A stretch of DNA of 63,668 bases, filler included, from Basidiobolus meristosporus CBS 931.73 (GCA_002104905.1; 4 parts of 4 records of this genome joined end to end with filler, not necessarily neighbours in it), one strand, 5' to 3'; numbered from the whole stretch's first letter, positions 1-63,668 are shown. A program made the numbers and translations. The notes: generated from the sequence alone by a model not told the origin.

Positions 1-39
1 TTCTATGCGGTCAATGGTTACCGGCACTCTGTGATGAAT

Positions 40-100
40 GTGGCATATAGCTGAGTGTGGTATATAGCTGAGTGTGGCATATAGCTGAGTGTGGTATATA
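40..100. repeat. 17-bp minisatellite GTGG(C/T)ATATAGCTGAGT x3.6
   Basis: Units at 40-56, 57-73, 74-90 and a partial unit at 91-100; C and T alternate at position 5; no spacers. Confidence 0.9.
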
Positions 101-825
101 CGGTCATCAGCAAATGCGATATTATCGGATTATAATATCAGGCCTGTAGCACCATTCATCTTCCCGCATTTCTTTAGCACCAGCACTACCACACAAGGCT
201 TGGCTGGATTTTTTGCGGAATTAAATTTGTTTACCAACAATCCAAGGCCTATCTTATACGCCTCTCTCGCTACATAAACTTGTGATATTCGTCTAGCGCA
301 GAGCAGCCTCAAATGACCAACTCGCTACCAAATACAGACCAGTGATACTACATATATAGGACGATCATCAAACGAACCTTGAGTGGATCAAAACTAACAA
401 TTTTAACTACAAACATCACGTTGTAAACTAAAGACATGCTTAGATAGTGATCATGATCAAGCCACTTCTCAATTGGCGCCTGATTTATATATCCGCGTGT
501 GAGAATGAGAAACCCCAGGATCAGTGGCTAGGATGAGCAGCAAGGATCATTCTGCATCCTAAACAAGAAGCTCAGGTGAATTCTGGATTCCAAACAAGAA
601 GCCACTGAAAGTGCCAAATTCCAGGGATTTACCACTCAGGGCATGTGATAGCAATCTACTGATTATGGCAAATAAGCTGGATAGACTGGATCTACTGAAC
701 TGGATTGAACGGATCGACTAAGCTGGATTGACAGGTTCTACTGGTTCGTCTAATCAAAATATTGGAGAGTTTATTGATCGTGATTATGGTCTTCTCTTTT
801 TACAATAATATCGAATTTCTCTAGC

Positions 826-2238
826 TTATTCGGCAGTAACTTGCTTCACGTCCTTCGACTCCTCGTCGGTATTATTAGTTTCTTTGACATTCTTGGCAAT
901 ATAGAAGGTGAATGGGAAGGCAAACACCAAAAGACCCCAAGCAATAGCGAACTCAGCAATGAAGGGAGCTTTGACTGCGTCAATTCTCCAAGCAATGGCT
1001 GCACCAGCAGACTGAACACCCTTATAGTATCCACCGTAACGGGCAAGCATGGATGAGTCGTTCGTCATGGCACCCATAATCCAGTAGGCGTATGACTGTG
1101 TAGAGGCGTCAAGCAATCCGTAACATGAGTAGAGAACCCAGATAGGCCAGTAGGTACTTTTGTCACGTAGCATATCGATGTTCTTCTCCAAATGATCATG
1201 GGCCAGAGAGTAACGGCTATATTGAACTTGCATGCCCAAACCGCCTCCCCACACAATCATGATACAGGCGTAAACACCGAGTAACCCATAAATGGCTCTA
1301 GTACGACGGCCATACTTCTTCGAATCGAGGAACCATCCGATGAGCATAGCACCAACCATCTGGAAGAACCAATAGAAGGCATTGTTGAATGAGTTGGAGC
1401 GACTGTCGAACATGGCACCGTTAATACAATTGAATTGGTATGTGTAAAACCAGTTGGAAGCAACAGAGATAGGAGTCAACAGCAGCATGTTTTTGTCCAA
1501 AAAGAGCTTTAAAATCTCCTTGGCTTCCACGAAGGCATTTTCGAACTTGTCGACCTGTACGCGGGAACCATCGTCACGGATAACCTTCTCGGGCGGAAGA
1601 AGCAGCATTCCCATGGCAGCACCGCAACACATGATACACAAAAAGGCAACATAGGTGCTGTAGCTACTACCACCATGTGGGTTGTTGTACTCAATACCGA
1701 AAGGAATCCAAGCACCCATCACACCTCCCAAATTGAAGATAACCCAGAAGATAGCAACGCTTCTTCCTTTTTCATTTTCCGGGGGGTAAGACATCATGAT
1801 CACACCTTGAGCAGTCCAGAGAATACCAGCACCGATACCAAGGATGGCGGACGCAGTAATCACGAACGCTTCAGCCCCTGGTGTATTATAGGTGACCTTG
1901 TCGATTACATAACTGTGCTTTTGCATGTAGAGCAAGGAACCGGCGTAAATCGTATAAGTGGCGCCTCCGAATAACAAGCAAAGACGGATTCCAAACGTGT
2001 TGTAAAAAGCACCACCGAAGACACCGAAAACAGCAAAGGTACAGTAAAGAGCGACGTTTCCATTTGTTGCGGTATTACCGGCCATCTGACCACCAGCACC
2101 CATACCGTTGATACAATTGAACATACCGGGGCAACAGAAGCACACGAAGCCAATCAATATCACCTGGGTCAGGGGTCTATTGTAGCGCCAGCTGCCAATC
2201 TTGACCTTTGACAGGTCGTAGTTGAAAAAAGATGACAT
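826..2238 (-). CDS. UNC-93-like MFS membrane transporter
   Basis: Intact 470-aa ORF with about 12 hydrophobic segments and family-typical motifs FCCPGMFN, GAGILWTAQG, YPPENEKGR and RYGGYYKGVQSAGAAIAW. Confidence 0.88.
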   Translation of the reverse strand: MSSFFNYDLSKVKIGSWRYNRPLTQVILIGFVCFCCPGMFNCINGMGAGGQMAGNTATNGNVALYCTFAVFGVFGGAFYNTFGIRLCLLFGGATYTIYAGSLLYMQKHSYVIDKVTYNTPGAEAFVITASAILGIGAGILWTAQGVIMMSYPPENEKGRSVAIFWVIFNLGGVMGAWIPFGIEYNNPHGGSSYSTYVAFLCIMCCGAAMGMLLLPPEKVIRDDGSRVQVDKFENAFVEAKEILKLFLDKNMLLLTPISVASNWFYTYQFNCINGAMFDSRSNSFNNAFYWFFQMVGAMLIGWFLDSKKYGRRTRAIYGLLGVYACIMIVWGGGLGMQVQYSRYSLAHDHLEKNIDMLRDKSTYWPIWVLYSCYGLLDASTQSYAYWIMGAMTNDSSMLARYGGYYKGVQSAGAAIAWRIDAVKAPFIAEFAIAWGLLVFAFPFTFYIAKNVKETNNTDEESKDVKQVTAE

Positions 2239-3902
2239 ATCAAGTTTGAAGAGAGAATAGTGTGTAATGGATATGCCAGAGAGGCCTTTTTATAGGCACA
2301 GTCCACGACGATTATGGCGATGGCTTTCTCCACAATCCTTTACCAAACTAGAGCGCTTACTGCAAACGGATGTGTATTTCGTCTCCGAAGCGACGCCCTC
2401 CATTTTTGGTTGATTCCCCTTCTCGCCAGATATACCATAACAGGATCACATGGAATGGACTATCCTTCGCCACGAATGAAAGCGTTCTTGCCGCCACTCC
2501 TCATAATGATAGTATTCTTTCCGCCACCCTCTAGTTCGATCGTTGGTTACCATATCAGAGAAGATATTCCTTAGTAGGAACGGATACACTTGCATGTAAT
2601 ACTTTGTAGTCTAACACTTGTGTACTACCTACGAGGTAGGAATTTCAGGTTTTTTGGGATTTGCTGAGTCACTTTGTTAAAGCCTTCTCTTCGTCAACGT
2701 GCCTTTGCTGGCTGTAAGCAAGCCAACTAGTGAGGCTTTCCAAGGGGCATTGGGAAAACCAGGGTGAAGATGACCTTAAGAGAATTAGAGTTCGGATTAA
2801 CTTTTAGAGTCTGGTATAGCTCAACGCACTTTGACTCGCCTGTAAAAATGGTTAGAAAGTGGAGCACCGTCTGAGTTTTGTTATTGCTTTACCGTCAAAG
2901 AAACGTTTCCTTCAACTATGGGTTTGTGACGAAAAGGTCATTTGTCTCTGGCGTAAAGTATGAGATATACACTATTAACGTAGGATATCAGATATCTTGT
3001 ATCTCAGTTTAGTATTTTACATCTCTCGAACAAAACGTTATTTACATCGATGTAGCTAACATGTTCATAGTTAGTTGGACTGGAGGAAACAGTAGATCAC
3101 AATCAATTAATCCCGCGTATGAATGAGCTTAGGGTTAGATGATACTTACTGATTCTGTTGCTATAACTAGTCTAGTATCTAAACAATACCAATTACTTGA
3201 TGTCTTTAGATCAACTTCTAACTAGCTATAACATCCAGGTCAGCAACTGTGAAATCTCCTGTGCTTCCATCATCAATTGCAACTTTATCACTGAAAGCAC
3301 TATTGTTAACAGATTCTGAGTGGGTGTTGAGAAAGATTTGGTGGACTTGTAGAAATATATGTTAACTCAATAGTGCATTGACATAACATCAGTACTTGCG
3401 AGCTAATGTTATGATTGTGCTGGGAGATACAATATGACATCATTAGCACAAGAATGAAGGTTTTAACAGATTTTAATGTAACAAACAGCAAACTTACCAC
3501 AAATTCATTTAGTCATCAGAAAAGTAGAACCTGGAGATATACAAACAAAATAGGTGACAAGCCAATCAATGGCAATATAAAGGCAACCAACAGTACATGC
3601 TGAGGGCAGGAAAGTGTCGAAACATATAAGAAGAGAAGGAATGCCTTACTCAAGAAAAACCCAATAATAAATAGACTTGCTGGATATTATTTCAAAGGCT
3701 GAGAAATAGACTTGCTGGGTATATCCATTATACCATAGCAATCATCATATTGTTTTCAATAATGGTACTTCATAAGCAAGCATATGTAAATTATGTCTCT
3801 TGGATGTGTGTTGTGGTGAATACTAAATTTTCCTCTATCTTTTTAGTTAAATAACTCTGGTTTATTGATGAATCATTGACGGTGATCAGAACAACAACTG
3901 AT

Positions 3903-4997
3903 TTAGGCTTTCTCCATCTCAATCTTCTCGGGGTCCACTGCAGAGGTGTTTTTGACATTCCTGGCAAGCAGATAGGCGAAGTGCAAACTTGCTTCCTCAA
4001 CCTAGGCCGTTGATGAAATCGATATCTTTAGGATGGTCCTCCCGAGTGTATTGCAGCTGCAGAGCAAGGCCACCACCCCAGATTACTGTTGTTAGGACTG
4101 CCACCAGTGTCAATCCGTAGAGGGCTGAAGTTTGGGGTTATCAAGCAACAGGCCCACACTATGGGATCCAATCATCTGAGAGCCCCAATAAAAAGCACTA
4201 TTGAAAGAACGGGTGCGAACATTAAAGAGGACTCCGTTGACTGCACTGTACTGATAAGAGTAAAACCAGTTGGATGTAACACACAATGATAGAAGTAGAA
4301 GCATATTCTTGCTCTTGAATAACTTGAGAATCTCAATGATTTCACTACCCACATTCTCGAATTTGGACACCTGTAAACGGGAGCCATCCTCACGAACCAC
4401 CTTCTCAAGAGGAATCAGGCCCAAGCCGAGTAAAGCACCAATGACCATTAGCACCATCAACACGTAGTGGGTGGCAGTGTTTACTTTGGCCGCTGTAGAA
4501 TTAAAGTTAAGGCCGAATGGAATGAACGAGCCGAGAACGGCCCCCGTGTTGAAAATAATCCAGAAAATGCCGACTGCTCGGCCTTTCTGATTTTCGGATG
4601 GGTACAACATCATGATCGCCCCTTGAACAGTCCAGAACATACCAGCACCGGCTCCTAGAATGGCGCTGGCTACGATGACAAAGGCTGGCTCCTTGGTGTT
4701 ACTATAGTATACGAGAGAGCCGGAGTACAGCGCGTAAGTAAGGCCACCGCAAACCATTGTCCAGCGCCCTACAAGGACGTTGTAAATGGCGCCACCAAAC
4801 ACGCCGAAGATTGAGAAACAGGCATAAAGAGCGACATTTCCATTCTTGGTGGTGTTGTCGTCCATCTGACCACCAGCACCCAGACTGTTGATTACATTGT
4901 ACATTCCCAGGCAACAGAAACATGAAAAGCCAACCAACATGACTTGCGCCATTGGAGAATTGAACCTCATTGCAGTAGTAAGTTTAAAGCTGACCAA
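3903..4997 (-). pseudogene. Tandem paralog of the UNC-93-like MFS gene, disabled
   Basis: First ~295 aa align with 826-2238. Then a frameshift near 4125, an in-frame TGA near 3998 and an internal deletion near 3980 remove the last TM helices. The C-terminus NVKNTSAVDPEKIEMEKA* survives at 3903-3960. Confidence 0.8.
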
Positions 4998-6213
4998 GTG
5001 AGCAATGCCTAGCGAGATATTTATAGCCGAAATTTTCGGCTGCTACCAGAAGACACATTCATCATTGTGCCACGAGTGTAAATCGAATATATCCTTATCA
5101 GCACTGTGTGTAAAGGTATGTCGGTTCGATACAGGAAATGTAGAAGCTGGAGAACCTTGATGAAATAAATTGGTTGCGTTTCAACCTTGAATTATGTATT
5201 TATTACAATGTTCCACCTTTATCTATTAGCACTTGTAAGATGCATGGTTATCATACACTCACCATCGCCAAGACCCTCTGATGTACCTCTGCTTCCAGGC
5301 TCATTGTTACTCCGTCATCTCTCTAGTACGATCAGTGGATGAATTTAAGGTAGTAGCAAGAATGCTTGAAAGGCGCACTGTTGCAATGCAAGGAATGAAA
5401 TTAATCGCATTCGAAGAGAAATAAACTCATATTGCATGGTTAACAAATAAACCACGGATAAAGTTGGTCGGTGTGAACTCATATTTAACGGCTGATTTGA
5501 AAGGGAAAATACCAAATACCAGGACTAACATCATTCGGTTATCGCCGATGCTCACCAAAATTACATGGAAGGCAATACGGCGACTACAAGTATATTTCAA
5601 TTATCATCAATGTTTACCATCATGGAAGCTTCGGAGTAGCAGGATTTATGGTTGCTGTGTATGAGCTCATCTCCATCTGCATCAAAGACAACGCTGTATA
5701 CATCGATTCCCACCAAAAAGAAGCATCTTTTACTGAGCCATTAACAGTGGATAGGCCCTATTGTTGCCGATGATAGCCATCATGTTCTTGCTGGTCAAAA
5801 AGAAGTCAACATTCGGACCAGACCCACACATGCACTCTCTCACCGGGAAAAGCCTCTGGGCATTACCCGAACCCATCGACCACCTCTTCTCCGAAATGTC
5901 TTCATCAGTATCGTTCCGGAGCAATTGAGCCCTGAAAGATGATCGCAGTTGATCCCAGACCTTCCACTGCCACTCTATCGTTTGTTTACACCACAGTGCT
6001 TCAATCACAGATCTCCACCAATATACCACCGTAGGAATGTGTTGTGACCTTTTTTGCAATGCCAATGCCAATCCGTATTCATTTTATTTCTTATTTTCGG
6101 ATCGGATCACCGGAGCAATTTGTGAGTGGATTTAGCCATTCCTACTGTACAAGCTCTCACTTTTTGCTTATTTTCCACGAAGCGTGTTGTCTGGTCCGTA
6201 GAGTTCGTGGACA

Positions 6214-8212
6214 ATGTCAAATCAAACCCTTTCCATTGGTTGTTTGCCTCAACAAGTCAGAAATCTTGAAGAAGCCCTCGAAGTAGCTAAACAAGGTGAA
6301 TTCCATTTCATTGTCACCAAGATCGTGCATTCGGATGCGAAGCACAGTAAGCCTGCTTTCTCGGAACCAAAGCCTTTTACTGAAGAAGATCTGATCATCA
6401 AGAGTTCCTGTAAGTCTTTGTCCTCTAAGACTCACCTTCAAGTGCACCTCACTCATGGCTTTTGTAGTCTCGGCTGAAAACATAGTCGCCCAAATCTCTG
6501 ATTGGATCGAATTTGAACAGGCCGATCTCGGCTCCCGCATATCTTTTGAACAAGTATTGCTCACCACCCCGATTGAAAAAACCTCTCCGACTTACTAACT
6601 ACTATCTCGCCAATAGGCTTTCAAGCAGCAAGTGGAATGGGCCTCGTATAATGGCGTATCAGCGATTTTGTTCCCAAGTGTTGCGACTATCGACACAATT
6701 GCTAATTTCGCACGCTGTGTTAATAGCACAATCGATTTATTACGTTTTTCCGGGATGTGGATTCGAGTTCCCCTTCTTCCTTTATCCGAGCACGACACCT
6801 GGTCAAAATGGAACCAACTACGTACTTTATGTAATCACAACTCATCTCTCGGAATTACTCTTGAATTGACCGAAGTGCTCCCCGAGGACGAGATCCTTCA
6901 AAGATGGCTTTCTGAGCCAATTCGGGCGGTTATTGTTCCAACCAACATCTTCACAATGAATGCCAAAGGATACCCCGTACTCAGCAAAAAGCATCAGCAT
7001 TTCATCAACCAACTCTTTCGGTTCAATCCTTACTTCATACTTGCCGGCGAAGATGACCAGCTATTTGACCAAGATCAGGAGTCGAACTATCTTCAATATT
7101 TGAAGTATCTGAATCGCACCAAGCCCGAGCCCACGCTTCTGGAGCAGCACGCCGATGGCTATGAGGACTGCTTGCAAGCACCACTCCAGCCGTTGATGGA
7201 CAATCTGGAGTCTTCGACATACGAGGTGTTTGAACAATGCCCGATGAAGTATGTCCAATACGAGAAAGCCGTATACCACGCCCTTCTGGATCGGGTTCCC
7301 CCCGAATCTGACACCACCACGGTGATCATGGTTGTCGGTGCCGGACCCCGTGGCCCACTGGTACAATGCTGTTTGCGGGCAGCGGAGAAGGCGCAGCGGA
7401 AGGTCAAGCTTTATGCCGTGGAAAAGAACAGAAATGCATTTGTCACCCTCCAAGCCACAAAAGAGAAGATTTGGGGTGATCAAGTCCAAGTGGTTTTTGA
7501 GGACATGAGGAAGTGGAAGGCACCAGAGTTAGCAGATATACTTGTTAGCGAGCTCCTGGGATCCTTCGGAGATAACGAGCTGTCACCAGAATGCTTGGAC
7601 GGCGTCCAGAAATTCTTGAAGCCGGATGGCATCTCCATTCCACGCTCCTACTCTGCCTATATATCTCCCTTGTCCTCGGCCAAGTTACACAAAGAAGCCA
7701 GCAACTACAAAGACCGCAAAAACTTGGAAACCCCGTACGTGGTCATGTTCAAGGCTGTCCAAGAACTGGCTGCACCTCAAAAAGTATGGGATTTTGTTCA
7801 CCCCAACCCTCATGTTCACATGGATGACGAGGGACATCCAACCAACAACCTCCATAATGTCCGGTACTCCCACAACACGTTCACCTGTACAAGTGGTGGC
7901 TTACTCCACGGCCTCGCGGGATATTTCGATTCAGAATTATACAAGAGCGTTGATATTAGTATTCATCCAGACACCCATACACCCACGATGTTTAGCTGGT
8001 TCCCCATATACTTCCCGATAGAAATCCCCGTTCAAGTTCCCCGTGGCGCCAAAGTGGAAACTCATATATGGCGCCTCACGGACCAACGCAAAGTCTGGTA
8101 TGAATGGGCGATAACGGTCACCATGCCATCACCAGTTGATCAGAAGGATACCATCATCCATACCACACCCATCCACAATTGTGACGGTAGATCGTCGTGG
8201 ATAGGCCTGTAG
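6214..8212 (+). CDS. PRMT5: Protein arginine N-methyltransferase 5 (Skb1/Hsl7)
   Basis: Exons 6214-6409, 6468-6553 and 6617-8212 (GT-AG introns 6410-6467 and 6554-6616). Motifs LQAPLQPLMDNLES, VVGAGPRGPL, AVEKN, SELLGSFGDNELSPECL and MFSWFPIYFP. Confidence 0.95.
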
Positions 8213-8579
8213 GCATATCGCCGGATGTTGGCCCCGATCTCCTCATAAATTATGTAGAATTAGTAAGCACTCTCCACAATAAACATGCTACTGAGTAAGG
8301 ATTGAGTAGATGGAAAAAAACGAGAAAAATTTCAAAGCAACAAAAAGCAATTTTGATTTACCAACCCATGAGTACGTCACCTAATAAGTCACTTTCGTTA
8401 ATTGATATGTTGAATGGGATTTTTTTTTACTTCCAAATTCATTAATTTTGTTGATTTGATCAAAGCTACTTAGTGGGATCCCTGCTGAGAGTTCCTCTAG
8501 GAAAAAAAGTCTTTTTTCAGCTTCCTGTCTTTCTCTTCCTTTCGCCATAGATTTGGTTTGTTGTTAGGAGTAATTCAAC

Positions 8580-10145
8580 ATGGCTCAAACTGAAGCTGTC
8601 CAGATAGATCTGACTACTCTCAATCCCCTCTCCCCAGAGGTCATCTCCCGCCAAGCTACCATCAATATTGGTATTTTTACCCACTGTCTTTCGTAGACTT
8701 GAACATGACTTGCTCAACTACTTTTTCCTGCATTTTACAGGTACCATTGGCCACGTAGCTCACGGTAAATCTACCGTTGTCAAGGCCATCTCCGGTGTAC
8801 AGGTACATATATCCGTCATAACTAGCTTGCCCTTTTCTTTCCTAACACTTTCATCATCAAACAGACCGTTCGTTTCAAGAATGAACTCGAGCGTAACATT
8901 ACCATCAAGTTGGGTTATGCCAATGCCAAGGTAAAAGAGCCTTCCTCTAAGAGCATCCTATGTTTGCTCGTTCTAAATCATTTTTCCCGGTAACAATAGG
9001 TTTACAAGTGTGACAATGAGGATTGCCCCAGACCTGGTTGTTATAGATCTTACCGTAGTGACAAAGAAGAGACTTTCCCTTGCGAACGTCCATTCTGCGG
9101 AGGCATGATGAAGCTCCTTCGTCACGTTTCCTTTGTCGATTGCCCTGGTCACGACATTCTTATGGCCACTATGTTAAACGGTGCCGCTGTAATGGACGCA
9201 GCCTTGCTTCTTATTGCCGGTAACGAATCTTGCCCTCAACCTCAGACTAGTGAGCATTTGGCTGCTATCGAAATTATGAAGTTGAAGCACATCATCATCC
9301 TCCAAAACAAGGTCGATTTGATCAAAGAAAGTGCCGCCGAAGAGCATTACCAGAGCATTCTTCAGTTCGTCAAGGGTACTGTTGCCGATGGTGCCCCCAT
9401 CGTTCCCATCTCAGCCCAGCTCAAATACAACATTGATGCCATCAACGAATACATCGTCAAGAAGATCCCGGTCCCCATTCGTGATTTCACCACTGACCCA
9501 CGCATGATTGTTATTAGATCCTTCGATGTCAACAAGCCCGGTTCCGAGGTTGACGACCTCAAGGGTGGTGTTGCTGGTGGTTCCATTCTCAATGGTGTTT
9601 TGAAGATCGGAGACGAGATTGAAATCAGACCCGGTATTGTCTCCAAGGACAGCGAGGGTAGAATGGTGTGCAAGCCCATTCTCTCCAAGATCATCACTCT
9701 TTTCGCCGAACAAAACGACTTGAAATTCGCCGTTCCCGGAGGGTTGATCGGTGTTGGTACCAAGGTTGATCCCACTCTATGCAGAGCCGATCGTTTGGTC
9801 GGTCAGGTTTTGGGCTCCGTGGGCAAGCTCCCTGCCATCTACTACGAGCTCGAGATCAATTACTTCCTTCTCAGACGTCTTCTTGGTGTCAAGACTGACG
9901 ACAAGAAGCAAACCAAGGTGCAAAAGCTTACCAAGGGTGAGGTGCTCATGGTAAACATTGGCTCCACCTCTTCCGGTGGCCGTGTCTTGGGCGTCAAGGG
10001 TGATTTGGCCAAGATCATGTTGACCCATCCCGCCTGTACGGAAGTTGGCGAGAAGATCGCTTTGAGCAGACGTATCGACAAACATTGGCGTTTAATTGGT
10101 TGGGGTAAGATCAAGAGAGGATCTACCATCGATCCTGACAACTAG
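8580..10145 (+). CDS. GCD11: Translation initiation factor eIF2 gamma subunit
   Basis: ATG at 8580 with three short introns (~8672-8740, ~8803-8864, ~8931-8999). Motifs [36 protein letters not shown] and [13 protein letters not shown]. Confidence 0.96.
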
Positions 10146-10342
10146 ACTGTATAAGCTATGTCTCATCATTATTATATAAAGAAAACTCTCTAAACCATCC
10201 CAATATAAATCATCGGCTATTGAGCATTGAACCTGAGGGTGAGTGTGTATATGTGGGTGTGATTGTTGATGTATGCATCGTTAAAATCCATGGAAGTTGC
10301 GATATAAATGAACCAAGCTTTATTATTTATAACAGAACAAAT

Positions 10343-10874
10343 CTAGAACTTGGCGAATTGCTTGCTGCCTTGGGTCTTCTTTTGGACCTTGAGGACGTTG
10401 AAGCGGACGGTCTTGGACAAGGGACGGCATTGGCCAACGGTGACCATATCGCCGTTCTCGACACGGAAGCAGGGAGACACGTGAGCGGCAAGGTTCTTGT
10501 GACGCTTCTCGTAACGGTTGTACTTGGGAATGTAGTGAAGGTATTCACGACGGATGATGAGGGTGTTCTTCATCTTGGTGGAGATGACAACACCGGTGAG
10601 AATACGTCCACGAATGCTGACATCACCAGTGAAAGGGCACTTCTTGTCAATGTATTGACCTTCAATGGCCTCCTTGGGGGTCTTGAAGCCAAGACCAACA
10701 TCCTTGTACCAGCGGAGGTTGCGGCTCTTCTTGGCACCGACAACCTTGGCGTTTTGGAAAATACCAACTTGCTTTTGGAAAGCTCTCTCAACCTAAGCAG
10801 TACGCAGAAACATGAGGTTAGCATCCTCATCACATACGTAACTTCCACTTGCAACTTACTTGCTCAGCAGACAT
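10343..10874 (-). CDS. RPS11: 40S ribosomal protein S11 (uS17)
   Basis: Exon 1 MSAEQ at 10874-10860, intron 10859-10793, exon 2 VERAFQKQ...[17 protein letters not shown]...[17 protein letters not shown]...FAKF*. Confidence 0.96.
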
Positions 10875-11267
10875 GATTAAAAATTAATGGAAAAACGCTT
10901 CCGCTAAAGAGAAAAAAGAAGGAACTCTACAAGAAAAATGCGGTATTTTGTTACCCTGCCGAACCCGAATCCCTCTTGGGAAAATTTTCTTCAGATACCC
11001 AGGGCTTGGAGGCTTGCCGATGATTGGCTGAAATCCTGGAATTTACATCAAGTCCATTTTTTTCTTTTTTGCTACGATCAAGCAGAGAGCAGTTGGCGTG
11101 ATGGTCTCGCCTAAAGGCTGGCGATGAAGTAAAAAAAAATCATTCAATTTTGATGTTGATTTTGGGGACGAGTAATCGTCTGTCATAAAATATCAAGTCC
11201 ATGCTGAGAAGAGTTCCCCCTCTTACTTCGTTATCCATCGGCTGACTTTGTATCCATTCATCCAAAG
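10875..11267. promoter_or_regulatory. Bidirectional promoter region between RPS11 and RPL35
   Basis: About 390 bp between two head-to-head ribosomal-protein ATGs; contains poly-A/T tracts and AAAATTTT. Confidence 0.7.
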
Positions 11268-11767
11268 ATGGTTAGTTTTCATGCTACACATTTACTGCCA
11301 CACACACAGAAGCTGACGACATTTCATTAGGCTAAAGTCAAGGCTCACGAACTCCGCAACAAGTCCAAGGACGAACTCAAGAAAGAACTTGACGAGCTCA
11401 AGCAAGAACTTTCTTCCTTGAGAGTTCAAAAGGTTGCTGGTGGCGCTGCCTCCAAGTTGACCCGCATGTAAGCCCCTATCTAGCGTATCCTACGTGGCAT
11501 CGATTAGTATATTTATCATTGTATATTAGCAACGCTGTCCGCAAGTCCATTGCTCGTGTTCTTACCGTCATCACTCAAACTGAGCGTCAAAACATCCGTC
11601 TTTTGTACAAACAAGAGGGCCGCAAGTACCTTCCCTTGGACCTTCGTCACAAGAAGACCCGTGCTATTCGTCGCCGTTTGACCAAGTTCGAGAGCACCCG
11701 CAAGACTGTCAAGCAACAAAAGAAGGATATCCACTTCCCTCAACGCAAGTTCGCCGTCAAGGCCTAA
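11268..11767 (+). CDS. RPL35: 60S ribosomal protein L35 (uL29)
   Basis: ATG at 11268, introns 11271-11330 and 11468-11529. Reads [34 protein letters not shown]...[20 protein letters not shown]...PQRKFAVKA*. Confidence 0.96.
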
Positions 11768-11989
11768 GTTTTCTGCCTCGTACGATGATCACCACTTGAC
11801 GCGATTCTTCGTTTGATTGGGAATTTGTATGTTGGCAAATGCCTTTGTCTTAGCACGAAAATAAACCGTATTAGTAGACTTGTTCAAGTGAATATTCAAT
11901 TCTTTCGTAGACTTCTATTTATTATTGGTGAACAGATGCGTGGGGATAAGTGTGCTATGTATGGTTATGTTGTTGGTAGCCGCAGATTC

Positions 11990-12467
11990 TCACCTATCCG
12001 GCTGGTCTTTCTCGTAGGAAACGAAGACATCCCACAGGTAGTCGAAGTCTTGGGCGTATCCACCAAGGGTATCCAGCACCCGAATACCGCCAATCCTTTG
12101 GAGACCTGGGGCAAGTGGGACGAAGTCGAGGGAGAGATCCACCGAGTCATTTGCTGGGACGTCACCTAGATATTTACTCGAATGGCCGGTGATGAGGATC
12201 GATCCCATCTTCGCCTTGTTAGTAGTTAGGTTGACATGCATGGGGGACGATGTACGATTGCTAAGTCTGCATCGGATCCGGAACGGCTCCTCCAAGAAGA
12301 TATTCAGTGGTGATTCGATTACATTCAACTCGACCTTCTCGAGCGTGGGTGGTTTACGCATGAGCGGGCTAGTCTGGAGTCGTCCGAATTCGCCCAGTAC
12401 TGAGCGCCACACAATATCGAGTTTCCCTAGAACGTTGTGGTGCGAGCAGTAATGTCATTCAGCGACT
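11990..12467 (-). CDS. TRAPPC13: TRAPP complex subunit 13-like protein, 3' part (cut by segment edge)
   Basis: LGKLDIVWRSVLGEFGRLQTSPL and PLAPGLQRIGGIRVLD match the TRAPPC13 C-terminal region. A 1-nt frameshift near 12435 lies at the contig edge and may be a sequence error. Confidence 0.8.
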
Positions 12468-12567
12468 NNNNNNNNNNNNNNNNNNNNNNNNNNNNNNNNN
12501 NNNNNNNNNNNTTAATTAATTAANNNNNNNNNNNNNNNNNNNNNNNNNNNNNNNNNNNNNNNNNNNN
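12468..12567. other. Artificial linker (N run with TTAATTAATTAA)
   Basis: 100-nt spacer with a six-frame stop core; identical at all three gaps. Confidence 0.97.
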
Positions 12568-12899
12568 AGAGGATCAGTATTTGAAACTCTGTAGAAGTAA
12601 TACAGCTGCAACACTAAGTAAGGAGGGTTTCTTAACATTCAGGAGCATTCTGTAACAGTTTCAGGGTTAGTACAAAATGTTTGATAAAAAGCATTAATTT
12701 GATTGTCACTATATGGGAATAACCAAAGGATCATAGACATGAAGAAACTGGTAAAATTGGGGCAGCAAATAAGTCCTACAGTGGCCAATACTAGTCTAAA
12801 ATTGTAAAGTAAGTCTTTAGCTGCTGAATGATACCAAATAGTCCAATATTTTGACATGGTCAAATATTACTTATGTGGCAAAACCCTATGAAAAATAAT

Positions 12900-15809
12900 T
12901 TGGTCCCACAGGTGGATCCAATCCAGATCATCCATCAAAATCCCATTTAGAGGCCATCATAATAACAGCAGCTTGGAATTAGTGACCCTCCTGATGATCT
13001 TATAACAAGATCATGACAGTGTTTTGCAAATTTTACAGCCAAATAAAGGGATAAAGCTTGACAATTTTTGATTGGTGCTGTGACAATATTTGCATGGTAA
13101 GGTTGCAGTCTTTCAGTGCTCTATTACTATTTTAAGTGGATCCAGACAGCCAGGACTTCCAATTGCCTTATACGGCAAGAAACTTGATGGTATTTTGATG
13201 GCCTCACAGCAAGACTCTAATGGCATTTTTTTGGCAGTATGACAGCCTACCGCTGGTTCTGTATAATGCTACCATACCAATTTACCAAATGGTATTTCCT
13301 TTTTCTACCTCCCCTTATGCAAATCATGTATATCACTGTAGAATCACCTTTCTTTATTTGCTTACCCACTACTACCTTGGGTATTCCACATATAGTTTGA
13401 ATCAAAAAAAACTATGGCCTCCAACTTACTAACCTCTACAAACATGCACACCTGCTGCAATTGACATACTACTATCACCTCAACTTTATAGCTTTTTAGT
13501 GTGGTACTTGCAGAGTTGCCATATATCTTGTACTGCTGGTAGCATATACATCTTGCAAAGATATGCTTGGTTGTTGCCACTTCTGCCATGAATACCTCCT
13601 GAATATTGGCAAGAACTTCTTGGTATTTAGCCAATATATTCCTTCACCCTACTGGATTCTAATCCCCCTTATAGGTGCACTCTGGCTTTTGTGTGTGTGA
13701 ATTCTGTATTGAATGGTGTAGAAGTTGGCTTGTGACCACAAGAAATCCGGCATATCTTGGTGGAGTTTTCCCAATAAAAATTAGTTGCTTGTTGCACCCA
13801 ACCCAACTTTGCATTACTTAACTGATTACCCATGCATTGGGGCAGCCTAGCTTCTTAATGCCATAGTCATAGGTGTCTCCATGTGTACATTTGTTCTCTG
13901 TATTCTTCAATTCTTTCTGGCTGTCCTCCATGTGCCAACTCATCACATCCATGACAGACTAGAAGGTAATATTCTTGATGTGATTGGGATATGGTAGTTC
14001 CTGCAACTTGACTTGTCTTCCTATCTCCCCATGCATCTGCTCCATAGGAAACTCCCAAAAGGTGAAGCAAGGCCCAATATTCTCCACACACCATGCAAGA
14101 TGGAGTAGAGAATGGATACAGTAGCGGCAGGGATCTATGCTTTCAGCTTTATGTTTGTGGTATGGCTGCTCAAATCCCGTCACAAACTCCTCACACAACA
14201 GCTGTAGATGCGTCAAGTTGGCATTGGTGATCCGCTTCTGGATAAATATTCCTACAATGTCCACATATGACTCCCAATGCTTCCTATATACTCTTGGTAG
14301 GAATGGCTTCAGAACACCACTTGAATAAATAGATATCCAGCTCATCCAGTCTTTGCATTTGTATTGTCACATATGCATATGAATATTATTTGGAGCCTGT
14401 GAGTAGTACTGAGGGTAGTGGATACTCTGCAATATCTTGCCAATTTTTCAAATTTCTCCAGTATCTCAAAGGGCTCATTTAGCTTGAAATGCCTCATGTA
14501 CAACTTGATCATCAGTATAGGGATATTGTTGAAATTCAAATGCATTGCTCCCAGTGAAAAGGTTTTGCTCCAATAGATACTCTCTATCTTAAGTATCTCT
14601 GGTTTCCAATTGATTCCATATTCTGGCTAATAGCATATAGCTTGCCTACTTTGATGCAATTGCATGCTTTCTTATGTACATTCTCTTGCTGGAAAGATGA
14701 TGTTCTTAGTGCTGGTGTTTGGGTAATAATAATATGTGTGAGTCAAGAAGTAAATCCCCTGGATCTCACACATTTGACAGCAATACCATCTATTTTGCCC
14801 AGATAACCTGCTATCTTGTTGATGGCTTGGGTATCTCCAACGCAGATAATAATATGTGCTTTTACATGATGGCCACTTACAGTTATCCTGCTGGAAAGCA
14901 TACAAAATTCATCCAGCTATGGATACAGGTATCTATCCAGGTTGGATGGTGATTTAGGCCCAGATGCCAGTGAGACTACCATCAGATTATTGCTCTGATA
15001 CTATAAGATGGGCGGCACATTCAGATTGATGAGAATCAGGAGTGAGAACAATGTCTTCCCGCAATGGTGGTGGATTCCTGACAATTTGGACATGTTGCAA
15101 TGGTAGCATTTTTGGATGTGAATGCCATGCAACTGTTAGCACATGCTGGAATCAGGACAGTCTCTGGATCATATGTTGCCAGCCACATGATGGTTATCCA
15201 CTTGTACCATGTACATGGTATGTTGCATCCTGGCATGATTTTGGCCAGAAGTAGTAATAAATCTTCAAAGTCCCTATGACTGATATTAGTGGAAATGTGC
15301 CACTTCTCTAGCCACAACATTACATCATTCACCAGTAGATGGATTACTGGGCTCACTTGGCTCCATAAAGTATCCGTGGCTTTTGTTTCAATGTGTGTTG
15401 TCTCATTGCATATAGGGATTTGACCAAGCTCATACATGGTACTGTTGTTAAGGGAGATAGGCTCAAAATCCATCAGTGAGCCTTCTTTGTCAGAGCTATC
15501 ACTCTGTGTGGCATATTCAGAAGGCTGAGGTGAGCCTAAGGGCATCACAAACTCACCTGACTCAGTTTGCGCAAGGTGACAAAAACAGCCAGGTGCCAAT
15601 GTAGAAGTATCAGCTGACTGGCAAGATAATGTTGGTACAGTAGTGACCAATGAATGGTCAAATATGACTTGGGTGGCAAAACACTGGCCGTGATCCTTGT
15701 AATACTTCCTATGCTGTCTGTGTGCTTTATGGCTGAACAGCTTGCCACAATAGCCACATTGTCTTTTTTCTCTTTTCTTACGGCATTGAGTCAAAGTAGT
15801 CTTGTCCAT
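12900..15809 (-). mobile_element. Degenerate CACTA/EnSpm-like (Tnp2-type) transposase gene
   Basis: Fragments include an N-terminal CxxC...H...H, ISHRDFEDLLLLL...NIP, CANSCMAF...CPNCQ and HSLLHLAWCVENIGPCFTFWEFPMEQMHG. Many stops and frameshifts; termini not found. Confidence 0.7.
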
Positions 15810-15899
15810 GGGGCAACAAGTTTGAGCTTCAACAATGTAACACTATTATATCACTTTTTTGTCAATATTCAGGTGAGCTTAAGACAGTCTTGCATTTGA

Positions 15900-17290
15900 G
15901 ACATCACACCTACATGAATGTAAGACTCAATGATGACCCGCCATAGTAAGCATATAAATAAAGTTGTGGCACCACATACACACGTATATGCAACACTATT
16001 TCCCCTTTGGTTTGACTCACCTCCATATATATGCCACCAAAAAATAAAGTAATGTTGTCTGGTTCTCAACCAAGCCCCACTGCTGACAGCAACAGATGAA
16101 TGGTTTGACAACAGCTTGCTTTGACATTCAGTGCAACAAGCAGGGCTATATCCAAAAAAGGCCGTGTGGACAGTGTGCCCATTGAAGGTAATAATGCGGA
16201 CTCTTCAGGCTCTCAGTCAAGTAGGCAATTGAGAACCACTGCAGAACCACAAGCTGACCCTTATGCTCAGGCAGATGAGAATGTAGCAAACACAGTATCC
16301 TCAGTTGAAGATCGGCAAGTGGTCATGATAACATCACCACCACCCATATTAGCAAGTATGTTGTCAGCTCATACGAAAGCATTAATAAAGCAATTAGGTG
16401 CAGTGGCTGATAGGATAGATGCAATGGCCCAAAGAAGTGAGTAAGTAGTCCAGAAACAGGATGAGCAGATAATACATGTAGAGCAATCAATATCCCAGGT
16501 AGAGAAAGCAGTATATTTGCTGCAAAGAAGGAACTCAAGTAGCTCAATTTCACAGCCAAGAATTGAGCCATTTCCGGATGTAACAGCAGAGGAACACTGT
16601 ACAGTCTTTGAAGCACAACAACAGTGCCCAAAGATAAAGCCAACAGAAAAACCTATCACAGCATGGCAGGGAGACAATGTGGTTATTATACCAAAGCCTT
16701 AAAATCAAAAGACATTGAAGTTCAGTGAAGCCATTGAGTGCCATAATAAACAGTGGGCTAATATACAAGAGGCTGTCAGAAATCAAGCATGCCATCACCT
16801 CAAGGCCATCATACCATGGGACCATCAGGAGCTCAAGGCCAAGCAGAATGCACTTGACTTGCTCCATGAGCATTATCCAGGATTCAAACAGTCAAACAGA
16901 TTTTGGGCCAACATTGGTATGCTGAGAAAGTATCTTTAGAATAGCAGAAACTATCCATGGCAGAAGAACAAGGATGCCATGGCTAAAAACCAGCGGTTTC
17001 CTCAAGAGCCTGTTACAAGCTGGGCCAAAAGCTCCAGGCAAGCATCAGAGAGATGTCAGGCAGCTGGAAGAGTGCCAATTAAGGATAAGCAGGCAGACAT
17101 GAATGCACCAGCACAACATTTATTGGGGAAAAAGCGCATTACTGCTCAAGAAGCACCCGGTCAATGTAGCAGTGAAGGACCTGGCATTGATAAAACCAGC
17201 TGCTTTTACAGGAGCCCGTCACAACTACGGTTGAGAGCTCAAAACAAGCTGAAAAGAAATGTCAGGTTGCCAGAAGAGTGCCAGTAAGAG
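15900..17290 (+). pseudogene. Divergent companion ORF of the CACTA-like element (fragmented)
   Basis: ORF pieces 16121-16444, 16517-16702, 16715-16939 and 16979-17287 lie head-to-head with the transposase; the same arrangement recurs at ~22900-24500. Confidence 0.5.
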
Positions 17291-17760
17291 ACAAGCAAGC
17301 CAGAACAGATGTGTTAGAGCAGAATTTATCAAGGAGAAAACATAGTTCTTTACAAGAAGCACTCATACAAAGTAGCAGTGAAAGACCTAGCAGAGATAAA
17401 GGAAAAGGTAAAGTAAAAATGTCTACCCAAGCCTGAGACAGGAAGGCAAGCAAAAAAAACTGCAGTTCTTCCCAATTAACACTGCAAGCTAGGAACAGAC
17501 TGAATCCCATCATAGCCAAGAAGAATTACCAACAAGAAAACAGCTGTTTTCACAAGAGTTGGAAGCATAGCCAGTTGAGCTACACTCTAGCAAGGTAGAT
17601 GAGTTTGCTAAAAATGCAATTGTTTACCACAGCCTCCACAGCCTCCATTGTTGACAGAGTGGAGATCCCACTGACAGACAAGGCTACAATGTCAAGAGCT
17701 CAAAAGACTTTCACAATGCCTTTAGTGGAGTTTTGAAACATTAATAGGCACATTGAGAGG

Positions 17761-18096
17761 TTGCAGCACTTCTTCAAGAGCAGTGCTCAAGAAAACGCAC
17801 TGGTATATAGCAAGGACTTATTGCAAAGACTGGCAGATGAGGAGCTAGACGTTGCAGTGCGGTCTGAAGACCAGGATGTGTGGGAACCCTTGAATGAACA
17901 GTGGCATAAAGCCGTTGGGTTCCCGTCAAAGTTGCGGAACCAGAGCGTTACAGCAGAAATACTTATTCAGTGGTGGATTTTGATGGATTTACTTGTTGAG
18001 TGTGGGGTTCAGCTTAATGTTAGTGTAGGGTATAGTGACTTGTACAGGTCAATACAATTGGCAATCAAGGTACAACTGAAGTTTCAATGGAAATAA
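17761..18096 (+). pseudogene. Uncharacterised TE-associated ORF, copy 1
   Basis: LLQRLADEELDVAVRSEDQDVWE...LLVECGVQLNVSVGYSDLY is homologous to sequence at ~26170-26430 (+) and 31191-31571 (-). Confidence 0.5.
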
Positions 18097-18701
18097 ATCA
18101 ATTAGTACGCATGAAAAGTAAGAGAAACAGTTGGGTCAGGAAGTAAGGAGCGTGAAAAAGAGGCAATAGCCAATCAATTCACACAAACTTAGGAGGCAAT
18201 AGAGTGTCTGGGATCAGAAAGTGAGTAAATTGGCAGGGAACCAATCAAAAGCCACTTATACATTGTTGTGATGAAAAATTTTGATAAAGTTTAGACTTGT
18301 TCCATTGCATAGTGCCAAATGATGCCATAGTGTGCCAGAGAGGTCAAGTGAGCCTATACTTGACCACAGAGTGTGAAACATAGCTCTGCATCTTCATGTA
18401 AAGCAGCCCCTGTGTTTTACCCATTGCGCAGGAGAAAATCCACTTTTTGACCTTTTTTTTTTGGATCAATATAGCTCAGGATGTGTTAGAGCACAGGAGA
18501 GCTGAAGATATGCATCTGGTACTCAATGCCCATGGCACTCTGAATCTAGCTCCTGTAGCTTGTATCATGTCACAAAAATGAATGGCACTTTCTTGGTCCA
18601 CTGGTACTATCTGGCACTTTAAGTGCTTTGTATAGCTCTTACTTTGAGGCTAATATTTAAATATAGTGCCAGATAGTACCAGTGGACCAAGATAGTGCCA
18701 T

Positions 18702-19436
18702 TCATTTTTGTGACATGATACAAGTGTGCTCTACCCTTACTCTGAAATGATTAAATATCTCATTGTAGAGCTTCTGCTTCCTGCTAAGCACACCATTCCT
18801 TGGCTTCCTATAAGCTGTAATACATCCTAATCTCTGACAATCCTCTCCTATATAGGCCAAGTCTGCCATACATTTCTCCCCTCTACTGAATTCAGGATGA
18901 TTCTCTACCCAGAGTGCTTTGTCATGCCTACTTCCAGCAAATGGCCCACTAAACCAGATGATGTTACCCTCAATGTCAGACAGTGCTTGAAACTTCACAC
19001 AGTGTGCCTTGTACTTGCCAGAATAAAAGTGCCTCTGCCCTCTAGAAGGTCTGTTAATCCTCACTGGGAAGGTATCCAAAATACTCCTGATATGGAACCT
19101 GTTGCTGAACACTCTGGGATATGGAAGTCTATTGGAGCTTCTGAACCTAGTATTCCAAGCTTGCTCTAAGTCATTCATACCCTCTGCAAGGTGGTTCTCC
19201 ATTGCTGTCAGCTGGGAATGAAAGCTTCTAGGACTTTTGTTGCCATGGATGGTGGGATGAAACCTTGTAGGGCAATAGTTCTTGTAATAGCAGAGAAGCT
19301 TAACAAGGGATCTCCTTGAGTAGATTGGGGTTGATGGTCCACAGTACTTGGAATAGATCTCCTCCAGTGTGTCAAAAGGAAATCCAGTGGTAGTGATGGG
19401 ATTGATGAGAAAAGACCATTCAGATGAGTAAGTCAT
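18702..19436 (-). pseudogene. DDE_Tnp_4-type transposase, 3'-truncated
   Basis: Same protein as 34484-35368 up to RVRVEHT, then fused to MITE sequence near 18722 (ends CIMSQK*). Confidence 0.85.
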
Positions 19437-19795
19437 ATTAAAATTGATGGATGATCGTATGGAGGCGGTTTGAATTGATTCGGCGCGATCTGCGTTATTT
19501 ATCTGATTTTTAACACATTATGGTTAAATCTCCATCAATTGCCATGTATCCCATCATTATGTCGCAAAAATCATCCGCAAACAATGCCTTGGTACTTTTA
19601 TTGATGCTTTAATCATAGGTCTATAATCAAATAGGAAATCTGCGATTGATGTGATCTGATCCGTGTCAACGTGATCTGAGATGCATCATGCATAATATAT
19701 GGAAAATTCAACAATCACTTTAGTTTTCATATATATTTCATATAAGACCAGGTTGATGCCAATATACTGCTGTATAAGTATCCAAATCTGTTGCT

Positions 19796-21875
19796 ATGGT
19801 CCCCATACCAAGCCTCAACTCATCTTTAGTACAACCCAGACAAAACCCATCCCCCAGCTCACAAGCGCAGTCCGGACCGGAAAGGTTGATGTTGGATCTG
19901 TTTGAGTTCTTGCTAAATGATTTTAGTATGGCCCAAGTGTCTATGATGAGCCTTCATACAGATATTTGGGCACTACTGATTAATCTAGCAGAACTAGATA
20001 CCTCAGAGAGTCGACAAAGATGGAAGAATTTGAGTAGAAAGCTGTGGCATGAGTTCTACATCAAGATGCCAGCCGATGTATGTAAAAAGATATATAACAA
20101 GACAAGTATTGAAATCAAGAATGAGCTGAGAGTGAGGGGATTTGACAAGGAAGCCGCGTGGGAACGATTTTGCGCGCAATTTGCACAGTACGGGCCGGAC
20201 GCGTCCGTTCATGCATCAACTTTGGGAACCAAAGAGATTTTGAATGAGTTTTTGCCTCAAATGACTAATGTACTACGTGATATATTAGTAGAGCTAAGTG
20301 GCTTCCGAGAGCAATATACACAGGACTCATCCAGGCAACAGCTCCAAAGTATCAGACAGAGGGTAAGTGAATACCTTGCGGAATCAGATGGTGAGCTTCA
20401 GGAGGAAGAATACAGACCGTGAGCAACATTGTCCAGATCATGCCAGCACGCCTTGCTGGATTCCCTACCATCTCTTGCAACCACAGCACGCCGGCGCACG
20501 TCAGTCCAGACCACGCCAACACCCTTTACCAGAACGCCCCGCGTCGAGTCAACACGCATTGAGTCAACGCGCGTTGGGTCAACGCGCGCGCTTCAGAGCA
20601 AAACAACCAGAACTCGCCAAACTGCTCATTTAGACACAAGTCCATTGGAGCGGACCAAGTCGCGTCAACATGCGGCATCACATTGAACTCAGCCAAGGGC
20701 CATCTCAACGCGTCAAGGCGCGCCTGCGCGTGCTGTTTTGCCTGACCATCAGCGAGTTACTTCTGGTGAACTGACTGATGATGACCAACATGAAGTGACT
20801 CAACCACCGGAGCCCTTGGCAAGTAAAAGAACGTGTCAGCGTGTGGCACTACAGGCCGGTGTGGTGGTGTAGAGGTACTCCTGGGAGTAGCTACACAACT
20901 CAAGGTGTGTGAGGTGTCTGATGGGTGCAATAACCTCTGTGTCTAAACTGCTGGTGTCTTTGTCAATATGTCACTATGGTAAAAGCTCCTGCTTCTCTAG
21001 CTTCCTAGGTGCTCCAAGTGTCTCCAAAGGCCTCTGTGTGTCTTGTGCACTACCCTGAAAAGCTCCTTGATGGCAGGTCTGAGATGTACTGTTGAAGGCA
21101 GGTGCAGTGATCAACTGCTAATCAATAAGGTAGAAGTGTTACTGATAGAAGGGATGATTTATTGATGAGGGATTGCTTTCCCTTAAATACTTTTCCTGAT
21201 TGCCAAGTGATTACTAATGACAAGGTTCTAGAAGATTCTAGGTATCAGTGGAATTCTTGATGACATCACTATGAGCTAAAAATATGCCAAGAATGTCCTG
21301 GAAGGTTCTAAAAGGCACAGCACTCTCAACCAATCAGGAATCAGTAGTCTGAAACCTGTGCAACATAGAAATACCATATATGGTATTGAAATGGTAGAGA
21401 TGGTAACACAGACCTAGGTCATGTGTCACGGGTACTGACGCGGGTACTTGCCTTATATAGATACATCTACTGATCACAAAGCTGAATAACATCTGGGATA
21501 ACTAATGCTAATAACTAATCAGGGTAAACATCATATGGGGATAGTACTGATAATATGGGCAAGAGAAGAATGGGATAATACTGATAAGATAAAATATGGA
21601 TAAGTATGTCATAATGACTATATGAATAAACTTGTCTGTGGGAGGTATGTTTACCCTACCACACCGGTTCAGTTGGTTCAGTTGGTTCAGTCGGAGCAAT
21701 TCAGCGCGGCCAAGCTGCAGCATCGCACTCATCAACTAGGAGGCAAAATACTGACTACAAATACACAAGTAGCCAAGATGATAGTCAGCCAGGAAGTAGT
21801 ATAGGTGTGCAAAGTGAGTCACTACCAAATGCTTCAGTAGTAATCCCTGTGAGAAAAAAACCCAGGAGAAGATGA
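19796..21875 (+). pseudogene. PHIS ORF2 copy disrupted by a TGA and a solo LTR
   Basis: Matches 35728-36999; TGA at 20420-20422; LTR insertion at 20860-21663. Confidence 0.8.
20860..21663. mobile_element. Solo LTR, Ty3/gypsy family related to the LTRs at 44223 and 50334
   Basis: TGTGGTGG...CTACCACA termini; 4-bp TSD CCGG on both sides; empty site visible in the sister copy near 36788. Confidence 0.9.
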
Positions 21876-22869
21876 TGCAATTGCTTTGAATCGCTCACAT
21901 TTGTAATGATCCCGACAACCCTTTTTTTTTGCAATCCAAATCAAGCCATTGCAAATCAGTGATCATCAAATTTTTGATATAAGTAATATCAAGGTTGTCT
22001 CACATTTGAGACAGAACCCCTATAAATAAACACCCTGCATATATATACGTCATCTGTAATACCAGTGCAGCTATTGGATCTGTTTTGTACCTACACGATT
22101 GCTTGCGTGCTAGCTATGACACCTTGCCCAATCACTAGGATCAGGGATTTACTTGCTCAATGGGCAAAATGGGATATTTGATGGCAAATCAGGTAGCTTT
22201 TTCAGTAGTCAATGAGCCAATTGGGGGCTGCCAGCTTTAGGATACTTTTGGACCAATTAACCACTGAGATACCGTCCAATTGGAGTGAGGGTAACCAAAA
22301 TGGTAAGTATCAGTGTAGTTTATAGTGTGATACACATTTATTTCCATTTACATTAAAGAAACATATCCAAATACCGGATTTTACCTGCCATTATAGCGGT
22401 ATCCAAGCGCGCACGTGATGCAAGCATTACAAGTTGGCGCAATCATCCGCGCCAACCTCATCGTGTCAGATTGTGCCATAGTGTGCAAGATTGTCCCGCA
22501 TAGTGCAAAATTGTCCAAGAACAATCCTGCCTTCTGGTAGCTATTATATATATATATATCTTTGGGGGGAGAGTACTTTTGGGGTTGGATATATCTGCAC
22601 TCTCTGGCACACTATGGCATCATTTGGCACTCATGGCTCAATGTGGCACTATCCAACGGAACAGGTCTAGTGTCCAGGATCAGAAAGTGAGCAAATTGGC
22701 AGGGAACCAATCAAAAGCCACTTATACATTGTTGTGATGAAAAATTTTGATAAAGTTTTTGTGAAATCTGGGGGGCTATTATATCTCAACAGTCTCTGGA
22801 CAGTGTCCTGACAAGATCAGTACCGCTTAGTCTTGGCACATTAACTTTGTGACAGCCTTTTGATGAGAT

Positions 22870-24500
22870 CATCTTAAAAATTTTTTGTAGGGAAACACTG
22901 GCCATGATCCTTGTAATAATTCCTATGCTGTCTGCAAGCTTCATGGCTGAACAGCTTGCCACATTAGCCACATGGTCTTTTTTCTCTTCTCTTATAGTGT
23001 TGAGTCAAGGTAGTCTTGTCCATGGGGCAAACAGTTTGACCTTCAACAATGTGATGCTATTATATCACTTTTTGGTCAATACTCATGTGAACTTAAGACA
23101 GTCTTGTATTTGAGACAATGCACCTCCATGAATGTAAGATTCAATGATGACCTGCCACAGTAAGTATTATAAACAAAGTTGTGGCACCACATACACATGC
23201 ATATGTAATACCACTTCCCCTTTGGTCTGGCTCACTTCCATATATATGCAGCCAAAAAACAATGCAAAGTTGTCTAGTTCCCAACTAAACCCAAGAGCTG
23301 ATGGCAGCAGAAGAACAGTTGGACAACAGCTTGCTTTGACATTCATTGCAACAAGCAGAACTACATCCAAAGAGGCTATGTTGACAGTGTGACCATTAAA
23401 GGTAATAATGCAGACTTCCCAGGCTCTCTGCCAAGTGGGCAATTGAGAATCTTTGCAGAGCCACAAGCTGACCATTATGCTCAGGCCAATGAGAGTGTAG
23501 CAAATGCATACCTGCATTTGAAGACCAACAAGTGGGTGTCGTAACATCACCATCACCCATATTAGTAAGTATGCTGTCAGCTCATACCAAAGCATTAACA
23601 AAGCAATCAGGTATAGTGGCCAATAGGATAGATGTAATGGCCCAGGGAAGTCAGGAAATAGTCAAGAAGCACAATGAACAGATAATATTTGTAGATCAAT
23701 CAATATCCCAGGTAGAGAAATCAGTATCTTTGCTGCAAAGAAGGAACTGCATTATCTCAATATCACAGCCAAGAGCTGAGTCATTTACTTATGCAACAGC
23801 AGTAGAACACCATACAGTCTTTGAAGCACTTCAACAGTGCCTACAGATAAAGCCATTGGCAAAATGTATCACAGCATGGGAGGGAGGCAATGTGGTGTTT
23901 GTACAAAAGCCTGAAATCAAAAGAAATTGTAGATCTATGAAGCTGTCAAGTGCAATAAAGAAGAGTGGGCTAATATTTAAAAGGCTGTCAGAAGTCTATC
24001 ACACCATCACCTTAAGGCCAGCACATCATAGGACCATCAAGAGCTTAAGTCCGCGCAGAATACAATGGACTTGTTCCATGAGCGTTATCCTGGCTTCAAA
24101 CAGGCTAACAGATTTTTGGGTAGCATTGGTTTGCTAAGAAAATATCCTCAGAATAGCAGAAACTATAAAAGGCAGAAGAACAAGGGTACCATGGCTGAAA
24201 GCCAGTGGCTTCCTCAAGAGCCTGTGACAAGCAGAGCAAAAAGCTCCAAACAAGCATCAAAGAGATGTTAGGTAGCTGGAAGAGTGCATTCAAGGAACAA
24301 GCAGACAGACACAGATGCTTCAGCACAACATTTATGAAGGAAAAAGCAAAGAAACACTCAAGAAGCACTCAGCCAAAGTAGCAGTGAAGGACCTGGCAGT
24401 GATAAAAACTAGCAGCTTTTTCAGGAGCCCATCACAACTACTGCTAAGTGCTCAAATAAGCAGAATAGAAATATCAGGCTGGCAGAAGTGTGGTAATGAA
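22870..24500. mobile_element. Second decayed copy of the CACTA-like head-to-head region
   Basis: Nucleotide and peptide similarity to ~15680-17250 (for example ACACTGGCC.TGATCCTTGTAATA and the YPGFKQ.NRF peptide). Confidence 0.7.
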
Positions 24501-25184
24501 AAATATTTCATTATTACAATATCTCAAAACCAATAATGCACTTATTTCTTCATTTTGGTTTTGCTACTTTAACACACAAGTGCAAGATCAAGTATTTCCA
24601 ACTTTGAAGAACAAATGCACCAGACCCTGACAAGCAAGTCACTCAAGAGTATAGTGTTGTGCAGAGCACACAGTGGCCAACACACATTGCAGTTTACAGC
24701 TCATTTAAAGCAGTACCTCAGGAGTATGATCAAAAGAGTCCAATTATCATGTATACTAGGCCTCCATTGCTAGATTTACTATGGTGACTTTGATTATATA
24801 TAACTTAAGAACCAGCCAATCAGATCATGTAAAATCTTGCAGGTGCTGTGCCTATGTTTGATCTTTGCCACTACAAAATTTTAGCTTTGTATCACATATA
24901 TTGCTTATGCAATCACCCAAAAACTTTGAGCCTTCATAGTTTTCATCTATATGCCTTCCCTAACTGAAAAATCAAAAGAGAGCCTCTCTTTCCCAATTCT
25001 ACACACTACATTTACAAGCTCAAAGGCTATAAGACTTCACTTGCATCACTTGCACTGTTGAGTATTCTGACTTTGATTGGTACTGCATCAGTAAAGAGAC
25101 TGCAAAGCTCACAAGAATATAATCTAGGTTCTACAAGAAAATTACCACTTTTCTGCTGAAAAGTCCTCTCTGAAAACCCTTTTG

Positions 25185-25370
25185 CCCTAAAGACACCCCT
25201 TTGACACCCCTTTACTCTAAAGAAGCCTGTTTACGCATCCATTTAGTGTAAAATCCACTTTAGAGACCACTACTAGAAGCCCACTTACTCTAAAGAGACC
25301 CCTTAGACACCCCATTAGGTCTAAAGACTCCTTTGGAGACTTCTACACCACACTCCTTTAGGCTAAAGGG
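25185..25370. repeat. Degenerate short-unit tandem array (CTAAAGA..CCC.TT-like)
   Basis: Repeated CTAAAGA, GACACCCC and CCTTT motifs over ~190 bp. Confidence 0.55.
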
Positions 25371-26431
25371 GAGTTCACAATTTTCATTTTGGGAAATTTT
25401 TCTCAAAATGGAAGGTGACTTCTAAATAAGCAAAATTTGCTATAAAAATAAATGCACCCAGTAGTCAACAGAAACTCAGAACACTGCTGTAGTTGTGAGA
25501 AACACTGCCTATAATATATTCTGAGCCTGAGATTGAGGATATTAGTGATAGTTATATCTTCTATTGGTATGCCAAACTCGCTATAAACTATTTCAGTATT
25601 AGCATACTGGAGGCTGTTGCATATTGTTGATTAGCCTCAACATTGTAGAACAAGCCCAATCCTAATCATAATGAAACACAACAAAAGAGTTCCAGCAAGG
25701 GACAAGGAGGCCAAAACAGATGCATCAGAGCAGAATTTATCAAGGAGGGAATGTAGCTCATGACAGGAACCACTCTGACAAAGCAGTAGTGAAAGACTTG
25801 GTAGTGACCAGGGAAAAGGCAAAGCAAGATATGTCTTCCTAACCCTGAGACAGGGAAGCATATAAAAAAAACAGCTGTTCTTGCCAATTAACACCGCAAG
25901 CCTGGAATGGACTGGGTCCCATCATAGCTAAGGAGAGTTACCAACAAGAATACAGCTGTTTTCACAAGTGTTGGAAGGGTGGGCAGTTGAGCAACACTGC
26001 AGCAAGGTAGATGATGTTGCAGAGAAAGGCAATTTGTCTACCACAGCCTCCACATCTTCCATTGCCAACAGAGTGGAGATCCCACTGACAGACTAGGCTA
26101 CAGTGTCAAGGACTCAGAAGTCTACTGCAATGCCTTTGGTGGAATTTTGGAACACTAATAGGTAGACCAAGAGGTTGCAGTACTTCATCAAGAGCAGTGC
26201 TTAAGAAATGCACTTGAATATTGCAAGAGTTTATTGCAAAGACCGGCAGATGAGGTGCTTGACCTTGCAGTGCCAGCTGAAGACCAGGACATGTGGGAAT
26301 CAATGTTTGAACAGTGGCATAAAGCTGTTGTATTCCTGCTAAAGTTATGGACACAGAGTGCTACCGCAGAAATACTTATTTAGTGGTAGATTATACTGGT
26401 GTTACTTGTTGAGTATGGGGTTGGGCTTAAT

Positions 26432-27164
26432 AGACATGTTCCGTTGGATAGTGCCATATTGAGCCATGAGTGCCAAATGATGCCATAGTAAGCCAGAGAG
26501 GCCAAGTAAGCCTATACTTGGCCACAGAGTGTGAAACATAGATCTGCATCTTCATGCAAAGCATCCTCTGTGTTTCACCTGTGATGCTGTAGAAAATCCA
26601 TTTTTTGACGTTTTTTTGTGGATCAATACTGTGCAGAATGTGCAAGAGCACTGAAGGATTGAAGATATGCATATGGTACTCAATACCCATGGCACTCTGA
26701 ATCTAGCTCCTTTGGCTTGTAACATGTCACAAAATGCATGGCACTATCTGGGTCCACTGGCACTATCCAGCACTATAATTAACTATTAGCCCTAAAGTAA
26801 GATCAATACAAAGCACTTATAGTGCCAGATAGTACCAGTGGACCAAGATAGTGCCATGCATTTTTGTGACATGTTACAAGCCACAGGAGCTAGATTCAGA
26901 GTGCCATGGGTATTGAGTACCATATGCATATCTTCAATCCTTTAGTGCTCTTGCACATCCTGTACAACATTGACCTAAAATGATAGGTCCAACAATGGAT
27001 TTTCTCCATCACAATGAGTGAGACACAGGGGCTGCATTGCATGAAGATGCAGATCTATGTTTCACACTCTGTGGCCAAGTGTAGTCTCACTTGGCCTCCC
27101 TGGCACAGTATGGCATCATTTGGCACCCATGGCTCAATGTGGCACTATCCAACGGAACAAGTCT
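26432..27164. mobile_element. Fold-back MITE of the PHIS family
   Basis: AAT|AGACATGTTCC...GGAACAAGTCT|AAT, a perfect 3-bp TSD. Inverted arms of ~345 bp surround a ~40-bp spacer. Empty site GCTTAATGTT near 18013. Confidence 0.92.
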
Positions 27165-27689
27165 AATGTTAATGTAAGGTATAGGCACTTGCATAGGTGA
27201 ATGCAATAGGCATTAAAGTCCAACTGAAACTTCAATGTAAATAAATCAATTTTTATTCATGAAAAGTAAGAGAAACAGTTGAGTCAGGATGTAAAAAGGG
27301 TGAAAAAGAGGCAATAGCCAATCACTGTGCACAAATATAGGTGATTGAGTGTCCAGGATCAGAAAGTGAGTAAATTGGCAGGGAGCTAATCAAAAGCCAC
27401 TGATCTATCTTTGTAATGAAAAGTTTTGACTAAGTTTTTTGCAAAACCTGGGGAGCAATTATTTTCCAACAGACTCTGCATGGTGTCTGGATGGAATCAG
27501 AACCTTTTAGTCATAGGACCTTAAATCTGTGATGGCCTTTTGACAGGATCATCACAATATGTTCTCATTGGGTAGTCACCAAGAGCCTGAAATTGTATGA
27601 TAGATTCATATCTGGAATCTTTGAGTCTCAAAAGGACTGATGATGACTAAGGTATATACTATAAGCCAGATAGAGATTGTTATGTATTT

Positions 27690-30600
27690 TGCCATGTATC
27701 CCATCATTATATTGCAAAAATCATTCTCAAACAATGACTTGGTAATTTTATTGATGATTTACTCACAAGTCAATAATCCAATACAAAATCTGCAATTAAT
27801 GTGATCTGACCTGTATCAATGCAATCTGAAATGCATCAGGCAAAACATATGGAAAAGTCAACAATCACATTGATCTTAATATATATTTCATGTAAGACCA
27901 GGCTGATGCAAGTATACTGCTGTATAAGTATCCAAATCTGTCACTATGATCATTATACCAAGTCTCAACACATATTTAGTACAAGCCAGACAAAGCCCAT
28001 CTCCCAGCCCACCAGCATTGTTCAGACCAGAACGGCTGATGTCCAATCTGTTTAAGCTCTTGCCAAGTGATTTTAGCATGGCCCAAGTGTTTATGCCAAG
28101 TTTTCATTCAAATATTTGGGCATTACTCATTAATCTTGCAGAGCTGGATACCTCAGAGAGCTGGCAGAAATGGAAAAATCTGAGTAGGAAGCTGTGGCAT
28201 GAGCTCTACATTAGGATCCAGCAGATGTATGTAAGAAGATATGTAACAAGACAAGTATTCAACGCAAGAATGAGCTGAGAGTGAGGAGATTTGATGAGGA
28301 AGCCACACACAAACAATTTCATGTATAATTTTCACAGTACATGCAGGATGCGTCTGTTTGTGCCTCAGGTTTAGGAACCCAAGAGTTTTTGAATGAGCTT
28401 TTACCTGAAATGACTAATGAACTATGTGATATATTAGTAGAGTCAAGAAGTTTCCAAGAGCAATTCACACAGGAATTATCAGGACAACAGTTCAAAAATA
28501 ACAGACAGAGGGTAAGGGAATACTTGAGGACTCAGAAGGTGAGCTTCAAGAAGAAGAATACCGACTGCAAGCAACTGCATCTACATTGCACCAGCACACC
28601 TTACTGAATTCCTTGCCATCTCCTGCAACATTAGCATGCTGGCATATGTCAGTCAAATCTATGCCAACACCCTTCACAAGAGTGCCTGGCATTGAGTCAA
28701 TGCATGCCAGATCAACATGTGTGCTTCAGAGCAAAGCTACCAGAACTCACCAAACTGCTTGCTTAAACACAGGTCCATTGGAGCAGGACAAGTTGTGTCA
28801 ACATGTAGCATCACATTGAACTCAGCCAAGGGTTGGACCAATGCATCAAGTTGCACCTGCACATGCTGTAGTGGGGTGACAGTGACACCCACTGACAGAT
28901 GTGCTCATTCCCTTATTTTCTACTTCCCTATATTTCTATTACACTTATTTTAGTTTTATCCCATTTATCTTACCCAATCAGTACTATCCCATAAGCTGGT
29001 TGACTATCACACCTGCTTACCTTAGTGCATAAATTACCCCTCACTTTATGTAAGATTACTAGCTATTAGTACTTCTATATTAGGTAAGTACCCGCGCCAG
29101 TACCCGTGACACATGATCAACCATGTCACCATCCCTACCATTTCCATACCATATACGGTATCCCTATGTTACGCAGGTTTCAGAATACTGATTTCTGATT
29201 GGTTGGATGTGCTGTGCCTCTTAGAACCTTCAGGCACCTCCTTGGAGCATTCTTGGGTCATTCTGATGTCATTGAGATTTCTATTAATATCCAGAACCTT
29301 CTGGAACACCATGATTAGTAATCACTTAGCCAGCAAGAAAAGTATATAAGGGAGGCTATCCCTCAACAATAAATCATCATCCCATTTATCAATATACCAA
29401 CTTGTTGGTTAGTGTGATCACTGCTACCTGCTGCTACCTGAACTTCCAACCCTAGACCACAGGACACTCCCAGGAAACCACGCTGACAGCCAACTGACCT
29501 TGGAGGCACTACTTGTGAGGAATACTCAGAGTCGGTATCTTTTATTATATTTAATTCTTTCCCAAGTTTGTTCTTGTATAGGCAAAGATACTTTTCTGTC
29601 TTTGTAACTATTGACCACAGCTGCATTCTTATCAAGTCCCTGCTGGTGTAGTTTACAGTTGTTTTGACTTTGGAAGCTTTAGTACATTGTCATCTCAAAG
29701 GACGCTGAACCCAGCATATACTTTTGAAAGATGCCAACTAAGTTGGGGATTGTAGCTCAATAGTTTTCCCTTGACAAGCTTGTGGCTTTATTCCCCTTCA
29801 TATTAGATTAGAGACAGAACCCAAGTATTCCTAGCAAGCTTTTGCCAGAGGTTATTGCACCCAGTGAACACCCCACACACAAAGCACTTGAGAAGTGTTG
29901 GACGTATCTCTCCCTTGGACCTATACACCACCACAATGCCATTACATCTAACCATCAGCAAGTTACTTCTGCTGAACTGACTTATGATGACCCACTTGAG
30001 GTGCCTCCACCACCAGAACCTTTTGCAAGTAAAGGAATGCATAGCATGTTGCACTTCAGGCTGGTTCCATTATGTTAGCTGGAGCAATCCAGCATGGTCA
30101 AGCTCCAGCATTGCACTCATCATCTAGGAGGCAAAATACTGAATACAAGTACACAAGTAGCTAGGAAAATAATCAACAAGGAGGTGTATAAGGTGTGCAA
30201 AGTGAATCACTACCAAATGCTCCAGTAGTAATCTCTTTGAGAAAAAACCTGGGAGACAATGATGCAATTGCTTTGAATTGTTACAATTTGTCTTGATCCC
30301 AATAATGCATTTTTTTGCAATCCAAATTGAGCCATTGCAAATCAATGATCATTAAGTTTTTGTTAAAAGTAATATCAAGGTAGTCTCACATCTGAGACAG
30401 AGACCCTATAATGAGCATCCAGCATATGTATATATCATCTGTAACAACAGTGCAGCTATTTAATCTGACTTTCACCTACATGAATGGCTGTGTACCTGCT
30501 ATGACACCATATCCAATCACTAAAATCAGGGATTTACTTGCTCCATGGTATCCAATTATGCAGGTGATGTAGACATTACAAGTTGGCACAATTGTCCATG

Positions 30601-30767
30601 CCAACTTCATTGTGTCAGATTGTGCCATAGTATTCAAGATTGTCCCACATAGTGCAAAATTTTCCAAGAGCAATCCTGCCTACTGGGAGCTACAATACCA
30701 TGCCCAATTGTTCTTTGCAACTGCACATTGCACAGCACACCATGGCATAGAACAATGGAACAAGTCT
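27690..30767 (+). mobile_element. Older PHIS copy (ORF2 plus right end, no transposase)
   Basis: Colinear with ~35475-37742 but with CpG changed to TpG/CpA throughout; right TIR GGAACAAGTCT followed by ATT. Confidence 0.8.
28867..29935 (+). mobile_element. Solo LTR, Ty3/gypsy (same group as 44223-45301, opposite orientation)
   Basis: TGTAGTGGGG...CACCACCACA termini; 4-bp TSD ATGC. Confidence 0.9.
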
Positions 30768-30833
30768 ATTATGTGACTTTGACTTGATGATCCATTGAAT
30801 ATAAGAGTAGTATTTATATGTTAACAAGTTTTT

Positions 30834-31180
30834 TGTTGTAGGAGTCCTGGAGATATTGGACAAGATTGGGAGGACAAGTAATGTGTGTGGTTTTCACTTA
30901 AGGATTTATTAAATATAAAAGTAGTATTTATACTTTTACATAGTCTTGGCATAACTGGCATGTAAGATATATCAAAGAAGGACTCTTGAGCATGTTGCAA
31001 AGTCTGAGGCTGTTTGGACAACTTTGCAAATTTTCATATTGTCAGTGCCCAATATTTGAGTAAAGTATACTAAGTAAATCCTAACAAGGAATTTGGTCAG
31101 TATTCTCTAGGACTTTAAGGTAATGATCTATGTGACTAAACTAGGTGAATATTAAGGTTGAATTGCAAATTTTTACAATA
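30834..31180 (-). mobile_element. Solo copia-type LTR (diverged)
   Basis: Reverse-complement similarity to the 349-bp LTR at 38579-38927. Confidence 0.75.
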
Positions 31181-31190
31181 GATTTGCCCC

Positions 31191-31571
31191 CTATGTTTGT
31201 GTACATTGACTGGCTACCGCCTCTATTTCACAATCCTTACTCTGTGTCTCAACCAATTTATTACTTTTCATGCCTATATATTGTAACTCAATTGCCAATT
31301 CTACTGACATATATAAGTCCCTATACTCAATACTAATATTCAGCCTAGCACTACACTCAACAAGTAACCCCATGAAGATGCACCACTCAAAAGTTATTTT
31401 TGCTGTAACACCCTTTTTCCATGACATTGGTAGAAACCCTATGTCATTATACCAGTGTTTGTTCACTAGTTCCCATATGTGCTGGTCTTCAGCTGTCACT
31501 GTAAGGTCTGTCACTTCATCTGCCTGTCTTTGCAATAAATACTTACAGTTTTCAAGCTCAGTTTCTTGCAT
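31191..31571 (-). pseudogene. Uncharacterised TE-associated ORF, copy 3
   Basis: LLQRQADEVTDLTVTAEDQHIWE...LLVECSARLNISIEYRDLY is homologous to 17761-18096. Confidence 0.5.
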
Positions 31572-31652
31572 ACTACTCTTGAAGAAGTGCTGCTACCTCT
31601 TGGTGTTCCAAAAGATGTTTCAATATTTTACTTTAGGCACTTTAATAGTCTT

Positions 31653-33530
31653 TGTTGTGTGAGTCTTGGTGATATTGGATCTGATTTGGAGAACAGGTAG
31701 ATTATATGGATTTCACTTGATGATTTACTGAATGTAAATGTAGCATTAATACCTTTGCATGGTCTTGGCATAAAAAACCCATGTAATAGATGCAGGAAGG
31801 TCCTAAGAGCATGTGTGCAAGGTTTGGGGTATTTGGATAACATTTAGAATTCTAATGTTCTTGGTACTTGATATTTGGGAGACAATATTCCAAATTGATC
31901 TTACAAGGAACTTTGTCATTATTCTCTAGGATATGAAGGTAATGATATTAGTGGCTAAGTCAGGTGAATATTTAGATGGAAAATCAAATTTTACAACATT
32001 CCCACTCAACTAAATGCTCATAATGACTAGTCCTAATTTTGACCTAAGATATTCACACTTCTTTCTAGCTAATGGTTTGGTAAGTATATCTGCAACCATT
32101 TCATCTATTGAACAATAACCTAAGCTAGGTTATCTTCTGTAGTCTCACATATGATATGTTGTTCAGTACTGATGTGCTTAGCTCTAGCATAAAAACTTGG
32201 ATCTCTACCTAATTGTGTACATCCTTGTTAATCTTGAAAACAAGTAATAGACATTTTTGGACTTAGGCCTAAATCTGTGAAATGTTTTCTTAACCACATT
32301 GCTTTGCTTGTAGCTTTGCTGGCTGCTATATACTCTGTCTCTATGGTAGAAAGCACCATAGTTGGTTGCATTCTTGAATTGCATGAAATAGCTCCTTGAA
32401 AGCAATCAAAGATGTATCCTCTTGTGGCTCATCTGTCTCTTAAGTTTTATCCCCAATCAGCATCAAAGTATCCCACAAGATCTTGTTCTCAATCCTTAAA
32501 GGTGTATCTTAGGTAGATACCAGCAGCTCTTTTTAGGTGTCTAAGAATCTTCTTAACTACTGCAATGTGATCAGATTCATAGTTCTGATGATGCTGGCTG
32601 ATAACTCCCACTGCATACAAGATATCAGGACATGTTTCAAGCATGATGTATATCAGACTGCTGGCCATAGACCGATAAGGAAAGTCAGGGATTTTAGATG
32701 GAACAAGGCTCACTTGAGTGGGTTGAGCTCTGACTAAGCTAAGGTTTGTCTCCATTGGTGTAACTGCCTGTTTACTGTCTTCCATTTGGAATTTCTTTAG
32801 TATATGCAGAATATACCTGGATTGGCTTAGGGTAATAATCTGGGTACTTCTGTTGATGGAGAACCCTATCCCTAAGTAGTAACTGAGTTCTGCTAGATTG
32901 GACTTCTTGAACTTGTTAGATTGGCCGGATTTAGTGTCTGCCAATGTTTTTAGGTTATTGGCAGCTATAGTAAGATCATCCACATAGAGAGCTAAAAGAG
33001 CTGTGTCTTCTCTGTCCAGCATATAGTTTATACTTTAGTCAGCATTACTCCTTCTGAAACTCAAAATTCCAAATAAGAGTCCATCTTGCAATTGCAGGCA
33101 CTTGGTGATTGCTTGGGACCATATAGAGCTTTTTTAGGCTTGCTGACCAATTGGGGGCTATTGTGATCAGCAAACCTATCAAGCTGATCTATTTACACTT
33201 CCTTATCAAGGTCTTCATTCAAAAATGCAGCATTTACTTCCATTTAATGTATAAAAAACGTAATTTTGGTAGCAATGGCTATTATTAATCTGATAGAATT
33301 AAATCTGGGTACTAGTACAAAGGTCTCAGTATTGTCAAGTCCTCTTGTTTGAGAGTATCCTTTTGCCACAGCCTTTGCTTTTTATCTTTCAATTGTACCA
33401 TCAGCCTTGTATTGTGTTGGAAAGACCCATGTGCATCTAAATGATTTTTGGATGATTGGTAATTTAAGTCCCAAGTTTGATATTGCATTAGGGCCTGATA
33501 TTTGTTAGTCATTGCAGATCTCCAAAACTT
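31653..33530 (-). mobile_element. Decayed Ty1/copia 3' portion (RT-RNase H remnants, PPT, 3' LTR)
   Basis: LTR at 31653-31998, PPT next to it, and peptides ALYVDDLTIA and PDILYAVGVISQ homologous to 40987-42924. Confidence 0.85.
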
Positions 33531-34300
33531 TGTCTGAGGGATATTCAGGGCCTCTTTTACAGTCTGGGATTTATCAATCTGGGATCATTGAATACTCCAA
33601 GATAATGTTGGAGTTGCTTAGTGCAAGTGGGTTTTGGCCATTCAGGAATATTGACCAGTTTGAAAGGGTCAAGCTGGTGGCCATCTGGTGTGGCTATGAG
33701 TCCAAGTAGATTGATTTGAGGCAAGCAAACTGCACTTTTTAGCATTGAGAATTAGTCCAGCAGCTGTCAGTTTGTTGATTACATCAGTGATTTGAGTAGC
33801 ATGATTGTCATGGCTTGTGGAAAATATAATGGTGTCATCCACAAATATCAATGCACATGGTGCATTCTTCAGTGTTATTGTCATAACTCTCTGGAACTTG
33901 CTGCAAAGTGGCTTTAGACCAAAGGGGGCTTCCTGAAACATCCATTGCATATTATTTCAAGTAATGGCAGTCTTGTGCTGATGACCTGGATAAATTTGGA
34001 ATTGGTGATATGTGTCCTACAAGTCAAACCTGGAGAATATATCTGCTCCTGATAGTGAGAAAAATATATCCTGGACTTTTGGAATTGGTTATTTATCATG
34101 CTGGAGAAGTTTGCTCAGAGGCCTAGGGTCCAAATATGGTATCTTCAGAGTTTGATTTCCATCTGCATCCTTCTTGGGTGCAAGTTTCAAAGGGCTGTTG
34201 ACTGTTGTGTTCACAGGGGCTTGGGTGATAACTCCATTGTCAGCCCACTTTTGGACTATTTCATCAACTAAGTGTTGGCATGAATGCAGAATTGGATATT
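33531..34300 (-). mobile_element. Decayed Ty3/gypsy RT fragment of another family
   Basis: APFGLK...FQRVM...IFVDD...KLTAAGLILNAKKC and PEWPKPTCTKQLQHYLG. The reading continues at 37743-37805 beyond the PHIS insertion. Confidence 0.75.
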
Positions 34301-34483
34301 AGACTTGTTCCGTTGGATAGTGCCACATAGTGCCAGCTGGTTTATAGTGCCGGATTGATCTGACACTCTACGGCACTATCTGGCACTATAATTTCTACCA
34401 TGATGCCAGTGGTATGATACAGTTACTGGTAATTTTACTCAATCTTACTTATGTTGCTCAGAATAGTGCTTTCCTTGCTTTAT

Positions 34484-35368
34484 TTACTCTTCATAATGCT
34501 CCAGACACATTTCTCTCAGTGGATGTCTTCCTGTATGAACATACTGTGCATTGATAAGTATCTTAACTATTTTACCTATTCTGCTGTTTTCTCCTATATA
34601 TGACTTTCCTCTGTATTTACCTGCCAATATCCTGAATCTCTTCAGATATCCAAATGTGTGCTCTACCCTTACTCTGAAATGATTAAATATCTCATTGTAG
34701 AGCTTCTGCTTCCTGCTAAGCACACCATTCCTTGGCTTCCTATAAGCTGTAATACATCCTAATCTCTGACAATCCTCTCCTATATAGGCCAAGTCTGCCA
34801 TACATTTCTCCCCTCTACTGAATTCAGGATGATTCTCTACCCAGAGTGCTTTGTCATGCCTACTTCCAGCAAATGGCCCACTAAACCAGATGATGTTACC
34901 CTCAATGTCAGACAGTGCTTGAAACTTCACACAGTGTGCCTTGTACTTGCCAGAATAAAAGTGCCTCTGCCCTCTAGAAGGTCTGTTAATCCTCACTGGG
35001 AAGGTATCCAAAATACTCCTGATATGGAACCTGTTGCTGAACACTCTGGGATATGGAAGTCTATTGGAGCTTCTGAACCTAGTATTCCAAGCTTGCTCTA
35101 AGTCATTCATACCCTCTGCAAGGTGGTTCTCCATTGCTGTCAGCTGGGAATGAAAGCTTCTAGGACTTTTGTTGCCATGGATGGTGGGATGAAACCTTGT
35201 AGGGCAATAGTTCTTGTAATAGCAGAGAAGCTTAACAAGGGATCTCCTTGAGTAGATTGGGGTTGATGGTCCACAGTACTTGGAATAGATCTCCTCCAGT
35301 GTGTCAAAAGGAAATCCAGTGGTAGTGATGGGATTGATGAGAAAAGACCATTCAGATGAGTAAGTCAA
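34484..35368 (-). CDS. DDE_Tnp_4 (IS5/ISL2-like) transposase, 294 aa
   Basis: Catalytic-type motifs ILDTFPV, YSGKYKAHCVKFQ, MADLAYIG and RVRVEHTFGYLKRFRIL. The start is TTG here but ATG in the sister copy (19436). Confidence 0.85.
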   Translation of the reverse strand: MTYSSEWSFLINPITTTGFPFDTLEEIYSKYCGPSTPIYSRRSLVKLLCYYKNYCPTRFHPTIHGNKSPRSFHSQLTAMENHLAEGMNDLEQAWNTRFRSSNRLPYPRVFSNRFHIRSILDTFPVRINRPSRGQRHFYSGKYKAHCVKFQALSDIEGNIIWFSGPFAGSRHDKALWVENHPEFSRGEKCMADLAYIGEDCQRLGCITAYRKPRNGVLSRKQKLYNEIFNHFRVRVEHTFGYLKRFRILAGKYRGKSYIGENSRIGKIVKILINAQYVHTGRHPLREMCLEHYEE

Positions 35369-35727
35369 ATTAAAATTGATGGATGATTGTATGGAGGCGG
35401 TTTGAATTGATTTGGCGCAATCTGCGTTATTTATCTGATTTTTAACACATTATGGTTAAATCTCCATCAATTGCCATGTATCCCATCATTATGTCGCAAA
35501 AATCATCCGCAAACAATGCCTTGGTACTTTTATTGATGCTTTAATCATAGGTCTATAATCAAATAGAAAATCTGCAATTGATGTGATCTGATCCTTGTCA
35601 ACGCAATCCAAGATGCATCATGCATAATATATGGAAAATTCAACAATCACTTTAGTTTTCATATATATTTCATATAAGACCAGGTTGATGCCAATATACT
35701 GCTGCATAAGTATCCAAATCCATTGCT

Positions 35728-36999
35728 ATGGTCCCCATACCAAGCCTCAACTCATCTTTAGTACAACCCAGACAAAACCCATCCCCCAGCTCACAAGCGC
35801 GGTCCGGACCGGAAAGGTCGATGTCGGATCTGTTCGAGTTCTTGCCAAATGATTTTAGTATGGCCCAAGTGTCTATGATGAGCCTTCATACAGATATTTG
35901 GGCACTACTGATTAATCTAGCAGAACTAGATACCTCAGAGGGTCAACAAAGATGGAAGAATTTGAGTAGAAAGCTGTGGCATGAGTTCTACATCAAGATG
36001 CCAGCCGATGTATGTAAAAAGATATATAACAAGACAAGTATTGAAATCAAGAATGAGCTGAGAGTGAGGGGATTTGACGAGGAAGCCGCGCGGGAACAAT
36101 TTTGCGCGCAATTTGCACAGTACAGGCCGGACACGTCCGTTCATGCATCAACTCTGGGAACCAAAGAGATTTTGAATGACTTTTTGCCTCAAATGACTAA
36201 TGTACTACGTGATATATTAGTAGAGCTAAGTGGCTTCCAAGAGCAATATACACAGGACTCATCCAGGCAACAGCTCCAAAGTATCAGACAGAGGGTAAGT
36301 GAATACCTTGAGGAATCAGATGGTGAGCTTCAGGAGGAAGAATACAGACCGCAAGCAACATTGTCCAGATTGCACCAGCACGCCTCGCTGGATTCCCTAC
36401 CATCTCTTGCAACCACAGCGCGCCGGCGCACGTCAGTCCAGACCACACCAACACCCTTTACCAGAACGCCCCGCGTCAAGTCAACGCGCATTGAGTCAAT
36501 GTGCGTCGGGTCAATGCGCGCGCTTCAGAGCAAAACTACCAGAACTTGCCAAACTGCTCATTTAGAAACAAGTCCATTGGAGCGGACCAAGTCACGTCAA
36601 CATGCGGCATCACATCAAACTCAGCCAAGGGCCATCTCAACGCGTCAAGGCGCGCCTGCGCGTGCCGTTTTGCCTGACCATCAGCGAGTTACTTCTGGTG
36701 AACTGACTGATGATGACCAACATGAAGTGACTCAACCACCGGAGCCCTTGGCAAGTAGAAGAACGCGTCAGCACGTGGCACTACAGGCCGGTTCAGTTGG
36801 TTCAGTTGGTTCAGTCGGAGCAATTCAGCGCGGCCAAGCTGCAGCATTGCACTCATCAACTAGGAAGCAAAATACTGACTACAAATACACAAGTAGCCAA
36901 GATGATAGTCAGCCAGGAAGTAGTATAGGTATGCAAAGTGAGTCACTACCAAATGCTTCAGTAGTAATCCCTGTGAGAAAAAAACCCAGGAGAAGATGA
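35728..36999 (+). CDS. PHIS accessory ORF2 (helical N-terminus, disordered Ser/Thr/Arg-rich C-terminus)
   Basis: Open 423-aa frame inside the TIR element, present in three copies. Confidence 0.7.
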   Translation: MVPIPSLNSSLVQPRQNPSPSSQARSGPERSMSDLFEFLPNDFSMAQVSMMSLHTDIWALLINLAELDTSEGQQRWKNLSRKLWHEFYIKMPADVCKKIYNKTSIEIKNELRVRGFDEEAAREQFCAQFAQYRPDTSVHASTLGTKEILNDFLPQMTNVLRDILVELSGFQEQYTQDSSRQQLQSIRQRVSEYLEESDGELQEEEYRPQATLSRLHQHASLDSLPSLATTARRRTSVQTTPTPFTRTPRVKSTRIESMCVGSMRALQSKTTRTCQTAHLETSPLERTKSRQHAASHQTQPRAISTRQGAPARAVLPDHQRVTSGELTDDDQHEVTQPPEPLASRRTRQHVALQAGSVGSVGSVGAIQRGQAAALHSSTRKQNTDYKYTSSQDDSQPGSSIGMQSESLPNASVVIPVRKKPRRR

Positions 37000-37805
37000 T
37001 GCAATTGCTTTGAATTGCTCACATTTGTAATGATCCCGACAACCCTTTTTTTTTGCGATCCAAATCAAGCCATCGCAAATCAGTGATCATCAAATTTTTG
37101 ATATAAGTAATATCAAGGTTGTCTCACATTTGAGACAGAACCCCTATAAATAAACACCCTGCATATATATACGTCATCCGTAATACCAGTGCAGCTATTG
37201 GATCTGTTTTGTACCTACACGATTGCTTGCGTGCTAGCTATGACACCTTGCCCAATCACTAGGATCAGGGATTTACTTGCTCAATGGGCAAAATGGGATA
37301 TTTGATGGCAAATCAGGTAGCTTTTTCAGTAGTCAATGAGCCAATTGGGGGCTGCCAGCTTCAGGATACTTTTGGACCAATTAACCACTGAGATACCGTC
37401 CAATTGGAGTGAGGGTAACCAAAATGGTAAGTATCAGTGTAGTTTATAGTGTGATACACATTTATTTCCATTTACATTAAAGAAACATATCCAAATACCG
37501 GATTTTACCTGCCATTATAGCGGTATCCGAGCGCGCACGTGATGCAAGCATTACAAGTTGGCGCAATCATCCGCGCCAACCTCATCGTGTCAGATTGTGC
37601 CATAGTGTGCAAGATTGTCCCGCATAGTGCAAAATCGTCCAAGAACAATCCTGCCTTCTGGTAGCTATTATATTGTGCCCGATTGTTCTTTGCAACCGCG
37701 GATTGTGCCGCGCGCCCTGGCACGGTACAATGGAACAAGTCTAATATCTTCTCCATGTTGACTCACCAGGTGATGTTAATAGCATAACAATGAATTCTGC
37801 AATAG

Positions 37806-37905
37806 NNNNNNNNNNNNNNNNNNNNNNNNNNNNNNNNNNNNNNNNNNNNTTAATTAATTAANNNNNNNNNNNNNNNNNNNNNNNNNNNNNNNNNNNNNNN
37901 NNNNN
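37806..37905. other. Artificial linker (N run with TTAATTAATTAA)
   Basis: Same 100-nt spacer as 12468-12567. Confidence 0.97.
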
Positions 37906-38240
37906 ACCAGACAACTTTGCTTTAATCTTGGTGGTATATGTATGGAATTAAGTCAGACCAAAGGGGAAATAGCGTTACATATACATGTGTATGTGGTGCC
38001 ACAACTTTATTCACAATGCTTACTATGGCAGGTCATCATTGAATCAGCCAGTTGATACCTCTATATTGGCACCCAGCCATCTTTGTCACCTTGCACAAAC
38101 TGAGTCATGTAAGTTTGAGACGCCTTTAGGCTCACCTCAGCCTTCTAAATATGGCACACAGAGTGATAGCTCTGACAAGGAAGGTTCACTGATGGATTTT
38201 GAGCCTATCTCCCCAAACAGCAGTACCACATATGATCCTG
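37906..38240 (+). mobile_element. CACTA-like remnant (internally deleted copy of ~15410-16010, inverted)
   Basis: LAPSHLCHLAQTES...PLGSPQPS.Y.TQSDSSDKEGSLMDFEPIS matches ORF 15036-15809. Confidence 0.75.
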
Positions 38241-38444
38241 GTGTAGTGGGGTCACAGTGACAACCACTGACAGATATGCTCATTCCCATATTTTCTACTT
38301 CCCTATTTCTGTACTACACTTATTTTAGTTTTATCCCATTTGTCTTGCCTGATCAGTACTATCCCATTAGCCAATTGACTATTGCACCTGCTTACCTTAT
38401 TGCATAAGTTATCCCTCACCTTATGTAAGCTTACTAGCTGTAAG
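38241..38444 (+). mobile_element. Partial gypsy LTR interrupted by copia B
   Basis: TGTAGTGGGGTCACAGTGAC... matches the start of the 28867 LTR. Confidence 0.85.
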
Positions 38445-38578
38445 TGTTGTAAGAGTCTTGGAGATATTGGAAGTGATTGGGAGGACAAGTAGATTATGTG
38501 GTTTTCACTTAATGATTTATTGAATGTAAAAGTAGTATTTATACTTTTACATGGTCTTGGCATAACAAACACATAGAA

Positions 38579-41500
38579 TGTTGTAAAAAATTTGTATTTC
38601 CACCTAAATATTCACCTAACTTAGTCACTTAGATCATTACCTTCAAATCCTAGAAAATACTGACCAAATTCCTTGTTGGGATTTACTTAGAATATTTTCA
38701 CCAAAATACCAGGTACCCAGTACATGAAAATCTCAAAGTTGTCCAAACAGCCCCAAACTTTGCACACATGTTCTTGGGACCTTCCTTAACCTATTTTATG
38801 TGTTTGTAATGCCAAGACCAGGTAAAAGTATGAATACTACTTTTACATTCAATAAATCATTAAGTGAAAACCACATAATCTACTTGTTCTCCAAATCACT
38901 TCCAATATCTCCAAGACTCTTACAACAGGTTATGAGCCCCAAGCTGTCACTCTCTGCAATGTCTACTACTGCTATTACTGGAATTTTTCCCTCTGCTGAA
39001 AAGTTGGATGGCTCTAACTACCAAGTGTGGAAGGTGAAGATGAAGATGCTACTACAAGAAAGAGGCCTTTGGGATATTGTCATGGGAGAAGAATGCCCTC
39101 CTAAAAACGTGGGAGAGGAAGCCTTGAAGTACCAGAAGAAAGAACAAAGTGCCTTTAACTGCATTTGCCTTAATGTCAAGGACAAATTGCTAATTCAATG
39201 CTCAAGAGCAAAAACGGCAAAGAATGCCTGGAAGGCATTAGAGGACACCTACCAGTCATGTTCAGCTGCCAAGAAAATGTATCTGAGAAGAAAATTCTTT
39301 ACTACAAAGATGCTGCCAGGAGAAGAAATGAAAAATCTAATTAACAGAATTACCCTGCTGGTAGATGAGATGGAATCTGTGGGCGTATCAACTACTGATG
39401 AGGATGTGATAGTTACCATCCTGAATAGCCTGACAGACAGGTTTCAGGGCCTTGTATCAGCCCTAGAGTCCAGAACTGAAGATTTGACCTTAAATTACGT
39501 ATATGGAAGGCTCTTGGATGAAGAATTAAGAAAATCAAGCGCCAATAAGAAGGAAGAAGAAAATGCTTTAATAAGCAATGATAACCAACAAAGGAGGTAC
39601 CCAAGACCCTACAAAGGCAACAGCAACCTATTTTGCAACTACTGCAAAAGGAAAGGACACACATCAGACCGGTGTTTCAAAAAGAGAGATTATTAGCAAA
39701 AGAAGCCTGAATATGCAAATGCTGCAACAACTGAAGATAGACTATTCATATCTGCACTAAATATGACCACAAACAAGGATTCTCAGACGTGGTATATTGA
39801 CTCTGGAGCATCTCAACACTTTACACACCAAAAAGACCTTTTTACCCAATATCAAGAAATTCCAATTAAGAAGGTTTTCATGGGTGACGATAGAACACTT
39901 GATGCAGTGGGAGAAGGAACTATCCAAGTAAACCTTAGAAGCAGTGAAGGAAGCCATACACTGACCTTTAAGGAAGTACTCTATGTACCAGAAATAGCCA
40001 AGAACCTACTCTCTGTAAGCAAGGCCACAGCAGAAGGACTCAGTTTCAGTTTTGACAATTCTGGATGCAGGATCACTGATCAAAATGGTGCTCATATTGC
40101 TTCGGGCATCAGAGATCAGAACCTATACAAGTTGACTTATATTCCATCATATCTGGAAGCCAATATAAGTAACTTAAATGAAGAAACACCAATGCTTTGG
40201 CACAGGAGATTTGGGCACATCAATTTTGATTATTTGCGCAAAATGATCAAAGATCAGCTAATTTCTGGAGTAAAAATTGATCCCCCAGCTAATTTGGAGC
40301 ACTGTGAAGCCTGCATATATGGGAAACAAGCCAGACAACCGTTCAAGAGCTCTGGGTTAATCAAAACTAAGAAAAAATTAGATCTAATTCACTCAGATCT
40401 GTGTGGACCTATGCAAAACTTATCCTTAGGCGGGATGAAGTATTTAATCACTTTTATTGATGATTATACAAGATACACATGGGTCTACTTCATGGAGAGA
40501 AAGGAAGAAGCTCTGTCTAAGCTCAGGGAGTTTAAAGCCATGGTGGAGAGAGAAACTGGTGAAAAAATCAAGAAAATACGCTCTGACAATGGTGGAGAAT
40601 ATACCTCAAAACTCTTCATCCACTTCTGCAAAATTCATGGGATAAAGCAAGAGACTACTGTACCATACTCCCCACAGCAAAATGGAGTAGCAGAACGAGC
40701 TAACAGATCAATAATTGATATGGCAAGATCTATGATCCATGATCAAAAATTATCCTATGATTTTTGGACGGAATCAGTTGCCACTGCTGTATATCTTAAA
40801 AATAGGAGTTATAACAGAATACTTTGTGATTCTACTCCATTTGAAGCATGGTATGGATACAGACCAAGTGCAGAACATCTAAGAATATTTGGGTGTACAG
40901 CATATGCCAAAAAACTGGCCGGAAATCAGTCAAAACTGCCCGGAAATTAGTCAAAATATGAGCCAAAAAGTGTAAAATGCATATTTTTGGGCTACTGCAA
41001 TGAGAGTAAGGCATACAGACTCTACAATACCAAAGCAAAGAAGCTTATCAAGTCCAGGGATGTGTTGTTTGATGAAAATTCAAAATTTTCACAAAAAATG
41101 ACATCAGATGATGACAAAAATTTGATCTCAAGTCCACCAATTGTCAGGATTGAACCAGAGCAAAACAATGAAAATTTTTTCACTCCAGAGGACTCTACAA
41201 CCGTGGTTCAGCCAGAATCAGTGCCCAGGAATATCCCAGAAGTGATCATTCCAGTATCAAATGCCCAGAGATCAAATCGGACAAGAAATAGCCCAAATTA
41301 CTATATTAATGAGGGTACAAACGTAGCCTATGCCTATTCAGTCCATATTGATGAACCCCAGACTGTAAAAGAGGCCCTAAATAGCCCTCAGACAAAGTTT
41401 TGGAGATCTGCAATGAGTGAGGAATATCAGGCACTGATGGAAAATCAAACTTGGGACTTAGTCAAATTACCAATTAACCAAAAATCAATTGGATGCAGAT

Positions 41501-43285
41501 GGGTCTTCAAGACAAAATACAAGGCTGATGGTACAATTGAAAGATACAAAGCAAGACTTGTAGCCAAAGGATACTCTCAAACAAAAGGACTTGACTATAC
41601 TGAGACCTTTGCACCGGTAGCCAAGTTTAATTCCATCAGATTAATATTGGCCATTTCAGCCAAATATAAGTTTTTTATTCATCAAATGGATGTAAAAACT
41701 GCATTTTTGAATGGAGAACTTGATGAGGACATGTATATGGACCGGCCTGATGGATTTGTTGACCAAGATAACCCCCATTTGGTCTGCAAGCTTAAAAAGT
41801 CACTATATTGTCTCAAACAATCACCAAGAGCCTGGAATTGCAAGATAGATTCTTATTTGGAATCTTTGAGTTTCAAAAGGAGTAATGCTGACTATAGTAT
41901 ATACTATAAGCCAGATAGAACAAATCCAGTTCTATTAGCTCTATATGTGGATGATCTTATTATAGCCACCAATAACCTAGAAACATTGGAAGAGACTAAA
42001 TCCAGCCTATCTAAGGAGTTCAAGATGTCCGATCTAGGAGAACTCAGTTACTACTTAGGGATTAAGTTCTCCATAGACAGAAGTACCCAGACTATTACCC
42101 TAAGCCAATCCAAGTATATTCAAGATATACTAAAGAAGTACAAAATGGAAGACTGTAAACCGGCAGCTACCCCAATGGAGACAAACCTTAACTTGGTCAA
42201 AACTCAACCAAATCAAGAGAGCTTGGTGCCATCTGAAAGCCCTGACTTTCCTTATCAATCTATGGTCGGCAGTCTGATGTATATCATGCTTGGAACACGT
42301 CCAGATATCTCATATTCAGTGGGAGTTGTCAGCCAACATAATCAGAATTATGGATCTGATCATATTGCAGCAGTTAAGCGGATTTTTAGGTACCTAAAAG
42401 GAACTGCTGATATCTGCTTAAGATACACTTATAAGGATTCAGAACAGGATCTTGTGGGATACTCTGATGCTGATTGGGGACAAAATTTGGAAGACAGAAG
42501 ATCCACCACAGGATACACCTTTCTTTACTGTAGAGGAGCAATTTCATGGAATTCAAGAAAGCAACCAACTGTAGCACTTTCTACTACAGAGGCAGAGTAT
42601 ATGGCAGCCTGTGAAGCTACAAAAGAAGCAATGTGGTTAAGAAAGCTGTTTACAGATTTAGGCCTATGTCAAAAAACGCCTATTACTTTATTTCAAGATA
42701 ATCAAGGATGTATACAATTAGGTAGAAATCCAACTTTTCATGCTAGAACCAAGCACATAGATATTAGACATCATTTCATACGTGAAGCTATCGAGAGTAA
42801 CTTAGTTAGCTTAGTTTACTGTCCTACAGATGAAATGATTGCAGACATATTTACCAAACCATTAGCTAGAGACAAGTTTGAATATCTTAGGTCAAAATTA
42901 GGACTAGTCACTATGAACATTTAGCTGAGTGGGAGTGTTGTAAAAAATTCGTATTTCCACCTAAATATTCACCTAACTTAGTCACTTAGATCATTACCTT
43001 CAAATCCTAGAAAATACTGACCAAATTCCTTGTCGGGATTTACTTAGAATATTTTCACCAAAATACCAGGTACCCAGAACATGAAAATTCTCAAAGTTGT
43101 CCAAACAGCCCCAAACTTTGCACACATGTTCCTGGGACCTTCCTTAACCTAGTCTACGTGTTTGTAATGCCAAGACCAGGTTAAAGTATAAATACTACTT
43201 TTACATTCAATAAATCATTAAGTGAAAACCACATAATCTACTTGTTCTCCAAATCACTTCCAATATCTCCAAGACTCTTACAACA
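38579..43285 (+). mobile_element. Full-length Ty1/copia element A
   Basis: LTRs 38579-38927 and 42936-43285 (TGTTG...CAACA), 5-bp TSD TAGAA, PBS GGTTATGAGCCC at 38928 and PPT TGAGTGGGAG. Confidence 0.95.
38932..42924 (+). pseudogene. Copia gag-PR-INT-RT-RH polyprotein with two TAG stops
   Basis: One reading frame: CCHC (CNYCKRKGHTSDRC), WYIDSGAS, HRRFGH...CEAC, RSDNGGEY, ERANR, LYVDDL and YSDADW. Stops at 39694 and 40948. Confidence 0.92.
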
Positions 43286-44222
43286 TAGAATAGGTTAAGG
43301 AAGGTCCCAAGAACATGTATGCAAAGAGTGGGGCTGTTTGGACAACTTTGAGAATTTTCATGTTCTGGGTACCTGGCATTTTGGTGAAAATATTCTAAGT
43401 AAATCCCGACAAGAAATTTGGTCATTATTCTCTAGGATTTGAAGGTGATGATCTAAGTGACTAAGTTAGGTGAATATTCAGGTGGAATTACAAATTTTTA
43501 CAACACTCCCACTCAGCTAAATGTTTATACTGACTAGTCCTAATTTTGACCTAAGATATTCAAACTTGTCTCTAGCTAATGGTTTGGTATATATGTCTGC
43601 AATCATTTCATCTGTAGGACAGTAAACTAAGCTAACTAAGTTACTCTCTATAGCTTCACGTATGAAATGATGTCTAATATCTATGTGCTTGGTTCTAGCA
43701 TGAAAAGTTGGATTTCTACCTAATTGTATACATCCTTGATTATCTTGTAGTAAAGTAATAGGCGTTTTTTGATATAGGCCTAAATCTATAAAGAGCCTTC
43801 TTAACCACATTGCTTCTTTTGTAGCTTCACAGGCTGCCAAATACTCTGCCTCTGTAGTAGAAAGTGCTACAGTTGGTTGCTTTCTTGAATTCCATGAAAT
43901 TGCTCCTCTACAGTAAAGAAAGGTGTATCCAGTGGTGGATCTTCTGTCTTCCAAATTTTGTCCCCAATCAGCATCAGAGTATCCCACAAGATCCTGTTCT
44001 GAATCCATATAAGTGTATCTTAAGCAGATATCAGCAGTTCCTTTTAGGTATCTAAAAATCCGCTTAACTGCTGCAATATGATCAGATCCATAGTTCTGAT
44101 TATGTTGGCTGACAACTCCCACTGAATATGAGATATCTGGACGTGTTCCAAGCATGCTATACATCAGACTGCCAACCACAGATTGATAAGGAAAGTCAGG
44201 GCTTTCAGATGGCACCAAGCGC

Positions 44223-47200
44223 TGTGGTGGTGTATAAGTCCAAAGGGCAAAATACGGCCAACACTTCTCAAGTGTGAATGTGTGTGGGGTGTTCACTGGG
44301 TGCGATAACCTCTGGCAAAAGCTTGCTAGGAATACTGGGTCTTTTATCTAATCTAATGTGATGGGGGATAAAGCCTCAAGCTTGTCAAGGGAAAACTATT
44401 GAACTACAATCCCCAACTTAGTTGGCGTCTTAACAAAAGTTTATAATGGCTTCGACGTCCTTTGAGATGACAATGTACTAAAGCTTCCAAAGTCAAAACA
44501 TCTGTAAACTCCACGAACAGGGACTTGATAAGAATGCAGCTTTGACCAATAGTTACAAAGACTGAAAAGTATCTTTGCCTGTACAAGAACAAACTTGGGA
44601 AAACAAACAAATATAATAAAATATACCTACTCTGAGTATTCCTCACAAGTAGTGCCCCCAAGGTCAGTTGGCTGTCAGCGCGGTTTCCTGGGAGTGTCGT
44701 CAGGTCTGAGTCAGAAAATAGTGGTAATAGGTAGCGGTGATCTCACTAATCAATAAGTTGGAATATTCGAAGAGGGATGATTTATTTTAAGGGATAGCCT
44801 CCCTTATATACTTTTTTGCTGCTCAATTTCTTGCTAGAAAATACTTTCCGGAAGTTTCCAGAAGGTAGTAGACAACTAATCATGTCTTTGTGTACTAAAA
44901 ATAGCGCAAATTCTTGGCGGATTGTTCCATGAGACATAGTAGCACCTAGCCAATCAGGTAGTGGTAACATGAAACCTCTGTGTCATGTGGTTGCCTCTTA
45001 TGGTAGTGAGATGGGGGATTATGAAACCAAGATGGTCACGTGACATGGGCACTGTTGGGGTACTTGCCTTATAAGGTAACTATCTTATCTTGGCATCTTG
45101 GCAAGGAATAAGAATAGCTTGAGCAATGGGTTAATAGTGACAAATAGTTTGTCAGGTTGCATAGTAATAATCACATAGACAAAAATAGGAAATATTGCAA
45201 ATTTGGGATGATAATAATATAGGCGGGGTAATCCTTTTTAGGGAAGTGAACGCATAAGAATGAGCACATCTGCCTGTGGGTGTCACTGTGACCCCACTAC
45301 ATCCACCCCCCTCTCAGCTTTGAACTCAGGTCAAAGCAAACTAAATGTGATGTGCGAAATTCCGGTGCTTGAATAGCTTAAGTCGGTTTCCTGCCACAGG
45401 TGCTCTTAGCGGTGTTCCATCAAGTTCAGACAGGTAGTAGCTTCCATTTCCAATCACCTTAGAGACAATATATGGGCCAGACCACTTATTGTCAAATTTG
45501 CGACTCCACTGCTTGTCTAAAGTGGAATCATAGAGCAGTACTGGATCTCCTTGCAGTAATGGCTTTGGTCTAAGGCTATGTGGCTTGTCAAATGGTTCCT
45601 TGTTCTGGAGTCTTGTCTCTTTGAGTTTAGCAGCTGCTTGGGTAATATCAAGTTCATGGTGATCAAGTTGTTTGATGCGTGTAGTCAGTAGTTCTTCTGT
45701 ACTCATTGTAGTTCTCCACTCTAGCATGTTCCAGGATATTGAGTCAAGCTCTATGGGAAGAACGCAATCATGTCCGTAAAGCAATTTGAATGGAGATAGA
45801 CCTGTGCTGCGCTTTGTAGTGATTCTATCTGCCCAGAGTGCTAGATGAAGTTGTGTAGGCCACTGTAGTGTCATGTTGTTGCAGCTCTTGACCAGGGAGT
45901 TAACTAACGGGCCATGGCCTCTTTCAACCATTCCATTGGCCTGTGGGTGATAAGCGGTAGTGAAAGCAATATGAATCTTGTATTGTGAGCAGAGTTCCTG
46001 GATCAAATTTGAGGTCATTTCTCCTTAGTCAGCAACAAACTGGCTGATGCAGCCAAATCTGCATATTATATCTTCAAGAATAAATCTCCATATGGTGTGG
46101 CTTTTGTTATTGGGTAGGGCTCGAGCTTCTACCCACCCACTCAGATCATCTCTGGCAACAACAAGGTACTTCTTGGTTCCAGCAGTTGGCATGTGGACCA
46201 GGTCAATGCCAACCTTCTGCCATAGACAAGGTGTGTAGGTTGGATGGAGCGGCTCCTCATATCTCTTGGTTGACCTTCTTTGGCAAATGTCACAAGATTC
46301 AACAAAGTGTTGGACATTATGATACATATGCTCCCAGTAGTATCTACTGGAAACAACATTGTAAGTGGCATCTCTGCCTCTATGACCACCAGGTCTTCCT
46401 TCATGAAGGCTTGACATAATAGTCAGTTGTTCCTGGGGCTCAACTATAACTCTTCTTGGTGTCTGTCCAGGCTTTACTCGTTTGAAGAGGAGGCCGTCTT
46501 TTATGTAGAAATGATGGGCCTTCTTCCTGAGCTTTCTGAAATCATGTGGGCTCATTCCTGGTGGCTTCTCTAAGGTTCTCAGATAGTCTTGAATGGTGTT
46601 CCACGTAGAGTTGCTGGGCTTCTTCACGTGTAGTTGTCGGATTTCTGCATCAATTATGTCATCAAAGTCAGGGTCCATATCTTCAGACAACTGTGGTCCC
46701 TTCCTGGAGAGTGCATCGGCCACAACATTTGTCTTGCCAGGGATATGTCTGACCTCAAAGTCAAACATTTTCAGCCATGCCATCCACCGATTTGTGGCAT
46801 CATCAGGTAGATCAGGCTTGTTGATCATTCCTATAAGTGGCTTAGCATCTGTCTCCAGGATGAAATGTGTCATGTAGAGTTGTGACTTCAGCTTTCTCAG
46901 CATCTTCACAACTCCTAGTAGCTCTCTCTTAATCTGTGAGTATCTTTGTTCTCTAGGAGAGAAGAGGCAGCTCTCATATCTGCAGGCATAGCGGTTACCA
47001 TCTTCATCATCTTGGCCAAGTAGTGCTCCAGCTCCTACAGGGCTTGCATCCACCGTCAAGATAGGTGGGCATTCAGTGTTCTGATAGTCAAGAGGTCTCA
47101 GAACTGGTGGAGATACTAAGGCCTCTTTTAGTAATTGCATGGCTTCTTCTTGCTCTTCTCCCCAGTTAAATGGGGCATTCTTTCTCTGTAGTCGGTAGAT

Positions 47201-50200
47201 TGGTTCTGCTATCTCAGAAAATCTTGGGATCCAGATCCTAAAGAACCCACAAGCTGCCACAAAGCCATGAGCTTGTGTTAGATTTGTGGGGTAGGCCAGT
47301 TGCATATCTTTTGTGTCTTGGAGTCTCCGGGTGAACAACCAAAGGTGTTGCATTTTTGTCCAACAATGGATATCTCTGATACACCAAAGCTGCTTTTCTC
47401 ACCACTGATGGTGAGTCCAGCTTCTTCAATGGCTCCTAATATGGCATCATTGTCTGAAATATGGTCATAGACAAACTTTCTTACTCCAGGCATAACTTCA
47501 GTTGTGTCCCGGAGTTTTGGTCCTTTGATGTCTATGTCATCAACAAAGACAGCAAGTTTCTCAGGTATAAACCGGTAGAGCACATTTACCATGCACCTCT
47601 GGAACTGAGCCATGGAGTTTGTTGCCCCTTGGCTAAGTCTTGTCATTCTTAACAGTCCAAATGGTGTCTGGAGTGCAAACATATCTCTTGATGTCTCATC
47701 TAGGGGAATCTGGTCATATCCTGAGTAGAGATCATATGTTGAGTAGATGGAGTGACCACTAAAGCTTTCTGCAAAGTCATCAATAGACGGAGGTATTGTG
47801 GCATCTCTGATAGTGACAGCATTTGCAGGTTGCATGTCCTGAATGAATCGGAGCTTCCCATTCTTCTTTTTGGTCACAAACCATCTGTTAGCATAAGGTC
47901 CATGGCAAGGTTCTAGGATACCAGCTTCAATCTTCTTCTTAAGTAGGTCATGCACATCAGCTTGGAGTCCTCTAGGCAGTGGGTAAGGTTTAAATGACCA
48001 GGGTGTGTGGGGCACTGTATGAATTTTGATAGGTTTTTCAACCGATGTCTTTAAGAGTCCCATCTCCTTGTCATTATATGAGAAAACCTTATCATGCCTT
48101 TTCAGGGTTTCTTCAAATAGTAAGATCTCCTCCGGTGTTAGGTTTCCATCACCAATGATAAGTTGCTTAAGTCTCTCAGGTGTAAGTTGTATATCTTCTG
48201 GTGTTCCTTCTGGTGGTCTGATGTAATCAGCAGGTCAAGACCCATCAGTTAAAGGTGTAAGTGATGGTCTAATCTTCTGTTCCACTGTCTTGTATTTTGT
48301 GCGAACCATAGCTGACTGCTCTTGTATACCTAATGAGCAGCTCCAACTGTTAGGGTGTATACTGTCAGGCTCCTCATCTTCTTCTATAACAAGATGTTTC
48401 TTCTGGCAAGCAGTATGTGTCCTCTTATTGTTGGGTGTTACCCCACAGAGTGTTGACTGTAGTCCTGGGTTGGATCCTTGTATAGTGTACCACACTGACC
48501 CATCAGAATAGTTGGTAGTTGTAGCCTTGGTACTGGTCTCCCATGGTCTGCCTAACAGAAGGTCAAAGTTTGCCTTCTGGCAGATAAAGAGGGGAAGCCA
48601 GACCTTGATTCCTTGTACCTCAATAGGGAACTTGTGCACTACACCATAGAGTGGGCTAGACCCTGAGTTTGCATCAGTCATGTTCCATCCAATATCTCTA
48701 TCAACAGGCAGTAGCTCCTTGCTTCTAAGTGTCTTCCAGAAGTCTAGCGGCATAACACAAATCTCTGAACCACTGTCAATATGGCAGTCAACAGGGTCAT
48801 CATATATATACCCTTTCACCACAGCAGTTGCAACTGAGTAAAAGGTCTTGTATTTGGTAGCGGTGTCATCCTTTTTGTGGTCTTCATGGTTTGTCTGGAT
48901 TATATGGGTGTCCATATGTTCAACAGCTTGTCTTCTTGTTCTAAGCTGCTCATCAAAGGTCTTCCTAACAGACGGCGATACACTCATGATTTCTCCAACT
49001 GACAAAGTGAGGTTCTGCTTCAGTAGTTTCTCAGTAATCAATTGGGGGCTTGAGTAGCCTGCTATCTTTGAGGTCATCTGAAAGTGAGGTAATGGGTCTT
49101 GAGTAGGCAGTGTTCCAGGCCTCTTGTCAATAATAACCTCAGGCTCTTCAAATCGTGGTCTTCTAAGGATGGGTTTGACAGGTTCTTCAGGAAGGTGTCT
49201 CTTAGTAGCAAAGGTGTCTACTTCGTATTTTCTGTTGTCAGGGCTGTTTGGACTCACTGTATGAGTCTCAATAGGGGCATCAACAGTAATCTTTCTAGTT
49301 GCTGAGTCAGACTTCTGGAAAATGGCTCTCATTCTGCCTCTTTGGAAATTAGTGGGAATCCTTTTTCCTTCCTTATCAGCAAGCATTCCATCAGCATCAA
49401 ACTGTACTGTTCCTTCTCTAAGTAGCTGGCTAAGCTCTGAGCATTCACGTCTGGCATGCTGAGTAGAGTCACACCAAATGCAGTGTCTAGGCAAAGCTCT
49501 TTGGCCCTCAGTAGCTACCTCAGCTGAGCCGTTAACCTTGAGGGCTAGCTTTTGTAGCTGTTCAGCAAGTTGGTCAATTCTGTCGGTAGTGTAGGTCTGA
49601 TTGTCAGCAACAGCACTCTTTAGCTCCTTGGTTGGCTGGTCTGGCAGATTAGATGTCAGGAGTCTCATAAAGGTAGAAGTTTGCTTTGCCTCTAGGAGTA
49701 CACATTTCATCTCTGCAAAGCAAGGAATGCCAGACTTGTCATCCTTGGCTGCATGTAGGTCAACTTTCCTTGCCAACTCCTGGGGAAGCCCTTGTGCAAG
49801 GTAAAGTGTCATGGTAAACTCAGTTATTGCCTGGGACTCTAGGAGTGGCTTGGCCATATCTTCATATTGTTGAATGAACTCTTCAATTGGTAGCTTGGAG
49901 AGTCCCATCCTCCCAAAGTGTCTGAGGTCTTCAATCCCATATTATATCTGGGGTCTGCCATACTCGGTCTGTAGGTAGGTCTTCATTAAGGTCCAGTCAG
50001 TCAGAATGTCTCCTTGTCTGAGAAGCTTGGTAGTAATATCATCAGTGCAGTAGTAGGGGAAGTCTTCAGCCATTTCTTGTTCAGATAGGCTGCACATCTT
50101 GCAGAGCTTCTCCCATTTGAATATGAAGCTCTCCACATTCTTTCCATCAAACTGTGGGGCTCCATGTGAGAGTGGTAACAGCATAGAGTTCATTTTGGGT

Positions 50201-51412
50201 ACGTAGGTTGGTGTTATAGTCTTGATAATATTGGTAGTCTTGTTTCAATAAATGGGTGACGGCTCAAATCTTCAAGTAAATCTTGTTGGGTCCTAGGGAG
50301 CTTGTATGAACCCCCCACGTTGGGTGCCAAATATGTGGTGGTGTATAAGTCCAAAGGGCAAAATACGGCCAACACTTCTCAAGTGTGAATGTGTGTGGGG
50401 TGTTCACTGGGTGCGATAACCTCTGGCAAAAGCTTGCTAGAAATACTGGGTCTTTTATCTAATCTAATGTGATGGGGGATAAAGCCTCAAGCTTGTTAAG
50501 GGAAAACTATTGAACTACAATCCCCAACTTAGTTGGCGTCTTAACAAAAGTTTATAATGGCTTCGACGTCCTTTGAGATGACAATGTACTAAAGCTTCCA
50601 AAGTCAAAACATCTGTAAACTCCACCAACAGGGACTTGATAAGAATGCAGCTTTGACCAATAGTTACAAAGACTGAAAAGTATCTTTGCCTGTACAAGAA
50701 CAAACTTGGGAAAACAAACAAATATAATAAAATATACCTACTCTGAGTATTCCTCACAAGTAGTGCCCCCAAGGTCAGTTGGCTGTCAGCGCGGTTTCCT
50801 GGGAGTGTCGTCAGGTCTGAGTCAGAAAATAGTGGTAATAGGTAGCAGTGATCTCACTAATCAATAAGTTGGAATATTCGAAGAGGGATGATTTATTTTA
50901 AGGGATAGCCTCCCTTATATACTTTTTTGCTGCTCAATTTCTTGCTAGAAAATACTTTCCGGAAGTTTCCAGAAGGTAGTAGACAACCAATCATATCTTT
51001 GTGTACTAAAAATAGCGCAAATTCTTGGCGGATTGTTCCATGAGACATAGTAGCACCTAGCCAATCAGGTAGTGGTAACATGAAGCCTCTGTGTCATGTG
51101 GTTGCCTCTTATGGTAGTGAGATGGGGGATTATGAAACCAAGATGGTCACGTGACCTGGGCACTGTTGGGGTACTTGCCTTATAAGGTAACTATCTTATC
51201 TTGGCATCTTGGCAAGGAATAAGAATAGCTTGTGCAATGGGTTAATAGTGACAAATAGTTTGTCAGGTTGCATAGTAATAATCACATAGACAAAAATAGG
51301 AAATATTGCAAATTTGGGATGATAATAATATAGGCGGGGTAATCCTTTTTAGGGAAGTGAACGCATAAGAATGAGCACATCTGCCTGTGGGTGTCACTGT
51401 GACCCCACTACA
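44223..51412 (-). mobile_element. Full-length Ty3/gypsy retrotransposon (no chromodomain), 7190 bp
   Basis: 1079-bp LTRs at 44223-45301 and 50334-51412, TSD GCGC, PBS TGGCACCCAACGTGGGG at 50329-50313 and PPT GAGAGGGGGGTGGA at 45315-45302. Confidence 0.95.
45341..50193 (-). pseudogene. Gypsy gag-pol polyprotein with three in-frame stops and one frameshift
   Basis: CIWCDSTQHARREC, HIDSGSE, FVDD, TVDASPVG, HEGRPGGH...CDIC, ERGH and GPY motifs. Stops at 49942, 48235 and 46025; 1-nt deletion near 47290. Confidence 0.9.
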
Positions 51413-54270
51413 GCGCTCTTGATTTGGTTGAGTTTTGACCAAGTTAAGGTTTGTCTCCATGGGGGTAGCTGCTGGTTTACAAGCTTCCATTTGGTACTTC
51501 TTTAGTATATCTTGAATATACTTGGATTGGCTTAGGGTAATAGTCTGGGTACTTCTGTCTATGGAGAACTTAATCCCTAAGTAGTAACTAAGTTCTCCTA
51601 GATTGGACATCTTGAACTCCTTGGATAGGCTGGATTTAGTCTCTTCCAATGTTTCTAGGTTATTGGCAGCTATAATAAGATCATCCACATATAGAGCTAA
51701 TAGAACTGGATTTGCTCTATCTGGCATATAGTACATACTATAGTCAGCATTACTCCTTTGAAACTCAAGGATTCCAAATAAGAATCTATCTTGCAATTCC
51801 AGGCTCTTGGTGATTGTTTGAGACCATATAGTGACTTTTTAAGCTTGCAGACCAAATGGGGGTTATCTTGGTCAACAAACCCATTAGGCTGGTCAATATA
51901 CACATCCTCATCAAGTTGCCCATTCAAAAATGCAGTTTTTACAGCCATTTGATGAATAAAAAACTTATATTTGGCTGCAATAGCCAATATTAATCTGATG
52001 GAATTAAACTCTGCTACCAGTTCAAAGGTCTTAGTATAGTCAAGTCCTTTTGTTTGAGAGTATCCTTTGGCTTCAAGTCTTGCTTTGTATCCTTCAATTG
52101 TACCATCAGCCTTGCATTTTGTATTGAAGACCCATCTGCATCCAGTTAATTATTGGTTGATTGGTAATTTGACTAAGTCCCAAGTTTGATTTTCCATCAG
52201 TGCCTGATATTCCTCACTCATTGCAGATCTCCAAAACTTTGTCTGAGGGCTATTTAGGGCCTCTTTTACAGTCTGGGGTTCATCAATATGGACTGAATAG
52301 GCATAGGCTAAGTTTGTACCCTCATTGATATAGTAATTTGGGCTATTTCTTGTCCGGATGGATCTCTGGGCATTTGATACTGGAATGATCACTTCTGGGA
52401 TATTCCTGGGCACTGATTCTGGCTGAACCATGGTTGTAGAGTCCTCTGGAGTGAAAAAATTCTCATTGTTTTGCTCTGATTCAATCCTGACAATTGGTGG
52501 ACTTGAGATCAAACTTTTGTCATCATCTGATGTCATTTTTTGTGAAAATTTTGAATTTTCATCAAACAACACAACCCTGAACTTGATAAGCTTCTTTGCT
52601 TTGGTATTGTAGAGTCTGTATGCCTTTTGCACAAGTGGATGAAGTGTTTTGAGGTATATTCTGCACCATTGTCAGAGCATATTTTCTTGATTTTTTCACC
52701 AGTTTCTCTCTCCACCATGGCTTTAAACTCCCTGAGCTTAGACAGAGCTTCTTCCTTTCTCTCCATGAAGTAGCCCATGTGTATCTTTTATGATCATCAA
52801 TAAAAGTGATTAAACACTTCATCCCGCCTAAGGATAAATTTTGCATAGGTCCACACAGATCTGAGTGAATTAGATCTAATTTTTTCTTAGTTTTGATCAA
52901 CACAGAGCTCTTGAACGGTTGTCTGGCTTGTTTCCCATATATGCAGGCTTCACAGTGCTCCAAATTAGCTGGGGGATCAATTTTTACTCCAGAAATTAGC
53001 TGATCTTTGATCATTTTACGCAAATAATCAAAATTGATGTGTCCAAATCTCCTGTGCCAAAGCATTGGTGTTTCTTCATTTAAGTTACTTATATTGGCTT
53101 CCAAATATGATGGAATATAAGTCAACCTGTATAGATTCTGATCTCTGATGCCCGAAGCAATATGAGCACCATTTTGATCAGTGATCCTGCATCCAGAATT
53201 GTCAAAACTGAAACTGAGTCCTTCTGCTGTGGCCTTGCTTACAGAGAGTAGGTTCTTGGCTATTTCTGGTACATAGAGTACTTCTTTAAAGGTCAGTGTA
53301 TGGCTTCCTTCACTGCTTCTAAGGTTTACTTGGATAGTTCCTTCTCCCACTGCATCAAGTGTTCTATTGTCACCCATGAAAACCTTCTTAAATGGAATTT
53401 CTTGATATTGGGTAAAAAGGTCTTTTTGGTGTGTAAAGTGTTGAGAAGCTCCAGAGTCAATATACCACATCTGAGAATCCTTGTTTGTGGTCATATTTAG
53501 TGCAGATATGAATAGTCTATCTTCAGTTGTTGCAGCATTTCCATATTCAGACTTCTTTTGCTGATAATCTCTCTTTTTGAAACACCGGTCTGATGTGTGT
53601 CCTTTCCTTTTGCAGTAGTTGCAAAATAGGTAGTTGTTGCCTTTGTAGGGTCTTGGGTACCTCTTTTGTTAGTTATCATTGCCCATTAAAGCATTTTCTT
53701 CTTCCTTCTTATTGGTGCTTGATTTTCTTAATTCTTCATCCAGGAGCCTTCCACATAGGTAATTTAAGGTCAAATATTCTGTTATGGACACTAGGGCTGA
53801 TACAAGGCCCTGAAACTCATCTGTCAGGCTATTCAGGATGGTAACTATCACATCCTCATCAGTAGTTGGTACGCCCACAGATTCCATCTCATCTACCAGC
53901 AGGGTAATTCTGTTAATTAGATTTTTCATTTCTTCTCCTGGCAGCATCTTTGTAGTAAAGAATTTTCTTCTCAGATACATTTTCTTGGCAGCTGAACATG
54001 ACTGGTAGGTGTCTTCTAATGCCTTCCAGGCATTCTTTGCCGTTTTTGCTCTTGAGCATTGAATTAGCAATTTGTCCTTGACATTAAGGCAAATGCAGTT
54101 AAAGGCACTCTGTTCTTTCTTCTGGTACTTCAAGGCTTCCTCTCCCACGTTTTAGGAGGGCATTCTTCTCCCATGACAATATCTTAAAGGCCTCTTTCTT
54201 GTAGCAGCATCTTCATCTTCACCTTCCACACTTGGTAGTTAGATCCATCCAACTTTTCAGCAGAGGAAAA

Positions 54271-54370
54271 NNNNNNNNNNNNNNNNNNNNNNNNNNNNNN
54301 NNNNNNNNNNNNNNTTAATTAATTAANNNNNNNNNNNNNNNNNNNNNNNNNNNNNNNNNNNNNNNNNNNN
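54271..54370. other. Artificial linker (N run with TTAATTAATTAA)
   Basis: Same 100-nt spacer. Confidence 0.97.
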
Positions 54371-54377
54371 AGGCCCA

Positions 54378-55667
54378 TTGAAAGGGGCCACTGCCTTTGG
54401 TACATTGATTGGACAACTACTGTTTGGCTACCTAGGGGATCGTCTTGGAAGAAAGAAGATGTATGGCTCAGAGTTGATTATCATTATTTTTGCTACCATC
54501 TGCTGTGCAATTGCTGGTTCGTGGGCTAAAGGAGTGAACGTGATTGCCATCCTTGGCTTTTGGCGCTTCATTCTCGGAATTGGCATAGGAGGTGACTACC
54601 CAGTGTCGGCAGTAATCACATCAGAGTTTGCCTCAACAAAAAGAAGAGGCATGATGATTGCCGCCGTCTTTGCGTCCCAAGGAACTGGTATTTTGGTCGG
54701 AGCGCTGTTTACTGTGATCATGTTGGCTATCTTCCAAGGGGCCATCCGGGCGGATCAGAACAACTTCGATTATGTTTGGAGACTGATGCTTGCTTTTGGA
54801 TGCGTTCCTGCCATTTTTACCGTGTACTTCCGTTTGACCATGCCCGAATCACCACGCTATACTTTGGAAGTGAATGGAGATCCGGAAAAGGCAGCCGAGG
54901 ACTTGAGAGGAATCATGAATGTCGAAGACAAGGATCGCGTGGAGGCGCATCATCAGATAGCTAAGGTTGAACGCCCACAACTGACCTTCACTGAGCATTT
55001 CGGACAGTGGAAGAATCTCAAGGTGTTGCTAGGTACCTCGTTGTCCTGGTTTTTCCTCGACATTGCCTTCTATGGACTCTCCCTTAACCAGTCATACGTC
55101 CTACAAGCGATCGGATATTCCTCAAAAGGCCTCTCTCCTTACGATGCCATGTGGACTGAGGCCGTTGGAAATCTAATCATCTCATTAATGGGAACTGTCC
55201 CAGGCTACTGGTTCACGGTGTTCCTTATTGAACGCATGGGCCGAATCAAGATCCAGTTGATGGGATTCGCCTTCTTAACCATCATTTTCATCATACTCTC
55301 TGCTGGCTTTTACAAGATTCGGGACACAGCAGTTGCGCTATTCGTCGCATTGTTTACCTTGGCCCAGTTCTTCTTCAATTTCGGCCCAAATACCACCACA
55401 TTTGTCCTTCCATCCGAGGTATTCCCCACTCGCTTCCGTTCCACTGCTCACGGTATCTCGGCTGCTTCCGGAAAGCTTGGAGCCATCATCGCTACTTTCG
55501 GCTTCAATCAATTGGTGGAGATTGGTGGTAAGGATGGAGAGCACGCTTTCCTTCCACAAACCCTCGGAATCTTTGCTGCCATCATGTTCCTTGGATTTCT
55601 ATCAACCTTCTGGGTACCTGAAACCAAGGGCAAATCTTTGGAAGAGATTTCCGGGGAAGATAGCTAG
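54378..55667 (+). CDS. PHO84: High-affinity phosphate:H+ symporter, 5'-truncated by segment edge
   Basis: GDRLGRKKMYG, GIGIGGDYPVSA, WFFLDIAFYG and FFFNFGPNTTTF...EVFPTRFRSTAHGISAASGK. Confidence 0.93.
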   Translation: MKGATAFGTLIGQLLFGYLGDRLGRKKMYGSELIIIIFATICCAIAGSWAKGVNVIAILGFWRFILGIGIGGDYPVSAVITSEFASTKRRGMMIAAVFASQGTGILVGALFTVIMLAIFQGAIRADQNNFDYVWRLMLAFGCVPAIFTVYFRLTMPESPRYTLEVNGDPEKAAEDLRGIMNVEDKDRVEAHHQIAKVERPQLTFTEHFGQWKNLKVLLGTSLSWFFLDIAFYGLSLNQSYVLQAIGYSSKGLSPYDAMWTEAVGNLIISLMGTVPGYWFTVFLIERMGRIKIQLMGFAFLTIIFIILSAGFYKIRDTAVALFVALFTLAQFFFNFGPNTTTFVLPSEVFPTRFRSTAHGISAASGKLGAIIATFGFNQLVEIGGKDGEHAFLPQTLGIFAAIMFLGFLSTFWVPETKGKSLEEISGEDS

Positions 55668-56204
55668 AGCATTAATCACACATGTCAAATAGAATCACCA
55701 CTTAAATATATCATATAATTAATACCATAAGTTGACCATAAAACCATGCACTTCGGATAAATATCATGTTACTCCTATATTTCCTGCTCAGTCATGGGAT
55801 ATTAGTGACAAACTATATCTCAAATATTGCAAGTAACTAGCTGGTTCACTCCACCAGCTAACTGAAATTAAACTAATTCCTCAAGTACACTAGGGTTGGG
55901 GAGTAAAATTATCACCAAAAGTTAAAATATCAACTTCAGTAACTTAAATTAAAGAAGCCAAGTTCTACTGGGATATATATTTATAAGAAAATAAAACATA
56001 ATGTCATTTTTGTAGATATTTTGTAATTTCACAGTACTCATGGGCATAGTTCATGGTTTACAAATCTAAGTTCCTTGTTGCAACTTACTTATGTCAGGGG
56101 GCATACACACTATGATGAAGACATGAATGCTGCTGTAAGGATTCTGGAGATATAGGAAGTCACTGGGACAACAAGTAGGGCCAAGGGGGGGGAAGTGACT
56201 AAGT

Positions 56205-56317
56205 TGGGGGAGGCAAAGTCACTCAAGGTAGGTGAGATCTTTATTGAGCTCAGATAAGCCTGATACAAACAAAGAAGCCATTTGGGAATTAAAAGTTCCC
56301 ATGGTACATACCAAGTT
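56205..56317 (-). mobile_element. Old 5'-truncated family X unit (3' UTR only)
   Basis: Matches 62770-62882 (GTCAC.AAGGTAGGTGA, AAAGAAGCCA, GGGAAT...TTCCC). Confidence 0.75.
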
Positions 56318-56748
56318 GGGTTAGGGGAGGGAAAGTCACCAAGTTGGTGAAATCTTTATTTGAGTCAAGAACTAATATAAGGACAAATAAAGAAGTCAAT
56401 TCAGAGGTCTAGTACCTCTCCAATAAGTAATCTAATTTATGTTTTGTTTCATCTCTAATGTTTATTTCAATAAAGTAAAGCTCATCAGGGTTAAATATAA
56501 AATTCAAGGGTTTTGGGGGAAGTACAAATTGTAGATGTTTCTGATCAATATAATCCAAGACTGGAACCCAGCCTGGGATTAGGTGTAGTAGGAAAGGTGT
56601 GTGGACTTGTAAGTAGCTCTGCCACATAGATCTTAGATGGTCCTGACCCAGTAGTCTTGGTTTCTCAGCTTTATGAAGTTTTGAAGCAAGCTCTGTTACT
56701 ACTGCAGAGCCAACCAGGGTGTGCCAGCAAGAAGATTTTAGGGAGGAG
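56318..56748 (-). mobile_element. 5'-truncated family Y LINE unit (RT C-terminus)
   Basis: CWHTLVGSAVVTELASKL.KAEKPRLL.QDHLRSMWQSYLQVHTPF is homologous to the C-terminus of the Z RT; near-identical to 62169-62600. Confidence 0.85.
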
Positions 56749-56862
56749 TAGGGTTAGGGGGAGGAAAATCATCAAGTGGTGAAATCTTTATTCACTTATG
56801 ACAAGTATCTAAAGAAGCCAAGTTAAACTGAAGTTACTCCTAAAAAGCTAGGTCTGAGAGTT
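56749..56862 (-). mobile_element. Short family W unit (~110 bp, 3' tail only)
   Basis: Matches 63589-63668. Confidence 0.8.
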
Positions 56863-56883
56863 GGGTTAGGGTTAGGGTTAGGG
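56863..56883 (+). repeat. Telomeric repeat tract GGG(TTAGGG)3
   Basis: Longest of the inter-element tracts. Confidence 0.9.
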
Positions 56884-56940
56884 GGGAGACAGTCACCAAC
56901 AGGTGAAATCTTTATTTCAGTTGAAACAAAGAAGCCAGCA

Positions 56941-58725
56941 CTACTGTTGTAGCTTTGATACAAGAGTGTGTAGCTGAGGGGAATTTGTAGGTAAGTTAAT
57001 AAGAAGTGATGATAGTTCTTCAGTGCTCAAGACACTGTTCAGTGGGAAGGGGGGTAGCAAGAGAGGTAAGAATGACTTGTGAACAACATTAATGAGGGGA
57101 ATGTGATAAGGATTGATATTCATCATAAAGGGAGTGTGCTGCTGCAGATATTGCTGCCAAAGGTCTGTCAAGTACTTCAGGTAGGCCAGCTTGGGTTTTT
57201 CTGACTGCTGAATATAGTGAGCAAACTTCTTGACTTCAGGATCTCCAAGTATAGTTCTCCAGCAGGAGTCAGGCATTGTGTGGTGTGTTCTCTTCCAGGC
57301 CTTAATCAGTGGGTTGTTGCAGTTGTGAAGTCTGAGGTATAATCTGGTTCTAAGGTAGAGAAGTCTGATCTTATAGGGCATAAACCCAAAAGCACCAAGA
57401 ATAGCATGTCTGTAGGGGCATTCAGGCAAATGAGGCACCAAGGAGGTAATGCACCATACTGCAAACTTGTCAAGCTTAGTGCAGTCTCTAGATGTAAGAG
57501 AGAGAAGTGGTAAGCCAAATTCCAGGACAGGGAAGACAAACTGCTTGAGTAGAAGGAGGCAGCTGGGAGCTGAAGTTGTAGGAGGAGTAACAGCCAGTAG
57601 CTTGTGGAGTGCCTGTCTTGCCAGGATAATTCTCTTCTTCAGGTGTGCTCCAGAGTCTATTCCAGTAGGAAGGAAAGGAAAGCCAAGATATGTAGCAGAA
57701 ACCTGAGCAGGTAGAGTGGAGTTCTCCAAGTTGATGGGAGAGCCCAAAGGTACTGTCTTTGCAATGGAAAGCTGGAGATTATTCTTCTGCAGATACTGGT
57801 GGATGGTCTGGGAGTCTTGTTGCACATTGGAGGAGGATATTCTGATGTCATCAGCAAAGAGAGTAACCAGGCAGTCAGCTGAGAGTCTTGGGAAATCATT
57901 CAGGAAGATGGCAAACAGTATAGGACCAAGCACAGAGCCTTGAACCACTCCATTAGGAACTGAGAACACAGCTGATTGCTCACTTGGGTGCAGAATTCTT
58001 GCTTGTGGATCCAGAAACAGAGACCTGACAAGGAGGGTGAGAGAGGTACTGGAGAAGCATTGCAACTTGGACCAAAGCAGATTTCTGTCAACTGAATCAA
58101 AGGCCTTAGTAATATCAAACAGAACAGAGGGATACTTGCACTGGAGAGAGTGATCTTGGCTAAGTATGACTGCATATTCCAAGGAGAGGCCAGGAACAAA
58201 GCCAAACTGTGCAGGATGAAACTTGAGGGAGTCAGAGTAGAGCTCCTGAGCAAGCAGAAGCTCAAACACCTTTCTGCAGGTGGGCAGCAGAGATATTGGC
58301 CTGTAGGAGCTAGGATCCAGGTGCTTTCCTTTACCCTTGTACAGTGGCAGAACATTTGCAAAGGACCATTCCTCAGGAGTAGAAAGCTGGGCTGAGCATT
58401 GCTGAAACAGTGGAAGCAGAAGTGCAGACATGGCCTTGGTAGTAGTCTTCAGAAGCTCATAAGAGATTGTGTCCACACCTGGAGCAGTAGAGTTAGGAAG
58501 CCTCTTGAGCACATTATGGATTCTCCTTTGATCAAGTGCAAGTGGGATGGGCAGAGTCTTGAAGTCAGGATGAAAGCCAGGAGTTGAGTACTGCTTTGTA
58601 GAGAAGAAGATGTTAGCCAGCTGTTCTGTTGAAGGTAACTTCCTGGAAGAGGGCCTCATTGCCCTGTAGAGTCTTGATACTGTTCTTGTTATAGAGTTGG
58701 AAGATTGCAGAGGCAAAGAACTCAT
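56941..58725 (-). CDS. Non-LTR reverse transcriptase, 594 aa
   Basis: STAPGVDTI, LYKGKG...PSSYRPISLL, QFGF, FDITKAFDSV, GVVQGSVLGPILF, LFADD and TYLG. No RNase H or terminal CCHC seen. Confidence 0.95.
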   Translation of the reverse strand: MSSLPLQSSNSITRTVSRLYRAMRPSSRKLPSTEQLANIFFSTKQYSTPGFHPDFKTLPIPLALDQRRIHNVLKRLPNSTAPGVDTISYELLKTTTKAMSALLLPLFQQCSAQLSTPEEWSFANVLPLYKGKGKHLDPSSYRPISLLPTCRKVFELLLAQELYSDSLKFHPAQFGFVPGLSLEYAVILSQDHSLQCKYPSVLFDITKAFDSVDRNLLWSKLQCFSSTSLTLLVRSLFLDPQARILHPSEQSAVFSVPNGVVQGSVLGPILFAIFLNDFPRLSADCLVTLFADDIRISSSNVQQDSQTIHQYLQKNNLQLSIAKTVPLGSPINLENSTLPAQVSATYLGFPFLPTGIDSGAHLKKRIILARQALHKLLAVTPPTTSAPSCLLLLKQFVFPVLEFGLPLLSLTSRDCTKLDKFAVWCITSLVPHLPECPYRHAILGAFGFMPYKIRLLYLRTRLYLRLHNCNNPLIKAWKRTHHTMPDSCWRTILGDPEVKKFAHYIQQSEKPKLAYLKYLTDLWQQYLQQHTPFMMNINPYHIPLINVVHKSFLPLLLPPFPLNSVLSTEELSSLLINLPTNSPQLHTLVSKLQQ

Positions 58726-58734
58726 AATATGATC

Positions 58735-59694
58735 CTAGAGCTGAGTATGCAGAGTGTGGTGAATTGCCTTGGAGTGGTGTATTGCTGTCAGGAGGAGTTT
58801 CTCTGTTTTTGGGTTAGGGAAACTCAGGTAGCTTTGTTGCAGGGCTGAAACAATGGATTCCCATTTTCTTGAGGTAACAGCAGTAGTCTTACATGGCAGT
58901 GAGAGGGAGGCAGACACCAGAATCAGATGCTTCACAAAGAGCCAGGCATAGTTGAGATCATCTGGCAGAGAAAGTAGCAAACTGGCAAGCTTCAAGTAGT
59001 TCCCAAAGTCTTTCTTCTGATTCTTGGTAGCTTTGTGGGTGAGCACAGTAAGTTTTGGCAGCTTCTTCTTCACAACTGGTTGCTTAGAAAGGGACCAGGC
59101 TGGGTGGTCAGAGGCTCTGAAGGATCCTAGCTCAGCTCCAGAGAATTGCTTAACTTCATTCACAAAGTAGAGGGCAGCAGCAGAAGGGCAGATCCAGTCA
59201 ACACATCTTTTCTCAGATTGAGCACCTAGTGCTAGCAGGTGGCTTTCTCTCAGGAAGTTCAGTAGGAATGTAAACCTTGGCTTCATTCTTGCAGTCAGAG
59301 TAGTCTTGTTCGCAGGATGGGGAATGTTGAGATCTCCAAGCAAGATAACAGGTGTTGATATAGATTGTTGGTATTGCTGAACCTTCTGACATATAACTTG
59401 CACTTCTTGAAGGGCAAGACTTGGAGGCAGATAGCAGAGCACCAGACTGATAGTTGGCAACTGGAGAGCAGCACAGTAAGGGGAGTAAAGAGGAACACAG
59501 AGCTGAGGAGTATTGATGGTAGAAGAGATGAAGCAGATAGAGGAGGTATTCTTTGTTCTAGGAGTAGAAAAGCAATATAGATTAGTCAAAAGTATAGAGG
59601 GTAGCTGGACATCAATCAAACACAGGAGGGAAAATCTTGAAAGAAGTCTCTCTAGAGTTGGTCTTGATGGCTGTATGCTGTTGCAGTTAAGCAA
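58735..59694 (-). CDS. Apurinic-like (APE/EEP) endonuclease ORF, no initiating ATG
   Basis: LNCNS, CYLPP, ILLGDLN, VDWI and SDH motifs in the APE order. Confidence 0.85.
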   Translation of the reverse strand: MLNCNSIQPSRPTLERLLSRFSLLCLIDVQLPSILLTNLYCFSTPRTKNTSSICFISSTINTPQLCVPLYSPYCAALQLPTISLVLCYLPPSLALQEVQVICQKVQQYQQSISTPVILLGDLNIPHPANKTTLTARMKPRFTFLLNFLRESHLLALGAQSEKRCVDWICPSAAALYFVNEVKQFSGAELGSFRASDHPAWSLSKQPVVKKKLPKLTVLTHKATKNQKKDFGNYLKLASLLLSLPDDLNYAWLFVKHLILVSASLSLPCKTTAVTSRKWESIVSALQQSYLSFPNPKTEKLLLTAIHHSKAIHHTLHTQL

Positions 59695-59709
59695 CAGAAC
59701 TTCAGGTAG

Positions 59710-61218
59710 TCAGGCAGAGGTTGTAGCTTCTTCAGAGGCAGCATTGATAATGTGACCTGCAGAGTCCCAGAGCTCTTCAAATGGTGCATCACTTAAGTCA
59801 GCAAGGAGGGAAATGGCATGATTCTTGAGAAAGTATGCCACATCATAGGAGGGGGCTTGTCTCTTGATGGCAGCAAAGAAAGACAGAATGGCAACATGGG
59901 CTGGAGGCTTGTTGAACAGTAGAGAGTCAGAGGATTCAGATTCTTCAGGCACTATCTTGAAGTCAGTTTTCAGCCAGTTAAGGTTCTTCTCCACAAAGGT
60001 AACAAATGGGTCAGCAATGTTTTGGTCTAGGATAACCTCCAGAATCTTCCCTTTTCTCCAGGCCAGGTTGACAATTCTTGAGAGCTGAATATTGCATGCC
60101 TTGAGTGCTTTCCTGATGTTGGAAATGGGAGTCCAGGGAACTTGCTTCAAGTACACCACAGTCCAGGTAGAAGCTGGTGGTAGGTTTGCTGGGGGCTTGT
60201 AAGTCCTTCTGTGTTGCAATGGAGCTGCAGTAGTCAGATTGGAGTCCACATTCTCAGTAGAAGGTTTTCTTGATGTGTCTTGCTGAATAGTACTGGAGCT
60301 GGATGTGCTGATAATTCTTGCTAGAACCTTGCCTGCATAAGTCTGAGGTATAGCTGAGGTGACTGTAGAGGTGGTGGCAGCTGGTGCAGGTGGAGAGGCA
60401 GAGACTGAAGCAGGAACTGAGGTCACCTGGGAGAAGGCAGTGGAAGCAGGTTTTCTGGGAGGAACAGAGTTCACTATCCAGTTGTTCTGTAAAACACTGG
60501 AGTAGCTTTTCTGTGGATCAGGATCTTGCTCTTGAACAGGAACAGAAGCAGGAGGCTGGGGCTGAGCAGTAGTGGTAAGGCAGTGGCACTCCAAGGAAGC
60601 TTTTTGCAAGGCATCTCTGGCAGTTTTCAGGGCAGTATTGGCTTCATTCTTGAGCTTCTTGCATTGGGCATCCAGTCTCTTGTTTTCAATAGCCAGGGCA
60701 GTATTGGCAGCCTCTAAATCAGCAATTCTCTTCTCAATTGCAAGGAATCTCTGAAGAAATGCATCAGTAGAAGTGCTGGCATCTGGGAGAGCAGTGGCAG
60801 GAATAGAGTCCATTGACAGTGGGCTTCTTGGAGGAAAGGAAAGTGGACTGGCAGATTCAGGCACAAAAGGAGATATCCTGGCAGGAGGAGAAGGAGTATC
60901 CAAGGCAGTAACAGAGGCAATTCTTGTTGGTGAAGCAGCAGCAGGGGAGGCAAGCCTGTTCAGAAACTGGGCAGGAGAGAGTGCTTGAGGAGAGGGAGTC
61001 TTCAGCTTGCCAAGCATGTCTTCCATCAGAGTGATACCAATATTCCTGGTGAATTTGCAGAGAAAAGTAAGCTTCCTGAGTCTGCCAGCTCTTCCATTCC
61101 TTCTGATAGTTCCTTTGTTTCCACAGTTAGGGCAAGAAATCTTCTTGACAGACTTGTCAAAGCAATCAAGAACCTTCCTTTCAGGTGTAGTGGGCTCCTG
61201 TTGAGGTTTTGGTGGCAT
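59710..61218 (-). CDS. LINE ORF1 (Gag-like): N-terminal Zn-ribbon-like motif, coiled coil, Pro/Ser-rich linkers, C-terminal folded domain
   Basis: ATG at 61218. CPNCGNKGTIRRNG...FLCK; heptad segment IEKRIADLEAANTALAIENKRLDAQCKKLKNE. Confidence 0.8.
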   Translation of the reverse strand: MPPKPQQEPTTPERKVLDCFDKSVKKISCPNCGNKGTIRRNGRAGRLRKLTFLCKFTRNIGITLMEDMLGKLKTPSPQALSPAQFLNRLASPAAASPTRIASVTALDTPSPPARISPFVPESASPLSFPPRSPLSMDSIPATALPDASTSTDAFLQRFLAIEKRIADLEAANTALAIENKRLDAQCKKLKNEANTALKTARDALQKASLECHCLTTTAQPQPPASVPVQEQDPDPQKSYSSVLQNNWIVNSVPPRKPASTAFSQVTSVPASVSASPPAPAATTSTVTSAIPQTYAGKVLARIISTSSSSTIQQDTSRKPSTENVDSNLTTAAPLQHRRTYKPPANLPPASTWTVVYLKQVPWTPISNIRKALKACNIQLSRIVNLAWRKGKILEVILDQNIADPFVTFVEKNLNWLKTDFKIVPEESESSDSLLFNKPPAHVAILSFFAAIKRQAPSYDVAYFLKNHAISLLADLSDAPFEELWDSAGHIINAASEEATTSA

Positions 61219-61287
61219 ATCCAGAGTTTCAGCTTCAAATTTCAATTCTTGAGATTTTTGGGTGATTTTTGATGGGCGGGATCAAAA

Positions 61288-61315
61288 TTAGGGTTAGGGT
61301 TGCGCGCTGTGACTG
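61288..61315 (-). promoter_or_regulatory. Putative LINE promoter: CAGTCACA plus (AACCCT)2 telobox
   Basis: TGTGACTG at 61308-61315 and TTAGGGTTAGGGTT at 61288-61301, about 70 nt upstream of the ORF1 ATG, in the only CpG-rich patch of the element. Confidence 0.45.
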
Positions 61316-61475
61316 CTTTTTACGATCGCAAGGTCAGATCCTAGGAAAAAATAAAAATAGTTAGTAAAGGTGATTTAATGGATGGATGGATGGATTCGGA
61401 GTCAGATTCAATCAAAAAATCACATTGTTGACTAATTTAAAGAGGAAAAATAAAATAGTTAGTAAGGTGATTTAA

Positions 61476-62170
61476 TAGGGTTAGGGGGGGAGACAGTCAC
61501 CAACAGGTGAAATCTTTATTTCAGTTGAAACAAAGAAGCCAGCGCTACTGTTGTAGCTTTGATACAAGAGTGTGTAGCTGAGGGGAATTTGTAGGTAAGT
61601 TAATAAGAAGTGATGATAGTTCTTCAGTGCTCAAGACACTGTTGAGTGGGAAGGGGGGTAGCAAGAGAGGTAAGAATGACTTGTGAACAACATTAATGAG
61701 GGGAATGTGATAAGGATTGATACTCATCATAAAGGGAGTGTGCTGCTGCAGATACTGCTGCCAAAGGTCTGTCAAGTACTTCAGGTAGGCCAGCTTGGGT
61801 TTTTCTGACTGCAGAATAAATTCAGCAAACTTCTTGACTTCAGGATCTCCAAGTATAGTTCTCCAGCAGGAGTCAGGCATTGTGTGGTGTGTTCTCTTCC
61901 AGGCCTTAATCAGTGGGTTGTTGCAGTTGTGAAGTCTGAGGTATAATCTGGTTCTAAGGTAGAGAAGTCTGATCTTATAGGGCATAAACCCAAAAGTACC
62001 AAGAATAGCATGTCTGTAGGGGCATTCAGGCAAATGAGGCACCAAGGAGGTAATGCACCATACTGCAAACTTGTCAAGCTTAGTGCAGTCTCTAGAAGTA
62101 AGAGAGAGAAGTGGTAAGCCAAATTCCAGGACAGGGAAGACAAACTGCTTGAGTAGAAGAAGGCAGCTGG
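61476..62170 (-). mobile_element. 5'-truncated family Z copy
   Basis: Near-identical to 56884-57566; truncated at GGCAGCTGGG, which runs directly into TTAGGG. Confidence 0.92.
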
Positions 62171-62755
62171 GTTAGGGGAGGGAAAGTCACCAAGTTGGTG
62201 AAATCTTTATTTGAGTTAAGAACTAATCTAAGTACAAATAAAGAAGCCAATTCAGAGGTCTAGAACCTCTCTAATAAGTAATCTAATTTATGTTTTGTTT
62301 CATCTCTAATGTTTGTTTCAATAAAGTAAAGCTCATCAGGGGTAAATATAAAATTCAGGGGTTTTGGGGGGAGTACAAATTGTAGATGTTTCTGATCAAT
62401 ATAATCCAAGACTGGAACCTAGCCTGGGATTAGGTGCAGTAGGAAAGGTGTATGGACTTGTAAGTAGCTCTGCCACATAGATCTTAGATGGTCCTGAGCC
62501 AGTAGTCTTGGTTTCTCAGCTTTTTGAAGTTTTGAAGCAAGCTCTGTTACTACAGCAGAGCCAACCAGGGTGTGCCAGCAAGAAGATTTCAGGGAGGATT
62601 CAGATTGAAGCCATTGTTGGATGGAGGGGTTATGTGATTTCTGAAGTTTGACTAGGAAGGAAGCACGGAGATAGATCATTCGGATTTGGTATGGGTAGAA
62701 CCCAAAGGCTCCATTAGTTGCATGGATATAGGGAGATACTGGAAGATAAGGTACC
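62169..62755 (-). mobile_element. 5'-truncated family Y copy
   Basis: VPYLPVSPYIHATNGAFGFYPYQIRMIYLRAS aligns with Z VPHLPECPYRHAILGAFGFMPYKIRLLYLRT; TGG changed to TAG at 62419. Confidence 0.88.
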
Positions 62756-63588
62756 TAGGGTTAGGGTTAGGGGGAGGGAAAGTCACCAAGGTAGGTGAAA
62801 TCTTTATTTGATTTCAGACAAGTCTAACTACAAATAAAGAAGCCAGCTGGGAATAGAAGATTCCCAAAGTAAATACTAAGTTGAATATGAATAAATCTAA
62901 GCTAAAGTTAAGGCAGTATCCCAGAGTACACTGGAGTTCAGGTTCATGGGGGAGTGAAGTAGATAAGCTTGAGAGATATAATAATCTTTAAGGAAGTGGG
63001 TAACAGCAGGTGAAGGGGAGTTTTTGATAAGTGAAGTGAATCTTGAGAGCAGAGATTCCTCTAATGAGAAGGTCTTGTAAACTGGAGAATCAGGAAACTC
63101 TTTAAAGGCATGGTCAGTAGGTTCCCAGTAAAGCTGGTCAGAGACATTTTGAGAGAACTCTTTAGCAATACTTTTGTCAAGTACTACCTCCAGAGTGTGA
63201 TGGTTGATAAATCTCATGTTGACAATCTTGGATAAGTTGTAACCTTGTTGCTTGAGATACATCCTATGCTCAGATATAGGAATAAACTCCACATTGGCAA
63301 AGTAGCAGACAGCCCAGTCAGTAGCAGGAGGCAAATCAGAAGTGGCAGGAAACTTTCTTTTGGTCTTGGGAGGAGCAGCAGGATGTCTTGAGGGAGCAGG
63401 AACAGACTTTTTGACAACTTCAGAGTAGGAAGAGTGAGCAGGAGCAGATGATTCTTGGGGAGTCTTAGGGTTAGGCTTTTAGATACTTTATTGTGAATTT
63501 CATATAGTGCTTACTAATACAAAGAGAAAAGTACAATAGGTAGCTATACATGAACATCTGAAAGAATAGCTATTGCTGGCTCTATGAT
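62756..63588 (-). mobile_element. Family X unit: ORF1-like coding region joined directly to the 3' tail (no EN/RT)
   Basis: ORF stops at 62897 and is followed by only ~135 nt of 3' UTR, then the telomeric junction. Confidence 0.8.
62897..63475 (-). CDS. ORF1/Gag-like protein C-terminal part (family X)
   Basis: PPATDWAVCYFANVEFIPISEHRMYLKQQGYNLSKIVNMRF...LEVVLDKSIA aligns with Z ORF1 PPASTWTVVYLKQVPWTPISNIRKALKACNIQLSRIVNLAW...LEVILDQNIA. The frame is open from ~63475 but has no ATG. Confidence 0.75.
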   Translation of the reverse strand, partial: PNPKTPQESSAPAHSSYSEVVKKSVPAPSRHPAAPPKTKRKFPATSDLPPATDWAVCYFANVEFIPISEHRMYLKQQGYNLSKIVNMRFINHHTLEVVLDKSIAKEFSQNVSDQLYWEPTDHAFKEFPDSPVYKTFSLEESLLSRFTSLIKNSPSPAVTHFLKDYYISQAYLLHSPMNLNSSVLWDTALTLA

Positions 63589-63668
63589 GGGTTAGGGGGA
63601 GGAAAGTCACCAAGTGGTGAAATCTTTATTTACTTATGACAAGTATCTAAAGAAGCCAAGTTAATCTG
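63589..63668 (-). mobile_element. Family W 3' tail (runs off the window)
   Basis: Matches 56749-56830. Confidence 0.8.

Follow-up and report, generated by a model that had tools for sequence, protein, structure and literature searches.

How does a stack of retroelement copies, separated by hardly more than the letters of a telomeric repeat, come to lie beside a phosphate transporter gene in the fungus Basidiobolus meristosporus? The window, i.e. the whole stretch of DNA analysed here, comprises 63,668 nucleotides in which four parts of the genome are joined by filler, and the array runs from 55892 to the right end of the last piece.

A head-to-tail array of LINE copies

A repeat finder, together with BLAST comparisons among the units and with related loci, resolved 10 retroelement units, all 10 on the minus strand; an earlier note, made from the sequence alone, had counted at least nine co-oriented units on TTAGGG. 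The units are separated only by 0.5–3 GGGTTA units and no A-run or poly(A) was present at their 3' ends when the whole array was checked, so that the telomeric spacers and missing poly(A) of the earlier note stand, with its range of 1–3 repeats extended downwards. Junctions of the GGTTAGGGG type were seen 13 times against 2.4 expected, a number that none of 100 shuffles reached, and GGGTTAGGGTTA was seen three times against an expectation of 0. Positions 55892–63668 are thus confirmed as a true head-to-tail stack of LINE copies representing no fewer than five families: Z (a full-length copy and a fragment), X, Y and W (two copies each) and V, with the degenerate unit U1 in addition. The note had been right about a multi-family array, but its minimum of four families was too low because V is a separate and distant LINE lineage. 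As it had also proposed, the 5' ends of the units face in the direction in which the G strand runs, in one orientation throughout; and its fungal host is borne out by the flanking PHO84-type gene, which has 96% identity with two B. meristosporus phosphate transporters and whose stop codon precedes the array by 224 bp. The features of the locus are as follows.

54371–55667, plus strand: 3' part of the PHO84-type phosphate:H+ symporter gene, cut by the left edge of the piece (Pfam Sugar_tr, E 3.6e-55)
55892–56199, minus strand: U1, the oldest unit, degenerate, with only a decayed 3' module recognisable beside TAGGGTTGGGG (75% match to P0005-type 3' ends)
56200–56316, minus strand: U2, a W-like 117-bp 3' fragment (81% identical to U8, 79% to W copies in contig L002)
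56317–56750, minus strand: U3, a 434-bp 3' fragment of X, C-terminal ORF2 and 3' UTR (96% identical to U7, 95–96% to B. meristosporus copies)
56751–56862, minus strand: U4, a 112-bp 3' fragment of Y (95% identical to U10, 93% to copies in contig L010)
56863–56880, plus strand: (GGGTTA)3 linker, the longest telomeric tract of the piece, read from the sequence
56881–61476, minus strand: U5, full-length Z of 4.6 kb (ORFs, 5' UTR colinearity, 98.5% identity to L010 copies)
61477–62167, minus strand: U6, a 691-bp 3' fragment of Z (98–99% identical to U5)
62168–62755, minus strand: U7, a 588-bp 3' fragment of X (97–98% identical to copies in L001 and L002, which extend further upstream)
62756–63468, minus strand: U8, a 713-bp W fragment (98% identical to L002 copies)
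63469–63585, minus strand: U9, the 117-bp 3' end of V, peculiar to this family in its sequence, AATAAAGTATCTAAAAGCC and then TAACCC (100% identity with full-length V copies of L001 and L010 at their 3' end)
63586–63668, minus strand: U10, the 3' end of Y, cut by the right edge of the piece (unit comparison; 95% identical to U4)

A similarity search found no protein similarity left in U1. The truncation point of U6 has GGG in common with the telomeric linker, and a complete X-type ORF2 is found as P0007 in contig L009. The DNA of the array is nearly free of CpG, with 10 CpGs in all, six of them in the Z 5' UTR.

Anatomy of the Z element

The full-length unit U5 is laid out as follows.

56881–56940, minus strand: Z 3' module (RNA folding and consensus structure)
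56941–59709, minus strand: ORF2, with a predicted APE endonuclease (about 58990–59709), a linker, an RT and a C-terminal region that lacks a CCHC motif (RVT_1, E 1.4e-25; APE fold)
59710–59712, minus strand: UGA between ORF1 and ORF2, context GCC UGA CUA, with ORF2 in the same frame
59713–61218, minus strand: ORF1, first ATG at 61218–61216 (ORF call; coiled-coil Pfam hints; predicted-structure model m6c6947461c66)
61219–61476, minus strand: 5' UTR, with a core kept across families (AAAAGCAGTC.CA ... CATTTTGAT; alignment of related families)

The in-frame ORF1–UGA–ORF2 layout was found in every family examined. ORF2 of U5 is broken by a private TGG to TAG change at 58735–58737; relatives keep W at this codon and, in the sequencing runs, nearly all other genomic copies have C at 58736. 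ORF1 is predicted to carry an N-terminal Cys-rich zinc-ribbon-like motif, a coiled coil and a C-terminal beta-alpha-beta-beta-alpha plus helical domain, and its homologues come from Basidiobolus-like sources only. The model of the C-terminal domain matched RRM/ferredoxin-like structures weakly (E 0.05–0.3), by which an L1-like ORF1p fold is not established.

The 5' UTR, in which CCCTAA occurs twice, contains AACCCTAACCCT at 61291–61305. Readings of GGGTTAGGGTT at these positions as an inter-element junction, and of the CpG-bearing 61306–61476 beyond them as foreign DNA, are both refuted, as the region is colinear with the 5' UTRs of related families and is crossed by unitigs from the runs. Alignment of 61306–61476 with the 5' UTRs of three other families likewise rules out a separate mini-unit and a template-switched cDNA of a small host RNA.

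Endonuclease and reverse transcriptase

The AF2 model of the ORF2 N-terminus (pLDDT 78) matched ExoIII/APE1, the TRAS1 endonuclease and the L1 endonuclease with Foldseek probability 1.0 (TMt 0.71 for TRAS1 EN, 1wdu). Pfam Exo_endo_phos gave a sub-threshold match (E 7e-5), and sequence and profile searches of this domain against PDB sequences gave no match, the fold search alone succeeding. Invariant residues of the domain are N8, D33, Y94, D127, N129, H132, D172 and S201-D202-H203; the first catalytic acidic residue is D in place of the usual E, which counts against our main reading of the array. The dN/dS of the domain is 0.12–0.15, like that of the RT, indicating purifying selection. On the predicted fold, the conserved catalytic motifs and this dN/dS, we take the putative endonuclease to be of the APE type.

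The RTs matched RVT_1 with E 1e-25 to 4e-27 and the best relative among solved structures is human L1 ORF2p (1e-15, versus 2e-4 for R2), which marks the RT, judged by its sequence, as LINE-type. Pfam detected no restriction-like PD-(D/E)xK domain C-terminal to the RT, and an Atlas search on ORF2 returned APE and RVT_1 and nothing further. The fold and RVT_1 matches agree with the APE-type LINEs proposed in the earlier note. In an RT tree built without named reference RTs the Z group stands alone on a long branch; V lies apart from it and groups with sequences, one of which ends on (CCTAA)n. The nearest RT clusters are by name hypothetical proteins of arthropods, fish and Mucorales and are uninformative for clade.

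A shared 3' module that ends on telomeric letters

All Z-group families end in a common 3' module of two hairpins, followed by a C-run that abuts TAACCC. In Z, hairpin 1 pairs CUUCUUU... with ...AAAUAAAGA and has AAUAAA inside, and hairpin 2 (UCACC/GGUGA) is followed by a single-stranded C-rich tail ending in the C-run. The modules fold with z-scores of −3 to −3.7, and 5 of the 16 pairs of the consensus structure are kept through two-sided compensatory changes. At all 34 junctions examined (window and 12 loci) 3–18 telomeric letters follow the C-run of the element and poly(A) follows none, in contrast to a related Mucorales LINE that terminates in poly(A). The AAUAAA, about 35 nt upstream of the junction, counts against the main reading, since a poly(A) tail on the RNA is possible. 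Rfam recognised no known RNA in the array, a pattern scan of metagenomes gave no match to the Z-type 3' module, and in the sole TARA sister-clade contig fetched (L017) a recognisable 3' end was not reached.

The V and W lineages

V ORF2 has 25% identity to the Z group in the RT, and both lineages end on TAACCC. V carries a C-terminal Cys-His-like motif in ORF2, no CCHC in ORF1 and 5' tandem repeats, and may belong to an R1/TRAS-like lineage, its position coming from the tree without named references. In other samples, relatives of V terminate in (CCCTAA)n or (CCTAA)n, and as the latter is the arthropod telomere unit the tail appears to track the telomere of the host; beyond one metagenome relative comes a degenerate tandem repeat that contains CCCTAA and is of the kind typical of subtelomeres.

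In the W unit U8, one ORF shows homology to ORF1, namely to its C-terminal half (36% identity with residues 340–496 of Z ORF1, E 7e-23), and the stop of this ORF at 62897–62899 is followed directly by the 3' UTR and 3' module. ORF2 is absent, making W an ORF1-only lineage that would depend on the RT of other families.

Recurrence and position relative to chromosome ends

The same architecture was found in three B. meristosporus contigs (L001, L002 and L010), in which all units are again co-oriented, and in contigs from other samples; arrays in unrelated samples consist of elements that are 65–80% diverged. Sequencing runs contained more than 200 distinct joints in which variable 5' truncation points abut Z, X, W or Y exactly at their 3' start, and depth was 3'-biased about 7–10-fold, these depths being sums over contigs and not copy numbers. 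The unit table, the joints and the depth bias all describe variable 5' truncation with constant 3' ends. An assembly artefact joining unrelated repeat fragments is hardly credible: although no single run record listed spans the whole stretch, the architecture recurs in an independent NCBI assembly and in several unrelated samples with these diverged elements, and many contigs in the runs bear junctions.

Arrays lie within 0–20 kb of contig ends and, in all loci, it is the nearer contig end that the 5' ends face. The piece and L002 stop inside arrays, and nowhere was an extended terminal run of TTAGGG seen. On its distal side, the array of L001 and L010, which have a large duplicated block in common, gives way to about 6 kb of non-LINE DNA containing small genes, and that of L002 is broken by about 870 bp of other DNA. 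The missing terminal run and the non-LINE DNA count against the main reading. At proximal boundaries an element is joined to unique DNA through only about one repeat. The arrays may be terminal on their chromosomes; TTAGGG is taken to be the Basidiobolus telomere repeat by analogy with other fungi, an assumption that also weakens the main reading.

How the array was built

We consider it likely that the array was built by several Basidiobolus non-LTR retrotransposon families with a specific preference for TTAGGG telomeric repeats as integration sites. The observed anatomy, predicted APE fold, purifying selection, shared 3' structure and recurrent architecture are best read as the outcome of target-primed reverse transcription that starts on the telomeric G strand; from these we infer the nick and the priming step. 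An autonomous element would make an ORF1 protein (zinc-ribbon-like motif, coiled coil and putative RNA-binding domain) and, in frame behind the UGA, an ORF2 protein with APE endonuclease and RT. Its RNA would end in the two-hairpin module, probably a handle for its own RT, and a single-stranded C-run with or without UAACCC. A G-strand 3'-OH ending ...TTA(GGG), most likely cut by the endonuclease of the element but possibly a short natural end, would pair with this tail and prime reverse transcription; variable-register pairing of GGG-3' would lead one to expect the range of 6 to 8 seen in the C-run of Z. No poly(A) would be copied; the inserted element would be antisense with respect to the G strand, its 5' side would face the chromosome end, and 5' truncation would arise from incomplete copying or end erosion. 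As each new copy would offer or regenerate a TTAGGG site, repeated rounds would stack all families with 0.5–3 repeats between them.

Endonuclease-independent terminal addition, as proposed for HeT-A/TART and Athena/Coprina, is possible, if on balance unlikely. Here a telomere that has become critically short would offer its G overhang for annealing of the C-rich RNA tail and the end itself would prime, with outward growth only and as a backup to telomerase. Insertion into normal telomeres should leave longer tracts between units, and the consistently very short ones seen count against the main reading and fit nearly eroded ends only; the polarity is the one that terminal addition requires, and decay is greatest in U1 and U2, the units that lie most proximally. 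Drosophila TART retains an APE domain yet adds to ends, so conservation of the endonuclease is compatible with such addition, although purifying selection on the APE domain as strong as that on the RT argues the other way. So does divergence from the genomic majority, which along the array is unordered (about 0.6% in proximal U5, 0.1% in U6 and 1.4% in distal U7), a rough measure that was estimated from listed positions only and is not decisive as an age gradient. Further, non-LINE DNA interrupts or caps the arrays in L001, L002 and L010.

This flanking of the L001 and L010 arrays by non-LINE DNA on both sides also favours nests that are not truly telomeric, in which the TAACCC tail is element-borne like LINE microsatellite tails and is recognised by the endonuclease in resident copies, so that arrays seed anywhere and grow from within. 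The proximal boundaries that meet unique DNA through about one repeat, the 3–18 nt tracts, which could be target-site duplications, and the CCCTAA pair inside the Z 5' UTR fit as well. We nevertheless think such nests improbable, as the repeat is the exact canonical fungal and vertebrate telomere unit, 5' ends face the nearer contig end in all loci, and the tails of V relatives follow the telomere of the host, one ending on the arthropod telomere unit (CCTAA)n and another being followed by the degenerate subtelomere-type repeat.

Amplification of a few original insertions as blocks, by unequal crossing-over or break-induced replication among subtelomeres and with no ongoing transposition, would explain two consecutive 499-bp Z units with an identical junction in L001 and the duplicated block common to L001 and L010. 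It is very doubtful as the origin of the array, given the variety of truncation and junction combinations in the runs, the different neighbours of one family at each locus, the intact, selected ORFs and the 98–99% identity of Z copies.

Comparison with known telomeric retroelements

Integration specifically at TTAGGG would resemble that of TRAS1/SART1 (R1 clade, Bombyx mori), which likewise combine an APE endonuclease with an RT, integrate in fixed orientation into the host telomeric repeat and coexist as several families with telomerase-type repeats; TRAS also has its sense strand on the C-rich strand, and the predicted endonuclease fold matches that of TRAS1. Unlike these elements, those of Basidiobolus lack poly(A), have 0.5–3 repeats between units in place of long tracts in which to be embedded, have no CCHC knuckles in ORF1, place ORF2 in frame behind a UGA and live in a fungus. 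None of the R1-clade marks (poly(A) tail, three ORF1 CCHC knuckles, ORF2 C-terminal Cys-His motif) was found in the Z group, whose RT forms its own long branch; V may be nearer, a comparison made without named references.

Drosophila HeT-A/TART/TAHRE form similar mixed-family head-to-tail arrays with variable 5' truncation and 5' ends facing the chromosome end, as they probably do here, and HeT-A, like W, is an ORF1(Gag)-only partner; however, the fly arrays have oligo(A) junctions and no telomerase repeats, whereas every Basidiobolus junction has TTAGGG letters and no A-run. Athena/Coprina Penelope-like elements also have an RNA 3' end complementary to the G strand, no poly(A) and head-to-tail subtelomeric arrays, but they possess no endonuclease and a PLE/TERT-like RT, in contrast to the conserved APE domain and RT closest to human L1 ORF2p described here. 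The known fungal telomeric retroelements other than those with a restriction-like endonuclease (REL) are Penelope-like.

MoTeR, FoTeR and Cnl1 likewise live in fungi, have telomere-like repeats where their 3' ends are joined and carry 5' tandem repeats (here in V), and they form arrays at or near chromosome ends, where those of Basidiobolus may also lie, but they differ from the present elements in lacking the N-terminal APE fold predicted for ORF2: they have REL endonucleases and cluster with CRE/SLACS/CZAR (PMC12857005). Cnl1 is ruled out as an APE-LINE precedent, since its grouping with the REL-type CRE clade makes it no precedent for an APE-type fungal telomeric LINE (PMC12857005). The literature searched contained no description of such APE-type telomere-repeat LINE arrays in a fungus, the fungal telomeric retroelements found there being of the REL-type CRE clade (MoTeR, FoTeR and Cnl1; PMC12857005), in keeping with the suggestion of the earlier note that the system looks undescribed.

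Implications for chromosome ends in Basidiobolus

In this system a fungus appears to have its own, hitherto undescribed version of the telomere-specific LINEs found in silkworm and fruit fly. APE-type telomere-specific LINEs are known from insects and the fungal telomeric retroelements in the literature searched are REL-type; this system, in an early-diverging fungus that presumably keeps TTAGGG, unites features otherwise spread over separate organisms, namely probable TRAS-like repeat targeting, an Athena-like 3' tail that would pair with the G strand and Drosophila-like mixed arrays with a Gag-only partner. The presence of two unrelated LINE lineages in one niche indicates convergent capture of the telomere. 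More tentatively, and as something we would at present rather doubt than expect, chromosome ends may be built and maintained jointly by telomerase and a LINE guild (four or more Z-group families, a helper-dependent partner with ORF1 alone and a second lineage that was recruited independently) whose RNAs would mimic the telomerase template and extend short or damaged ends. If so, the telomeres of Basidiobolus would stand midway between ordinary ones and the retrotransposon type of Drosophila, as a fungal intermediate in which TTAGGG is retained. The arrays mark likely subtelomeres in fragmented Basidiobolus assemblies and offer a tractable case for how retroelements and telomerase divide the maintenance of chromosome ends, for template choice by a LINE RT through 3' structure, and for the survival of a TE lineage under CpG-directed genome defence.

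Array structure and flanking gene

The array-bearing piece (54371–63668) has its left edge inside a gene for a PHO84-type phosphate:H+ symporter (54378–55667, plus strand; Pfam Sugar_tr, E 3.6e-55), with 96% identity to two transporters of Basidiobolus meristosporus CBS 931.73 and 92% to one from B. ranarum. These identities place the source organism in Basidiobolus (Zoopagomycota). The gene's stop codon lies 224 bp from the start of the array. Basidiobolus has a large family of PHO84-type paralogues (at least eight B. meristosporus and at least six B. ranarum proteins, 81–96% identity), of which this copy directly adjoins the array boundary. The array, which runs from 55892 to the end of the piece, consists of ten retroelement units (U1–U10), assigned to families Z, X, Y, W and V by BLAST:

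U1, minus strand: degenerate
U2, minus strand: W-like, 117 bp
U3, minus strand: X, 434 bp
U4, minus strand: Y, 112 bp
U5, 56881–61476, minus strand: Z, full length
U6, minus strand: Z, 691 bp, 98–99% identity with U5
U7, minus strand: X, 588 bp
U8, 62756–63468, minus strand: W, 713 bp
U9, minus strand: V, 117 bp
U10, minus strand: Y, truncated by the end of the piece

On the plus strand every unit opens with 0.5–3.5 GGGTTA units followed by a G-run, and GGTTAGGGG-like junctions were observed 13 times against 2.4 expected from shuffling. An A-run at the 3' end was looked for in all units of the array and found in none. The earlier note had described a head-to-tail minus-strand LINE array on short GGGTTA units without poly(A), and this description was correct, all ten units being co-oriented.

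The full-length family Z element

A reading of GGGTTAGGGTT (61291–61305) as an inter-element junction, with foreign DNA in the 170 bp of CpG-containing sequence on its right, was ruled out, since in an alignment of the 5' UTRs of related families the motif and the adjoining 170 bp are colinear with the 5' UTRs of three of them, over a stretch that includes a conserved core (AAAAGCAGTC.CA...CATTTTGAT), and unitigs from the sequencing runs cross both at the depth of the Z body. Full-length Z therefore spans 56881–61476, and its coding part consists of three segments sharing one reading frame:

59713–61218, minus strand: ORF1
59710–59712, minus strand: inter-ORF UGA
56941–59709, minus strand: ORF2, with an in-frame TAG at 58735–58737

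The TAG (minus strand), between the endonuclease and reverse transcriptase (RT) domains, is a private TGG>TAG nonsense change; relatives have Trp at this site and virtually all other genomic copies have C at 58736, so this copy of Z is probably dead.

The 5' UTR core, in its longer form TTTTTCC..GATC..CGT..AAAAGCAGTC.CA..CATTTTGAT, is kept across families (window 61219–61476, minus strand; contigs from other samples L011, 1–121 and 4437–4660, and L005, 1–160) and may be an internal promoter. Z alone has a AACCCTAACCCT insertion within this core, and its 5' UTR alone among the families has a 33-nt internal duplication (61347–61379 and 61446–61476).

Encoded proteins

In ORF2 the C-terminal two thirds form a reverse transcriptase (RVT_1, E 1.4e-25), whose closest solved relative is human L1 ORF2p (1e-15, versus 2e-4 for R2). 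Pfam matches to the N-terminal 240 residues were all below threshold, and PDB sequences yielded none. An AlphaFold model of this apurinic/apyrimidinic-type endonuclease (APE) domain, built with six family members (pLDDT 78), matched ExoIII/APE1 with probability 1.0 in a fold search, and also the endonucleases of TRAS1 (1wdu, TM 0.71 by target) and L1. The canonical APE catalytic positions N8, Y94, D127/N129, H132, D172 and S201-D202-H203 are invariant among families 39–63% identical, the first acidic residue being Asp and not Glu. For the APE domain dN/dS is 0.12–0.15, within the RT range of 0.08–0.17, with dS near saturation except in the pair of Z and its relative L013. On this evidence the endonuclease is genuine and selectively maintained.

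In ORF1 an N-terminal Cys-rich motif and a coiled coil (the latter on weak Pfam hints) accompany a conserved C-terminal domain, for which beta-alpha-beta-beta-alpha and three further helices are predicted; its structural matches are weak and RRM-like. A search for homologues of ORF1 found them only in Basidiobolus-like sources. In every family examined ORF1 ends in UGA with ORF2 directly behind it in the same frame (conserved context GCC/GCA UGA CUN), at the following sites:

window, 59710–59712 (minus strand)
L003, 2112–2114
L004, 2669–2671
L009, 905–907
L011, 1595–1597 and 6702–6704
L013, 1449–1451

ORF2 starts without an ATG in Z and several other families. The arrangement suggests programmed stop-codon readthrough to an ORF1-ORF2 fusion, which is unusual among LINEs.

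Families, relatives and RT phylogeny

Copies of Z, X, W, V and Y in B. meristosporus contigs are 93–100% identical to those of the array, and farther full-length relatives (47–80% protein identity) lie on 4–8 kb contigs of other samples (L003–L013). Z and its related families (the Z group) are isolated: among 1.8 billion representative proteins searched, the next matches past the group's own members were about 30–36% identical. In a quick maximum-likelihood tree of 101 RT domains, built without named reference RTs, the Z group forms a single long-stemmed clade with support of 100. V falls in the other half, among unnamed metagenomic sequences. A LINE with a poly(A) tail from the mucoralean Parasitella (L014) also lies in that half, and well-supported branches part it from the Z group.

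The earlier note had counted at least four families, and V is a fifth. Its RT is 25% identical to that of the Z group, so the TAACCC junction is common to two deep LINE lineages. V ORF2 (998 aa) overlaps V ORF1 in another frame and has a C-terminal Cys-His-like motif. In L010 a full-length V has in its 5' region (6383–6823) a tandem repeat of about 146–150 bp in 3–4 copies, resembling the 5' VNTRs of MoTeR/FoTeR and L1 monomers. Two V relatives end on telomeric repeats: L015 (JGI metagenome; 4365–4800) in (CCCTAA)3, beyond which lies a roughly 30-bp tandem repeat with degenerate CCCTAAC, and L016 (SRA run; 4500–4929) in (CCTAA)n, the arthropod telomere unit. Because of these ends the V lineage may be R1/TRAS-like, related to the insect TRAS/SART group, and may constitute a widely distributed telomere-targeting clade.

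W (62756–63468, minus strand) carries an ORF that, to its stop, shares homology with the ORF1 C-terminal half (36% identity, E 7e-23); ORF2 is absent, and other W copies extend farther upstream (loose ends at 63466). With its stop directly ahead of the 3' UTR and of the shared 3' module, W is an ORF1-only lineage, presumably non-autonomous and dependent on the RT of other families, and in this it can be likened to HeT-A.

The 3' end and a model for priming

Common to all Z-group families are AATAAAGATTTCACC-loop-GGTGA, a spacer rich in C and T, and a C-run that abuts TAACCC. Folded as RNA, this 3' module forms two hairpins and, behind them, a single-stranded C-rich tail; most sequences have z-scores of -3 to -3.7. 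In a consensus structure built on ten sequences of different families, 5 of the 16 pairs keep pairing through two-sided changes, and one pair shows five pair types. Over 34 junctions from the window and 12 loci, the C-run is 2–9 long (6–8 in family Z), with 3–18 telomeric letters past it (median about 8).

The element lies antisense on the G strand and its 3' end abuts TTA and then a G-run, a polarity that marks cDNA synthesis from a G-strand 3'-OH as primer. GGG-3' of the G strand would pair with the terminal C-run or UAACCC of the RNA, which would account for the variable C-run and for the lack of poly(A) even though an AAUAAA lies about 35 nt upstream of the junction. The two hairpins could serve the RT as a recognition handle, by analogy with stringent-type LINEs, for other families of which 3' hairpins are established in this role.

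The primer could be a nick that the APE domain cuts, which is the TRAS1 mode, or a short natural chromosome end, the mode proposed for HeT-A/TART and Athena. The strong purifying selection on the endonuclease, the interruption or capping of arrays by non-LINE DNA and, on a rough reading, the non-monotonic divergence along the array all speak for a nick. Priming at chromosome ends is favoured by the uniformly tiny inter-unit tracts and the decay of the most proximal units, and retention of an APE domain is compatible with it, as TART also keeps one.

Arrays across the genome

Three B. meristosporus contigs carry such arrays 0–20 kb from a contig end, with all units co-oriented and element 5' ends facing that end. 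Contigs from four runs of one sample, placed on 57669–63668, gave more than 200 distinct joints; in these a Z, X or W cut short at one of many different points meets, after a few letters, the exact 3' start of Z, X, W or Y. Run depth is about 7–10-fold higher over 3' than over 5' parts. On the strength of these joints and this 3' bias the arrays are the genome-wide outcome of many independent events and no accident of assembly. Some block duplication also occurs: L001 and L010 have a large block in common, and L001 (12296–13296) holds two consecutive 499-bp Z units identical in sequence, truncation points and junctions, so the arrays are shaped by unequal recombination as well. No long terminal (TTAGGG)n, which we take from other fungi to be the Basidiobolus telomere repeat, was seen in the piece or the array-bearing contigs; the piece and L002 end within arrays, where assemblers break.

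Just proximal to the array of L002 are five tandem genes for CHAP-domain proteins of 181–231 aa (10790–18266); CHAP is a bacterial-type peptidoglycan amidase domain, and the genes could be a family that was acquired horizontally and amplified in the subtelomere. Very large NRPS-type genes with Condensation, AMP-binding, PP-binding and Thioesterase domains, one product being called at 8158 aa, are found in L001 (17790–23227) and L010 (21314–22651), a few kb from the arrays on their proximal side.

CpG avoidance

The array (55892–63668) contains 10 CpG against 344 expected (o/e 0.03), with TpG in excess (o/e 1.62); the Z 5' UTR accounts for six of the CpGs (61277–61397). CpG o/e is 0.00 in the intact 4.9-kb L003, 0.06 in L011 and 0.72 in the neighbouring host gene; V is less depleted (0.26). 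Such avoidance in intact, selected elements suggests long-term CpG-directed methylation and deamination pressure, or its evasion.

Relation to known telomeric retroelements

The closest functional analogues are TRAS/SART of Bombyx, likewise repeat-specific APE LINEs in fixed orientation. What sets the Z group apart is the lack of poly(A) and CCHC motifs, the in-frame UGA, the minimal inter-unit tracts, the fungal host and an RT branch that is isolated in the tree of 101 RT domains. Array architecture and an ORF1-only partner recall HeT-A/TART of Drosophila, and a 3' tail complementary to the G strand recalls the Penelope-like Athena/Coprina. The fungal telomeric retroelements in the literature searched, MoTeR, FoTeR and Cnl1, carry endonucleases of the restriction-like type and group with CRE/SLACS (PMC12857005), and target-specific APE LINEs have so far come from the Tx1 and R1 clades (Kojima and Jurka, PMC4640811). 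A literature search on Basidiobolus with telomere, retrotransposon or LINE found no description of such elements. It may be speculated that they have a role in the maintenance of chromosome ends.
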